Source: a virus (taxonomy: Duplodnaviria; Caudoviricetes). From it: a stretch of 43,248 nucleotides of DNA. This document shows, one piece after another, positions 1 to 43,248 of the stretch. The stretch covers positions 1 to 43,248 of IMG/VR virus record IMGVR_UViG_3300025053_000005; one strand, written 5' to 3'. The notes beneath the pieces were generated by a model, which worked only from the letters and a program-made list of their open reading frames with translations, made no database searches and was not told the origin of the DNA. Positions within the stretch are counted from its first letter, which is position 1. Every line of letters starts with the position of its first letter. The position numbers and the translations under genes were made by a program.

Positions 1-3
1 CAT

Positions 4-129
4 TGACGATGACGGATGGCAGCGGACTGGCAGAAGGGAATCCCGCCGTCGTCAATGGGGTGAGCTACACCATCTCGCGCCTGCAGACCGATCACGATGT
101 CGGCGATGTCCTCGCCACGCTGGAAACCG
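4..129. repeat. Terminal direct repeat, left copy (126 bp); circular contig overlap
   Basis: Identical to 43123-43248. The head-closure ORF starting at 42960 reads across the join to TGA at 132-134. Confidence 0.95.
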
Positions 130-133
130 CCTG

Positions 134-577
134 ATGGCTCACGTCCGCAAGCAGATTCGCGAAGCTCTGGCAACGGCTGTTACAGGACTGTCCGTCACCG
201 GCGCGCGGGTCTACCAAAGCCGCCTGCATGCGCTGCGCGATAGCAATCTTCCCTGCCTGCTGGTCAACACGGACGACGAAACCATCGAACCAGTCAGCAT
301 GAATGCACCGGCCACGCTGGAGCGCGAACTGGTGGTGATGGTCCGCGCTGTAGCAAGGGCCGCCGCCGACCTGGACGACTCGCTCGACCAGATCATGGCT
401 GAAGTTGAAGCTGTGCTCGGCGCGGCATCGCCGCTGGGATCGCTGGCGAAAATCACCGCGCTCAGATCCATCCGCGTGGAAATGGACGACGCGCTGGAAA
501 AGCCGCTCGGCGTGGCCAGCATGGAATACCGGATCACTTACTACACGGCCAGCAGCGCGCCGCAAACGGTTTTATAG
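134..577 (+). CDS. Tail terminator / lambda gpU-like tail completion protein
   Basis: 147 aa (MAHVRKQIREA...LPCLLV...LDQIMAEVEAVL...YRITY), between head-closure and tail tube genes. Confidence 0.7.
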   Translation: MAHVRKQIREALATAVTGLSVTGARVYQSRLHALRDSNLPCLLVNTDDETIEPVSMNAPATLERELVVMVRAVARAAADLDDSLDQIMAEVEAVLGAASPLGSLAKITALRSIRVEMDDALEKPLGVASMEYRITYYTASSAPQTVL

Positions 578-586
578 GAGAACATC

Positions 587-1240
587 ATGACGATTAACAC
601 CAACTCCGGCCTGGTCATGGCCATGCAGTCGGCCATCGCCGCCGCCAAGACCATCACCGCGATCACCAAGGCCGCGCCCGGCGTGGTGAGTTCCACTGCG
701 CACGGATTCGCCAACGGCGATTTCGTGCTGCTCGAAATCGAGGGCATGGTGGAATTGAACAAATGCGTTTACGAGGTGGGCAGCATCGCCACGGACACCT
801 TCCAGCTGATCGGGCCGGACGGCGCCACAGGGCTGGACACCACCCTGTTTTCCACTTTCAGCAGCGGCACCGCGAAAAAGCTCACACTGGGCACCTCCAT
901 CACCGGCGTGCAGAATTTCGCCGCGAGCGGCGGCGACATCAAGTTCCTGGACAGCACCACGGTGCATGACACCAAGGACAAGCAGATCGCCTCCGGCGTC
1001 AGCGCCATGTCCTACAACCTGACCATCCAGTGGGACCCGGCCAATGCCGGTCAGTCCGCCATGCGGGCCGCCTTCGATATTCGCGCGCCCAAGGCGATGC
1101 GTATCACCTGGCCGAACGGCGCCTACGTGGCCTGGTACGGCTCGGTCGGCTACAACGGCGCGCCCGGTGGAGACAGCCAGGGCATCACCACCACCCAGGC
1201 TGCGCTGGCCGCCGAGGGCAACATGACGGTGGCGGCATGA
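587..1240 (+). CDS. Major tail tube protein with an E1-FCCH-like beta domain
   Basis: 217 aa, AGGAG RBS; ITAITKAAPGVVSSTAHGFANGD insert; GGDIKFLDSTT and WDP tube motifs. Confidence 0.8.
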   Translation: MTINTNSGLVMAMQSAIAAAKTITAITKAAPGVVSSTAHGFANGDFVLLEIEGMVELNKCVYEVGSIATDTFQLIGPDGATGLDTTLFSTFSSGTAKKLTLGTSITGVQNFAASGGDIKFLDSTTVHDTKDKQIASGVSAMSYNLTIQWDPANAGQSAMRAAFDIRAPKAMRITWPNGAYVAWYGSVGYNGAPGGDSQGITTTQAALAAEGNMTVAA

Positions 1241-1566
1241 GCCTGATCGACAGGCTGCGCAAGGCGCGCGAGATCCGCATCGAGGCGGGCGGGCAGGTCT
1301 TCACCGCACTGCGCCCGACCGACATGGATATGGTGGGCCTGATCGGCGCTGACGGCTATGCCTTGCTGAAATTCGTCATCGGCTGGGAAATGACCGAACT
1401 CGACCTCGGTATTCCCGGCGGCAGCGGCGAGGCAGTGCCGTTTCAGCCCGACCTGTTCGCCGAATGGATCAAGGACCAGCCCGCCCTGTGGACGCCGCTG
1501 ATCATTGCGATCAAGGATGCCTATGCCGCGCATTCAGAACGGCTGGAGCAAGCCGCAAAAAACTGA
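1237..1566 (+). CDS. Tail assembly chaperone (gpG-like)
   Basis: ATG overlaps the tube stop (ATGA); MSLIDRLRKAREI...QAAKN; ends in slippery A AAA AAC. Confidence 0.75.
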   Translation: MSLIDRLRKAREIRIEAGGQVFTALRPTDMDMVGLIGADGYALLKFVIGWEMTELDLGIPGGSGEAVPFQPDLFAEWIKDQPALWTPLIIAIKDAYAAHSERLEQAAKN

Positions 1567-1772
1567 CTGCGTGGCTGGAATCGACACGGATTCCGATTCC
1601 CGTCACGCGCCCGTCGGTAGAAACGCAACTCGCCGTCAAGGCCTGGAATCTGATGGGTGGGATGGACTGGGCCGCGCTTCCCGTGGTGGCAGAGATGCTC
1701 GGAATCAATGACGTCGAGGCTTTGATCCACCAGTTGGTGTCCATCAGGAAGTTCGATCAAAAGAGAAACTAA
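1557..1772 (+). CDS. Tail assembly chaperone -1 frameshift extension (gpGT-like)
   Basis: Heptamer AAAAAAC at 1557-1563; the -1 frame is open (KKLTAWLE...GGMDWAALPVVAEMLG) up to the tape measure start. Confidence 0.7.
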   Translation, partial: KKLTAWLESTRIPIPVTRPSVETQLAVKAWNLMGGMDWAALPVVAEMLGINDVEALIHQLVSIRKFDQKRN

Positions 1773-3577
1773 TGGCCGAGAATTCCACCAAGATCATCAT
1801 CAGCGCCGAAGACCGCACCAGGGCGGCTTTTGCCTCGGCAACCTCCGGGCTGGGCGGTTTGTCGCGCGCAGCGATCAGCGCCAATTCAGCGATCAGCGCC
1901 ATCGGCATCGGCGTTTCGGTCGGCGCCTTCGTCGCCTTCGTCAAAAACACCATCGACGGCGCCGACGCGCTCAATGACATGAGCCTGCGGACGGGCGTGG
2001 CCGTCAAAACCCTGGCCGAATACAATCTCGTGGCAGAGCAGTCCGGCACCAGCCTGGAGGCCTTGGGAAAGGGTATCCAGAAGCTCACGCTTTCAATTGG
2101 TCAGGCAGAGCAGGGCAGCGGGGAACAGGCCGAAGCGCTGAAGCGCCTGGGCGTTAGCGCGCGCGACCCCCAGGCCGCATTCGAGCAGCTCGCGGATGCG
2201 GTGTCCAAGAGCAACGATCCCATCAAAACCAATGCCGACTTGCAAAAAGTCCTCGGCAAAAACTATGCCGAGCTTTTGCCGCTGTTGCAGGCTGGATCGC
2301 AGGGCCTGCGCGATTCCGCCATCGCTTCCTCGACCTTCGCCAACGCAATGGAAAAACTGGCGCCGGATGCCGATAAATTCAACGACCAGCTGTCCACGCT
2401 GAAAATCAACGTCGCCGGCGCGGCGGCATCCATTATTTCGAATCTGGTCCCCTCTCTCAACGAATACATCGCCGTCGGACGGGAAGTGCTTAATACCGGC
2501 AGCTTGCTGGACAAGATCCGGTTTTTTGCGCTTGGCAATGCTTCCGACGAGATGGTCGGGCGCGTCAGGGCATCAGCCGCAGCCGCCGAGGCAGCGGCCA
2601 AAAAAGTCAAGCGCGCAGTCGGAGAAATCGAGCAGACAAAGCCGAAATCCACCAAAACCCCAAAAACCCAGAAAGCCGCCGATCCGCTCGCCGGCCTGCT
2701 CGGGCAGACCGAGCAGGCCAAGCTGGCCGAGTACAACAAGACCCTCGCCCTGCTCGACGCGCGCTATGCGGCCAACAAGATCGGCGCGCATCAATACACC
2801 GAGGCCCTGCTGATCCTCAACGAACAGCTCGACAAGTCGCTCGGCTTCGGCGCGAACCTGGACGATGCCTCCATCAAGGAATACCAGCAGCGCCTCGCGT
2901 CACTGATCTCCGACACCACCATCGTCAAGACCCAGAAGTTTCAGGCCGACATCGATTTCCTCAACCAGGCCTTCTTCGACGGCGCGCTCGATGCTGAACT
3001 CTACGCGCAGTCCATCGACAAACTGACAGGGAGCGATCTGCCGGAAAATCTGAAGGAGACCAACGACATCGCCCGCGAGCTGGGCATGACCTTCACCTCG
3101 GCCTTCGAGGACGCCATCGTCGGCGGCAAGGACCTGTCCGAAGTGCTGAATGGGCTGGAGCAGGACATCATGCGCATCGTTACCCGCAAACTGGTCACCG
3201 AGCCATTGGGCAACGCGCTCTCCAGCGCGATTGGTGGAAGCGGCGGCGGGGACATTTTTTCGACAGTCGCCTCATGGCTCGGCTTCGCTGACGGCGGTGT
3301 CATGACATCTGCCGGTTCGATGCCGCTACGCAAATACGCCGGGGGTGGTATCGCCAATTCGCCGCAGCTGGCCGTATTCGGCGAAGGCTCGCAACCGGAG
3401 GCCTATGTCCCGCTTCCGGACGGACGGCGCATCCCTGTGGCGATGTCCGGCGGCGGCGGTGGCATGTCGGTGGTCAACCATTTCGCCATCTCTGGGCCGA
3501 CCGACAAGCGCAGCCAGGGCCAGATCGCGGCATCGGTCTACTCCGGGATCATGCGCGCAGCGCGGAGGAACAGTTGA
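1772..3577 (+). CDS. Tape measure protein
   Basis: 601 aa, Ala/Ser-rich and helical; N-terminal IISAEDRT; C-terminal FADGG...GEGSQPEAYVPL motif. Confidence 0.9.
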   Translation: MAENSTKIIISAEDRTRAAFASATSGLGGLSRAAISANSAISAIGIGVSVGAFVAFVKNTIDGADALNDMSLRTGVAVKTLAEYNLVAEQSGTSLEALGKGIQKLTLSIGQAEQGSGEQAEALKRLGVSARDPQAAFEQLADAVSKSNDPIKTNADLQKVLGKNYAELLPLLQAGSQGLRDSAIASSTFANAMEKLAPDADKFNDQLSTLKINVAGAAASIISNLVPSLNEYIAVGREVLNTGSLLDKIRFFALGNASDEMVGRVRASAAAAEAAAKKVKRAVGEIEQTKPKSTKTPKTQKAADPLAGLLGQTEQAKLAEYNKTLALLDARYAANKIGAHQYTEALLILNEQLDKSLGFGANLDDASIKEYQQRLASLISDTTIVKTQKFQADIDFLNQAFFDGALDAELYAQSIDKLTGSDLPENLKETNDIARELGMTFTSAFEDAIVGGKDLSEVLNGLEQDIMRIVTRKLVTEPLGNALSSAIGGSGGGDIFSTVASWLGFADGGVMTSAGSMPLRKYAGGGIANSPQLAVFGEGSQPEAYVPLPDGRRIPVAMSGGGGGMSVVNHFAISGPTDKRSQGQIAASVYSGIMRAARRNS

Positions 3578-4653
3578 TGGCTTTCATCGAAACCCCGCGT
3601 TTCCCGGACGATTTGCGTTTCGGGTTCTCCGGCGGACCGGAATTCTCGACTTCCATTGTCGAGGTGCTGTCAGGCGGAGAAAAGCGCAACCGCAACTGGG
3701 CGCAGGCCAAGGGCCGGTGGCAGGGAACGCACGGGCCGCATGGGCGCGCCGAAACGGATTCACTGATCGCCTATTTCCGCGCGGCTGGCGGAAGGCTAAA
3801 CGGTTTCCGCTTCAAGGACTGGACAGATTATAAATGTGCGCTGGCCAATGGAGCGGTCGGATCAGGCGCAGGAAGCGGCGCACCCGTGCTGCAGATCAAC
3901 AAGACATACCTGACCGGAACGGAGTCCGACCTGCGCCCAATCAGGAAGCCTGTCGCCAGCACGGTCGAGGTATGGAAGAACGGGGTCAAGATGACATCCG
4001 GCTACACGCTCGACCCGGCCACCGGGCTGGTCAGCTTCGCCGCCAGCACAACAAAAAGCATCAACGCCAACAGCGCCAAGGCCATCACCGCCATCACCCA
4101 GGCCAACCCAGGCGTGGTGACTGCGGTGGGCCACGGCTACGTCACAGGAGACAGGATCAAGATCACTGACGTTGCCGGCATGACGCAGGTCAACGGCCTA
4201 TATTACACCGTGACATGGATCAGCGCAGACGCATTCTCCATCGGCGTCAATACCACCGCCTATACGGCCTATGTCAGCGGCGGAACGGCGACGAAATACG
4301 GCATCACCCAGACCAGCCCGGCGCGGGTGTACTCGACCGCGCACGGTTTCAGCAACGGGCAGATCGTCCACCTCTCATCGGCAACCGGCATGACCGAGGT
4401 CAATGGGCGCACCTTCACGGTGGCTAACGCATCAGCCGATTATTTCGACCTTTTTGCGGAAAACGCCAGCGCATATTCTGCCTATAGCGGGAATGGCGTG
4501 ATCGGGCTCTATCCGCAGCCCTCCGACACGCTGGCGTGGCTGGGCGATTTCGACGTTCCGGCGCGCTTCTCCAGCGACCGGCTGGAGATCACGCTGGTGG
4601 CGCACGGGCTGTATTCCTGGGAGGCTGTCGAGATCATGGAGATCCGCGCTTGA
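3574..4653 (+). CDS. DUF2460 distal tail protein with two inserted FCCH-like repeats
   Basis: FIETPRFP...GGPEFSTSI...GFRFKDWTDY...FDVPARF motifs of the GTA-like DUF2460 family. Confidence 0.85.
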   Translation: MMAFIETPRFPDDLRFGFSGGPEFSTSIVEVLSGGEKRNRNWAQAKGRWQGTHGPHGRAETDSLIAYFRAAGGRLNGFRFKDWTDYKCALANGAVGSGAGSGAPVLQINKTYLTGTESDLRPIRKPVASTVEVWKNGVKMTSGYTLDPATGLVSFAASTTKSINANSAKAITAITQANPGVVTAVGHGYVTGDRIKITDVAGMTQVNGLYYTVTWISADAFSIGVNTTAYTAYVSGGTATKYGITQTSPARVYSTAHGFSNGQIVHLSSATGMTEVNGRTFTVANASADYFDLFAENASAYSAYSGNGVIGLYPQPSDTLAWLGDFDVPARFSSDRLEITLVAHGLYSWEAVEIMEIRA

Positions 4654-5492
4654 GGAATCTTCCCGCCCCGTTGCTGGCCCACATTCTGGGCGACACCACC
4701 ACGCTGGCCTACCTGTGGAAGATCGTCCGCACGGACGGCGTGACGGCCACCATGACCAGCCTCGATGAGGATATTGTCTTCGCCGGGGAAACCTACATGG
4801 CCAGCGCCGGAGTCGATCCAACCAGCGTGGTGCGCCAGGCCTCGCTGCAGGTGAGCAATCTGGACCTGACCGGCTTTTGTGACGTGCTTCTGGCCCCGGC
4901 GCTGGAGTCCGGGCTGTGGGATTACGCCCGTGTCGAGCTGCGCCTGATCAACTACCGGACCGCATCCGATGGGACAGCCATCCTGCTGACCGGGCGCATC
5001 GGGCAGGTTTCATGGGACGAAGACAAATATACTGCCGAATTCCGAGGATTGAGCCAGCATTTCGGGCAAAGCATCATCGAGCTGACCTCCGCCGAGTGCC
5101 GCGCCACGTTCGGGGATGCGCGATGCACTATCGATCCGGCGCTCCACACGGAATCCGGCTCGGTGGTGTCGGTCGCGGACAACGCCTCGTTCGTGGTTTC
5201 CGGCCTGACTATTCCGGATGATTATATCTCCGGCAAGATTAGCTTCAACAGCGGCGCATGTTCCGGATACTCGATGGAGATTGTGTCCTGTTCAGCGGTC
5301 GCAGGCGGCGCCGAAGTCGGGCTTTTCATGCCCATGCCGTTCGCTGTGACGGCTGGCGATATGTTTTATGCCACGGAGGGCTGCTCCAAGCTGCCGTCAC
5401 GCTGCAAGACCTTCGGCAATTTCCTGAATTTCCAGGGAGAGCCCTTCATCCCAGGCACGGGAAAGCTGCTTGAAAGGCCGGACGCAAAATGA
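4650..5492 (+). CDS. DUF2163 baseplate hub protein
   Basis: TTG start overlapping the upstream stop; TTTLAYLWKIVRTDG, CRATFGDARC and GCSK...C...FGNFLNFQGEPFIPG motifs. Confidence 0.85.
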   Translation: MRNLPAPLLAHILGDTTTLAYLWKIVRTDGVTATMTSLDEDIVFAGETYMASAGVDPTSVVRQASLQVSNLDLTGFCDVLLAPALESGLWDYARVELRLINYRTASDGTAILLTGRIGQVSWDEDKYTAEFRGLSQHFGQSIIELTSAECRATFGDARCTIDPALHTESGSVVSVADNASFVVSGLTIPDDYISGKISFNSGACSGYSMEIVSCSAVAGGAEVGLFMPMPFAVTAGDMFYATEGCSKLPSRCKTFGNFLNFQGEPFIPGTGKLLERPDAK

Positions 5493-5911
5493 CACCTACC
5501 CGTGAACAGATGATCGTCGAAGCGGCCACCTGGCTCGGCACGCCATACCGCCATATGGGGCGGATCAAGGGGGTGGGCTGCGATTGCGTGGGGCTACCCA
5601 TCGGCCTGATGGCCGGATTCGGCATCGACGTGGAGGACGCGGAATATACCACCCGTCCCTCCGAAGCGCAGCTGCTGTCTGCACTACGCTCAAATGCGCG
5701 CCTGCATGAAGTAGGCCATTCCGGCATGCTTCCGGGCGACATGGCTGTGATCGAGCTTGGCCGTCAGGCCACCCACGTCGGCATCCTGACCGACCGCCAG
5801 ACCGTGATCCATGCTACCCGCGCCGGCGTGGTCGAGAACGGATTGCAGAACGGATGGGGCAGGCGCATCCGCACGGCATTCACCCTGATCGGATATACAC
5901 CATGCAATTAG
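5489..5911 (+). CDS. NlpC/P60 tail peptidase
   Basis: WLGTPYRHMGRIKGVGCDCVGL...HVGIL...IHA. Confidence 0.9.
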   Translation: MTPTREQMIVEAATWLGTPYRHMGRIKGVGCDCVGLPIGLMAGFGIDVEDAEYTTRPSEAQLLSALRSNARLHEVGHSGMLPGDMAVIELGRQATHVGILTDRQTVIHATRAGVVENGLQNGWGRRIRTAFTLIGYTPCN

Positions 5912-8900
5912 CGCTGCCATTAGTCGGCGCGTACATTTCGACAATGATGGGCCTTGGTCCTGGTGTTGGGTGGGCTGCTGGGTCAATGATTTATTCGGCA
6001 TATTTCGCGCCCAGCATGAAAAGCGAGGGGCCGCGCCTCGATTCGCTCAAGGTGACCATTTCATCATTCGGCGCATCCATTCCCAAGATATTCGGCACGC
6101 TGCGCACCGGGTGCAACCTGATCTGGTCTTCCGATCTGGTCGAGGTCTCGACCACCGATGATGTTGGCGGCAAAGGCGGGCCGAGCGCGGAAGTCACGAC
6201 CTATTCTTATTTCGGCAATTTTCAGGTGCTGGTGTGCGAAGGGCCGGTGAAGGGCATCCGGCGCATTTGGGCCAATGACGATCTGATCTACGACAATCGC
6301 GAGACCTCTACACGGATGTTTGCCGTGGGCGGGGATGCGATCAGGGTTTACCTCGGCGGAAACACGCAGCTTGCTGATACTCTGATCGAGCAGTACGAGG
6401 GCGTTGGCAACGTCCCGGCATATCGCGGACGTTGCACCATTGTGTTCGACCATTTGCCCTTGGCCAACTATGGCAACGGTCTTCCGCAGATAAGTGTTGA
6501 AGTTGTTGGCTTCGCAGACGGTACCGCAGGCGGAGGCAGTATCACCGGAGACATTAGTGGAGCGGCTATTGACTACGGTTACGACGATTACGCTGTCTCC
6601 GGTGACAATTACATATACGATACCCACGACAGCTACATTCGTAAGCTCGACCTGCTCCCGAGAACGGTACTCAACCAGGCTCTGCTCAGTTCACTATACA
6701 CCCCGATTCAGGTGATGTCCCAGACGTTAGCTGAGTGTAGAGGCAGCATCATAGGGAGCGTAGATTTAATCGGGACACACGCCGATGCCCCTATATTGAT
6801 CGGAACGTACGCAGCAGACCCATATGAGTGCCCGTTCCAAGGATATGTCACGGTACTGGTGCGTCTGGATCCTGTGACACTGCAGCCATCGGCAGTAGGC
6901 GAGCACACTGGTGACACCGGCATCAAACACGATGGCACTGTGGCTCCGGATATTGCGGAGACATGGAGCACCTCCGAGCGGTTTGTATATGCCTGCACCG
7001 GTGACGTGGACGCAGGCAACGGGCTATACAGTTTCGACACGATCAGCGGAGCCTGCGGGATTCTGTGGGAATTCCCGACGACCGACGCGCTGTACGCCGC
7101 CGCCGTCCGGGATACAACCGCCTGGTGCCTGACGCAACTTTCCGGGGCATGGTACATCAGCCGCAAGACACTGGGAGGAGCGGAATTGCGCGCAGCACTT
7201 CCGTTCGGACTGGCGCTGGGCGGGTACGCCAAGAACCTGATGGTAGCGGACGGGCAGTACCTCTACTTCAAGACAGGTCACATCCTGGATGCCAGCACGC
7301 TGGCGCTGGTGGAGACCGAGCCGAAGTTCGCAGGGAGCAGCCTGTTCCTGCTCGACCGCGAGAACTACATCACGATCATCGACGCCGGTGGAACGGGTGA
7401 CAACCTGGTCTACCCTCTCGCGGGCCGCACCCTGTACGCCACGCTGGTGTCAGCCGGGGCGACAGGCTATTTCTCTGCCACAGAGCGGCGCATCGTGGCG
7501 CAGTCCACTACCGCCGGTCAGTATGTGCTGTGGGGAGTAGCCGGCATCCCCGAGCTGCCAATCTCGTTCGCCAACTTGGCGCGAAACATCGCAACAGACG
7601 TGGGCCTGACTGAATCCGATCTGAATCTCACGGATACCGAGAGCGTGCTGGTGCGCGGGTTCGTCTGCGCCAATCGTCAGGCGGCGCGATCATTCCTCGA
7701 ACAGGTCATGGCGATCCATTTCATAGAGATGGTGGAATCTGACGGAAAATGCAAGTTCGTGCAGCGCGGCAAAACGCCGGCGCGCACTCTCAGCTACGAT
7801 GAACTGGGCGCGACGGAGGGCGATGCCTCCGGCCCCCGCGTGGCGTGGCAGAACACGCAGGAGCTCGAGCTTCCGCGCCAGATCGAGCTGCAGTACATGA
7901 ACCGAGATGATGAGTACAACACCGGAACGCGCATTGCTTCGCGCCAGGTGTGCAGCACGCTGGAGCGCGTCAACGTCACGCCACCCTGCGCGCTGACCAA
8001 CGACGAAGCCAGTACCATCGTGCACAGAATGCTGGAACTGGCATGGATGGAATCCATCACAGGAAGCGCAAAAGTCACGCGCGACCACATTGACCTTGAG
8101 CCGACCGATGTGATCGTGCTGGCGGATGCCGCTGAGTCGCATACCGTCATTCTTCGCAGCGTCAGCGAGAGTCCGGGCGGGATGATCGAACTGTCTTTCA
8201 GCCGCTACGCCGCGTCGCTCTACAGCCGAACAGGGACGGTGGATGACATGGTCTACCCGGCTCATGGCATACCGGAACTCGGCAGCACATGGCCGCTGGT
8301 GCTGGACATACCCTACTACGGCGACACTGATGAGGGGTGCGTCTACGCGGGCGCGATGGATACCCTTGGCGCGTCTTGGTACGGATCGGTGTTCGTCAGC
8401 CGGGACCAGGTGAGCTGGAAAACTGGCGGGTACATCCTCTCACCGGCCACGCTGGGCTACGCCACAACCGAAGCGCCAGATGCACTCCCTTGCATGTGGG
8501 ATGTCGCCGGGACGGTTGGGCTCAAGCTAGCCAACAGCAGCGCCAGCTTGAGCAGCAAGCCGGATGCAGCCGTGCGTGCGGGCGAGAACCTGGCGGCATT
8601 CGGCCAGCCGGGACGGTGGGAAATGATCCGCTTCAAGACCGCCACCCTGAACGTGGACGGCAGCTACACGCTTTCCAACATTGCCCGTGGCGAAATGGGC
8701 ACCGAGCAGCACACAGCAGCGCACCTTGCGGGAGACCGCTTCGCGCTGATCAATTCGGCGCTGGTCAAAATCCCGGTGCCGCATGACTACGCCGGGTCAG
8801 CGCTGACATTCCGCTTCGTGCGCAGTGGGCAGACCTTCGCGGAAGGCACTTCCGTGACCATCACCTATCGTGGAGAGGCCATGAAGCCTTGGCCGCTCGC

Positions 8901-9216
8901 GTGGGTGGAAGGAACGCGCGACGGCAGCAACAATCTCACGGTAACGTGGACGCGCTTGTCGCGGGTGGGCGATGAAATGCCGTCTGGACGCGCCATCGCA
9001 TTGGGCGAGGTCAGCGAGAAGTACGACGTAGTGATCTATGCATCGGACTGGACCACGATCAAGCGCACCGTGGCCGGGTTGTCCGCGCCAACATTCACCT
9101 ATACAGCAGCGGAGCAGACAACCGATTTCGGCAGTCCGCAACCCGCCGTGCGCATTAAAATCTACCAGATCAGTGACCGCGTGGGACGCGGACAGCCAAG
9201 GAGCGCCACCGTATGA
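5902..9216 (+). CDS. Large tail tip / host specificity protein (GTA-like) with a variable central domain
   Basis: EGPRL, IPKIFG, LCEGPV..IRRIWAND and VPAYRG motifs; C-terminal WTRLSR...Y.VVI...YTAAEQTTDFG...QIS.RVGRG. Confidence 0.85.
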   Translation: MQLALPLVGAYISTMMGLGPGVGWAAGSMIYSAYFAPSMKSEGPRLDSLKVTISSFGASIPKIFGTLRTGCNLIWSSDLVEVSTTDDVGGKGGPSAEVTTYSYFGNFQVLVCEGPVKGIRRIWANDDLIYDNRETSTRMFAVGGDAIRVYLGGNTQLADTLIEQYEGVGNVPAYRGRCTIVFDHLPLANYGNGLPQISVEVVGFADGTAGGGSITGDISGAAIDYGYDDYAVSGDNYIYDTHDSYIRKLDLLPRTVLNQALLSSLYTPIQVMSQTLAECRGSIIGSVDLIGTHADAPILIGTYAADPYECPFQGYVTVLVRLDPVTLQPSAVGEHTGDTGIKHDGTVAPDIAETWSTSERFVYACTGDVDAGNGLYSFDTISGACGILWEFPTTDALYAAAVRDTTAWCLTQLSGAWYISRKTLGGAELRAALPFGLALGGYAKNLMVADGQYLYFKTGHILDASTLALVETEPKFAGSSLFLLDRENYITIIDAGGTGDNLVYPLAGRTLYATLVSAGATGYFSATERRIVAQSTTAGQYVLWGVAGIPELPISFANLARNIATDVGLTESDLNLTDTESVLVRGFVCANRQAARSFLEQVMAIHFIEMVESDGKCKFVQRGKTPARTLSYDELGATEGDASGPRVAWQNTQELELPRQIELQYMNRDDEYNTGTRIASRQVCSTLERVNVTPPCALTNDEASTIVHRMLELAWMESITGSAKVTRDHIDLEPTDVIVLADAAESHTVILRSVSESPGGMIELSFSRYAASLYSRTGTVDDMVYPAHGIPELGSTWPLVLDIPYYGDTDEGCVYAGAMDTLGASWYGSVFVSRDQVSWKTGGYILSPATLGYATTEAPDALPCMWDVAGTVGLKLANSSASLSSKPDAAVRAGENLAAFGQPGRWEMIRFKTATLNVDGSYTLSNIARGEMGTEQHTAAHLAGDRFALINSALVKIPVPHDYAGSALTFRFVRSGQTFAEGTSVTITYRGEAMKPWPLAWVEGTRDGSNNLTVTWTRLSRVGDEMPSGRAIALGEVSEKYDVVIYASDWTTIKRTVAGLSAPTFTYTAAEQTTDFGSPQPAVRIKIYQISDRVGRGQPRSATV

Positions 9217-9920
9217 CGACCTATTCCAGCAACCTGCTCATCCCGTACCTGGATGACAACATGGACAATCCGCATCTCCCCGTCAACGAGGCACTGAGGG
9301 TGCTCGACAAGGCCATCGGCAGCAAGGTGGCGCTGGCGGTAACGGGCGGGACCACAATCATTACGGACGAGGAGTCACGCGGGGCATATTTGGAGCTGAC
9401 CGGGGTGCTGACCAGCAACCTGATACTGCAAGTCCCAGCCAGGGCCAAGCAGTGGCTGGTGCAGAACAAGACAACTGGCAGCTACACCGTCACAGTCAAG
9501 ACCGCTACCGGGGCCGGGATGGTGGTCACCAATGACAGTCAGCTCCACATGGTGTACTGCGACGCGCTCGACTGCTGGCCCGTGCAGAACTCGACGCACG
9601 GGCGCAACCGGGTGGTGCTGCCCTACGGTTCCGGCATCACGATCAACTGGGCCGGGGTGGACATTTACGACACGACGCTGACCGGCAACATGGTCATCAG
9701 CGCCTTCACCGGGGCTACGGATGGGCAACTCTGCGCCATGCAGGTCAGGCAGGATGCAACCGGGAGCAGGACGGTCGGCTGGCCGCCAGAGGTTCGCTAC
9801 GGCACCGACCTGACGACGATCCTGTTGACGACGACGGCCAGCAAAATGGACCGGGTGGTGTTCCAATACGACGCCGGGGCGGGCAAGTACGACCTGGTGA
9901 GCTTGATGAGGGGGTACTGA
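9213..9920 (+). CDS. Tail fibre adaptor, DUF2793-like N-terminus
   Basis: LLIPYL...HLPVNEALRVLD; C-terminal QDATGSRTVGWP motif. Confidence 0.65.
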   Translation: MTTYSSNLLIPYLDDNMDNPHLPVNEALRVLDKAIGSKVALAVTGGTTIITDEESRGAYLELTGVLTSNLILQVPARAKQWLVQNKTTGSYTVTVKTATGAGMVVTNDSQLHMVYCDALDCWPVQNSTHGRNRVVLPYGSGITINWAGVDIYDTTLTGNMVISAFTGATDGQLCAMQVRQDATGSRTVGWPPEVRYGTDLTTILLTTTASKMDRVVFQYDAGAGKYDLVSLMRGY

Positions 9921-9921
9921 T

Positions 9922-10932
9922 ATGAGCGTAATTTGGATGGATTCCTGTGGGGATCATTACACCTACACACAAGCTGGGCGTTTTTGGGACACTGTTACGA
10001 GCGTCGCCGCTGTAGAAACCGGGCGCCGGACCGGCTCCAGTTGTATTCGCATACAAGGGTCTGGTGGGGCAGTTGAGAAAACAGTGAACAACCTCGCGGA
10101 TGTGGTGGTTTCGTGGGGCGGGAAGTACCAAAGAGCATTGGTGGTGGTGCCGCTGGGGATATACGACGGGGCGACCAGGCAGCTGTATTTCGAGTGTGTT
10201 AACGATGGCAAAATCACAGTTAAAAATGGTTCCGGAACGACGCTAGGAGAGAGTATCCAGTGTCTGACAGAGAACACATGGGCATGGATCGAGGTCAAGG
10301 TGACGGCATTCTCCAACACGGTGGGCGGGGTGGTGATCCGGGTCAACGGGGCAGTAGTGCTCACGCTGACCAATGTGGATACCTTGAACACCGCAAATGC
10401 CTACTGCACCAAAATAAGGCTCGGATCGGACGTGAATTCATATTATGCGGCATGGCTCGACGATGTCGTGGTAAGCGACCTGTCCGGCTCTCTGAATAAT
10501 GACTTTCTCGGGGACGTCAGTGTGGTTTGCATGCTGCCGAGCGCTGAAGGCAGCAACAGCGGCTGGACACCAAACAGCGGAACGGTTCACTACGACCGGG
10601 TGAGCCAGACGACCTCGGACGACGACACCACCTACTTGTCTACTGACACTACTGGGGTGCTTGACAGCTGGAATTTTGCCGATCTCACCGCCAGCTCCAC
10701 AATTCTCGCCGCACAGCTCAATCAGACGGTGCGAAAGACTGATGCCGGGACTGCCGAAATCGCTGGGGTCTGTCGCAGAGCGTCGACAGACTATGTCGGG
10801 ACGACACAGGCAGTGGGCGGGACAGCCTATACCGGCTATGCGCAAGTATGGGAGGTCGACCCCTCAACAGCAGCGCAGTGGACACAAGCGAACCTCAACG
10901 CCGCCGAGTTCGGCATCAAGAAGGTGACCTAA
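9922..10932 (+). CDS. Putative receptor-binding / lectin-like virion protein
   Basis: 336 aa, Thr/Ser/Gly and beta-rich; TWAWIEVKV...GVVIRVNG...IRLG..DDVVV resembles a ConA/LamG fold. Confidence 0.55.
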   Translation: MSVIWMDSCGDHYTYTQAGRFWDTVTSVAAVETGRRTGSSCIRIQGSGGAVEKTVNNLADVVVSWGGKYQRALVVVPLGIYDGATRQLYFECVNDGKITVKNGSGTTLGESIQCLTENTWAWIEVKVTAFSNTVGGVVIRVNGAVVLTLTNVDTLNTANAYCTKIRLGSDVNSYYAAWLDDVVVSDLSGSLNNDFLGDVSVVCMLPSAEGSNSGWTPNSGTVHYDRVSQTTSDDDTTYLSTDTTGVLDSWNFADLTASSTILAAQLNQTVRKTDAGTAEIAGVCRRASTDYVGTTQAVGGTAYTGYAQVWEVDPSTAAQWTQANLNAAEFGIKKVT

Positions 10933-11133
10933 ATGACTGCTGCCTACGTCTCGCAGGATGTGGTGCTGGCGCTGACCGAGCCGGATGTGTCACGGGTGGC
11001 GGTGTCACAGGGCGTAATTCTGATGCTGTCCTCACCAGTGCCGCCTGTGTATGCGACACAGGCGGCACTGGAAATACTCGCGGGACGGCCTGTCGGCACA
11101 CGAAATTTTCAGGACACAATATCACTGCTGTAA
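10933..11133 (+). CDS. Small tail-associated protein
   Basis: 66 aa abutting the upstream stop; repeated VSQ/ATQ beta motifs. Confidence 0.5.
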   Translation: MTAAYVSQDVVLALTEPDVSRVAVSQGVILMLSSPVPPVYATQAALEILAGRPVGTRNFQDTISLL

Positions 11134-11154
11134 CACGACCGGGAGGCGGTCATC

Positions 11155-11475
11155 ATGAGCAACAATAACGAAAACGAAGAGCACAACCACATATCAGTAA
11201 GCGACAACAAATGGGCGATCGATAAGCATATCCCCATCACGATGCTGGTGTTCTTGTTGATGCAAACGCTTGTGTGGGTGTGGTGGGCATCGTCCTTCGC
11301 GGCGACCACCAATCTGCGGATCGATCAGCACGATAAGAAATTCAGCCAACTGGAATCCCTGCCGGAGCGACTATCTGCCCTGGAGTCCTCTTCTCGTGTG
11401 CAGACCGAGATCTTGCGTGAAATTCGGAGTGATATACGTGCCCATGACCAACCGTCTTCCGCACGCAGCAAATAA
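11155..11475 (+). CDS. Single-TM coiled-coil lysis-region protein (holin/XhlA-like)
   Basis: GGAGG RBS; W.IDKHIPITMLVFLLMQTLVWVWWAS followed by a coiled coil. Confidence 0.55.
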   Translation: MSNNNENEEHNHISVSDNKWAIDKHIPITMLVFLLMQTLVWVWWASSFAATTNLRIDQHDKKFSQLESLPERLSALESSSRVQTEILREIRSDIRAHDQPSSARSK

Positions 11476-11629
11476 TCCGCAGCAGTGCGCCAGGTGCCGC
11501 TGGAACACCGGCACCGAGCACCGTAGCTGGTGCTCTTACGGCGTTCCCGGATACCCCTACCGGATCGATTGCAAGCTGTACCGGCCTGCCCCTGATGCGA
11601 TTTCGCACTCACCAAGGAGGTCAGTATGA
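11444..11629 (+). CDS. Small Cys-rich protein
   Basis: CARC...C...C pattern; its stop overlaps the ATG at 11626. Confidence 0.35.
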   Translation: MTNRLPHAANNPQQCARCRWNTGTEHRSWCSYGVPGYPYRIDCKLYRPAPDAISHSPRRSV

Positions 11630-11724
11630 AGGCTATTGAGTGCCTGATTGATTCTCTTCGCCGGATAGCCGGGCGCTGGAGGATCGGACGCCGACTGAAT
11701 AAGATCAAACAGGGAAGGCTGTGA
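11626..11724 (+). CDS. 32-aa cationic peptide MKAIECLIDSLRRIAGRWRIGRRLNKIKQGRL
   Basis: AAGGAGG RBS directly upstream; too short for the ORF track; lies in the lysis cassette. Confidence 0.5.
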   Translation: MKAIECLIDSLRRIAGRWRIGRRLNKIKQGRL

Positions 11725-11779
11725 TCCCTAAACCGAAGGCGGTCACATCAAAATCCAGATACCGTAAAGGAGGTGACGC

Positions 11780-12826
11780 ATGAGTGGATTGCAGAAGTTT
11801 CTGTCGAACAAGAACGTCATGGCGTTCCTCATGGTCATTCGCACCGGCGAGGGCACTGCTGACGAGAACGGATACCGGCGAAAGTTCGGCGGAGAACTGT
11901 TCGACTCGTTTGGCGACCATCCCCGGACTGTCGTATCGAAGATGCTCGGGGGTAAGCCACTGTCCAGTTCTGCTGCGGGGGCGTACCAGTTCCTCACGAG
12001 GACATGGGACGGTCTGGTCGGGAAGTACGCCTTCCCTGACTTCAGCCCGCTGGTTCAAGACGAAGCCGCAGTGGCCCTTATCTCCGGTCGAAACGCCCTG
12101 ATGAATGTGGTTCGTGGCGAGTTCGAGGTGGCGATAGCCAAATGCGCCAAGGAGTGGGCGAGCCTGCCCGGTTCGCCCTACGGCCAGCCGACTATGACGA
12201 TGGCCAAGGCCAGGGCCGTGTACGAGGATTTCGGCGGCGAGTACGCCACAGCATCAACTGCACCACCACCCAAGGAGAAAGTCATGGCACCGTTCCTTCT
12301 GGCAGCAATCCCATCCCTCATTTCGGCGATCCCCGAGTTCGCCAAGATATTCAGCAAGCCGGACGTGGCAGAGCGCAACACGGAGGCGATCGTCAAGGCA
12401 TCCGAACTGATCATGGAGGCCACGGAAGCCCCGAACATACAGGCAGCGGTGGAAAAAATTCAGGCGGACCCGCAGGCTGCGGACGCCGCGAATGTGGCCC
12501 TGCGCGTCAACCGTGCGGAACTGGTAGACATGCTGGAGCGCGTCAACGCCATGGAGCAGGGCAACATCGCCACCGCTCGGGATTTCTCACGCTCCGAGTC
12601 TCCTGTGCTGGGCAAGTTCAAGTTCGTACACCTCCTGTCGGCGCTGGTGGTCATCGGGGCGATGATCGCCATCGGGTACATCCTGGCGACTAGCACTGAC
12701 GCGACCGAGCGGGCGATGGCGCTTCAGGCCATCCTCCTGGTCGGATTCGCCGGAGTAATGGCATTCTGGATGGGGTCGAGCAACGGTTCCCAACTCAAAG
12801 ATGAGCGGCGTCTTCCAGAGCGGTAG
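11780..12826 (+). CDS. Lambda R-like lytic transglycosylase endolysin fused in frame to a holin-like membrane domain
   Basis: AFLMVIRTGEGT, SSAAGAYQFL..TW, DFSP..QD, EWASLPGSPYGQ; hydrophobic C-terminal helices ending FWMGSS. Confidence 0.85.
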   Translation: MSGLQKFLSNKNVMAFLMVIRTGEGTADENGYRRKFGGELFDSFGDHPRTVVSKMLGGKPLSSSAAGAYQFLTRTWDGLVGKYAFPDFSPLVQDEAAVALISGRNALMNVVRGEFEVAIAKCAKEWASLPGSPYGQPTMTMAKARAVYEDFGGEYATASTAPPPKEKVMAPFLLAAIPSLISAIPEFAKIFSKPDVAERNTEAIVKASELIMEATEAPNIQAAVEKIQADPQAADAANVALRVNRAELVDMLERVNAMEQGNIATARDFSRSESPVLGKFKFVHLLSALVVIGAMIAIGYILATSTDATERAMALQAILLVGFAGVMAFWMGSSNGSQLKDERRLPER

Positions 12827-13115
12827 TCCGACCGAAGCGTGGACTTGCCCGAGGTGCTACCAGATGAATGTGCGCTCATTCTGCGTTCGCTGTCTGGCGC
12901 CACGTCCGCATGCGCAGGCATTCCAGCAGGTTAGCACGACTGGGAGGCGCGCGATGTCGCGCATGTTCGCCATAAACATCGGCGCCACCTTCGACTTCGA
13001 ATTCGGCAGCAGCCTGGAGGCGGTCGGGAAAAAGCGGATTTACTGGCAGGGAAATAATCCACTTCGGCAGCTTTTCGGCAGCGTGACTTTTAGATCGTTA
13101 TTCCATGCTGTATAA
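12801..13115 (+). CDS. Small protein with a RanBP2-like zinc-finger motif
   Basis: WTCPRCYQMN....CVRCLAPRP; the C-terminus runs into the attP arm. Confidence 0.3.
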   Translation: MSGVFQSGSPTEAWTCPRCYQMNVRSFCVRCLAPRPHAQAFQQVSTTGRRAMSRMFAINIGATFDFEFGSSLEAVGKKRIYWQGNNPLRQLFGSVTFRSLFHAV

Positions 13116-13116
13116 A

Positions 13117-13144
13117 GCGGGTTCGAATCCCGCCTTCTCCGCCA
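13117..13144 (+). other. attP core: tRNA 3' end (T-arm plus acceptor strand, likely tRNA-Ser)
   Basis: GCGGGTTCGAATCCCGCCTTCTCCGCCA with discriminator G; no 5' half of a tRNA upstream; lies downstream of int. Confidence 0.85.
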
Positions 13145-13151
13145 GTATATG

Positions 13152-13183
13152 CGCCATAACTATTTGATAGTTATGGCGTTTTT
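13152..13183 (+). terminator. Intrinsic terminator after the attP tRNA fragment
   Basis: 12-bp stem CGCCATAACTAT/ATAGTTATGGCG followed by a T-run. Confidence 0.7.
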
Positions 13184-13225
13184 ATTTAAAGCAATGTATA
13201 TGCCATGACGCAAAATAGGCGCTAA

Positions 13226-13954
13226 TTAGCCCTGTTTCGGCACGGGCTGCCGAGAGTAGATAGCCTCTTTTTTTGCTCGTAAGTAAGCCAAATGCGCGTC
13301 CATTTCTGAATCAAAATACCCAAAACTGACACTTCCAACCCTTGCTTGGTACCTTGTTTTAAACCTGCTCTTGGATGTTACCCTTACTCCGGTAAGGAGT
13401 TTTCCGGGCTTTTTTTCTTTTTTGATAATACTTTTCTTTTTTTTCTTTGGTATATACCCGTCAGATTTAGACATTGCGCCCATAATTCCAGCCGATATTT
13501 TCTCAAGTACCTCAACACCCCATCTGTTCATGGCTAAATTTACTGCCAGGCAAACAAGTCGAACGTTTGATTTAATGTAGCCAATGTTTGAGTCTATTCT
13601 GTCCAGACTTGGAGCAAACGGACGATGCGGTCCTCTCTGTGTTGGTGCCGCGAATTCAAAATGAATTCCAGATATTTCACACCGCCAGCGACTTCTGCGT
13701 ATTAGGTCAGACATGGCTAATTCATCGAATTCGAATTCCATGTTTTTTGATTTTGATCTTCGTTTTGCGTCTTGAAGTAGCGTTGTAGCCCATGCAGGCA
13801 GTTCTATCTGCGAAGATCCGCGTATGTGTCTATTAAAGCAGTCGGTGGAACAAAACTTACCAACACCTCTAGTGCGTTTTTCTGTGGTCTCAAACGTGCG
13901 GCAACAGAAATGGCATTCAGCGATTATTAGTGGTTTTAGTTTTTTCATTGCCAT
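13226..13954 (-). CDS. HNH-like endonuclease with an N-terminal Zn finger and a C-terminal AP2-like domain
   Basis: CHFC...FCSTDC; CEISGI.F...PSLDRIDSNIGY..SNVRLVC..VN; TGV....RYQARVG...GYFDSEMDAHLAY; AT-rich. Confidence 0.7.
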   Translation of the reverse strand: MAMKKLKPLIIAECHFCCRTFETTEKRTRGVGKFCSTDCFNRHIRGSSQIELPAWATTLLQDAKRRSKSKNMEFEFDELAMSDLIRRSRWRCEISGIHFEFAAPTQRGPHRPFAPSLDRIDSNIGYIKSNVRLVCLAVNLAMNRWGVEVLEKISAGIMGAMSKSDGYIPKKKKKSIIKKEKKPGKLLTGVRVTSKSRFKTRYQARVGSVSFGYFDSEMDAHLAYLRAKKEAIYSRQPVPKQG

Positions 13955-15116
13955 TTGTAAATTTCCTTGCGAACATTTCTACCGCTTTTCCACCCGCATT
14001 TGGCGTGGCTTCCGGTATCCAGCGCCCGTAAACCCTGAAAATCATTGCCGTATCGGAGTGGCCCATCTGCTGGGCCAGCCAGATTGGTGATTCTCCGGCG
14101 GTCAGCATCATGCTGGCGTAAGTGTGGCGGGTCTGGTATTGCCTGCGGTAGAGTACGCCGGCCGTTCTCAGCGCTGGCACCCAGGCGCCGTGCCGGATCG
14201 GCTGGTCGCCTGTCCAGGGCTGGCCTGTTCTCGGATTGAGAAAGACGGCACCGCCTGCCAGAAAGCTGTGGGCTTTTTGCGCTTTTAGTGCTTCCAGTGC
14301 CGGGGCGAGTATTTTAACGTCCCGCGTGCCTTTTCTGGTTTTTGTGCCTTCTGCTTCGTCTGCAGCCTGTGTCTTTGCGCGGCTGACCCGGACAATGCCC
14401 CGAATCCAGTCTATATCGCCCCATTCCAGCGCCGCCAGCTCCGAGGTGCGTAGCCCTGACCAAAAGGCGAACTGGAACAGGTTACGGTGCTGCGGATCGC
14501 GGCAGGCGTCGAGGATCAGTTCCTGGTCTGCAGCGGTGAACGGATCCACATCGTCTACCGGCTTCGGCGCTTCCTTGCGGGCGAACTTCCAGCCGTAGAG
14601 CGGATTGGTTTCGATCAGTTCATCGTCAAGCGCATCCTGCAGCGCGGCGCGCAGCACGCTTTGCACGTTGGCCAGGCGTTTGTTTCCTGCTTTCTGACCT
14701 TCGCACCAGGTACGGATGTCAGCGCGTTTTAGTTCGGACAGGTAGATTCTGCCCAGTGCCGGGATGAGTGTGTGGTTGACGATCTTTCGATAGTCGTCCC
14801 AGGTGCTGCTCTTGAGGTGCTGGCGCTGTCGTTCCAGCCAGGTCTCAAGCCATGTTTCCAGCGCGTAGCCTGCGCCTTTGCGTTCCGAGAACAGGAATCG
14901 GCGGGAGGATTCCGGGAAGGTGACGGCATAATCGAAGGTGCCGCGCTCGATGGCGTGCAGAATGGCGGCGCGGTGCTGCTCGGCGCGTTTTAGATTCGCA
15001 GGGGTGGGGGCGAGCTTGATGCGCTCGCGGCAGCGGATGCCCTTGAGTTCGAAGTCGATCTGGATGCTGCTTTCCGAGACGGCGCGCACGCCAGTCCGTT
15101 GCCGTTTTCCACCCAC
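13917..15116 (-). CDS. int: Phage tyrosine integrase
   Basis: GTG start with GAGGGG RBS; arm-binding N-terminus GVRAVSESSIQIDF; SGLRTSEL, TKT, YQTRHTYAS, MGH, VY motifs. Confidence 0.95.
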   Translation of the reverse strand: MGGKRQRTGVRAVSESSIQIDFELKGIRCRERIKLAPTPANLKRAEQHRAAILHAIERGTFDYAVTFPESSRRFLFSERKGAGYALETWLETWLERQRQHLKSSTWDDYRKIVNHTLIPALGRIYLSELKRADIRTWCEGQKAGNKRLANVQSVLRAALQDALDDELIETNPLYGWKFARKEAPKPVDDVDPFTAADQELILDACRDPQHRNLFQFAFWSGLRTSELAALEWGDIDWIRGIVRVSRAKTQAADEAEGTKTRKGTRDVKILAPALEALKAQKAHSFLAGGAVFLNPRTGQPWTGDQPIRHGAWVPALRTAGVLYRRQYQTRHTYASMMLTAGESPIWLAQQMGHSDTAMIFRVYGRWIPEATPNAGGKAVEMFARKFTNGNEKTKTTNNR

Positions 15117-15274
15117 TGGTGATACCCCTCGATGTCGATCAACACATGGCCATCCGGCGCCCGGCGCCAGACGCGGCCTTCCATCCACACGCCGTCGCGG
15201 ATTTTCCCGCGAATGGCGTGCTCAGTATAGCCACTCTCGGCGGCGAACTGAATGATGGTTTTATAGCGCAGCAT
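14990..15274 (-). CDS. xis: Excisionase
   Basis: [42 protein letters not shown]; overlaps the int start; its ATG overlaps the intI TGA. Confidence 0.85.
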   Translation of the reverse strand: MLRYKTIIQFAAESGYTEHAIRGKIRDGVWMEGRVWRRAPDGHVLIDIEGYHQWVENGNGLACAPSRKAASRSTSNSRASAAASASSSPPPLRI

Positions 15275-16296
15275 CAGCCGATCCGGTCCAGCGGGCTCAT
15301 CACCCCATGCGCGCCACGATTGAGCACATGGGTATAAATCATCGTCGTGCTCACGTCGGCATGGCCCAGCAGCTCCTGCACGGTGCGGATGTCGTAACCG
15401 GACTCCAGCAAGTGCGTGGCGAATGAGTGGCGCAGGCTGTGGGGGTGGACCAGCTTGCCTATCCCGGCAGCCTGCGCAGCGGCCCGGACGGCGCGCTGGA
15501 TGTTGCGCTCGTTCCAGTGGTGGCGACGGTATGCGCCTGATCGCGGGTCGGTGCTGTAGCCGGGCGCGCAGAACAGGTATTGCCAGGCCCATTCTGCCGC
15601 TGCGCGCGGGTATTTTCGCTCGATGGCATCCGGTAGTTCCACGTCGGCATGGCCGGTCGCCAGATCAATGTCGTGCAAACGTCGCCGTGCGACCAGATGG
15701 TCGCGCAATTCGTCGCCCAGGCTGGACGGCAGCATGGTGATGCGGCCCTTGTTTCCCTTGCCTTCGCGGATGGTGATCTGGCCGCGCTCGATGTCGAGAT
15801 CCTTGACGCGCAAGCGCAGGCACTCCAGTAGGCGCATGCCGGTTCCGTACAGCAGTTTGATGACCAGGCCGTTCGTGCCGCTGACGTGGCGCAGTAAGGC
15901 CTGTATTTCGCGCTGGGTGAGCACGACTGGGAGTCGCTTCGAGACTTTCGCGCGGGTGACGCCATCCAGCCATGGTAGATCGATGCCCAGTACGTCACGG
16001 TAGAGGAACAGGATGGCGTGCATGGCCTGGTTCTGGGTGCTGGCGCTGACGTTGCGCTCGGTGGCCAGATCAGATAGGAAGGCTTCCACCTCCGGCGCGC
16101 CCATGTCGGACGGGTGGCGTTTGTGGTGGTAGAGGATGAAGCGCTTGGCCCAGTGGGTGTAGCTCTGCTCGGTGCGCAGGCTATAGTGTTTTACACGGAG
16201 AACTGCGCGCATGCGGTCGAGTAATTTTGGCGGCTGGGCAGGCGTGTCGTGTAACACGGCGCTTGGTGTCGCGTTTTGTTTTTCGATAGTGAGCAT
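15274..16296 (-). CDS. intI: Integron integrase
   Basis: KLLDRMR...[56 protein letters not shown]. Integron-specific insert [12 protein letters not shown]...WAWQYLF...RRHH. GGAGG RBS. Confidence 0.97.
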
Positions 16297-16318
16297 TTTC
16301 GCGGTCCTCCGTGGTTTT

Positions 16319-16363
16319 GTTCGGAATTAGGCGTAAAAAAGTGACGGTCAATTCTAGTTCGGC
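16319..16363 (+). other. attI site, crossover G|TT at 16357/16358
   Basis: GTTCGGC at 16357 is the exact reverse complement of cassette 1 R'' GCCGAAC. No hairpin. Core-like GTTCGGA and ATTAGGC upstream; 60 bp from the intI start. Confidence 0.8.
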
Positions 16364-16587
16364 GTCACTTCATCGCCCAGTGGGAACGTCCCTTCTTCTG
16401 GGTACTCGCTCAGATAGGCCACATGCTCGTAGTGCGTGGCCGTGCCGTCGTCGTCCATCACACCGCTTGCCGGGCAGTTGATGATGGTCATTTCAGTTTC
16501 CAGTTCGTCGGTGTAGTCGTGCGGCGCAATCACCAGCCCAACGGCCTCGGCCAAGTCCTTAATCTCTTTTCCGGTCAGTGTCAGCAT
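16354..16587 (-). CDS. Cassette 1 ORF, 77-aa acidic hypothetical protein
   Basis: GGAGAAGGA RBS region; fills the cassette; stop TAG supplied by attI. Confidence 0.75.
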   Translation of the reverse strand: MLTLTGKEIKDLAEAVGLVIAPHDYTDELETEMTIINCPASGVMDDDGTATHYEHVAYLSEYPEEGTFPLGDEVTPN

Positions 16588-16616
16588 TTCAGTCCTTCTC
16601 CTATGGTTACAGCGCC

Positions 16617-16679
16617 GCCGAACCCGGCGCTCAAGCGGGACGCGCGAAAAGCCGCGCGCCCCTTAGCTATGCGTTATGC
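16617..16679 (+). other. attC 1
   Basis: R'' GCCGAAC, L'' GCTCAAG with extra C, stem CGCGCG/CGCGCG, L' CTTAGC, R' GTTATGC. Confidence 0.93.
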
Positions 16680-16910
16680 GTCAAGGTTGTACTTCTCATC
16701 CAGCAAGCGCCGCGACTGCTCGCAGACCTTGCCACCATCAAGCCGCACAGTGCATTGCGACACCTTCGCCCGTAGGCCGCCCCGCCACGCACCACGCACA
16801 AACGGCAGCCAGTCGGCGGCAGCTTTGCGCGACGGGTACGCATTACCAACCCTCGTCCAGCCTTTTGCCGGGTGCATCACCATCGTGAAAAACATGGTTC
16901 GCTTTTCCAT
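16674..16910 (-). CDS. Cassette 2 ORF, 78-aa basic hypothetical protein (MEKRTMFF...)
   Basis: GGAGA RBS before ATG 16910; TAA inside the core site at 16674-16676. Confidence 0.7.
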   Translation of the reverse strand: MEKRTMFFTMVMHPAKGWTRVGNAYPSRKAAADWLPFVRGAWRGGLRAKVSQCTVRLDGGKVCEQSRRLLDEKYNLDA

Positions 16911-16927
16911 TTCTCCGTCTCCGCGCC

Positions 16928-16990
16928 GCATAACCCGGCATTCAAGAGGGACGGTCCGCAAGCGGCCCGCCCCTTAGCTCTGCGTTAGGC
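16928..16990 (+). other. attC 2
   Basis: R'' GCATAAC (complements GTTATGC at 16673), ATTCAAG...CTTAGC, R' GTTAGGC. Confidence 0.93.
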
Positions 16991-16991
16991 G

Positions 16992-17186
16992 TCAAGATTC
17001 AACCGCTTCAGCGGCCTCAGTGTTGTACACCCGACGCCAGAATCGGCACTCTTCAATCCATCCTTCACTACCCCTTTCAGCCTCAAGTGTTTCTGCGCGA
17101 GCTTTCCAGTAAGACGCACTGCCGTGCGAAAAAGCCAACGCCGCAGCCAGTATTCCAAATCCTATTGCCAGTTGTTCTGGGTTCAT
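16992..17186 (-). CDS. Cassette 3 ORF, 64 aa with an N-terminal hydrophobic segment
   Basis: AAGGGA RBS; MNPEQLAIGFGILAAALAFS. Confidence 0.65.
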   Translation of the reverse strand: MNPEQLAIGFGILAAALAFSHGSASYWKARAETLEAERGSEGWIEECRFWRRVYNTEAAEAVES

Positions 17187-17210
17187 TTTGTTTCCCTTTC
17201 TTAGATTCAC

Positions 17211-17271
17211 GCCTAACAAGGCATTCAAGCTGGACTTCGTTTCACTCAGCCCCTTAATTCAGTCGTTCAGC
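17211..17271 (+). other. attC 3
   Basis: R'' GCCTAAC (complements GTTAGGC at 16984), ATTCAAG...CTTAAT, R' GTTCAGC. Confidence 0.9.
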
Positions 17272-17272
17272 G

Positions 17273-17767
17273 TCAAAGCCACACGCCCTCATTACGTCCA
17301 TCCGTCAAGAGCACCCGCCTGTTCTCGGCAAACTGATCTGAAATCCAGTCAGGTATTGCGCCGTCGAAAGCATCGCGCAGTTGTCCCACGGTGAAGCCAA
17401 CTACGCCGCCGCTCGGCGCTACCGCCATGTCAAATCCGGCGCGCAAACAGGCAGACAGCATGTCGCCGAATCGACCGCGCACGACTTCAACTCCGTGCCT
17501 GTTCTCTCGCTCGAACTCATAGCGGTTGTCCCAGAGGTAGGTGTCCACGCGCGAGCTTGCGGACTCGTAGTGCTCGTGCCAGCCCTTGCCGTACCGAACA
17601 CAACTGTCCCAGTCTTCGACGGTCTCCAAGCCGTTGCAGACAACCCAGTAAATGCAGCCCTCTACCTCTGCCAACAGCTTCTTCTTCCGCGCCGGAGTCA
17701 GGTCGGTAAAGCTGCGCGCCAGGCCGAGACTCATTTGCTTCCAGCGGTCGTGTTGCAGTTCGTTCAT
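17273..17767 (-). CDS. Cassette 4 ORF, 164-aa hypothetical protein
   Basis: AAAGGA RBS; fills the cassette. Confidence 0.8.
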   Translation of the reverse strand: MNELQHDRWKQMSLGLARSFTDLTPARKKKLLAEVEGCIYWVVCNGLETVEDWDSCVRYGKGWHEHYESASSRVDTYLWDNRYEFERENRHGVEVVRGRFGDMLSACLRAGFDMAVAPSGGVVGFTVGQLRDAFDGAIPDWISDQFAENRRVLLTDGRNEGVWL

Positions 17768-17788
17768 GTCATCGTCCTTTCAGTTGCC

Positions 17789-17855
17789 GCCGAACAATTC
17801 GTCCAACCGGACGTGCCGATAAAGCCCGGCACGCCGGTTAACTCAATCGTTAGCC
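17789..17855 (+). other. attC 4
   Basis: R'' GCCGAAC (one mismatch to GTTCAGC at 17265), GTCCAACCGG...CCGGTTAAC, R' GTTAGCC. Confidence 0.92.
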
Positions 17856-18067
17856 ACCATCCGCGCTGCATACACTCTCAGGCAGCGTTTACAGGCATTT
17901 GCCAGCGGCAAGTTAATCGTCATCCGGTAGCCTTCTGGTGCTGGTCTGCCGCAAATCGGGTCGCTGATGTATCCAGCCTTAATCAAATGCTGATCGTCCC
18001 GACCTTCTCCAGCCTCGTAGGCAAGGTGCAATTTCTGCCCGCCCTTAACTTGTGCATAAATCATCAT
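17843..18067 (-). CDS. Cassette 5 ORF, 74-aa putative Zn-binding protein
   Basis: GGAGG RBS; H...C...CKRC pattern; its stop lies in attC 4. Confidence 0.7.
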   Translation of the reverse strand: MMIYAQVKGGQKLHLAYEAGEGRDDQHLIKAGYISDPICGRPAPEGYRMTINLPLANACKRCLRVYAARMVAND

Positions 18068-18077
18068 TTCCTCCAGT

Positions 18078-18164
18078 GGCTAACATTACGTTCAACCTTC
18101 GCTCCCTTTGGTCGCCTGACCTGCCGCAAAAGGCGCGGCAGTCAGGGTTAACTCTACGTTATGC
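18078..18164 (+). other. attC 5
   Basis: R'' GGCTAAC (complements GTTAGCC at 17849), GTTCAACC...GGTTAAC, R' GTTATGC; longer branched central region. Confidence 0.9.
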
Positions 18165-18332
18165 CCCTACGTCCGGCGGCTTGATCTTGTGCCGACGTTT
18201 CAGGGCTTCCTCAATCAGCACGGCCCGGCTCTCCGGCTGTTCGTCCATCCACGCCAGCAGCCAGCGCGGAAGCTTCAGGCTCACCGGCACCTTAACAAGT
18301 GCCGGCGGCTTTTTAGGCGCACCGGCAACCAT
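18159..18332 (-). CDS. Cassette 6 ORF B, 57-aa ribbon-helix-helix/CopG-like protein
   Basis: MVAGAPKKPPALVKVPVSLKLPRWLLAWMDEQPESRAVLIEEALKRRHKIKPPDVGA; ATG overlaps the ORF A stop (TAATG); not in the ORF track. Confidence 0.7.
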   Translation of the reverse strand: MVAGAPKKPPALVKVPVSLKLPRWLLAWMDEQPESRAVLIEEALKRRHKIKPPDVGA

Positions 18333-18541
18333 TACGAATTAAACCCGGCCAACTGCCCAACGGTAGGCGCCTGCACCATCGAAACATCAACCCACTGAAT
18401 CCGTTGATTAGGGTTTTTGTCCTCAATTGTTGCATCGATCACGCCAACCTCACGCACACCCAACTCCTGTACGCGGTACATGGTCGCGTCAACTTCATGG
18501 TTCATAACAACTAAATCAAATACTGCTGGCAGCTTTTTCAT
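18332..18541 (-). CDS. Cassette 6 ORF A, 69-aa hypothetical protein
   Basis: GAGGTG RBS; downstream of the cassette promoter. Confidence 0.7.
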   Translation of the reverse strand: MKKLPAVFDLVVMNHEVDATMYRVQELGVREVGVIDATIEDKNPNQRIQWVDVSMVQAPTVGQLAGFNS

Positions 18542-18580
18542 GATCTACACCTCTCGCAATTTGGTTCAGGCCAATCCTTC

Positions 18581-18631
18581 ACCATAATTACAGTATATAC
18601 CTTATTTCAATTAAAGTCAATACCATAATTA
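18581..18631 (-). promoter_or_regulatory. Sigma70 promoter in cassette 6 with flanking direct repeats
   Basis: Minus strand TTGACT (18620-18615), 17 bp, TATACT (18597-18592); ACCATAATTA at 18581 and 18622. Confidence 0.8.
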
Positions 18632-19281
18632 TCGGGGCATAACCCGGCGCTCAACTCGAACTGCGCGAAGAGGCCGCGCAGTCGGTTAGCTCTACGTTCG
18701 GCGATTTCCTTGGGGTAGTTGTGGACGGTGTTTCTTGCCATCAGTTGGCTGCGGCTGATTAATTCCAGATTGCCGATGTCGCAGTTGTGCCGGTTGCCGT
18801 CCTTGAAAACCAGGGCCATGCCGCGAGGCGGGTATTCGCCATGAGCCAGTTTCCAGTTCCAGCGGTGGAGCGGAACCCACGCTCTGGCGCCCGGAGATGT
18901 CTTGATGTCGATATAGCCTTCCGAGTTGACGCGCAGGCTGCCGACTTCGCGCCGGTTGGGTGGGGTAGTGCCGGGCTTGAAGCGGGTTTCGTGCGATCTG
19001 CCACCGGAGTCCCATGACAAGCCCTTGTTCCAGGGCGTCATGCCGGGCTGAAAGCGGGTTTTCTCGCCGCGCTTGCCGTCGGTGCGGCCTGCTGCTGGGC
19101 TGGACATATAGGCTGGCGACTTGCGCAGGCCCATCGCTTTGGCTTTGCTGATGACCTGTTTTTCACGCAGGCCCATGGAGGATGCCAGCCGGGCGGTATG
19201 CTCAACAGGAAAGCGGCGCTGCAGTTCTGCTGTGTCGGATGCCGTCCAGGTGTGGCGGTTCATTTTAGCTTTCATCTTCAC
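18607..19281 (-). CDS. Phage HNH endonuclease-like protein; last ~30 aa read through attC 6
   Basis: TRFQPG..PWNKG repeats; HRWNW...HG..P..M.LVFKDGN..NCDI.NLELISR..LM.RN.VHNYP. Confidence 0.75.
   Translation of the reverse strand: MKMKAKMNRHTWTASDTAELQRRFPVEHTARLASSMGLREKQVISKAKAMGLRKSPAYMSSPAAGRTDGKRGEKTRFQPGMTPWNKGLSWDSGGRSHETRFKPGTTPPNRREVGSLRVNSEGYIDIKTSPGARAWVPLHRWNWKLAHGEYPPRGMALVFKDGNRHNCDIGNLELISRSQLMARNTVHNYPKEIAERRANRLRGLFAQFELSAGLCPDNYGIDFN
18637..18702 (+). other. attC 6
   Basis: GGGGCATAAC complements GTTATGCCCC at 18158 over 10 bp; GCTCAAC...CTGCGCG/CGCGCAG...GTTAGC; R' GTTCGGC. Confidence 0.92.
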
Positions 19282-19760
19282 GCCATCTCCACATTATTCA
19301 ATGTGCCGTCCATACCCGGCTCGGCATAAACCACCCCTGCCTCCCGCATCTTTTCATTCACCCACAACACGTAAGCGCGGGCCTGCTCCAGCCGGTGTTG
19401 CGGGCTGGTAGTGAAGTAATTGGCGATGGCCGGCATGGTTTCGCGCAGCGTCACCAGCTCCGGGCCGCTGGCGCCGTATTGGCCGGTCTTGTCGTGGCGG
19501 CGGCGGATGCCGATGTAGGCGGCGATGGCGGCATCGCAGATGGACAGCATTTCCGCGTGGCGCGTGTCCACCGCGATCTTGTGGCAGACGTTGAGCAGGT
19601 AGGCGACGGTGTTGCTGTCTATGGCGTCAAACGTGGCGCTGGCCAGCTTGTCGGTGAAAAAGAAGCCCATGATATCGATGGGGACGCGAATCTCTGGCGC
19701 CAGCCAGGTCTGGAGCGGGCGGGGCCGGTATTTGCGGCGCGGTTTTTTGGTGGTGGCCAT
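19278..19760 (-). CDS. Hypothetical early protein
   Basis: 160 aa, basic N-terminus KKPRRKYRPR; coupled to the HNH gene. Confidence 0.7.
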   Translation of the reverse strand: MATTKKPRRKYRPRPLQTWLAPEIRVPIDIMGFFFTDKLASATFDAIDSNTVAYLLNVCHKIAVDTRHAEMLSICDAAIAAYIGIRRRHDKTGQYGASGPELVTLRETMPAIANYFTTSPQHRLEQARAYVLWVNEKMREAGVVYAEPGMDGTLNNVEMA

Positions 19761-19886
19761 TTCCGTCCTTAGAAATAGGTCTGCATCCGGACGCAGACTT
19801 TCGCCAGCATCCTGCGCTGATCAAGTGTTGCCGTGGCGCGCAAATCTCTGGTGATAAGCCTCGCGCCAACTGCTTTTGATTGGGTT

Positions 19887-20192
19887 TCAGTTAAGCAGTC
19901 GTTCATGAAATCCGGCTCGTCCGTCATCCAGCGCGGCAGAAATAAGCTCAGTATTGAATATCGGCTCACCACTTAACACCTCCATTACCTTCGTGAATAG
20001 CATCTGACGCAGTTCTTTGGACATGTCCGTGAAATCTATGCAGTGAAGTGCGCTCATTGCCGCTTCATCTTTTGCGCTCATGCGCCCGCCAGTGATGACC
20101 ATCGCGTGTCGCACTTCGCAAATGCTGAACCGCCGTCCTTCAAACATCTTCTTGATCCCGAGGATCGCGGCCTGTTTATGGAATTCATCCAT
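19887..20192 (-). CDS. Hypothetical protein (MDEFHKQAA...)
   Basis: ATG overlaps the upstream TGA. Confidence 0.55.
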   Translation of the reverse strand: MDEFHKQAAILGIKKMFEGRRFSICEVRHAMVITGGRMSAKDEAAMSALHCIDFTDMSKELRQMLFTKVMEVLSGEPIFNTELISAALDDGRAGFHERLLN

Positions 20193-20413
20193 CACGCGGC
20201 CCTCCGCCAGCCTTGCATGGCCGCTATGATGTTGCGCATGGCCATGTCGGGCGTCATCACGATATTGGGGTTGGTGATTATCCCGCGCCAGGCGCGTGCG
20301 CCGCATAGCCTGGAACAGGTTTGGCGATTGCTCCATTCAGATGGCGGTTCTTTTGGCCGGCGCACCAGCGCGATGCCGCAACATTTGCAGGTTTTATCGG
20401 TCGTGTCTGACAT
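20192..20413 (-). CDS. Small Zn-finger protein
   Basis: CKCCG...TCSRLC. Confidence 0.6.
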   Translation of the reverse strand: MSDTTDKTCKCCGIALVRRPKEPPSEWSNRQTCSRLCGARAWRGIITNPNIVMTPDMAMRNIIAAMQGWRRAA

Positions 20414-20579
20414 TTGTCTGTCCTTCCGCTTGTTCGATGTGCTTGCGGGCCACGTCGATGGCGATGACCGAGGCCGGGTAGTCCGATTTGTCGATGGCGT
20501 AAATGGCTTTCTCCAGCCATTCGATGGCCATGAATGCGTGCTGTATCTCGCTGGCGCGATGGTCGGTTAGCGCGGCCAT
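20394..20579 (-). CDS. Hypothetical early protein
   Basis: MAALTDHRASE...; part of the tightly packed leftward operon. Confidence 0.5.
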   Translation of the reverse strand: MAALTDHRASEIQHAFMAIEWLEKAIYAIDKSDYPASVIAIDVARKHIEQAEGQTNVRHDR

Positions 20580-20658
20580 GATTCGCCCGCCTTGATCCAT
20601 GCCAGGCGCCAGGTGTAGCCCAGGGCGCGATAGAAGCGCAGGGCAAAGATCAGCCGCT

Positions 20659-20895
20659 TCATGATGCGCGCCTCGATTTATAGTCGAGACAATGCGCCAC
20701 GCTGTTGAGCGGAATCAGCTTGCCGCGACACTTGAGGTCGCCTTCCTCCGTCTGCGTGGGCTTGACGCACTCGGCGCAGGCGAAGGGCTGGAACAGGCGC
20801 GGGTGGGCCTTCATCGCTTCCTTGTGGATGGCGTCGATGGCGGCGGGGTCGCCCTGGGCGGCGATCAGGCGGCTGTGGAATGGTTCTGGAATCAT
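20659..20895 (-). CDS. Hypothetical Cys-containing protein
   Basis: 78 aa, CAEC...C...C; overlapping start and stop. Confidence 0.55.
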   Translation of the reverse strand: MIPEPFHSRLIAAQGDPAAIDAIHKEAMKAHPRLFQPFACAECVKPTQTEEGDLKCRGKLIPLNSVAHCLDYKSRRAS

Positions 20896-21095
20896 GCCGC
20901 GTCTCCCGCAAAGGCGCCGGGGGTGGAGAGCCAGCTTTCCCGGTCGGTCTGTTCGTAGGGGTCGAGCAGGCCTTTGAAGTCTGCCGGGCGCACCAGTCGT
21001 GCGCCGTGGCGCGAGATGGTCAGCAGCAGGCCTGTGGCTGCCTGCAGCTCGGCGGTTTGCTGGGGCGTGTGGACGCCGATGACGGGGATGTTCAT
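20892..21095 (-). CDS. Hypothetical early protein
   Basis: 67 aa; GGAGG RBS, ATGA coupling. Confidence 0.6.
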   Translation of the reverse strand: MNIPVIGVHTPQQTAELQAATGLLLTISRHGARLVRPADFKGLLDPYEQTDRESWLSTPGAFAGDAA

Positions 21096-21340
21096 GCGGC
21101 CTCCTGCTGTGGAATCAGATCGTCACCCGACCGGGCGGCACTCTTTGCCATCTGGATCAGGCAATCGGCCAGGCGGATGGCCTCGGCAGGGTGGAGGTGC
21201 AGGCCGAAATCGCCGGTGAACACGGTGCCGATCTGGATGCAGACTTTCGCATCCCGTGTTTTGCCATCCGCATCCCGGCTAGCCGTAAGGTGGCCGACAT
21301 AAACCATCGTCCCGCTTTCCAAAATCGTGCTCATGCTCAT
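21092..21340 (-). CDS. Hypothetical early protein
   Basis: 82 aa ending QQEAA, which carries the RBS for the next gene. Confidence 0.6.
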   Translation of the reverse strand: MSMSTILESGTMVYVGHLTASRDADGKTRDAKVCIQIGTVFTGDFGLHLHPAEAIRLADCLIQMAKSAARSGDDLIPQQEAA

Positions 21341-21370
21341 TTCCGCTCTCCTTTTAATTGTCTGGTGCCG

Positions 21371-21808
21371 TTACCCGCAAGATTTCCAGATTATTCTTGC
21401 CTTTATCCTTCTAATCGTTTCTTTTGAAACATGGTATTCATCGGCTATTACTTTGTTAATTCTTGCGTCAATGCGTATCAATTTGACTTGATCGCAATTT
21501 AATTTAATTCCTACTCCAGCCAGTTGTGGGAGCCGCCATCTATTCCTATTTTTACTGACCATATCTTTGTTATTTTCGGATACAGTTCCAGCAAATAGAT
21601 GGGAAGGATTTACACACTTCCTGTTGTCGCACTTGTGGCAGATAACTGATCCGTCAGGAATCATTCCGTGCGCTAATTCATACGAAAACCTGTGAGCAGA
21701 AACGCGCTTTCCTTTAAAGTAAAACTGGCCGTAACCAGTACTTCTAATTGATGCGGACCATTCCCAACATCCTTCAGACTTAATTACTTTCTTCCAGAAG
21801 CGTTCCAT
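21371..21808 (-). CDS. HNH homing endonuclease
   Basis: RFWKKV...CWEW...GYG...AHRFSY...[20 protein letters not shown]; AT-rich. Confidence 0.9.
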
Positions 21809-21900
21809 GGTGATTCCTTATTTACAGGTCAGTTATCAAGGAATCCTTGACAACTCAGCTACCGGCCCGGCTGTACCGGGCGTTTTTGATGCGATGGGTA

Positions 21901-21942
21901 AGTATAGCCATACTAAACAACCAATGTCAAGCAGCACTAAAC
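21901..21942 (-). promoter_or_regulatory. Leftward early promoter PL with two operators
   Basis: Minus strand TTGACA (21930-21925), 18 bp, TATACT (21906-21901); operators GTATAGCCATACTAAAC (21902) and GTCAAGCAGCACTAAAC (21926). Confidence 0.8.
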
Positions 21943-21990
21943 TATTTAATTATTTTGTGGCAAAATAAATGCACTCGCGGAATCGCGGGC

Positions 21991-22016
21991 AACAAAAAAC
22001 CCGCAGAAGCGGGTTT
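21991..22016 (-). terminator. Terminator of the repressor operon
   Basis: AAACCCGC-AGAA-GCGGGTTT with a T-run on the minus strand. Confidence 0.7.
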
Positions 22017-22036
22017 GTAGTGGCTGTTTTATTGTT

Positions 22037-22357
22037 TTATTCCCGGCGGTCTTTCATTTTGGCGTCGTAAACGGCCTGCCACTGCATGTTGCTCGGCGCG
22101 TCAAGTCCACAGCGCTTGAGCGCGACGATATGGTCGATCACGTAGCCCGGGCATGGTCCGCGACGTAACCCGTTTGACGGACAGGGATTAGTTTGCTTGA
22201 ATTCGTTCCGTGAAGCGGCGCTGCGCTTTATTTTTCCGTTCGCGTCGCGTTCACAGCACGAGCACTGCGATCCATGCGCAGGGAAGGATAGCGTGACCAG
22301 CAGGAATAAGATCAGCCTATATGACTGATCCGCAAGAGTGGCAGACAGATTTTTCAT
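22037..22357 (-). CDS. Signal-peptide-bearing HNH-like protein
   Basis: Hydrophobic LILFLLVTLSFPAHG; RD..G.IKRS....F...NPCP.......CPGYVIDHIVALK..G.D.PSNMQWQ. Confidence 0.7.
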   Translation of the reverse strand: MKNLSATLADQSYRLILFLLVTLSFPAHGSQCSCCERDANGKIKRSAASRNEFKQTNPCPSNGLRRGPCPGYVIDHIVALKRCGLDAPSNMQWQAVYDAKMKDRRE

Positions 22358-22685
22358 TGTTATTCATCGATCCGCAACGGATGCATTTCTTCTGCTGGTT
22401 GGCGTCCACCTGTTCTCCGGTCAGTTTGCATCCGCAATGCTTGCAAACTCGCGCGTCTTTCATTATAAGTTCTTTGCAATCAGGGCATCGTACGTGCGTT
22501 TCTGGTGTCGGCGATGCGTCTACTGGCTGCGTGATCCTTGATTGGACTACCAGGGCAAAAATAATACCAATCAGCGGTGAAAGCAGAACGGAAAGCAGGA
22601 AGAAACCGAATCCAGACCGGCCTTTATTGGATGCAATAATCCCGGCGATGATGCTGAAAATCATCCAGAATACAAATATTTCCAT
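22317..22685 (-). CDS. Membrane protein with zinc ribbons (lysogenic accessory)
   Basis: Two TM segments around KGRSG.G.F.LS..LSP; CPDC..CKHC..CIRC..CHSC. Confidence 0.8.
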   Translation of the reverse strand: MEIFVFWMIFSIIAGIIASNKGRSGFGFFLLSVLLSPLIGIIFALVVQSRITQPVDASPTPETHVRCPDCKELIMKDARVCKHCGCKLTGEQVDANQQKKCIRCGSMNNNEKSVCHSCGSVI

Positions 22686-22757
22686 AGCTGATTCCCTTAA
22701 TTCGTCATAAACAAATGACGCTATTCTAACCCTTGACCAAGCGCAGGCAAGGTCGGG

Positions 22758-23150
22758 TTATTGTGTCTCGCTGCGCTGCTGAAAACTTAGATTCTTTGAT
22801 GCCTCGCGCGCCATGTTAAGCATCGCGTCCCTTATCTGCGGAACGGCTGCCCTGTAACCGAGCAGCAGTTCAACTTCATCGTTTGGCGGGGGTTCCGTTA
22901 TTTTGAACTGGCTCTTTAGTGGCTCCTTGAGCGCGCTTGAATAATCGTTCTTACCCAAGATCAGCCAATCCAGCGAGAACTTGAATTCTTGCTGTAGTTT
23001 AAGCAGGCGCGGTGTCGGTGGAATAAGTTCATCATTCTCCCATTGCGAAACCATTGCTTTCGTGACCTCGCATATCTCCCCAAAGCTCGATTGTGAGAGC
23101 TTGTGTTCTTTCCTGATGCTCAATAAACGTTTGCCAATAGTCATCTGCAT
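22758..23150 (-). CDS. CI-like XRE repressor without a peptidase domain
   Basis: IGKRL..IRK...LSQ..FG....VTKAMVSQWE...SLDWLILG; divergent from cro. Confidence 0.85.
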   Translation of the reverse strand: MQMTIGKRLLSIRKEHKLSQSSFGEICEVTKAMVSQWENDELIPPTPRLLKLQQEFKFSLDWLILGKNDYSSALKEPLKSQFKITEPPPNDEVELLLGYRAAVPQIRDAMLNMAREASKNLSFQQRSETQ

Positions 23151-23153
23151 ATT

Positions 23154-23219
23154 GTATAGCCCAACTAAATCGCCGTGGTTTAGTGGTGCTTGACATTCAA
23201 TGTTTAGCATGGTTAAACT
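23154..23219 (+). promoter_or_regulatory. OR region: three 17-bp operators and PR
   Basis: Operators at 23154, 23178 and 23202 (24-bp spacing; GTWTAG-N5-CTAAAC-like); TTGACA (23190), 18 bp, TAAACT (23214). Confidence 0.8.
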
Positions 23220-23226
23220 ATGCCTC

Positions 23227-23451
23227 ATGAAGATAAATCAAATAGCGGGATTGGCTGGTGGCGTTGTTGCGCTATCGACCGCGCTCGGCCTCAGCAGGGG
23301 TGCCGTGTCGCAATGGGACAAGGTTCCCGTCGATAAAGTGCTGAGGGTTTGCGACCTCACAAGCTGGCAAGTCACCCCCCACGAACTGCGCCCCGACATC
23401 TACCCCAACCCATCCGACGGCCTGCCCGTCGATCACCAGGAGGCGGCTTAA
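23227..23451 (+). CDS. Cro-like (YdaS-type) regulator
   Basis: AGG...LS..LGLSRGAVSQW..VP...VTPHELRPDIYP. Confidence 0.85.
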   Translation: MKINQIAGLAGGVVALSTALGLSRGAVSQWDKVPVDKVLRVCDLTSWQVTPHELRPDIYPNPSDGLPVDHQEAA

Positions 23452-23556
23452 TTTTTTATGGATGTCCATGTAGACATCCTATTTTTTTGTCCTTTATGAA
23501 TCACCCCTAAGCGCCCCTAAATTGAATTTACTTTTAGGGGGAGTAAGGAGAAAGCC

Positions 23557-23955
23557 ATGGCTCAGGAAAAACTGTTCTACGACGATGAGTTCGAGGCGTT
23601 GAACATGATGGTTAGCAACAGCGAGAAGACGGCCAAGGAATTGGCTTCTTTCCTGTTCCCGCATCTCAAGCCGGAGTCGTCTTATGCGCGCCTCAAGTCG
23701 TGCCTGAATCCGGAAAAGGATGAGCGCCTGACCTTCGGCCAGATCGTGGCTGCGATGCGCTTCTGCAACCGCTTCGATCCGCTCTATTTTGCTTGCGATG
23801 AGACATTTCACGGGCGCCCGGAAATCAAGGCGCCAGAAGACGAGGAGGCCAAGCTGGCGATGGTGATCAGCGAGGCTGCCAGCGTGATGGATAGGGCGCT
23901 GAAGAAGATCAATGCGCTGCAAATGCGCAAGACAATGCGGGTGGCTCATGGATGA
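23557..23955 (+). CDS. CII-like regulator
   Basis: AAGGAG RBS; follows cro; LKSCLNPEKDERL pattern. Confidence 0.55.
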   Translation: MAQEKLFYDDEFEALNMMVSNSEKTAKELASFLFPHLKPESSYARLKSCLNPEKDERLTFGQIVAAMRFCNRFDPLYFACDETFHGRPEIKAPEDEEAKLAMVISEAASVMDRALKKINALQMRKTMRVAHG

Positions 23956-24148
23956 CATCGACCGCGCCCAGGAGCGCGAAGCCAAGGACCGCGAGCTGTG
24001 CCTGGCACAGCGCAAGCCGCAATTGATTCCATGTGGAGTTTGCTTCAACTACAGCGAGCCGGTCGAAGGCCGCGCCGAGTTCTGCGATGCGTACTGCCGC
24101 GAAGATTACGAAGCCCGCGATGCGGCCATGTTGAGGGCGGGGCGATGA
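23948..24148 (+). CDS. TraR/DksA-like Zn-finger protein
   Basis: MDDIDRAQE...G.CFNY.EP....FCDAYC.EDY. Confidence 0.65.
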   Translation: MDDIDRAQEREAKDRELCLAQRKPQLIPCGVCFNYSEPVEGRAEFCDAYCREDYEARDAAMLRAGR

Positions 24149-24279
24149 TGCCCGCCCACACCTTTATTTTCAGCAAGGCCCGCGCATTGGCCCGGCGCAT
24201 CCCGGTCGAGCAGGACAAGAAGCAGGCTGCGCATACCGTGTGCCAGCGCCTGGTGGCGCTGTTGAGGCTGGCTAGATGA
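24145..24279 (+). CDS. Small hypothetical protein
   Basis: ATGA overlaps at both ends. Confidence 0.4.
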   Translation: MMPAHTFIFSKARALARRIPVEQDKKQAAHTVCQRLVALLRLAR

Positions 24280-25331
24280 GTGATCTGACGCTAGACCAGG
24301 CCGCCGATGCACTGGCCTGCATTCCGCCCGATGATCGCAGCGTGTGGGTTTCCATGGCGATGGCGCTCAAGGCGGAATATGGCCAGGCGGCCTATGCCGT
24401 GTGGGATGCGTGGAGCGCCGGGTCTAAAACCTATCAACGCAAGCCTGCCCTGGCTGTCTGGAAGTCGATCAAGCGCGCCGGGCGCGTCACGCTCGGCAGC
24501 CTGATTTATGAGGCAAAGCAGCATGGCTTTGTGATGCCGCGTGAGGAATTGAGCGAGGAACAGCGCCAGCAGCGCCAGCAGCAGGGCGAGGCGCGCCGCG
24601 CAGTGCTGCAGCGCCAGCTAGAGCAGGAGGAAGCGGATCGATCGCGCCGCGCGGCGCATGCGTCGCTGCGTGCCGGCAAGCTGTGGCGCCTGGGTGCGGA
24701 TACGGGCGTCTCGCCCTATCTGGCGCGCAAGTGCGTCATGTCGGAGTCGGTCAAGTTTCTGCCGGATGGCACGCTGGTGGTGCCGATGATTCGCTATGAC
24801 CTGCCACGCGCCGCCGCTTTGGTCGGCGCTCAATCGATTTTGCCGGATGGCGCCAAGCGCTTCACGCCGGGCACAGCCAAGCGTGGTTCCGCCTGCCGTC
24901 TCGGGCTGGTTGAAGTGGGCGCGCCCTTGCTGGTGTGTGAGGGCTATGCCACGGGCTGCTCGATCCGCATGGCGCTGGATGGCCGCTATCCGGTGTTCGT
25001 GGCGTTCGATGCGGGCAACCTGGTGCATGTGGTGGAGATCCTGCGCGGCCTGTATCCCTCCTGCCCGATTCTGATCTGCGCCGATGATGATTGGCGCACG
25101 CAGGGCAACCCTGGGCGCACCAAGGCGCGCGAGATTTCACGCAAGGTGCCGTTTGTGCATACCATCGCGCCGGCGTTTGGCGTGACGCGCGCCGACAAGG
25201 ACACCGATTTCAACGATCTGCACTTGCGCAGCGGCCTGGCCGTGGTGGCGAGGCAGTTTTCCGCGCCGCTGGCTTATCTGCGGCATCTGAAAGTTAGAGT
25301 GTCCAAGGAGGTTTCCCATGGCGCTCGATAA
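24276..25331 (+). CDS. Primase (PriCT-2 plus TOPRIM)
   Basis: AL..IPPDDR..WV.M.MALK...WS; VCEGYATG, AFDAGNL, CADDD, TDFND. Confidence 0.9.
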   Translation: MSDLTLDQAADALACIPPDDRSVWVSMAMALKAEYGQAAYAVWDAWSAGSKTYQRKPALAVWKSIKRAGRVTLGSLIYEAKQHGFVMPREELSEEQRQQRQQQGEARRAVLQRQLEQEEADRSRRAAHASLRAGKLWRLGADTGVSPYLARKCVMSESVKFLPDGTLVVPMIRYDLPRAAALVGAQSILPDGAKRFTPGTAKRGSACRLGLVEVGAPLLVCEGYATGCSIRMALDGRYPVFVAFDAGNLVHVVEILRGLYPSCPILICADDDWRTQGNPGRTKAREISRKVPFVHTIAPAFGVTRADKDTDFNDLHLRSGLAVVARQFSAPLAYLRHLKVRVSKEVSHGAR

Positions 25332-26751
25332 CAATGTGATCCCCATCATGGAATCTGAAACTCCCACCCCCTCTGGTGAGGCGTCCGCACCCAACAAGGG
25401 GAGGGGGGAACGCAAGAAGAAAGACGAAAAGCCGATTGACTGGGGCCGCTTCAATGAGCTGGTGACCAATTTCGTGCTGATCTATGGGACGGATACCTGT
25501 TATGACCTGCGCACGCGCCTGTTGCTCAAGGTGAATCATTTGCGCCTGGCCTTCGGTAGCGATTATGTGAAGATGTGGCTGGGCTCGGACCAGCGCCGCA
25601 TGATCCTTCCAGATCAATTGGTGTTCGATCCTGCCGACAAGGTGGATGAGCCGTGCATCAATCTGTTCGATGGCTTCGTCATGCAGCCGAAGGCGGGGGA
25701 TTTCGAGCCGATTCTTGAGCTGCTGTATCACCTCTGCGCGGATAGCGCGGATTCGAATGGCGATGTCTCAGCCGTGGTGGCGTGGGTGCTGAAATGGCTG
25801 GCGCTGCCGCTGCAAAAGCCTGGAACAAAAATGCGTTCGGCGCTGATTTTCCACGGGTTGCAGGGCGCGGGCAAGAATCTGTTCTTCGAGCTGGTTGCCT
25901 CGATCTATGGGCGCTATGCGTCTGTGATCGGGCAGGATCAGCTGGAAGACAAGTTCAACGATTGGGCCAGCCAGAAGATGCTGCTGATCGGTGATGAGGT
26001 GGTGGCGCGGCAAGAGCTATTCCACCAGAAAAACAAGCTCAAGGCCTTCATCACGGGCGAAACCATCCAGATCAACACCAAGATGATGCCGCTGCGCCAG
26101 GAGCGCAATTTCGCCAACGTGGTGTTCCTCTCCAATGAGGATAAGCCGGTGGCGCTGGAAGAGAGCGACAGGCGCTATTTCGTGGTCTATACGCCGCCAA
26201 GGCGTGATGATGACATCTATGTCCGCGTCGCTGCCTGCATGGCAAGCGGTGGCGTCGAGGCGTTCTATGATTTCCTGCTGAGATATGACCTGACCGGCTT
26301 CTCGAATTACGACATCCCGCCCATGACTCGGGCTAAGCACAATCTGATCATGCTGTGCCTCAAGCCGGAAGACCGTTTCGTCCGGGAATGGCTGATGGGT
26401 GTTCTCCCGCTCCCTTTGCAAGTGTGTAGCGCAAGCCAGCTTTACAGAGCATTCAAGCGCTGGTGCCAGGCGACAGGCGAGCGTTTCTTCCCGCCACAGG
26501 AGGGATTCACACGCAGCGCAAAGCGCATGATCGATTCCATGTCACGCAAGAATGGCACGGCCCTGGCGCTCAATTACAAGGTCGTCAAGCTGATCGATAG
26601 CGTGAACGGGCAACGGGCACAGCGCATGTGGATACCGGATGGGTGCACCCCACCAGGCGGACAGACTGAGGGCGAATGGGCATGCGAAGGCGTCACCTTG
26701 TTCGAGGAGGCCTTGCGCACGTTCATGGAGCAGCACGGAGCAGCATCATGA
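25318..26751 (+). CDS. Replicative helicase / NTPase (SF3, DUF5906-like)
   Basis: Walker A GLQGAGKN; FNDW...LIGDE; FLSN...SDRRY. Confidence 0.85.
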   Translation: MALDNNVIPIMESETPTPSGEASAPNKGRGERKKKDEKPIDWGRFNELVTNFVLIYGTDTCYDLRTRLLLKVNHLRLAFGSDYVKMWLGSDQRRMILPDQLVFDPADKVDEPCINLFDGFVMQPKAGDFEPILELLYHLCADSADSNGDVSAVVAWVLKWLALPLQKPGTKMRSALIFHGLQGAGKNLFFELVASIYGRYASVIGQDQLEDKFNDWASQKMLLIGDEVVARQELFHQKNKLKAFITGETIQINTKMMPLRQERNFANVVFLSNEDKPVALEESDRRYFVVYTPPRRDDDIYVRVAACMASGGVEAFYDFLLRYDLTGFSNYDIPPMTRAKHNLIMLCLKPEDRFVREWLMGVLPLPLQVCSASQLYRAFKRWCQATGERFFPPQEGFTRSAKRMIDSMSRKNGTALALNYKVVKLIDSVNGQRAQRMWIPDGCTPPGGQTEGEWACEGVTLFEEALRTFMEQHGAAS

Positions 26752-26760
26752 GGGTCACGC

Positions 26761-26998
26761 AGTTACGCGGGTTACGCCACGGTTACGCGGTAGTTACGCC
26801 TGAGACCCGCGCCGTTACGCGGGTTACGCGAAAACGGGCCTTTCAACTCTCCCATGCGTGTGCGCGTAGCACATTCCATGCCACCCACACATGCGCGCGC
26901 ATTCGTGAAAGTGTGAATCCGCGTTTCCTGCGTAACCCACGTAACTATGCGGGTCTCAGGCGTAACTACCGCGTAACCGTGGCGTAACCCGCGTAACT
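26761..26998. repeat. Long inverted repeat built of GTTACG units; candidate replication origin
   Basis: 26761-26810 is the exact reverse complement of 26949-26998; imperfect arms extend to about 76 bp; immediately after the helicase. Confidence 0.75.
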
Positions 26999-27013
26999 AC
27001 AGGCCTCCCCACG

Positions 27014-27256
27014 ATGTCCAAAAATATGAGGTTGGATATGCCACAAACAGCAGCATGGGTTGATGAGTTGAGGGAGGTGTTTGGATTGGAAGAAGTGAAC
27101 AAGCAGATCAGGCAGGGCATGACTGGCAAGCAGCCAGTGTTCCATGCCTGTGAGGGTGGGTATGAGATTGGAACGGCATTCACGGGCGGGATCGTGGTTA
27201 GTGGGGTTGATATTGCTATCCCGGTAGTGATTGAAGAGAAAAGGAGGGGAAGATGA
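27014..27256 (+). CDS. Hypothetical protein
   Basis: MPQTAAWVDELREVFG...FHACEGG..IG; coupled to the next gene. Confidence 0.6.
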   Translation: MSKNMRLDMPQTAAWVDELREVFGLEEVNKQIRQGMTGKQPVFHACEGGYEIGTAFTGGIVVSGVDIAIPVVIEEKRRGR

Positions 27257-28023
27257 TCAGCATCAAGGTAGACACCAGCGGACTCGACGCCATCCGCGCC
27301 CGGCTCTCCGGCATGAGCAAGCAAGTCAACTACGCCGCCAGCCGCGCCATCAACAGCGTCGCATTCGACGCCATGCGCGAAGGCCAGGCCCACATCACCG
27401 CCGGCCTGAACAACCCCACGCCCTGGACCGTAAAAGCCTGGTACGTGCGCAAGAAAGCCAGCAAGAACGACCTCACCGCCTCGGTCGGCTGGTCAGACTA
27501 CCTCTCCAACAAGCGCGGCCATGCTGCCGAATACTACCTCTCGCAACACTGGACCGGCGGCGCGCGCAAGATCAAGGCCTTCGAAGCCCGCCTGCAACGC
27601 GCCGGACTCATGCCGCAAGGCACAGTATCCGTGATCGGCGCGGCGGCCTCAGACCTCGGCATGGTCGACGCGCGCGGCAACATCAAAGGCTCGGCACTGG
27701 TCGCCATCCTGTCCGGCCTGGGCGCCTTCACCGAAGCCGGGTACAGCGCCAACGCCAACGGTCGCCGACTCAGCAAAAGCAAAGCCGCTGCGCGCCACGT
27801 CTACTGGGCAGGCAAGCCCGGCCCGAACACCCCGAACGGGATCTGGATGATCGACGAAAAGCACAAAAGCGGACGCGGACGCCTGCGACCCATCCTGGTA
27901 TTCGTCAAAGGCACCAGCTACAAAAAGCGCCTGGACCTCGACAAGACCGTCGAAAAGTCACGCCGCAACTTCGACAAGTATTTCGAAACCGAACTACAAA
28001 ACGCACTCAGGACCGCCCGATGA
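27253..28023 (+). CDS. Basic phage morphogenesis protein (gpZ-like N-terminus)
   Basis: 256 aa; KQVNYAASRAIN...NPTPWT...PILVFV...Y..RLD...ALRTAR. Confidence 0.6.
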   Translation: MISIKVDTSGLDAIRARLSGMSKQVNYAASRAINSVAFDAMREGQAHITAGLNNPTPWTVKAWYVRKKASKNDLTASVGWSDYLSNKRGHAAEYYLSQHWTGGARKIKAFEARLQRAGLMPQGTVSVIGAAASDLGMVDARGNIKGSALVAILSGLGAFTEAGYSANANGRRLSKSKAAARHVYWAGKPGPNTPNGIWMIDEKHKSGRGRLRPILVFVKGTSYKKRLDLDKTVEKSRRNFDKYFETELQNALRTAR

Positions 28024-28382
28024 ACGCCGACGGCACCATGACCATGGAAGAATGCCAGCGCGCCTGGCTGGCCGCCTGCCTGCCGCCAGCGGTCGAGCGC
28101 CCCTCCTGCTACAACCGAGCCGAATACGACCAGCCCGTCACCAGCGCCGAATTCCCCGCGCTCACCTGGAAACAGAACTGGCGCAAAGACTGCGCCCACT
28201 GGCACCCCGGCGGCAACGCCCACGTGCGTCCATGGTGCGACTCTGCAGGCGGCAGGAAAACCCGCTGGCACGCCTGCAGTGGATGCGCGCGGAAGGTTGT
28301 GGACAATCAAAGGTACTCCCTGGAGTCTGCCAGCACGGGTAATGCGCACCGCGATGTTTCTCTAGTCACGAGTTTTTTGTAA
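28020..28382 (+). CDS. Hypothetical Cys-rich protein
   Basis: ATGA overlap; RPSCYNR...CAHW...CSGC. Confidence 0.4.
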   Translation: MNADGTMTMEECQRAWLAACLPPAVERPSCYNRAEYDQPVTSAEFPALTWKQNWRKDCAHWHPGGNAHVRPWCDSAGGRKTRWHACSGCARKVVDNQRYSLESASTGNAHRDVSLVTSFL

Positions 28383-28396
28383 GGGGGTTCCGGTTT

Positions 28397-29725
28397 ATGA
28401 ATCAACAAGTTAATCATAATGTTAAGTTAGTATCTGTGGATGAACTGCTGCCGTATTCGCGCAATTCAAACACGCATCCAGACGCGCAGATTGCGGGGCT
28501 TGCTGCAAGCATTGATGAGTTCGGCATGGCGGGTGCGCTGGTGGTTCGCGACGGGGTGATCGGTAAAGGTCACGGCACGCTGGAGGCGATCAAAAAAATC
28601 TACTCGGCAGGCAAGCGGCTGTATCCGCCACCCGGCAAGGCGCAAGGGGCTGAGCCTTACCCTGCTGGCGTGGTGCCAGTGCTGGACGCATCTGGCTGGA
28701 CTGACGCGCAGTTCCGCGCCTTCGTGATCGCCGACAACAACCTCGGCAGGATGAGCGTGGTGGATGACGAGCTGCTCAAGATCGAGATCGGCGACTTGAA
28801 CGAGCAGGGTTTCGATCTCGGACTGATGGGCTTCGACCAGGCCGCCATCGACGCGATGCTGGCCAGCGCCGGAACGGACGGGCTGACCGACCCGGACGAC
28901 ACGCCGGAAGTGCAGGCGCAGGTGATCAGCAAGCCCGGCGACGTGTGGGTGATGGGCAAGCACCGCATCATCTGCGGCAGCAGCACGGATGCCGACACCG
29001 TGGCGAAGGTGCTGGGCGGCGTGCAGCCGCACCTGATGGTCACCGATCCGCCGTATGGGGTTGAGTACGATGCGGACTGGCGGAATCACGCACTTCGTGC
29101 CGACGGCACGCCCGTGGCCGGTCGTGCCGTTGGGAAGGTTATGAACGACGATAACGCTGACTGGCGCGAAGCGTGGGCGCTATTCCCCGGAGAGGTTGCT
29201 TACGTTTGGCACGCTGGAATTTTTTCTCCGGTCGTATCTGCCTCACTTGATGCTTGCGGGTTTGAATCGCGCGCGCTGATCGTCTGGGCAAAAAGCAACC
29301 ACACATTTGGGCGCGGACACTACCACCACCAGCACGAGCCATGCTGGTACGCCGTGCGCAAGGGAGGGACCGGCCATTGGGCTGGAGACCGCAAACAAAC
29401 CACGCTCTGGCAAATACCCAAGCCAGCGAAATCCGAAACCGGCCACTCGACGCAAAAGCCCGTCGAGTGCATGCGCCGCCCCATCGAAAACAACAGCAGC
29501 CCAGGCCAGGCCGTGTACGAGCCGTTCAGCGGCAGCGGAACTACCATTATCGCAGCCGAACAGACCGGGCGCTGCTGCTACGCCATCGAACTCAACCCGG
29601 CCTATGTGGACGTGGCCGTACGTCGCTGGCAAGAATTCACAGGGGGGGGGGGCTGTGCTGGAAGGGGACGGGCGCAGCTTCTCCGAAATTGCAGCGGCGC
29701 TGCAGGCATGAGGCCGGCGGCATAA
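28397..29725 (+). CDS. ParB-like domain plus N6/N4 DNA methyltransferase
   Basis: LLPY.RN..TH...IA..A.SI.EFG...IADN; TDPPY; HSTQKP; EPFSGSG; G11 tract near the C-terminus. Confidence 0.92.
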   Translation: MNQQVNHNVKLVSVDELLPYSRNSNTHPDAQIAGLAASIDEFGMAGALVVRDGVIGKGHGTLEAIKKIYSAGKRLYPPPGKAQGAEPYPAGVVPVLDASGWTDAQFRAFVIADNNLGRMSVVDDELLKIEIGDLNEQGFDLGLMGFDQAAIDAMLASAGTDGLTDPDDTPEVQAQVISKPGDVWVMGKHRIICGSSTDADTVAKVLGGVQPHLMVTDPPYGVEYDADWRNHALRADGTPVAGRAVGKVMNDDNADWREAWALFPGEVAYVWHAGIFSPVVSASLDACGFESRALIVWAKSNHTFGRGHYHHQHEPCWYAVRKGGTGHWAGDRKQTTLWQIPKPAKSETGHSTQKPVECMRRPIENNSSPGQAVYEPFSGSGTTIIAAEQTGRCCYAIELNPAYVDVAVRRWQEFTGGGGCAGRGRAQLLRNCSGAAGMRPAA

Positions 29726-30427
29726 ATGACCAAGCCAACCACCGCTGCGGGCACCATCACCCACGACGTTGCCGCCCGCCTGATCGGCGTCACGCCTGCC
29801 GAACTCACCGCGCTAGTCAACGGCGGGCAGGTGCGTCGCGCGGACAAGAACGCATATTCGCTGCCGGTGCTGGTGCAGGACTACATCGGACACATCAAGG
29901 CCGAGAACGAGCGGCGCATCACCGCGCCGAAGCAGGCCGACATTGCTGAGCACATGGATTTGTCAGAGCGCTCGGTGCGCGAGTTTTTGAGTGGAGCAGG
30001 GCTGGATCACAAGCAATGCACGATTGACGAAATCCGCGTCGGCTACATCCGACACCTCCGCGAACAAGCCGCCGGACGCGCCGCCTCCGGCGATCTCGAT
30101 CTTGCTACCGAGCGCGCTATGCTGGCCCGCGAACAGCGCGTCAGGATCGAAATGCAGAACGCCGTCACCCGTGGCGAACTGGCCCCGATGATCTTGATGG
30201 AAGAAGTCCTCGCAAAAACAGCGTCGAAAGTGGCCGGCGTGCTGGATGCCATCCCCGGCATGGTGCGCCGCCGCGTCCCGCTGCTGACCGCCGACGACAT
30301 CGAGCTGATTGCCGGAGAAATCGCCAAGGCGCGTAACACGGTGGCCACCATGTCGATGGATGACATGGACGATGAAGAAGAGCCAGAGCCAGAAATACCG
30401 GCCATCATCGAGGAAGAAACAGACTGA
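29726..30427 (+). CDS. Terminase small subunit (Nu1-like)
   Basis: Two HTH-like segments; YIRHLREQAAGR...ERA.LA..Q; directly upstream of GpA. Confidence 0.85.
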   Translation: MTKPTTAAGTITHDVAARLIGVTPAELTALVNGGQVRRADKNAYSLPVLVQDYIGHIKAENERRITAPKQADIAEHMDLSERSVREFLSGAGLDHKQCTIDEIRVGYIRHLREQAAGRAASGDLDLATERAMLAREQRVRIEMQNAVTRGELAPMILMEEVLAKTASKVAGVLDAIPGMVRRRVPLLTADDIELIAGEIAKARNTVATMSMDDMDDEEEPEPEIPAIIEEETD

Positions 30428-32451
30428 TGGATCTGAGCGAGCACAGCCGCTTCATCCTTCCCGCGCTCCAGACGCACCGGGCGCGCGGCCTCGCCGCCTT
30501 TGGCGTGCCCGAACCCATGACCCTGGACGAATGGGCGCGCAAGCACTTCTACCTCTCCGCAGAATCCTCCTACGTCGAGCAATCCTGGACGCCCTGGTGG
30601 TTCCAGCGCGCCATCATGGCCAGCATCAGCAACGACGACATCCGCGAAGTGATCTGGCGCAAGTCTGCCCGGGTCGGCTACACCAAGATCATCCTCGCCG
30701 CCATGGGCTATTTCGCCCAGCACAAGCGCCGCAACCAGGTGCTATGGCAGCCCACTGACGACGACCGGGACGAATTCGTCAAGACCGAACTCGACCCCAT
30801 GCTGCGCGACGTGGCCGTGATGGAAAAAGTATTCCCCGCCTACCTCAAGCGCGACAAGGACAACACCCTCCAGGCCAAGAAGTTCCTCGGCTCCATCGCC
30901 CACATCAAGGGCGGCAAGGCCGCCAAGAACTACCGCCGCATCAGCGCCGATACCGCCTACCTGGACGAATACGACGCCTTCGACAGCAATATCGAAAAAG
31001 AAGGCGACCCCGGCACCCTGGCCGCCAAGCGCATCGAAGGCGCCACCTTCCCCAAGCTGGTGATCGGCAGCACGCCCAAGCTCAAGGGATTCTCCAACAT
31101 CGAAAAGCGCGAGCGCGATGCCGACCTGTTCCTGCAGCCGCACATCCCCTGCCCGGAGTGCGGAGAATTCCATCCCCTCACCTGGGGCGGAAAGGACGAA
31201 CCGCACGGCTTCAAATGGACCGAAGATAACCCAGAAACCGTGCGCCACCTCTGCCCCCACTGCGGCGCACTGATCGAGCAGGCGCAATACCTCGCCATCG
31301 GCGAACAAGGCCGCTACCAGTCAGAAAACGGAACCACCTGCGACACCGACGGCATCTTCCGTAACGCCGCCGGAGAAACCATCCGCCCACCCGCCCGCAT
31401 CGCCTTCCACACCTGGAGCGCATACAGCCCCAACGTCTCATGGGCAGGAATCGCCCGCGACTTCATCGCCGCCTACCGCGAAGGCGGAGAGGGCAAGAAA
31501 GAAAAGCTGCAAGCATTCTGGAACACCACCCTTGGCGAATACTGGGCCGAAGCCTTCGAAAAATCAGACGAAAACGAACTCCGCGCTCGCGCCGAACCCT
31601 ACCCGCTGGAACGTGTACCCATGGGCTCCGTCCTGCTGCTGGCCGGGGTAGACACCCAGCCCAACCGCCTGGAGTGCGTCGTGTGGGGCTATGGACGAGG
31701 CTGTGAAAAATGGGCCATCGCCCACCGCATCTTCTTCGGCAACCCCGACGAAGATGAAGTCTGGCAGGATCTGGAAGAATTCATCTTCGAAACCGAATTC
31801 AACCACGCCAGCGGCCAGCGCCTGCGCATCGCCGGAACCGCCATCGACACGCGCGGCCACAACACCCACGCCGTCTACAACTTCTGCGCCAAACACGCCC
31901 GCCGCAAGGTCTTCGCCATCGGCGGACGCTCAGGCCGAGAAAAGCACATCCGCGATGGCGCCAGCAAGGTAGACATCGACTGGAAAGGGCGCCTGCGCAA
32001 GAACGGACTGGTGCTGTGGTGGGTAGGCACAAATCACGCCAAAGACCTGATCCATGGCCGCCTGCAAATCACCCGGCCCGGCCCGGGCTACATGCACTTC
32101 AGCAACGAACTGACCGACGAATTCTTCAAGCAATTCACCGGCGAGGCCCGCACCACGCGCCGCACCACGCGCGGCGACGAATCCACCTGGACAGCCATCC
32201 GCAAGCGCGTCGAGACATGGGATTGCACGGTGTATGCGGTATGGCTGGAAACCTATTTCGAGCTGGCAAAAAGAAGCGCGAAATTCTGGGACGACCTTGA
32301 AGCCAAAGTCCAGCCCATAGTCGGCGACCTGTTTTCCCCCGAAAACATCCCCGCACCGCAAAAAAGAGAAGCGCCAGCAATTCAGCCAAAACCTGAAAAA
32401 CCCCAACCGCGCGCCTCTGCGCCCAACCGAAAAGTCACGAGGGACTGGTAA
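30427..32451 (+). CDS. Terminase large subunit (lambda GpA family)
   Basis: KSARVGYTK, YLDEYD, GSTP, CPECG, AGVDTQ, WDCTVYA. Confidence 0.95.
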   Translation: MDLSEHSRFILPALQTHRARGLAAFGVPEPMTLDEWARKHFYLSAESSYVEQSWTPWWFQRAIMASISNDDIREVIWRKSARVGYTKIILAAMGYFAQHKRRNQVLWQPTDDDRDEFVKTELDPMLRDVAVMEKVFPAYLKRDKDNTLQAKKFLGSIAHIKGGKAAKNYRRISADTAYLDEYDAFDSNIEKEGDPGTLAAKRIEGATFPKLVIGSTPKLKGFSNIEKRERDADLFLQPHIPCPECGEFHPLTWGGKDEPHGFKWTEDNPETVRHLCPHCGALIEQAQYLAIGEQGRYQSENGTTCDTDGIFRNAAGETIRPPARIAFHTWSAYSPNVSWAGIARDFIAAYREGGEGKKEKLQAFWNTTLGEYWAEAFEKSDENELRARAEPYPLERVPMGSVLLLAGVDTQPNRLECVVWGYGRGCEKWAIAHRIFFGNPDEDEVWQDLEEFIFETEFNHASGQRLRIAGTAIDTRGHNTHAVYNFCAKHARRKVFAIGGRSGREKHIRDGASKVDIDWKGRLRKNGLVLWWVGTNHAKDLIHGRLQITRPGPGYMHFSNELTDEFFKQFTGEARTTRRTTRGDESTWTAIRKRVETWDCTVYAVWLETYFELAKRSAKFWDDLEAKVQPIVGDLFSPENIPAPQKREAPAIQPKPEKPQPRASAPNRKVTRDW

Positions 32452-32718
32452 ATGTGCGACCTGTTAAGCCGAATCATAGAAATCGTCCAGCAACTCCAGC
32501 CCAGCCTGAGCGACGAAATGGCACTGGAGATCGAGCGCAGCCTGCGCGCGGAGTTTGCCGGGGAACAGGTTTACATCTACAAGCGCGTGGCCGAGCGCGA
32601 CAAGATGCGGATTGAAGTCCGGCGCCGCTTCAACGGGCGCAACGCTACCGAGATCGCGCGCGAGCTGGGGATCGGCAGGACAACGGTTTACCGGATTCTG
32701 AAGACAAGTGGAAAGTGA
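32452..32718 (+). CDS. Mor-like transcription activator
   Basis: FAGEQVYI.K....RD.....FNGRN..EIARELGI.R.TVYRIL. Confidence 0.8.
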   Translation: MCDLLSRIIEIVQQLQPSLSDEMALEIERSLRAEFAGEQVYIYKRVAERDKMRIEVRRRFNGRNATEIARELGIGRTTVYRILKTSGK

Positions 32719-32764
32719 AATCGTCCCACTTTTCCTAAATTTGGAACAGTCGCCCCTGTAGCCT
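32715..32764 (+). promoter_or_regulatory. Late promoter, copy 1
   Basis: 35-bp element (33/35 identical to 40598-40632), then TAGCCT 9 bp later. Confidence 0.65.
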
Positions 32765-32771
32765 CGCGCGA

Positions 32772-32978
32772 ATGGCCCTTACTCAAACCGATCTCGACGC
32801 TATCGATGCCGCCATCGCTGGCGCAGAACTGACTGTCACGGTAGACGGCAAGTCCGTCACCTACCGCTCCATCACCGAACTCAAGCGCGCGCGCGAGCAT
32901 GTTTCCGGCGTGATTTCAGCCGCCAGCGGAACCCGGCGCACCGCGTTTTACTTCACGCCAGCCGGACGGCGCGACTGA
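32772..32978 (+). CDS. gpW-like head completion protein
   Basis: LDAIDAAIA...V..DGKSVTYRS..EL. Confidence 0.85.
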   Translation: MALTQTDLDAIDAAIAGAELTVTVDGKSVTYRSITELKRAREHVSGVISAASGTRRTAFYFTPAGRRD

Positions 32979-34903
32979 TGGCCGCGCCTGAATACAGCCT
33001 GCTCGACAAGGCCATCGGATTCATTGACCCCGCCGCCGGTTTACGCCGCGCACTGGCCCGCCGCGCCATGGTCAAGGTGCGCGCCTACGAAGGCGCCAGC
33101 ACCAAGGACGGATGGATACCACGACGCTCCGGTGCATCCGCCAATGCCGATCAGGCAGCGGACGGCACCATGCTGCGCGCCCGCGCCCGTTCGCTGGTGC
33201 AGAATAACCCCTATGCCGCCAAGGCGCTGTCCTGCCTGGTCGCCAACGTGGTGGGCGAAGGCATCCTCCCCTGCAGCCGCGCCAAGGATGAAAAAACCCG
33301 CCTCGCGCTCGACGCGCTATGGCAATCCTGGATGCAAGTCAGCGACGCCGACGGCGGCACCGATTTCCACGGCCAGGAAGCGCAAGCCTACCGCGCCATG
33401 GAGCAGGACGGCGAAGTTCTGATCCGTCTGCGTGGCCGCCTGCTCTCGGACGGCCTGCCCGTCCCGCTGCAAATCCAGATCCTCGAAATCGACTACCTCG
33501 ACACCAGCAAGAACGGAAAAAGCGAGTCCGGCGGCCCCATCATCTCCGGCGTGGAACTGGACGCGCTGGGCAAGGTCGCCGCCTACTGGCTATTCGAACA
33601 TCATCCCGGCGACGGCTATCGCGCCGGCGGCGTCGCCTCGCTCAAGAGCCGCCGCTATTCAGCCGACACCATCATCCACCTGTTCGCCCCGGACCGTCCC
33701 GGCCAGGCGCGCGGCATCACCCGCTTCGCCCCGGTCATCGCCCGCCTGCGGGATCTGGCTATCTATGAAGACGCCGAACTCTCGCGCAAGCAAAACGAAG
33801 CGCTGATGTCCGTATTCATCTCCGGCGATGGCAGCGATTTCGCCGTCCCCGGCGACGGTCAAAGCATGACCGATGCCCGCTCAGCCGCCGCCCTGTTGGG
33901 CGATCTGGGTAGCATCCGCCCCGGCGCGGTGATGGCCACCAACGGGCAGACCGTCACCGTATCCGAGCCAACAGCCGCGCCCGGCTATGCCGACTACCTG
34001 CGCATGCAGCTCTATGCCGTCGCGGCAGGCACAGGCGTCACCTACGAAATGCTCACCGGCGATCTCAGCCAGGTCAATTTCAGCAGCGCCCGGATCGGCA
34101 TGATGGAATTCCGCCGTGGCGCGGAACAGCGCCAGTGGCACGTCCTGGTCCCGCGCCTGCTCACCCCGGTGTGGCACACCTTTGTCGACGCCGCCGTCCT
34201 GGCCGGCAAAATCCCCCGCGCCGACTACGCCGTCGAGTGGACCACGCCGAAATGGGATTACGTCAACCCGCTGCAGGACGTCAAGGCCGACGCAGAAGAA
34301 ATATCAAACGGACTCTCCAGCCTGTCCGAAAAACTGCGCCAGCGCGGATACCAGCCGGAAACCGTATTTTCCGAGCTGGGAAATGATTACAAGCTACTCG
34401 AGCAAAGCGGTGCGCTATCCATGATCAAGCTATTGCTCGGCAAGAGCGGGCCGGACGTTCCGCCGCCGGATGCCGCGCCGGACGCCGCGCCAAGCGCCAA
34501 GCCCGCGCGCAGCGAAGGCGACCTGCGCAATGACCGGCTGATGGAAAACCTCACCCGCGCCGTGGCAAGCGCAGCAGAAAAGCCGGTCAGCGTCCACATC
34601 ACCCAGGCGCCTCCTGGCGAAGTCCATAACCATTTTGCGGCACAAGAGGCCACACAGGTAAGGGTGGAAGTACCGCAGCAGCCCGCCCCCATCGTCACCG
34701 TGGCCGCACCAGAAATCCGCATTGAAGTCCCGCAGCAGGCAGCGCCCATTGTCCATGTAGCGGCGCCAGAGGTAAGGGTAGAGAACACCGTCCAACCGGC
34801 AGAAGTCAACGTCAACCTGCCCGCGCGCAAGACCGAAACCACCGTGGTCAGGGACGCGAAAGGCAACATCGCCACCGCCACACAAATAGAAACAGACCTC
34901 TAG
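32978..34903 (+). CDS. Lambda-family portal with a Pro/Val-rich C-terminal extension
   Basis: LRARARSLVQNN.YA, RPGQ.RG, YE.LTGD.S.VNFSSAR, W.YV.PL.D. Confidence 0.93.
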   Translation: MAAPEYSLLDKAIGFIDPAAGLRRALARRAMVKVRAYEGASTKDGWIPRRSGASANADQAADGTMLRARARSLVQNNPYAAKALSCLVANVVGEGILPCSRAKDEKTRLALDALWQSWMQVSDADGGTDFHGQEAQAYRAMEQDGEVLIRLRGRLLSDGLPVPLQIQILEIDYLDTSKNGKSESGGPIISGVELDALGKVAAYWLFEHHPGDGYRAGGVASLKSRRYSADTIIHLFAPDRPGQARGITRFAPVIARLRDLAIYEDAELSRKQNEALMSVFISGDGSDFAVPGDGQSMTDARSAAALLGDLGSIRPGAVMATNGQTVTVSEPTAAPGYADYLRMQLYAVAAGTGVTYEMLTGDLSQVNFSSARIGMMEFRRGAEQRQWHVLVPRLLTPVWHTFVDAAVLAGKIPRADYAVEWTTPKWDYVNPLQDVKADAEEISNGLSSLSEKLRQRGYQPETVFSELGNDYKLLEQSGALSMIKLLLGKSGPDVPPPDAAPDAAPSAKPARSEGDLRNDRLMENLTRAVASAAEKPVSVHITQAPPGEVHNHFAAQEATQVRVEVPQQPAPIVTVAAPEIRIEVPQQAAPIVHVAAPEVRVENTVQPAEVNVNLPARKTETTVVRDAKGNIATATQIETDL

Positions 34904-34918
34904 AAAAAGGGCATCATC

Positions 34919-36658
34919 ATGGCATACGAAGACATCGCGGCAGACGTAACAATCGACAACGTAACCAAGGTCATCGACTACGTTGGTAATGCCCACGGCG
35001 CGGCTGGCGCGGGGTACTACACAGGTATCTATTTGCATCGCTGGCTAGGCAGCTTGGCAGATGATGCGCAAGCCTCGACAGGCTCTGGCGACTACATGGA
35101 CATGACCAAGCTCACGCCATCGAGTCGAAACGGTATTGACCAGATTATCCAGATGCTCAACGGCTACACGCTGACTGTGACCTTGATCGAGCACTTGTAC
35201 GACTGCTCGATCATCATGAACGGTGGCGACGACATCTACGATGGTTTCACACTGATCACGGCAGAAGGCTGCGACATGCAGATCGTGCAGAATGGCGCGA
35301 TCGTCGTCAATGACTTCTGGAACACGATTCCGAGCGGTCAAACTACCAAGGGATTGAACCGCGACCTGACGAAAGGTATCGCTGCTCGCTTCCTGCTCAA
35401 GGTGCGCAGCGCCGGTGTAGACATCGACTTGCGCCGGGTGCTAGGTCAGACCCGCGTGTATGGATACACCAACTCAGAGTTCTTGGTCAACGGCTCCGCT
35501 CGTGGCAATAACGTGATCGCGTTGAACTATGCGGCGGACAACAACAACTTGACAGCTGCCGGCACGGTCGCGACCTGGACGGACATCACCCTGACGACAG
35601 AAGGCTACAACGCCATCGACGTAGATGCCAACGCTGTCAATGAGTACTACTACAGCAAGTGGAATGTCAACAAGCCTACACGCACAATCAATAACTTCTA
35701 TGAGCGCATCAAGTATCTCCAGCGCCAAGGCTCGGCAGAAACCTTGTACGGCTTGAATGGTGAACTGTTCCGTGGCGTGACCCACCAGATCGCTTACAGC
35801 ACGTTGACAGGTTTATTCGACGACAGCAACCCAGTGACGTTCTCTAACGGCGCAACGGCGCAGATTCTGGCCGACGATGGATCGGGCGTCATGTGGGTAC
35901 AGCTGCTGACCGGATCACCCCCTGTTGCCACCAATACCATTTCACAGACGGTGCCGGACGCTGCATCGGCCACCATCACCACAATGACTGCGCGCCCACT
36001 GAGCTATCCGGCTTGCGGACAATCGACCGGCTCTGCTCTGCTGGGTGCCTATGGCTTCGGCATTGAGACGGACGACCTGACCAGTAATGACAAGCTTATT
36101 GCTCTGGATGGCGTCGAGCGCACCCCGCCAAACAACCAGACGTTCTACGTCAATGGTGTGGTCAGCACAGAAGACTACGTGTTAGTTGGCCTGAAAAATG
36201 GCGGTGGCACAGACATCGATGCAGGGCAGTTCCTGCTGAATACCACTTTGGTTGGTGCGGACGCTTCGGTCGTTGTCAAGGTTGGCACAGAGACTCCAGG
36301 CACCGGCACGCAGAGTGCGACAGATACCCCGTCTACAGGCACGATTCGCGTTGAGGGTGATGATGGGGTGTACCACCGCGTCGCCTATACCGGGATTACG
36401 ATTGGCGCATCGACAATGACCTTTACTGGCTGTACGGGCGCACCTGCGGCGACAGCGAACAACGACGTGTACATCAGCTACATCGACAAACTGGCGGACG
36501 CTACCACGCTGTCCTACCAAGCCACCTACCACTCATCACGCAACCTGTTCGCTCGGGTACGGGATGGTAAGACGACCCCGATCAAGACTTTCGAGGGTAC
36601 AGGCACATTCGGCTCTGCCGGTGGTTCTATCTCTGTGTCCCGCCAGACTGACGAGTAA
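34919..36658 (+). CDS. Large hypothetical protein, likely virion-associated
   Basis: 579 aa, Thr/Gly/Asp-rich, in the late operon. Confidence 0.75.
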   Translation: MAYEDIAADVTIDNVTKVIDYVGNAHGAAGAGYYTGIYLHRWLGSLADDAQASTGSGDYMDMTKLTPSSRNGIDQIIQMLNGYTLTVTLIEHLYDCSIIMNGGDDIYDGFTLITAEGCDMQIVQNGAIVVNDFWNTIPSGQTTKGLNRDLTKGIAARFLLKVRSAGVDIDLRRVLGQTRVYGYTNSEFLVNGSARGNNVIALNYAADNNNLTAAGTVATWTDITLTTEGYNAIDVDANAVNEYYYSKWNVNKPTRTINNFYERIKYLQRQGSAETLYGLNGELFRGVTHQIAYSTLTGLFDDSNPVTFSNGATAQILADDGSGVMWVQLLTGSPPVATNTISQTVPDAASATITTMTARPLSYPACGQSTGSALLGAYGFGIETDDLTSNDKLIALDGVERTPPNNQTFYVNGVVSTEDYVLVGLKNGGGTDIDAGQFLLNTTLVGADASVVVKVGTETPGTGTQSATDTPSTGTIRVEGDDGVYHRVAYTGITIGASTMTFTGCTGAPAATANNDVYISYIDKLADATTLSYQATYHSSRNLFARVRDGKTTPIKTFEGTGTFGSAGGSISVSRQTDE

Positions 36659-36660
36659 GC

Positions 36661-37038
36661 ATGTTCTACGTTCTAACGCTAGGCGATGCGGTAATGGTGA
36701 CGGAATCAAACCCGTACTCATTGCCGCTCGCGCTTTGGTCTATCCACGAAGTTGACGGGACTATCCCTGATCTGAATACTCATGCGTGGGATTTCCAGAG
36801 CGATGGGTTCGTAAAGTTCGGCGGGAATCTATCCCGCGTGGATTTTATCTTGCGCTTCACCGCCTCCGAGTGGGAAGCGGCGGCCACGTCATCCGACATC
36901 AACATCAAGCAGGGCATGGCATTGATTCTCGCCGCTGAATACATCGACGTAGCAGATATGCGCACCATGATGCTGGTCGGCTATTGCGCCATGATCGGAC
37001 TGATCCTTGATTCCCGCGTGGCGGAGATACTGGCATGA
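36661..37038 (+). CDS. Hypothetical protein resembling fibre-associated chaperones
   Basis: LSRVDFILRFT..E...AAEYIDV.D...GLI...R.AEILA. Confidence 0.6.
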   Translation: MFYVLTLGDAVMVTESNPYSLPLALWSIHEVDGTIPDLNTHAWDFQSDGFVKFGGNLSRVDFILRFTASEWEAAATSSDINIKQGMALILAAEYIDVADMRTMMLVGYCAMIGLILDSRVAEILA

Positions 37039-38897
37039 CTGCGCCCGTTTACGCGACCGACTTAGCTACCACGACTGCCGACACCACCAAAGGAACGATC
37101 TATCGGCAAGATTCGACCTCGGCGCTAACCACTACCGGATGCCTCGGTACGCTAACGCATGGCGAGCCTACAGGTAGCACGGCGGGTGGACTTCCTACGC
37201 AAGATACGGACTACTTTATTCTTGGGGTAGCCACTGCCGACAAGTCTTTCAATGCTACCGGTGTAGGCGGCTTGGGTGCAGGTACAACCAACGCAGCCTC
37301 GCTACCTACTGATGGCGCATTCCTATTCTGGCAGATGTTCACTTGCCCGAATTCGGTATCAGCTAAAGCCAGCGGGGGCATTCAGTGCCTTGTGGGTAGC
37401 TCTGTAGCCAACTACTACAGGTTCTATGTGGATGGTGACGATACGCACCCCTACGGTGGCTGGAAATGCAACCCGATCAACCCCTCGGTAACGCCTAGCG
37501 CGACACAGGGTACGCCCACAGGGACCAACCAGTATTTCGGTGTGGCGTACAACGTGGACAACGCGGTAGCCAAGGGAAATCCCGCTGCATTGGGCGCGAT
37601 CCGCTTTGGGCGCTGTTATCTTCTGTGTACCGCAGGTGACGTTACCAACGGCTACGCCACGTTCACCGGGGCGGGTACATTCAACGACTACAACGACGGC
37701 ACGAATGGCTGGAACCGTCTCGGCCTGATGCAGCCGGATGGCGGTTCTGCCTACAAGATGCAGGGGCTGTTCCAGATGGGGTCAGCCGCAACAGCGGTTG
37801 ATTTCCGCGACAGCAACAAGACCATCAACATCCAGGCAACACCGTTCGTCACAGCCAATTTCAACACCTTTGAGGTTGTGAATGCCGCAAGTCGGGTAGA
37901 TTGGACAGGCATCACCATCAACTCGCTCGGCACCGTGTCGCGAGGCCGTTTCATCATGACGGACAATGCAGACGTCAACAAAGACAACTGCACCTTTAAT
38001 GACTTGGGTACTTTCTCGTATCTATCGGGGGCCACTGTTCTGAATACAACGTACCGCCGCTGCCTACAAGTCACTTTGGGCGGAGCTACGCTGACGGCGG
38101 TAAAGTTCGATAAGTCTGACGCTGCTATCGCACTGGCTTGTGGCTCTTCGGTATCCACCATAAGTAATACAGACTTTATTTCATCAGGCACAGGTCACGC
38201 CATTGAGATCACAGGTGGCACAAGTCACACCCTGACAGGCATCACCTTCACAGGCTACGCCAGCGGCAATGGTAGCACCGGCAACGAAGCCGTCTATGTG
38301 AACATCGGCGCTGGGGAAGTGACCATCTACGCCGACTCGACATTCAGCTACCGCACTGCCGGGGCGACTGTGACCGTCATCGCTGGCTCAGTGGCTTTCC
38401 GGGTCGATGCACGAAAGTCTGACGGCACACTGGTTTCCGGCGCAAGCATCGCCCTGTTCGCCAAGGACGCGACCGGCGACTTGCCGTATCAGGACACAGT
38501 GACAATCACCAACAGTGGCACGACGGCGACTGTATCGCATACCGGCCACAACATGCTGACCAATGACAAGGTGCTGATCGAAGGCGCGAGCCTGATGGCG
38601 AACAACGGCGTTTACACGATCACCTACATCAGCGCCAACAGCTACAGTTACACGATGGGTAGCACGCCCGGCAGCGACCCCACAGGCACGATCAAGGCGA
38701 CCTGGACTGCGCTGTACGAGGCCAACGTCACGGCGGGCTTCCTGAGTGCTTCGCGGGTATTCTCGGTAAACCAGCCCGTCACTGGTTGGGCGCGCAAATC
38801 GACTTCCGCACCGTATTACCAGACAGCGCTTGTGTCCGGTGAGATTGATTCATCGGCGGGGCTTCTCCTGACCGCACTTTTATTGCCGGACGAATAA
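37035..38897 (+). CDS. Large beta-rich fibre/decoration-like protein with an FCCH-like repeat
   Basis: 620 aa; beta-helix-like middle; TATVSHTGHNMLTNDKVLIEGA...NGVYTIT. Confidence 0.75.
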   Translation: MTAPVYATDLATTTADTTKGTIYRQDSTSALTTTGCLGTLTHGEPTGSTAGGLPTQDTDYFILGVATADKSFNATGVGGLGAGTTNAASLPTDGAFLFWQMFTCPNSVSAKASGGIQCLVGSSVANYYRFYVDGDDTHPYGGWKCNPINPSVTPSATQGTPTGTNQYFGVAYNVDNAVAKGNPAALGAIRFGRCYLLCTAGDVTNGYATFTGAGTFNDYNDGTNGWNRLGLMQPDGGSAYKMQGLFQMGSAATAVDFRDSNKTINIQATPFVTANFNTFEVVNAASRVDWTGITINSLGTVSRGRFIMTDNADVNKDNCTFNDLGTFSYLSGATVLNTTYRRCLQVTLGGATLTAVKFDKSDAAIALACGSSVSTISNTDFISSGTGHAIEITGGTSHTLTGITFTGYASGNGSTGNEAVYVNIGAGEVTIYADSTFSYRTAGATVTVIAGSVAFRVDARKSDGTLVSGASIALFAKDATGDLPYQDTVTITNSGTTATVSHTGHNMLTNDKVLIEGASLMANNGVYTITYISANSYSYTMGSTPGSDPTGTIKATWTALYEANVTAGFLSASRVFSVNQPVTGWARKSTSAPYYQTALVSGEIDSSAGLLLTALLLPDE

Positions 38898-39121
38898 TGG
38901 CCTACGACTCTGAATACGATGGCCGGATGATCGCTGCCACTCGCAATATCGAGGGGTTGTTCGTGGCGGTAAACCATTTCGAGCAGAAAAGAGCGGACGA
39001 TGCCGCACGGGTAGAATCCATGATCGCCACGATCACCCAGCTTACCCAGCAGGTCGTCGCCCTTAATCAAGCCGTGGCCCTGCTTAAAGCGCAATCGTTG
39101 TACTGCGGGGTGACTGAGTGA
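38897..39121 (+). CDS. Small coiled-coil protein
   Basis: ITQLTQQVVALNQAVALL heptads. Confidence 0.6.
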   Translation: MAYDSEYDGRMIAATRNIEGLFVAVNHFEQKRADDAARVESMIATITQLTQQVVALNQAVALLKAQSLYCGVTE

Positions 39122-40398
39122 TCTCCATACACTGGCCCAGCAAGGTGATCAGCGTGCCTCGCGCAGACATGCTGCTGGTGCAATCGGCCCCTACTGAAAT
39201 ACGAGAACTTGATGTAGAAGATTTTCGCCTTGCCTTGAAGAGCCTCGAAGATGATCCGATCGGGATGGCCTATGCAGATACCCACCGGCACAATCCGCCC
39301 GTTACCGTGGGCGGCGTTACGCTTGCCCGTGTGATCGAGATTGTCAACGGCTACACGGTGACGTTTGAAGATGGCCAATACGCGGTCAACATCGTGGGCG
39401 CGAACAGCAACATAGGCGACCGGGTAAACGTCAACCAGGTATCGGTGCGCTCCGCTAACTCGGCAGGGCTTACCCAGATCAGAACCGTGGAGGCTGGCGC
39501 TTTCGGCGGGGTAGTGGCACTGGACGTGACGCACGGATACCCAGGAACGGGCTACGTTGACGGCATCCCCATTGGAACCCATGCCCGACCCAGCAACAAC
39601 GTGGCAGACGCGGCGTTCATCGCGGAATTGCGCGGTATTGAGGTTATCGTCGTACACGGCGAAATGGTGCTGACATCAGGGGATGACCTGAGTGGCTATA
39701 CGATTCGCGGCGAGAACGCTATTACCACGATGGTAACAATCGAAGCTGGGGCGAACGTAAGTAATTGTCAGTTCGAGGACATGATCATCTCCAATTCGGT
39801 GCTGGATGGCTACGCCTACACCAAGCACTGCTCCGTCAATAACGTCGACGGAATAGAGGGCTATGTGGAACTGGCAATGTTGTCCGGCAACCTCAGTCTC
39901 GCCGGCACGCAAAACACGTATTTCATTTCGTGCAAGTCAGGGTGCGTCGGGCTTGGCACAGCTGATCTTCCAGTGCTGAGCATGGCAGGGTCTGGTCGGC
40001 ATGTAGCGTTCCGAGGATACGAAGGGCCAATAAAAATCACCAACAGCACCGACCCCGACAACACTATCTGTATCGACGTCTCGAGCGGAGCCACTATCAC
40101 AATCGACCCATCCTGCACGGCTGGTAATATCTACGTCGGGGGGATCGCTCACCTCCCGCCAACTGCCCACGGCATGACCGTGCATCTTGACCGGCAACTG
40201 GACCAGAAGAGCATCGCTGATGCCGTATGGAGCCATGCCAGTGCCGCCCAGATGATCACCCGCCTGGCCGAAGCCTGGGGCCGTCTGGGGCTGGATGTCA
40301 GCAAACCGCTGGTCACCGGACAAACCAGCATCACCTTCGGCGACATCGCCATGGCGCTCACAGGTGACGCCACCAGCACCACGGTCACCAGGCAGTAA
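39118..40398 (+). CDS. Hypothetical beta-helix-like structural protein
   Basis: 426 aa; SIADAVWSH motif near the C-terminus. Confidence 0.7.
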   Translation: MISIHWPSKVISVPRADMLLVQSAPTEIRELDVEDFRLALKSLEDDPIGMAYADTHRHNPPVTVGGVTLARVIEIVNGYTVTFEDGQYAVNIVGANSNIGDRVNVNQVSVRSANSAGLTQIRTVEAGAFGGVVALDVTHGYPGTGYVDGIPIGTHARPSNNVADAAFIAELRGIEVIVVHGEMVLTSGDDLSGYTIRGENAITTMVTIEAGANVSNCQFEDMIISNSVLDGYAYTKHCSVNNVDGIEGYVELAMLSGNLSLAGTQNTYFISCKSGCVGLGTADLPVLSMAGSGRHVAFRGYEGPIKITNSTDPDNTICIDVSSGATITIDPSCTAGNIYVGGIAHLPPTAHGMTVHLDRQLDQKSIADAVWSHASAAQMITRLAEAWGRLGLDVSKPLVTGQTSITFGDIAMALTGDATSTTVTRQ

Positions 40399-40601
40399 TG
40401 AGCATCAACGCCCGCGCCATCGCCACGCTGGGGATTGGCTTTGGCGCGCTGGCCATATCCTCCATCGGCTTCAATGCAGGCGACATCCTCATCCCGCCGC
40501 CCATCGCCCCACGCCGCAGCTCAGGCAGGCTGATGAGCACGCATTCTCTACCGCGCGGCCCACGAGAGGATGAAGATGCGCTGCTTTTACTGCTGTTGTG
40601 A
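40398..40601 (+). CDS. Small hypothetical protein
   Basis: TAATG coupling; ends EDEDALLLLLL. Confidence 0.55.
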   Translation: MSINARAIATLGIGFGALAISSIGFNAGDILIPPPIAPRRSSGRLMSTHSLPRGPREDEDALLLLLL

Positions 40602-40647
40602 AATTGTCCCACTTTTCCTAAGTTTGGAACAGCCTTATCAGTAGCCT
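40598..40647 (+). promoter_or_regulatory. Late promoter, copy 2
   Basis: Second copy of the 35-bp element plus TAGCCT, upstream of the protease-capsid gene. Confidence 0.65.
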
Positions 40648-40674
40648 GCTTGTATTCCTCACCGGAGATACGAA

Positions 40675-42540
40675 ATGCAGCGTGAACTACCCATGCAGAT
40701 GCGGCAAGCCGCATTCCAACCTGCCACCCTGAACGAAGCCGACCGCACCGTCGAGCTGGTGTGGACCACCGGCGCCTCCGTGCGCCGCATGGACTTCTGG
40801 ACAGGCCGCGCCTATTACGAAGAACTCTCCCTTGACCCCGAACATATCGACCTGACCCGCCTGAACAACGGCGCGCCGCTGCTCAACTCCCATTCCGCCT
40901 CTGATCTTGTCGACGTGATCGGCGTAGTCGAGCGCGCCTGGCTGGAAGGCAACGAAGGCCGCGCAGTAGTTCGTATCGACGCCGGCGAGATCGATGTGCT
41001 GCGCAAGGTCAAGGACGGAATCCTGCGCAACGTGTCGGTCGGCTACGCGGTCAGAAAATACCAGATCGAGGAAGGCGACATCCCCGTCTATCGCGCCATT
41101 GACTGGGAGCCGATGGAATTGTCGCTAGTCCCCATCGGCGCAGACGCTGGCGCAGGAACCCGCGCTGCACAAGCCTCACCCTGCGAATTCATTACCCACC
41201 GGGCAGCCGCCCAAAACCCGAAGGAAAAAATCATGCCTGAAATCACACCGGCCCCCGCCGATCTCGACGCTATCCGCGCCGAAGCCGCACTCGCCGAGCG
41301 CGCCCGCGTTTCCGATATCACCACCCTGTGCGAGCGCCACGCCGTGGCCCACTTGCGCGACGGCCTGGTCAATGGCGGCACCACGCTGGATAACGCCCGT
41401 GGCGCCATCCTCGAAGCTGTTGCCGCCCGCGATGCCGGCGGAACCGCGCAGCGCATGCCGCATGTCGTCACCCTGGTAGACGAAACCGACACCCGCCGCG
41501 AAGCCGTCGAAAACGCTATCCTGCATCGCGCCACCCCGGGCCGCGTCAAACTCACCGACGCAGGGCGACAGTATCGTGGCCTCAGCCTGATCGAGATGGG
41601 CCGTGAAATGCTCGAAGCCTCCGGCGAAAGCACGCGCGGCATGGATAAGCTGCAACTGGCGCAACGTGCCTTGTCCACCAGCGATTTCCCCATCATCCTG
41701 GCCAACGTCGCCAACAAGACGCTGCGTGCAGGCTATGAGGCCGCCCCGCAAACCTTCAAGCCTTTCACCAAGCAGACCAGCGCGCCCGACTTCAAAACCA
41801 TTCAGCGCTCCGCTTTTGGCGACGCGCCGACCCTTAAAAAAGTCAACGAGCACGGCGAATTCACCGTCGGCACCATCGGCGAAGGCAAAGAGAGCTACCA
41901 GCTCGCCACTTATGGTCGCATCGTCAGCATCACGCGCCAGACCATCATCAACGACGACCTCGGCGCCTTTGCCGATCTGCCCGGCAAGTTTGGCCGCGCC
42001 GCTGCGGATCTGGAAAGCGACATCGTGTGGGGCATCATCACCGCCAACGCCGCGATGAATGACACTTACGCGCTGTTCCACGCCAACCACGGCAACCTGG
42101 CCGGCACCAACGCCGCCATCGCAGTCGCCTCCCTGGGCCTGGCCCGCGCAGCCATGCGCAAGCAGACCAGTATCGACGGCAACCCGATCAACGTCTCCGC
42201 CGCCTACCTGCTGGTCCCCGCCGCCCTGGAACTGGTCGCCCAGCAATACACCAGCGCCGATTTCGTCAGCGCCAAGTCCAGCGACATCAACCCGTTCAAA
42301 GGCACGCTGCAAGTCATCGCCGAGCCGCGCCTAGACACCAGCAGCGCCACCGCCTGGTATCTGGCTTCCGACCCGATGCAGATCGACACCATCGAGTACA
42401 GCTACCTCGAAGGAAACGAAGGCGTTTACATCGAAACCCGCAACGGCTTCGAAGTGGACGGGCTGGAGATCAAGGCCCGCCTCGACTTCGCGGCCAAGGC
42501 CATCGACCACCGTGGCCTGTTCAAGAATATCGGCGCTTAA
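40675..42540 (+). CDS. Prohead protease - major capsid protein fusion
   Basis: PLLNSH, VSVGY, WEPMELSLVPIGAD, then a gpT-like capsid part (STSDFP.IL, TYGR..SITRQ.IINDDL, RLDF.AKAID.RG). Possible internal start at 41233 after AAGGA. Confidence 0.93.
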   Translation: MQRELPMQMRQAAFQPATLNEADRTVELVWTTGASVRRMDFWTGRAYYEELSLDPEHIDLTRLNNGAPLLNSHSASDLVDVIGVVERAWLEGNEGRAVVRIDAGEIDVLRKVKDGILRNVSVGYAVRKYQIEEGDIPVYRAIDWEPMELSLVPIGADAGAGTRAAQASPCEFITHRAAAQNPKEKIMPEITPAPADLDAIRAEAALAERARVSDITTLCERHAVAHLRDGLVNGGTTLDNARGAILEAVAARDAGGTAQRMPHVVTLVDETDTRREAVENAILHRATPGRVKLTDAGRQYRGLSLIEMGREMLEASGESTRGMDKLQLAQRALSTSDFPIILANVANKTLRAGYEAAPQTFKPFTKQTSAPDFKTIQRSAFGDAPTLKKVNEHGEFTVGTIGEGKESYQLATYGRIVSITRQTIINDDLGAFADLPGKFGRAAADLESDIVWGIITANAAMNDTYALFHANHGNLAGTNAAIAVASLGLARAAMRKQTSIDGNPINVSAAYLLVPAALELVAQQYTSADFVSAKSSDINPFKGTLQVIAEPRLDTSSATAWYLASDPMQIDTIEYSYLEGNEGVYIETRNGFEVDGLEIKARLDFAAKAIDHRGLFKNIGA

Positions 42541-42550
42541 CCCTGTGACG

Positions 42551-42568
42551 GGGCGGCAGACGCCGCCC
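42551..42568 (+). terminator. GC-rich hairpin after the capsid gene
   Basis: GGGCGGC-AGAC-GCCGCCC; no clear U-tract. Confidence 0.35.
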
Positions 42569-42597
42569 TGATCTGAATAAACCAAAAGGAAATCGAC

Positions 42598-42960
42598 ATG
42601 GAAAATTACAACCAGACGGGCGCGATGATGGATTACACCGCCAGTTCAAATATCGTCAGTGGGCAGGTTGTCGCTGTTGGAAATATGCTCGGCGTCGCCT
42701 CCGGCGATATTGCCTCCGGTGCAGTAGGTGTTCTCAAAATGCAGGGCGAGTTTATTGTTCCTAAAGTCTCGGCAGCCGTCATCGCCCAGGGCGAGACCTT
42801 GTCCTGGGACGCCAGCGCCGGTGCTTTTGATGACAACCTGGCGACGCCGGCATCCGGCGACATCACAGGCTCCGCTACTTATGCGCGCGAGAGCGCAGGA
42901 AACGGCGTAACCAGCATGCTGGTCATGTTCACCAACGCACCCGGCACACGTACAGCCTGA
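42598..42960 (+). CDS. DUF2190 capsid cement protein
   Basis: NY.Q.G...YTA...I.SG.VV.VG..LGVA..DIA.G..G.L...G.F..PK. Confidence 0.85.
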   Translation: MENYNQTGAMMDYTASSNIVSGQVVAVGNMLGVASGDIASGAVGVLKMQGEFIVPKVSAAVIAQGETLSWDASAGAFDDNLATPASGDITGSATYARESAGNGVTSMLVMFTNAPGTRTA

Positions 42961-43248
42961 TGACTGATTTTGCCGCCCACGCCGCCCGCGCAATCCACCG
43001 CCTGGGCAGCGCCGTGACCATCACCCCGACCGGCCAGCCTGCTCGGGTGGTCAACGCCATTTTCAGCACCACGCCAGGCTTATCACTCGGCATGATCGAT
43101 GGATACAGCCCGATGTTGCGGATGACGATGACGGATGGCAGCGGACTGGCAGAAGGGAATCCCGCCGTCGTCAATGGGGTGAGCTACACCATCTCGCGCC
43201 TGCAGACCGATCACGATGTCGGCGATGTCCTCGCCACGCTGGAAACCG
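42960..43248 (+). CDS. Head-closure (gpFII-like) protein, wraps to position 134
   Basis: MTDFAAHAARAIHRLG...VNGVSYTISRLQTDHDVGDVLATLETA across the circular join. Confidence 0.7.
   Translation, partial: MTDFAAHAARAIHRLGSAVTITPTGQPARVVNAIFSTTPGLSLGMIDGYSPMLRMTMTDGSGLAEGNPAVVNGVSYTISRLQTDHDVGDVLATLET
43123..43248. repeat. Terminal direct repeat, right copy
   Basis: Identical to 4-129. Confidence 0.95.

What the first reader, a model, noticed from the sequence alone, without database searches (positions are those of the whole stretch)
15274..18702. Complete integron (intI, attI, six attC cassettes) built into a temperate phage genome
Seen: an intact IntI with its family-specific insert and all catalytic residues, an attI crossover at 16357, and six attC sites of differing sequence (61-87 bp). 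Each cassette's R'' complements the G|TT core at its own start (five exact, one with a single mismatch), the expected scar of circle insertion. Known: integrons are mainly described on chromosomes, plasmids and transposons. Inference: this phage uses an integron to acquire and shuffle accessory early genes. No transposon or IS ends flank it.
Basis: partly seen in the sequence, partly recalled or inferred. Interest (0 to 1): 0.95.

Follow-up and report, generated by a model that had tools for sequence, protein, structure and literature searches.

The report
Phage-adapted integron with backward-facing cassettes
A complete temperate phage carries a whole integron (a gene-capture device known from bacteria) whose six cassette genes face backwards, so that the phage's own early promoter would likely read them, and near-identical related phages differ by whole cassettes, which likely makes it a phage-adapted tool for gaining and losing accessory genes.

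Summary
Confirmed. A circular 43-kb lambda-like phage carries an intact IntI (TIGR02249, 460 bits), attI at G16357|TT and six attC sites. A model built from 48 chromosomal attC sites finds all six at 32-64 bits; the next hit scores 12. This IntI falls in a clade of 39 viral sequences plus prophage-like host copies, with none of 75 chromosomal controls. In that clade 55 of 63 distinct cassettes are backward, against 6 of 93 in controls. Phages with identical intI genes differ by whole cassettes at exact G|TT boundaries, so gain and loss are supported; reordering was not seen. Relatives' cassettes carry methylases, Mom, Lar, Tad1-like and Acb4-family genes. This phage's own cargo has no known function. 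Phage-borne integrons are published (Qi 2023) as captured host or class 1 integrons; eight paper searches found no phage-adapted, backward-coded lineage. This scan noted the same system earlier on other DNA (e1-5359259). IntI activity and transcription are untested. New variant of a known kind.

The parts
15274..16296 (-). intI, integron integrase, 340 aa; its stop codon overlaps the xis start codon
16297..16363 (+). compact attI, crossover G16357|TT, about 60 bp from the intI start; supplies the stop codon of cassette-1 ORF
16358..16673 (.). cassette 1: attC 16617-16679(+); ORF 16354-16587(-), 77 aa, no family hit; 84% homologue in phage locus L140
16674..16984 (.). cassette 2: attC 16928-16990(+); ORF 16674-16910(-), 78 aa, no family hit
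16985..17265 (.). cassette 3: attC 17211-17271(+); ORF 16992-17186(-), 64 aa, no family hit
17266..17849 (.). cassette 4: attC 17789-17855(+); ORF 17273-17767(-), 164 aa; 43 homologues, the named ones all hypothetical; found with other neighbours in run X4
17850..18158 (.). cassette 5: attC 18078-18164(+); ORF 17843-18067(-), 74 aa; a 78% homologue in L141 is a plain phage gene with no attC detected
18159..18696 (.). cassette 6: attC 18637-18702(+); two coupled ORFs 18332-18541(-) and 18159-18332(-); the second looks like a ribbon-helix-helix protein (recalled, no family hit)
18592..18620 (-). sigma70-like promoter inside cassette 6 (10 of 12 consensus)
18607..19281 (-). HNH gene whose 3' end lies on the distal crossover G18696; its C-terminus departs from the family there
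14990..15274 (-). xis (excisionase)
   Evidence: phrog_9668, E 1e-23
13917..15116 (-). phage integrase with arm-binding domain
13113..13145 (+). attP core: 3' end of a tRNA, matched by short contigs of other organisms
   Evidence: no whole tRNA found
21901..21930 (-). PL-like leftward promoter (11 of 12); shares a 42-nt inverted repeat with the rightward promoter at 23190-23219
22758..23228 (-). cI-like repressor

Best explanation
This is a complete integron built into the leftward early operon of a temperate phage, with its cassette genes coded backwards relative to attC, so that the phage's early transcript would likely express them and then intI, xis and int; the phage IntI likely inserts and removes whole cassettes at attI and attC. 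Shown: the parts; the orientation; a phage- and prophage-restricted IntI clade with a conserved compact attI; whole-cassette differences between phages with identical intI. Inferred: PL is repressed by cI in lysogeny, so IntI would be made on induction or infection. Recombination would use the ordinary folded attC bottom strand. New cassettes enter at attI, which here is the promoter-distal end, so the bacterial rule 'first position is strongest' would not apply. The cargo pool is phage early genes, including DNA-modification and anti-defence genes, traded among co-resident phages.
For: IntI and attC tests. All seven ORFs are on the minus strand, and six have a purine-rich RBS; the seventh is coupled to its neighbour. 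The gene run from 21808 to 13917 is all minus strand with gaps of at most 126 nt. A PL-like promoter exists, and no + strand promoter was found in intI or attI. Clade: 39 of 39 viral, FastTree support 0.999, 0 of 75 genome controls; 51 rows at SH-aLRT 93 after adding host loci and named proteins. A second tyrosine recombinase lies within 6 kb after intI in 26 of 34 clade loci against 1 of 61 controls. Four of 5 host copies have a phage integrase next to intI. Orientation: 55 of 63 distinct clade cassettes backward, against 6 of 93 controls; 9 of 9 in host copies, one a near tie. L040 and L043 have identical intI and 99.9% identical distal flank over 7.2 kb but carry 6 versus 1 unrelated cassettes. 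L019 has an extra cassette at attI in front of L018's. L021 and L022 differ by whole cassettes. Run X4 shows a related phage with a different first cassette after the same G|TT. Methylase, Mom, PAPS-reductase or Lar hits: 13 of 75 clade cassette ORFs against 0 of 75 controls. Tad1 match E 6e-17 and Acb4 match E 9e-6.
Against: No transcription data and no recombination assay. No excised circle or rearranged joint in the contigs that span this array (contigs drop rare variants). No reordering of shared cassettes. Three minus-strand terminator-like hairpins lie between PL and the array (21739-21724, 19798-19779, 19682-19666), and no antiterminator was identified, so read-through from PL is not assured. 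The cassette-6 promoter could drive the downstream genes instead. None of this phage's seven cassette ORFs has a family hit. The cassette differences could be made by a host IntI in trans. The genome controls are the best 80 from 4 of 64 parts of the collection.
Confidence: 0.8

Rival explanations
1. The platform is phage-borne, but the phage IntI is mostly dispensable: host chromosomal IntIs do the cassette exchange in trans, and phage intI is kept only in some lineages.
For: Phage attC sites fit a model of betaproteobacterial chromosomal attC. A cassette-1 homologue sits in a phage locus with attC sites and no intI within 4 kb (L140). Phage attC sites are recombined by IntI1 (Qi 2023). Earlier scan notes report intI-less backward arrays (unchecked).
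Against: IntI is open and full length in 39 clade members spanning 65-90% identity, and each carries a clade-specific attI, which points to selection on the pair. IntIs prefer their own attI (recalled).
Confidence: 0.12
2. A host integron was captured once by imprecise excision or recombination and is now an inert passenger.
For: Qi 2023 describes such captures (Vibrio, Shewanella, P1). This phage's array shows no variants in its source contigs.
Against: Host arrays have forward ORFs (82 of 93) and different cargo. Arrays differ between phages with identical intI. The clade holds no ordinary chromosomal control. intI is translationally coupled to xis.
Confidence: 0.04
3. The array differences come from homologous recombination between similar attC hairpins (a phage mosaic 'linker' mechanism) rather than from IntI.
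For: Some attC pairs are about 80% alike over 77 nt, and phages recombine readily at short homologies (recalled).
Against: Boundaries fall at G|TT, including at attI, which has no hairpin homology. Each cassette keeps its own R''/core pair. A cassette copy in L040 is inserted at a non-GTT site far from the array, ending at the crossover G.
Confidence: 0.04

Closest known systems
[quoted passage not shown] 2023, PMC9892861; main text and supplement part 1 of 2 read)
   Same: Complete intI-attI-attC integrons in temperate phages; phage cassettes carrying DNA methyltransferases; phage attC sites recombined by IntI1.
   Different: Their 3 complete integrons in 10,705 genomes are a slice of a Vibrio chromosomal integron, class 1 integrons on P1, and a Shewanella-type integron in a cryptic prophage. 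Their IntIs are 43-56% identical to this one. The text describes no phage-restricted IntI clade, no placement in the early operon and no backward ORFs. Figures and the Dryad annotation file were not seen.
Sedentary chromosomal integrons of Betaproteobacteria (Rhodocyclales, Nitrosomonadales)
   Same: IntI family and insert; attC sequence and structure; intI divergent from attC; R''/core rule.
   Different: Cassette ORFs are forward in 82 of 93 controls and backward here. No Pc-like promoter was found. attI is compact, 60-85 bp from the intI start. A phage integrase follows intI. Cargo is phage-type.
Inverted-integrase integrons (Treponema type; Cury et al. 2016, PMC4889954, passages read)
   Same: intI and cassette genes end up on the same strand.
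   Different: There intI is flipped to the attC strand. Here intI and attC keep the normal opposite orientation, and the ORFs inside the cassettes are flipped.
attG secondary-site insertion (Loot et al., bioRxiv 10.1101/2022.09.11.507474, abstract and outline read)
   Same: IntI can insert cassettes outside att sites. This would explain the distal boundary inside the HNH gene and the stray cassette in L040.
   Different: Shown for host genomes, not for founding or trimming an array in a phage operon. Its role here is inference.

Membership tests
Integron (complete) | IntI-family tyrosine recombinase with the IntI-specific insertion and catalytic residues | tested here: met
   TIGR02249 460.5 bits, cutoff 265; alignment to 2A3V; residues located
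Integron (complete) | attC sites with R''-L''-L'-R' boxes and a covarying hairpin | tested here: met
   6 of 6 found by a chromosomal-attC model. Covariation 0.53 against 0.14 in shuffles, on 125 distinct viral and window sites (alignment fitted to the model). IntegronFinder itself was not available.
Integron (complete) | attI next to the 5' end of intI with crossover at G|TT | tested here: met
   Conserved block ends at G|TT across the clade, with variable sequence after it
Integron (complete) | IntI catalyses attI x attC and attC x attC recombination | not testable with these tools
   Only indirect: whole-cassette differences between phages with identical intI
Canonical (class 1-type and chromosomal) integron layout | Cassette ORFs on the attC top strand, read from a Pc in intI or attI | tested here: not met
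   All 7 ORFs are antisense; no + strand sigma70-like promoter in 13000-22500 (weak test)
Canonical (class 1-type and chromosomal) integron layout | LexA box controlling intI | tested here: inconclusive
   Ad hoc motif: 0 of 33 clade versus 7 of 61 controls; 0 of 31 versus 10 of 60. Controls score too low for a firm test.
Inverted-integrase integron (Treponema type) | intI on the same strand as attC | tested here: not met
   intI is on the minus strand and attC on the plus strand
Mobile integron (class 1-5 on transposons or plasmids) | Carried by a transposon or plasmid; IntI near-identical to a numbered class | tested here: not met
   No transposase among 58 ORFs; IntI1 is 56% identical
Temperate lambda-like phage | Terminase, portal, capsid, tail, lysis, repressor, int/xis and attP in one circular genome | tested here: met

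The most novel reading that the evidence does not exclude
Temperate phages of Betaproteobacteria run their own integron economy. A phage-adapted IntI lineage packages phage early genes, including anti-defence and DNA-modification genes, as backward cassettes that would be silent in host integrons and live only in phage operons. New cassettes may be born when IntI recombines at secondary GTT sites in the 3' ends of phage genes; the cut HNH gene at the end of this array would be such an intermediate. That would make cassette genesis, a long-open question, testable in a small genome.
Probability: 0.3. Interest if true: 0.95.

Novelty: new variant of a known kind. Interest (0 to 1): 0.85.

Why it matters
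Integrons are seen as host devices and, lately, as stores of anti-phage defences. Here phages appear to have domesticated the same recombination system, rewired its expression, and stocked it with genes that include counter-defence families. It offers a site-specific mechanism for the mosaic early regions of temperate phages. It marks a place to mine new anti-defence genes, since most cassette ORFs have no family. It also gives a compact system for studying how cassettes arise and why they are oriented as they are.

Tried and rejected
Rfam and ARAGORN on the window: nothing. Pfam, PHROGs and NCBIfam on the window's seven cassette ORFs: no hits. ESM Atlas for the cassette-4 ORF: best score 0.75, not a lead. 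Viral-contig scan for the cassette-4 ORF: no locus. Sequencing runs: no RNA holder listed. No joints showing excision in the runs laid (X1-X4, X6, X7). The X3 joint from 18115 to 16963 at depth 2.4 lies inside two attC hairpins and was set aside as probably another organism's attC. Free-energy z-scores of single attC strands discriminate poorly. The first longest-ORF orientation rule gave 56 backward of 81 clade intervals and was misled by antisense shadow frames; it was replaced by one rule for both strands using coverage, RBS and ATG. Both results are reported. The LexA test was inconclusive. No clade-level IntI (E <= 1e-145) in 301 genomes sampled from the family of G001. Rctr41k, a GenBank phage with a 46% IntI-like gene, has no attC within 5 kb. 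Chimeric assembly was rejected. Joining the empty attI to the HNH gene in silico does not give the family's C-terminus, so the HNH end is unlikely to be the native right half of attI. The Treponema-type reading was rejected.
Full report
The window. It is a circularly permuted, complete phage genome of 43.2 kb with a 126-nt terminal repeat. It encodes terminase, portal, capsid, tail, endolysin, primase, a cI-like repressor, xis and an arm-binding integrase. A tRNA 3' end at 13113-13145 is matched by short contigs of other organisms and is the likely attP core. Divergent sigma70-like promoters lie at 21930-21901(-) and 23190-23219(+) and share a 42-nt inverted repeat. All genes from 21808 down to 13917 are on the minus strand, with gaps of at most 126 nt.

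IntI (15274-16296, minus) scores 460.5 bits on TIGR02249 against a cutoff of 265 and aligns with VchIntI4 over the family insert. Six attC sites of 61-87 bp lie on the plus strand. A covariance model built from 48 chromosomal attC sites finds all six at 31.9-63.6 bits; the next match in the window is 12.4. Those training sites were first found with a model of the window's own sites, so the test is only partly independent. Each R'' matches its cassette's core in 5 of 6 cases (permutation 4/720), but 71 of 92 chromosomal junctions do the same, so this is normal cassette anatomy. Two runs that may be the source hold one 42,941-nt contig spanning the region at flat depth with no differences. A third study's run holds identical pieces of cassettes 2 to 6.

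attI, attC and intI have the normal relative orientation, but all seven cassette ORFs are on the minus strand, antisense to attC and in line with the early operon. Six have a purine-rich RBS just inside R''; the seventh is coupled to its neighbour. Stop codons lie within 9 nt of the crossover, and two ORFs take their stop from the neighbouring site. The intI stop overlaps the xis start. No plus-strand promoter was found in intI or attI; cassette 6 has its own minus-strand promoter.

A phage-restricted IntI clade. The viral scan gave 59 loci and the genome scan 80 control loci, the best from 4 of 64 parts of the collection. After dropping 10 viral and 5 genome rows that were partial or had stops, a tree of 125 IntIs put the window and 38 viral loci in one clade (support 0.999) with 0 of 75 controls. 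Whole-genome searches found close IntIs in 5 of 301, 0 of 301 and 1 of 201 genomes from three betaproteobacterial families. Five of these six joined the clade (51 rows, SH-aLRT 93), as did seven database proteins, among them ones named from Sulfuricella, Thiobacillus and Aromatoleum. Four of the five host copies have a phage integrase beside intI. One complete chromosome reads repressor, early genes, array, intI, int, host genes (80 of 118 called ORFs scanned). The fifth, G152, has host genes directly beyond intI. A second tyrosine recombinase lies within 6 kb downstream in 26 of 34 clade loci and 1 of 61 controls, and ORFs distal to the arrays run with intI 58 times against 12. The clade shares a compact attI 60 or 85 bp from the intI start.

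Backward cassettes are the rule. With one rule for both strands, 68 of 81 clade intervals are backward (10 forward, 3 ties) against 6 of 95 controls (83 forward, 6 ties). After dereplication the counts are 55 of 63 and 6 of 93. Fisher's p is about 1e-27, but relatives are not independent. A cruder longest-ORF rule gave 56 of 81 and 7 of 95. Host copies gave 9 of 9, one nearly tied. Viral IntIs outside the clade gave 12 of 13, so the layout may have arisen more than once.

Cassettes come and go. L040 and L043 have identical intI genes and a 99.9% identical distal flank over 7.2 kb, yet carry six and one unrelated cassettes between the same two G|TT boundaries. L019 has an extra cassette at attI in front of L018's. 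L021 and L022 share six cassettes in the same order and differ by two and four whole cassettes (L022 appears to carry small frameshift errors). In run X4 a relative with about 91% identical intI has a different first cassette after the same crossover, carries cassette 4 beside other neighbours, and has three contigs that begin exactly at G18696. A 99.8% identical cassette sits in the L038 array and, with its attC, at a non-GTT site in L040. Gain, loss and exchange are therefore supported. Reordering was not seen, and no excised circle was seen for this phage.

Cargo. The window's seven ORFs have no Pfam, PHROGs or NCBIfam hit. Of 75 clade cassette ORFs (chosen from 90, dropping duplicates and doubtful calls), 28 hit PHROGs and 13 are methylases, Mom, PAPS reductases or Lar. 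Of 75 controls (from 94), 14 hit PHROGs and none is of those kinds (Pfam). One cassette matches Tad1 (E 6e-17) and one Acb4 (E 9e-6). A 78% homologue of the cassette-5 ORF is a plain phage gene without attC.

The distal end. The last crossover lies inside the HNH gene. Seven of 12 relatives end in a conserved helix that the window's protein loses exactly at G18696. The simplest reading, an inference, is IntI recombination at a secondary site, as described for attG sites (bioRxiv 10.1101/2022.09.11.507474, abstract), either when the platform arrived or in a later deletion.

Mechanism. Shown: parts, orientation, clade, whole-cassette differences. Inferred: cI holds PL off in lysogeny. On induction or infection the leftward transcript reads the cassettes and then intI-xis-int, so IntI appears when phage DNA replicates and other phage genomes may be present. 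If the origin lies near the primase, a leftward fork would put attC bottom strands on the lagging-strand template, which favours recombination (PMC5371416, passages read); the origin is not located. New cassettes enter at the promoter-distal end. Against simple read-through stand three terminator-like hairpins between PL and the array and the cassette-6 promoter.

Prior art. Qi et al. 2023 (PMC9892861; parts 1-4 of 7, covering the main text, and supplement part 1 of 2) found 3 complete integrons, one In0 and 17 CALINs in 10,705 phage genomes. The complete ones are host-type or class 1. Figures and the Dryad file were not seen and could show backward ORFs in some CALINs. Cury 2016 (passages) describes inverted integrases, a different layout. 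Passages of PMC13323075, PMC13366799, 10.1101/2024.07.02.601719 and 10.1101/2023.11.21.568050 did not describe this system. Eight full-text searches found no report of a phage-adapted, backward-coded integron lineage; subscription papers are mostly not covered. After my reading was recorded, the scan's notes showed the same system on other DNA (e1-5359259) and several intI-less backward arrays. These are not counted as evidence.

Verdict. A real, complete integron, and a new variant of a known kind: phage-adapted and backward-coded. Confidence in the mechanism 0.8, interest 0.85.

Noticed in passing
L040:14080-15131: A 99.8% copy of the L038 array cassette, with its attC, inserted away from the array on the opposite strand at a non-GTT site; looks like a secondary-site (attG-type) insertion.
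   Followed up: partly
window 34919-40601: Six ORFs (579, 125, 620, 74, 426, 67 aa) between portal and capsid with no Pfam or PHROGs hit and no NCBIfam hit above cutoff; the Atlas gives only weak leads for the first.
   Followed up: partly
window 32715-32764 and 40598-40647: 50-nt direct repeat (84%) in front of two late gene blocks, the first right after a Mor-like activator gene; possibly late promoters.
   Followed up: no
window 26761-26998: 69-nt inverted repeat (94%) with a 100-nt spacer just after the primase-helicase genes; possible origin or mobile hairpin.
   Followed up: no
L029:11606-12655: A second cluster of three attC sites downstream of intI, with backward ORFs.
   Followed up: no
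L046, L032, L033, L037, L056: Viral loci with IntI outside the clade (L056 too partial for the tree) also carry backward cassettes, 12 of 13 intervals; L046's IntI nests among Gallionella and Thiobacillus chromosomal IntIs, suggesting independent origins.
   Followed up: partly
L018:9587-9949 and L019:9248-9586: The same cassette protein gets a different C-terminal tail depending on whether attI or an attC follows it.
   Followed up: no
L117:1882-2599 and L102:8140-8438: A few backward ORFs occur in chromosomal control arrays; they may be phage-type cassettes taken up by hosts.
   Followed up: no
L140: Phage locus with a cassette-1 homologue whose attC is apparently broken, and further attC sites nearby, with no intI within 4 kb.
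   Followed up: partly
window 13226-13954 and 21371-21808: Two further free-standing HNH-type endonuclease genes, in AT-rich stretches.
   Followed up: no

Follow-up and report, generated by a model that had tools for sequence, protein, structure and literature searches.

The 43,248-nt window analysed here is a 43-kb temperate phage that carries a full integron, formed by intI, attI and six cassettes with seven ORFs. Our main reading, to which we assign a probability of about 0.75, is that in this complete integron all the cassette genes lie on the bottom strand of attC, in line with intI and xis-int, and that it belongs to a phage integron lineage which likely loads phage accessory genes into a repressor-controlled operon. 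Integrons are viewed as bacterial devices in which strand-specific recombination points the captured genes away from Pc; canonical cassettes are read from Pc on the intI side, and inverted ones are a minority.

A complete integron in a lambda-like phage

The integron is located between the early-left genes and xis-int. Judged by gene order, the phage is temperate and lambda-like, with a cI/cro switch, PL and PR promoters sharing operators, and xis-int ending the left operon (Table 1). The true int start is probably later than the ORF-finder start. The likeness of the HNH gene to its family stops at the last core site, according to a comparison of its C-terminus with that of L014, and among relatives one distant locus was found in which the HNH gene is uninterrupted.

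Table 1. Integron and phage features in the window.
Feature	Position	Strand	Evidence and remarks
int, phage integrase	13917..15188	-	PF00589, PF12167, phrog_1; ORF-finder start
xis, excisionase	14990..15274	-	phrog_9668, E 1e-23; ATG overlaps intI stop codon (gap -1)
intI, integron integrase, 340 aa, intact	15274..16296	-	TIGR02249, 460 bits vs cutoff 265
attI, compact phage-type	16325..16363	+	conserved across phage relatives; insertion point from L018 vs L019
Cassette 1 ORF (ORF1), 77 aa, acidic	16354-16587	-	stop 3 bp into attI; 43 homologues
attC1	16617-16679	+	heuristic attC scan; L-box pairing
Cassette 2 ORF, 78 aa	16674-16910	-	stop codon is core-site TAA; homologues
attC2	16928-16990	+	attC scan after loosening; L-box pairing
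Cassette 3 ORF (ORF3), 64 aa, hydrophobic N-terminus	16992-17186	-	4 homologues
attC3, weakest fold	17211-17271	+	attC scan; L-box pairing
Cassette 4 ORF (ORF4), 164 aa	17273-17767	-	conserved family, no known fold
attC4	17789-17855	+	attC scan; accompanies ORF4 in L142/L143
Cassette 5 ORF, 74 aa	17843-18067	-	stop in attC4 spacer; homologues
attC5	18078-18164	+	attC scan; L-box pairing
Cassette 6 second ORF, 57 aa	18159-18332	-	48% to L001, 76% to L038
Cassette 6 first ORF, 69 aa (predicted)	18332-18541	-	stop mid-cassette, coupled to next ORF
Cassette 6 internal promoter, TTGACT-17-TATACT	18584..18632 (promoter 18620-18592)	-	10/12; within imperfect palindrome
HNH gene	18607..19281	-	phrog_1891; reads on through attC6
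attC6, last crossover G18696|T18697	18637-18702	+	attC scan; sister-phage junction
PL-like promoter, TTGACA-18-TATACT	21901..21930	-	11/12; flanking operator sequence same as PR
CI-like repressor	22758..23228	-	phrog_8, phrog_4, PF01381; ORF-finder start
PR-like promoter, ahead of cro-like gene	23190..23219	+	promoter scan; operator common with PL

IntI aligned over its full length with PDB 2A3V, including the catalytic motifs and the integron-specific insertion, and belongs to the tyrosine recombinases of integrons; the intact gene separates this element from phage CALINs, which have no integron integrase. The attI site adjoins the 5' end of intI, its crossover (G16357|T16358) being 60 bp from the intI start, and comparison of L018 with L019 located insertion at G|TT. 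No LexA box was found in the 60 bp before intI. A strict LexA box was rare in viral and bacterial loci alike (1 of 49 and 6 of 76, respectively), so the test does not discriminate between them. Overlap of intI with the next gene occurred in 23 of 47 viral against 8 of 71 bacterial loci.

All cassette genes are inverted with respect to attC

The attC sites were located with our own heuristic scan, loosened once so as to take in attC2. The - strand of the window gave no site scoring at least 15, and nine of ten shuffled windows had none either, while the remaining one had two. The sites have the R''/L''/L'/R' boxes and the extrahelical base, and their MFE folds mostly miss the R-box-paired form. 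We assign the + strand as the attC top strand because there is an extra C in L'', attI adjoins intI, and a sister-phage cassette lies at G|TT with its attC distal. Placing the extra C at L'' position 4 produced the best L-box pairing in four of the six sites and a tie in two. The sequence-only reading had chosen the same strand from the extra C and the position of attI, and the L019 insertion now backs that choice. R'' was complementary to the core of its own cassette at 7/7 positions in five of six cassettes and at 6/7 in cassette 4; as a strand test, this matching was rejected for being symmetric. The attC top strand is opposite to the intI coding strand.

All seven ORFs are on the - strand and none (0/7) on the attC top strand, where canonical integrons have their genes, which bears out the claim that every cassette ORF is inverted. 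That ribosome-binding sites mostly sit next to R'' also held: the five single-gene cassettes (1-5) have a Shine-Dalgarno sequence within the 10-29 bp from R'' to ATG, a gap too short for a promoter. The statement that all ORFs stop at or near the core site stood for six of seven (at the core or within 8 bp) and failed for ORF 18332-18541, which stops mid-cassette.

Homologues are conserved for six of the seven ORFs, and in six of seven the - frame had the best codon score of the six frames, the exception being ORF3, which has four homologues. None of the seven matched Pfam, PHROGs, NCBIfam or PADLOC. The ORF4 predicted structure (pLDDT 85.7) had no structural match in PDB or BFVD, and Atlas searches with ORF4 and ORF1 gave nothing usable. 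In viral contigs, ORF4 was found zero times by single-sequence scan and at one locus by an alignment-based search. The 57-aa second ORF of cassette 6 looks, by eye and without a family match, like a ribbon-helix-helix DNA binder, and the 69-aa first ORF is a prediction from its Shine-Dalgarno sequence, promoter and codon score only. The window's own cargo might act in counter-defence, with family support for none of the seven ORFs.

Promoters and the expected transcript

The two promoters proposed from the sequence, PL and that of cassette 6, were the top two matches of our promoter scan. PL is credible because PL and PR have a common operator; for the same reason, cassettes, intI and xis-int are likely under joint control of CI. 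Given their direction, the cassette genes are likely transcribed from this early phage promoter. The imperfect palindrome around the cassette 6 promoter is likely an operator. No + strand consensus of at least 9/12 was found from 13000 to the array, in a scan that may miss a Pc, and from PL to the array the - strand has three weak terminator-like sites. Cassette 6 was the only one with an internal promoter, so the array as a whole would not be self-expressed, and a comparable bottom-strand promoter was present in only 2 of 86 viral cassette intervals. The phage could probably do without the cassette 6 promoter, since cassettes 5-6 are missing at this place from a sister phage whose HNH junction is the same.

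New cassettes enter at attI, the end far from PL, and comparison thus agrees with the proposal that the newest cassette is farthest from the promoter. The reversed expression gradient that had been proposed is nevertheless unlikely to be steep, because the array is followed on that strand by xis and int. The cassettes had also been described as co-oriented with the phage early operon. Co-orientation was upheld by comparison; its link with early genes is not general, since in relative L002 the same integron sits in a late operon, with terminase on one side and portal on the other.

Cassettes behave as mobile units

Comparative evidence indicates that the cassettes are discrete mobile units. L019 differs from L018 by an extra cassette at attI, exactly at G|TT and with its attC on the far side, and different arrays were found within flanks 99.9-100% identical (L040 vs L043, L021 vs L022). 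The sister phage has cassette 4, with an attC that differs from attC4, and the 18696 junction in common with the window, whereas 430 other bases replace cassettes 5-6 and the first cassette is different. Up to G|TT, ORF4 has its right attC in common with L142 (83% vs 55%). In 10 of 10 informative cassette pairs (11 in total), the ORF co-travels with the attC upstream of its start, the "left" site being non-adjacent in five of these. Among the cassette 2 homologues, two matched the right attC better and one the left, one was a tie and one was unscored; this gene was also found with unrelated attC sites and without any. Homologues of cassettes 1, 2, 4 and 5, whose orientation the sequence-only reading had proposed to score, were inverted or attC-free and never canonical. 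Some genes have copies that carry an attC and copies that lack one, at 70-97% identity. The families of ORFs 2, 4 and 5 have members of either kind. An excised form of this exact array was not found among contigs covering the region, and contigs drop rare variants. Elsewhere, provirus G001 is a candidate giant cassette inside a host integron.

Inversion is common to a phage lineage

With the same pipeline, a first pass counted 61 inverted and 1 canonical viral cassettes (92 intervals), against 6 and 69 in bacteria (137 intervals). Under a strict rule, which left 58 of 109 viral and 124 of 156 bacterial intervals unscored, the counts were 48 vs 3 and 2 vs 30, respectively; by locus, 23 vs 2 and 2 vs 21. 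The bacterial set comprised 80 loci from 4 of the 64 parts of the collection, and Fisher p-values for viral/bacterial contrasts overstate because related loci are not independent. The three viral canonical calls look like shadow ORFs, the - strand ORFs scoring better. Inverted orientation is common to over twenty related phage sequences, although the generalisation that every phage integron is inverted is false, since Rctr41k and M16-3 differ. Among the inverted viral cassettes, 42 of 48 had at most 41 bp before the start. Genes past the end of the array shared the strand of intI at 26 of 27 viral loci and at 7 of 18 bacterial ones.

In an IntI tree of 126 sequences, the 43 viral IntIs formed one clade without any bacterial member in the sample (support 90, under the tool's 95 mark, in a quick tree search). 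The phages of this clade have a compact, conserved attI. DNA-modification families (Pfam) were assigned to 9 of 88 viral and 0 of 82 bacterial cassette ORFs, in sets picked by different rules and with an omitted bacterial interval (L092) that resembles a methyltransferase. Phage families were matched by 30 of the 88 viral ORFs, and no cassette DNA in common with the bacterial set was found. For the sampled loci, the phage-only IntI clade, the inversion and the cargo contrast support the earlier suggestion of a distinct phage cassette pool, and the cassettes likely form a phage-specific gene pool.

Proposed explanation and alternatives

In the lysogen, CI would repress PL. Upon infection or induction, one leftward transcript would run from the early genes through the cassettes into intI, xis and int and take the place of Pc as well as of the LexA-controlled PintI, and IntI would therefore be made just as phage DNA replicates. 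The array would act as a loading dock and not as a queue ranked by expression. Inversion would also insulate the phage and host pools, because a host cassette taken up by the phage would lie antisense to PL, and a phage cassette taken up by the host antisense to Pc. As an idea, the attC bottom strand may here be the lagging-strand template, which the available text of PMC5371416 describes as favourable for attC bottom-strand recombination; GC skew did not locate the replication origin.

The inversion could be real and the genes read, possibly in the lysogen, mainly from the cassette 6 promoter or from attC-internal promoters instead of PL. The cassette 6 promoter lies upstream of all other cassettes, weak terminator-like sites stand between PL and the array, and Vibrio cassettes with antisense promoters are described (10.1101/2023.11.21.568050). 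We regard this as unlikely, given how few viral intervals have such a promoter and the sister phage without cassettes 5-6 at this place; constant read-through would moreover extend into xis-int. Alternatively, there might be no phage-specific pool, the cassettes being bacterial passengers, captured at random, that either stay silent or drive their own expression as inverted toxin-antitoxin cassettes do. Phages are known to carry fragments of host integrons (PMC9892861), in M16-3 a LexA box is present and the cassette genes run opposite to intI, and cassette 6 comes with a promoter. However, in five of six cassettes a promoter would not fit, four have homologues never seen as canonical cassettes, no DNA was common with bacterial cassettes, and viral cassette ORFs match phage families, so that this explanation is largely refuted and very unlikely.

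Hardly more plausible is that the integron is a relic whose IntI no longer works, the differences between phages arising from homologous recombination or host integrases. Five cassette 2 homologues do lie in arrays without intI in the sequence up to 3 kb on each side, and much of the traffic may be due to host IntI; against this, intI is intact with its catalytic motifs, attI is kept across the clade, and near-identical phages differ exactly at G|TT. It is extremely improbable that the strands were misread, the - strand being the attC top strand, the ORFs canonical and intI merely co-oriented with the array. Core/R'' matching is blind to strand, the bulge test ties in two sites, and Rctr41k does have that layout; yet the extra C sits in the + strand left arm, the same scan calls bacterial arrays canonical, a non-attC site adjoins intI and receives the L019 cassette with attC distal, and ORF4 shares its right attC with L142.

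Comparison with known integrons

In the Treponema type, intI is co-oriented with canonical cassettes. Like canonical integrons (class 1; the Vibrio cholerae superintegron, PDB 2A3V), the phage element has an IntI of the same family, attI upstream of intI, attC sites with R''-L''-L'-R' and the extrahelical base, insertion at G|TT, and mostly one promoterless gene per cassette. Unlike them, its cassette genes are on the bottom strand with ribosome-binding site and start beside R'', the stop is often the core-site TAA, Pc and LexA box were not found in our scans, and intI is coupled to xis in a phage operon. Bottom-strand selectivity, which PMC8946536 describes, in the text available, as securing Pc-oriented genes, would secure the opposite orientation in the phage.

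Qi et al. 2023 (PMC9892861) described phage-borne integrons or CALINs in Va_90-11-286_p16 (Vibrio), M16-3 (Shewanella), a P1 class 1 mosaic and 17 CALINs. Integron parts in phage genomes and orphan DNA methyltransferases as cargo are common to both studies, but that study presents its complete integrons as host-chromosome or class 1 fragments, and the accessible portion of that article describes neither a phage-only IntI clade nor systematic gene inversion. The IntIs of those phages are 43-56% identical to this one. Rctr41k (KX853513) encodes an IntI-like protein, annotated xerD and 46% identical, whose gene runs in the same direction as the phage genes and the attC-like sites, of which six are on the intI strand and one is opposite; with canonical cassettes on both sides of intI, it reaches the same co-orientation without inversion, unlike our phage. 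Inverted cassettes reported in bacterial arrays, such as parDE3 (V. cholerae) and symE/sRNA-Xcc1 (Xanthomonas), are presented as a minority with their own promoters. They resemble those studied here in being antisense to Pc, and cassette 6 in having its own promoter; here, in contrast, inverted genes are the norm, and all cassettes but one of the six lack a promoter. Our literature search found no description of such an inverted-cassette phage integron.

Implications

The same recombination chemistry would have been rewired for a phage, lineage-wide, with the genes reversed and apparently reliant on the phage repressor switch. The findings suggest that phages have a gene-swapping pool of their own, with DNA-modification (likely anti-restriction) genes in it, which mirrors the anti-phage cassettes of host integrons; its small, mostly uncharacterised proteins are ready counter-defence candidates. 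More tentatively, phage integrons may form a mirror-image system, in which the phages' own accessory genes were repeatedly and independently made cassettes by placing attC before the start codon, stocking anti-restriction and counter-defence functions versus host anti-phage cassettes; strand inversion would be a firewall, the recombinases being compatible and each pool silent in the other's platform. Gene copies with and without attC are natural before/after pairs for how cassettes form and, if the mirror-image system is true, it would open the making of gene cassettes to direct testing.

A complete integron in the early operon of a temperate phage

The gene complement of the window, a whole virus record, covers head, tail, lysis, primase, cI/cro-like and integrase functions. 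On the − strand, moving left from the repressor region, small early genes are followed by an HNH gene, seven small ORFs, the integron integrase gene intI, an excisionase gene whose start overlaps the intI stop, and the phage integrase gene. IntI matched TIGR02249 (460 bits) and PDB 2A3V over its full length. Using our own heuristic detector, loosened once so as to recover attC2, we located six attC sites inside 2.1 kb, all on the + strand; at a score of 15 no other site appeared in the window, and shuffled windows gave none in nine cases out of ten and two sites in the remaining one. The + strand placement of the extra C in L'' was the best fit in four sites and tied in two. In all six, G outnumbered C on the bottom strand, which folded more stably than the top strand in five.

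All seven cassette ORFs lie on the − strand, that is, inverted relative to their attC, as the sequence-only reading had proposed. Its placement of most ribosome binding sites beside R'' also held, since the five single-gene cassettes have an SD sequence within the 10-29 bp gap adjoining this box. The claim that every ORF stops at or near the core site stood for six of them (at most 8 bp away) but not for the first ORF of cassette 6, which ends mid-cassette. The stop codons of ORF1 and ORF5 are supplied by the neighbouring site, and thus their C-termini would change upon reshuffling. Homologues were found for ORF1 and ORF4 (43 each), ORF3 (four), ORF2 (in six viral loci, 80-97%), ORF5 (one, 78%) and the 57-aa ORF of cassette 6 (two), which looks like a ribbon-helix-helix protein. 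This homology, covering all except the 69-aa ORF, argues that the cassette ORFs are real genes.

The family likeness of the HNH gene stops exactly at the last core site, while its frame continues through attC6, a junction common to the window and a sister phage; apparently the array entered this gene at a core-like site in its 3′ end. Elsewhere in the window, a repeat-rich region is a candidate attP/terminator region, and the four ORFs of an insert in the head module showed no Pfam, PHROGs or NCBIfam match above cutoff.

Coordinates of features in the window and in compared loci
Feature	Locus	Position	Strand	Remarks
PL	window	21930-21901	−	11/12 consensus
PR	window	23190-23219		
ORF1 stop codon	window	16354-16356	−	
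ORF5 stop codon	window	17843-17845	−	
Last core site	window	18696		
HNH gene	window	18607-19281	−	
Repeat-rich region	window	13011-13213		inverted repeats and strong hairpin, between lysis genes and left-operon end
Head-module insert	window	34919-40395		unusual, 5.5 kb, between portal and capsid genes; ORFs of 579, 125, 620 and 426 aa
Integron	L002	740-9960		late operon; flanked by terminase large subunit and portal
Inverted cassettes	L095	6600-7838		first positions of a Gallionella chromosomal integron
IntI-like gene region	L176 (KX853513)	4680-9434		gene annotated xerD; attC-like sites of ~128 bp surround, on gene strand

Natural variants define the attC top strand

Because the R''/core match is symmetric and thus uninformative on strand, we relied on natural variants. 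Locus L019 has one cassette more than L018, and this cassette sits precisely at G|TT of the attI next to intI, with its attC distal. New cassettes do enter at the end far from PL, in agreement with the earlier proposal that the newest cassette is the farthest from the promoter. When loci sharing a cassette were compared, similarity was higher at the attC preceding the start codon in all 10 informative pairs (n = 11, one uninformative), although in five of these 10 a weak site had been missed, so that the 'left' site used was not the neighbouring one. For cassette 4 and its counterpart in the contig L142, similarity reached 83% at the upstream attC and 55% at the other, with a background median of 53%. 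Of the five homologues of cassette 2 that lie in arrays, two were closer at the right attC and one at the left, one was tied and one unscored. Cassette 4 carries a different attC in a sister phage. Such unlike attC sites on homologous cassettes indicate that attC bodies are also exchanged or were acquired more than once, always upstream of the gene. The cassette-2 gene is paired with several unrelated attC bodies in a set of viral or phage-like contigs (L164-L168, L140, L142 and L143) that have as many as nine inverted cassettes and lack intI in the available sequence.

Array differences between phages provide comparative signs of cassette activity. The flanks of L040 and L043 are 99.9-100% identical and their arrays different; L021 and L022 differ at attI and also within the array. 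From the X8 sequencing run, one sister-phage contig matches cassette 4, continues with 430 other bases and resumes exactly at the last core site, and another has a different first cassette behind a related attI. As judged from sequence comparisons, cassette orientation and mobility are well supported.

Cassette inversion is the signature of a viral lineage

A scan with IntI yielded 59 viral loci and 80 bacterial loci, the latter being the best 80 of 591 from 4 of the 64 parts of the collection; arrays were present in 32 and 38, respectively. One pipeline classified 92 viral intervals as 61 inverted, 1 canonical, 4 both, 15 none and 11 unclean, and 137 bacterial intervals as 6, 69, 8, 29 and 25, nine of its inverted calls having stops at the limit of permitted overlap. 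Under a stricter rule, leaving out the duplicates L023 and L055, inverted versus canonical intervals numbered 48 versus 3 in viruses (of 109) and 2 versus 30 in bacteria (of 156); by locus, 23 versus 2 and 2 versus 21. The loci are related to one another, so p-values for these counts overstate. In each of the three viral 'canonical' exceptions the − strand also offers a plausible ORF, and in one of them this ORF has a methyltransferase-like motif. The tree of 126 IntIs grouped 43 viral rows, the window's among them, in a clade devoid of bacterial rows (SH-aLRT 90, quick search). Their common attI type is compact and mostly sits 60 or about 81 bp away from the intI start codon.

Homologues of the window's cassettes were likewise inverted or attC-free. 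Of 23 ORF4 loci, 21 were compared, excluding a fragment and the contig of the window itself, and none was canonical: four were inverted cassettes (two distinct sequences), and four close (62-75%) and 13 distant homologues lacked attC. ORF2 was inverted in five of six loci and attC-free in the other, the single ORF1 locus was inverted and the single ORF5 locus attC-free. Cassette inversion is the signature of a lineage and not a peculiarity of the window.

Not every phage integron follows this pattern. In the Shewanella phage M16-3, the cassette genes and intI run in opposite directions and a LexA box is present, and in Rctr41k (L176) attC-like sites lie on the gene strand. The Treponema-type layout, too, has intI co-oriented with canonical cassettes.

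In L029 and L015, attC sites occur 3′ of intI as well (two and one, respectively), all oriented like the rest; the intI-attI module may have been inserted into a pre-existing array. The first two cassettes of L033 are an identical 613-bp tandem pair, each with a top-strand promoter consensus. Of the two inverted cassettes of L095, one holds a phage-family gene (phrog_2045), possibly reflecting phage-to-host traffic. The complete provirus L046/G001:C1 encodes a single tyrosine recombinase, an IntI of Gallionella type, located at one edge beside an inverted array, and the other edge has an attC-like site and a methyltransferase gene; either a host integron served as its integration site or it acquired the host intI, both being possible.

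Probable expression from the phage operon

PL and PR have nearly identical flanking sequence, as CI operators would have. Neither a + strand promoter consensus within or ahead of the array nor a LexA box preceding intI was found. PL transcripts would have to pass three weak terminator-like sites before reaching the array; we infer that they read through, and PL-driven cassette expression is likely. Cassette 6 has an internal promoter, with a similar one in just 2 of 86 viral intervals. A steep fall in expression along the array seems unlikely, as xis-int lies downstream of it. Genes beyond the array were on the intI strand in 26/27 viral versus 7/18 bacterial loci (crude gene caller), and intI overlapped the next gene in 23/47 versus 8/71. 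A phage integrase was among the next three genes in nine of 15 sampled loci, on the same strand in seven. Co-orientation of cassettes with the early operon, as first proposed, describes the window but fails as a general rule: L002, whose integron is a close relative (86% for IntI), lies in a late operon, so the rule is co-orientation with a phage operon, usually the early one.

Cassette cargo and biological meaning

Cargo was scanned in 88 of 104 viral cassette ORFs, leaving out duplicates and some short rivals. PHROGs matched 30, including five DNA methyltransferases, three Mom-like, four PAPS-reductase-like and one queuine tRNA-ribosyltransferase-like protein. Pfam families of this DNA-modification type occurred in 9/88 viral versus 0/82 bacterial ORFs, in sets chosen by different rules and with one left-out bacterial interval being methyltransferase-like. 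Bacterial cassettes encoded immunity proteins, GNAT, barstar and similar. The window's own seven cassette proteins had no family match.

A survey of 10,705 phages lists 3 complete integrons, one In0 and 17 CALINs, with methyltransferase cargo (PMC9892861), and anti-phage cassettes reportedly occur in host integrons (10.1101/2025.06.18.660453). In the full-text literature searched, which leaves out most subscription papers, no lineage of phage integrons with cassettes of inverted orientation is described. The families found in viral cassettes suggest an anti-restriction role, and a role in counter-defence is likely. By its recombination parts the system of the window is a true integron, but apparently not a Pc-expressed one.
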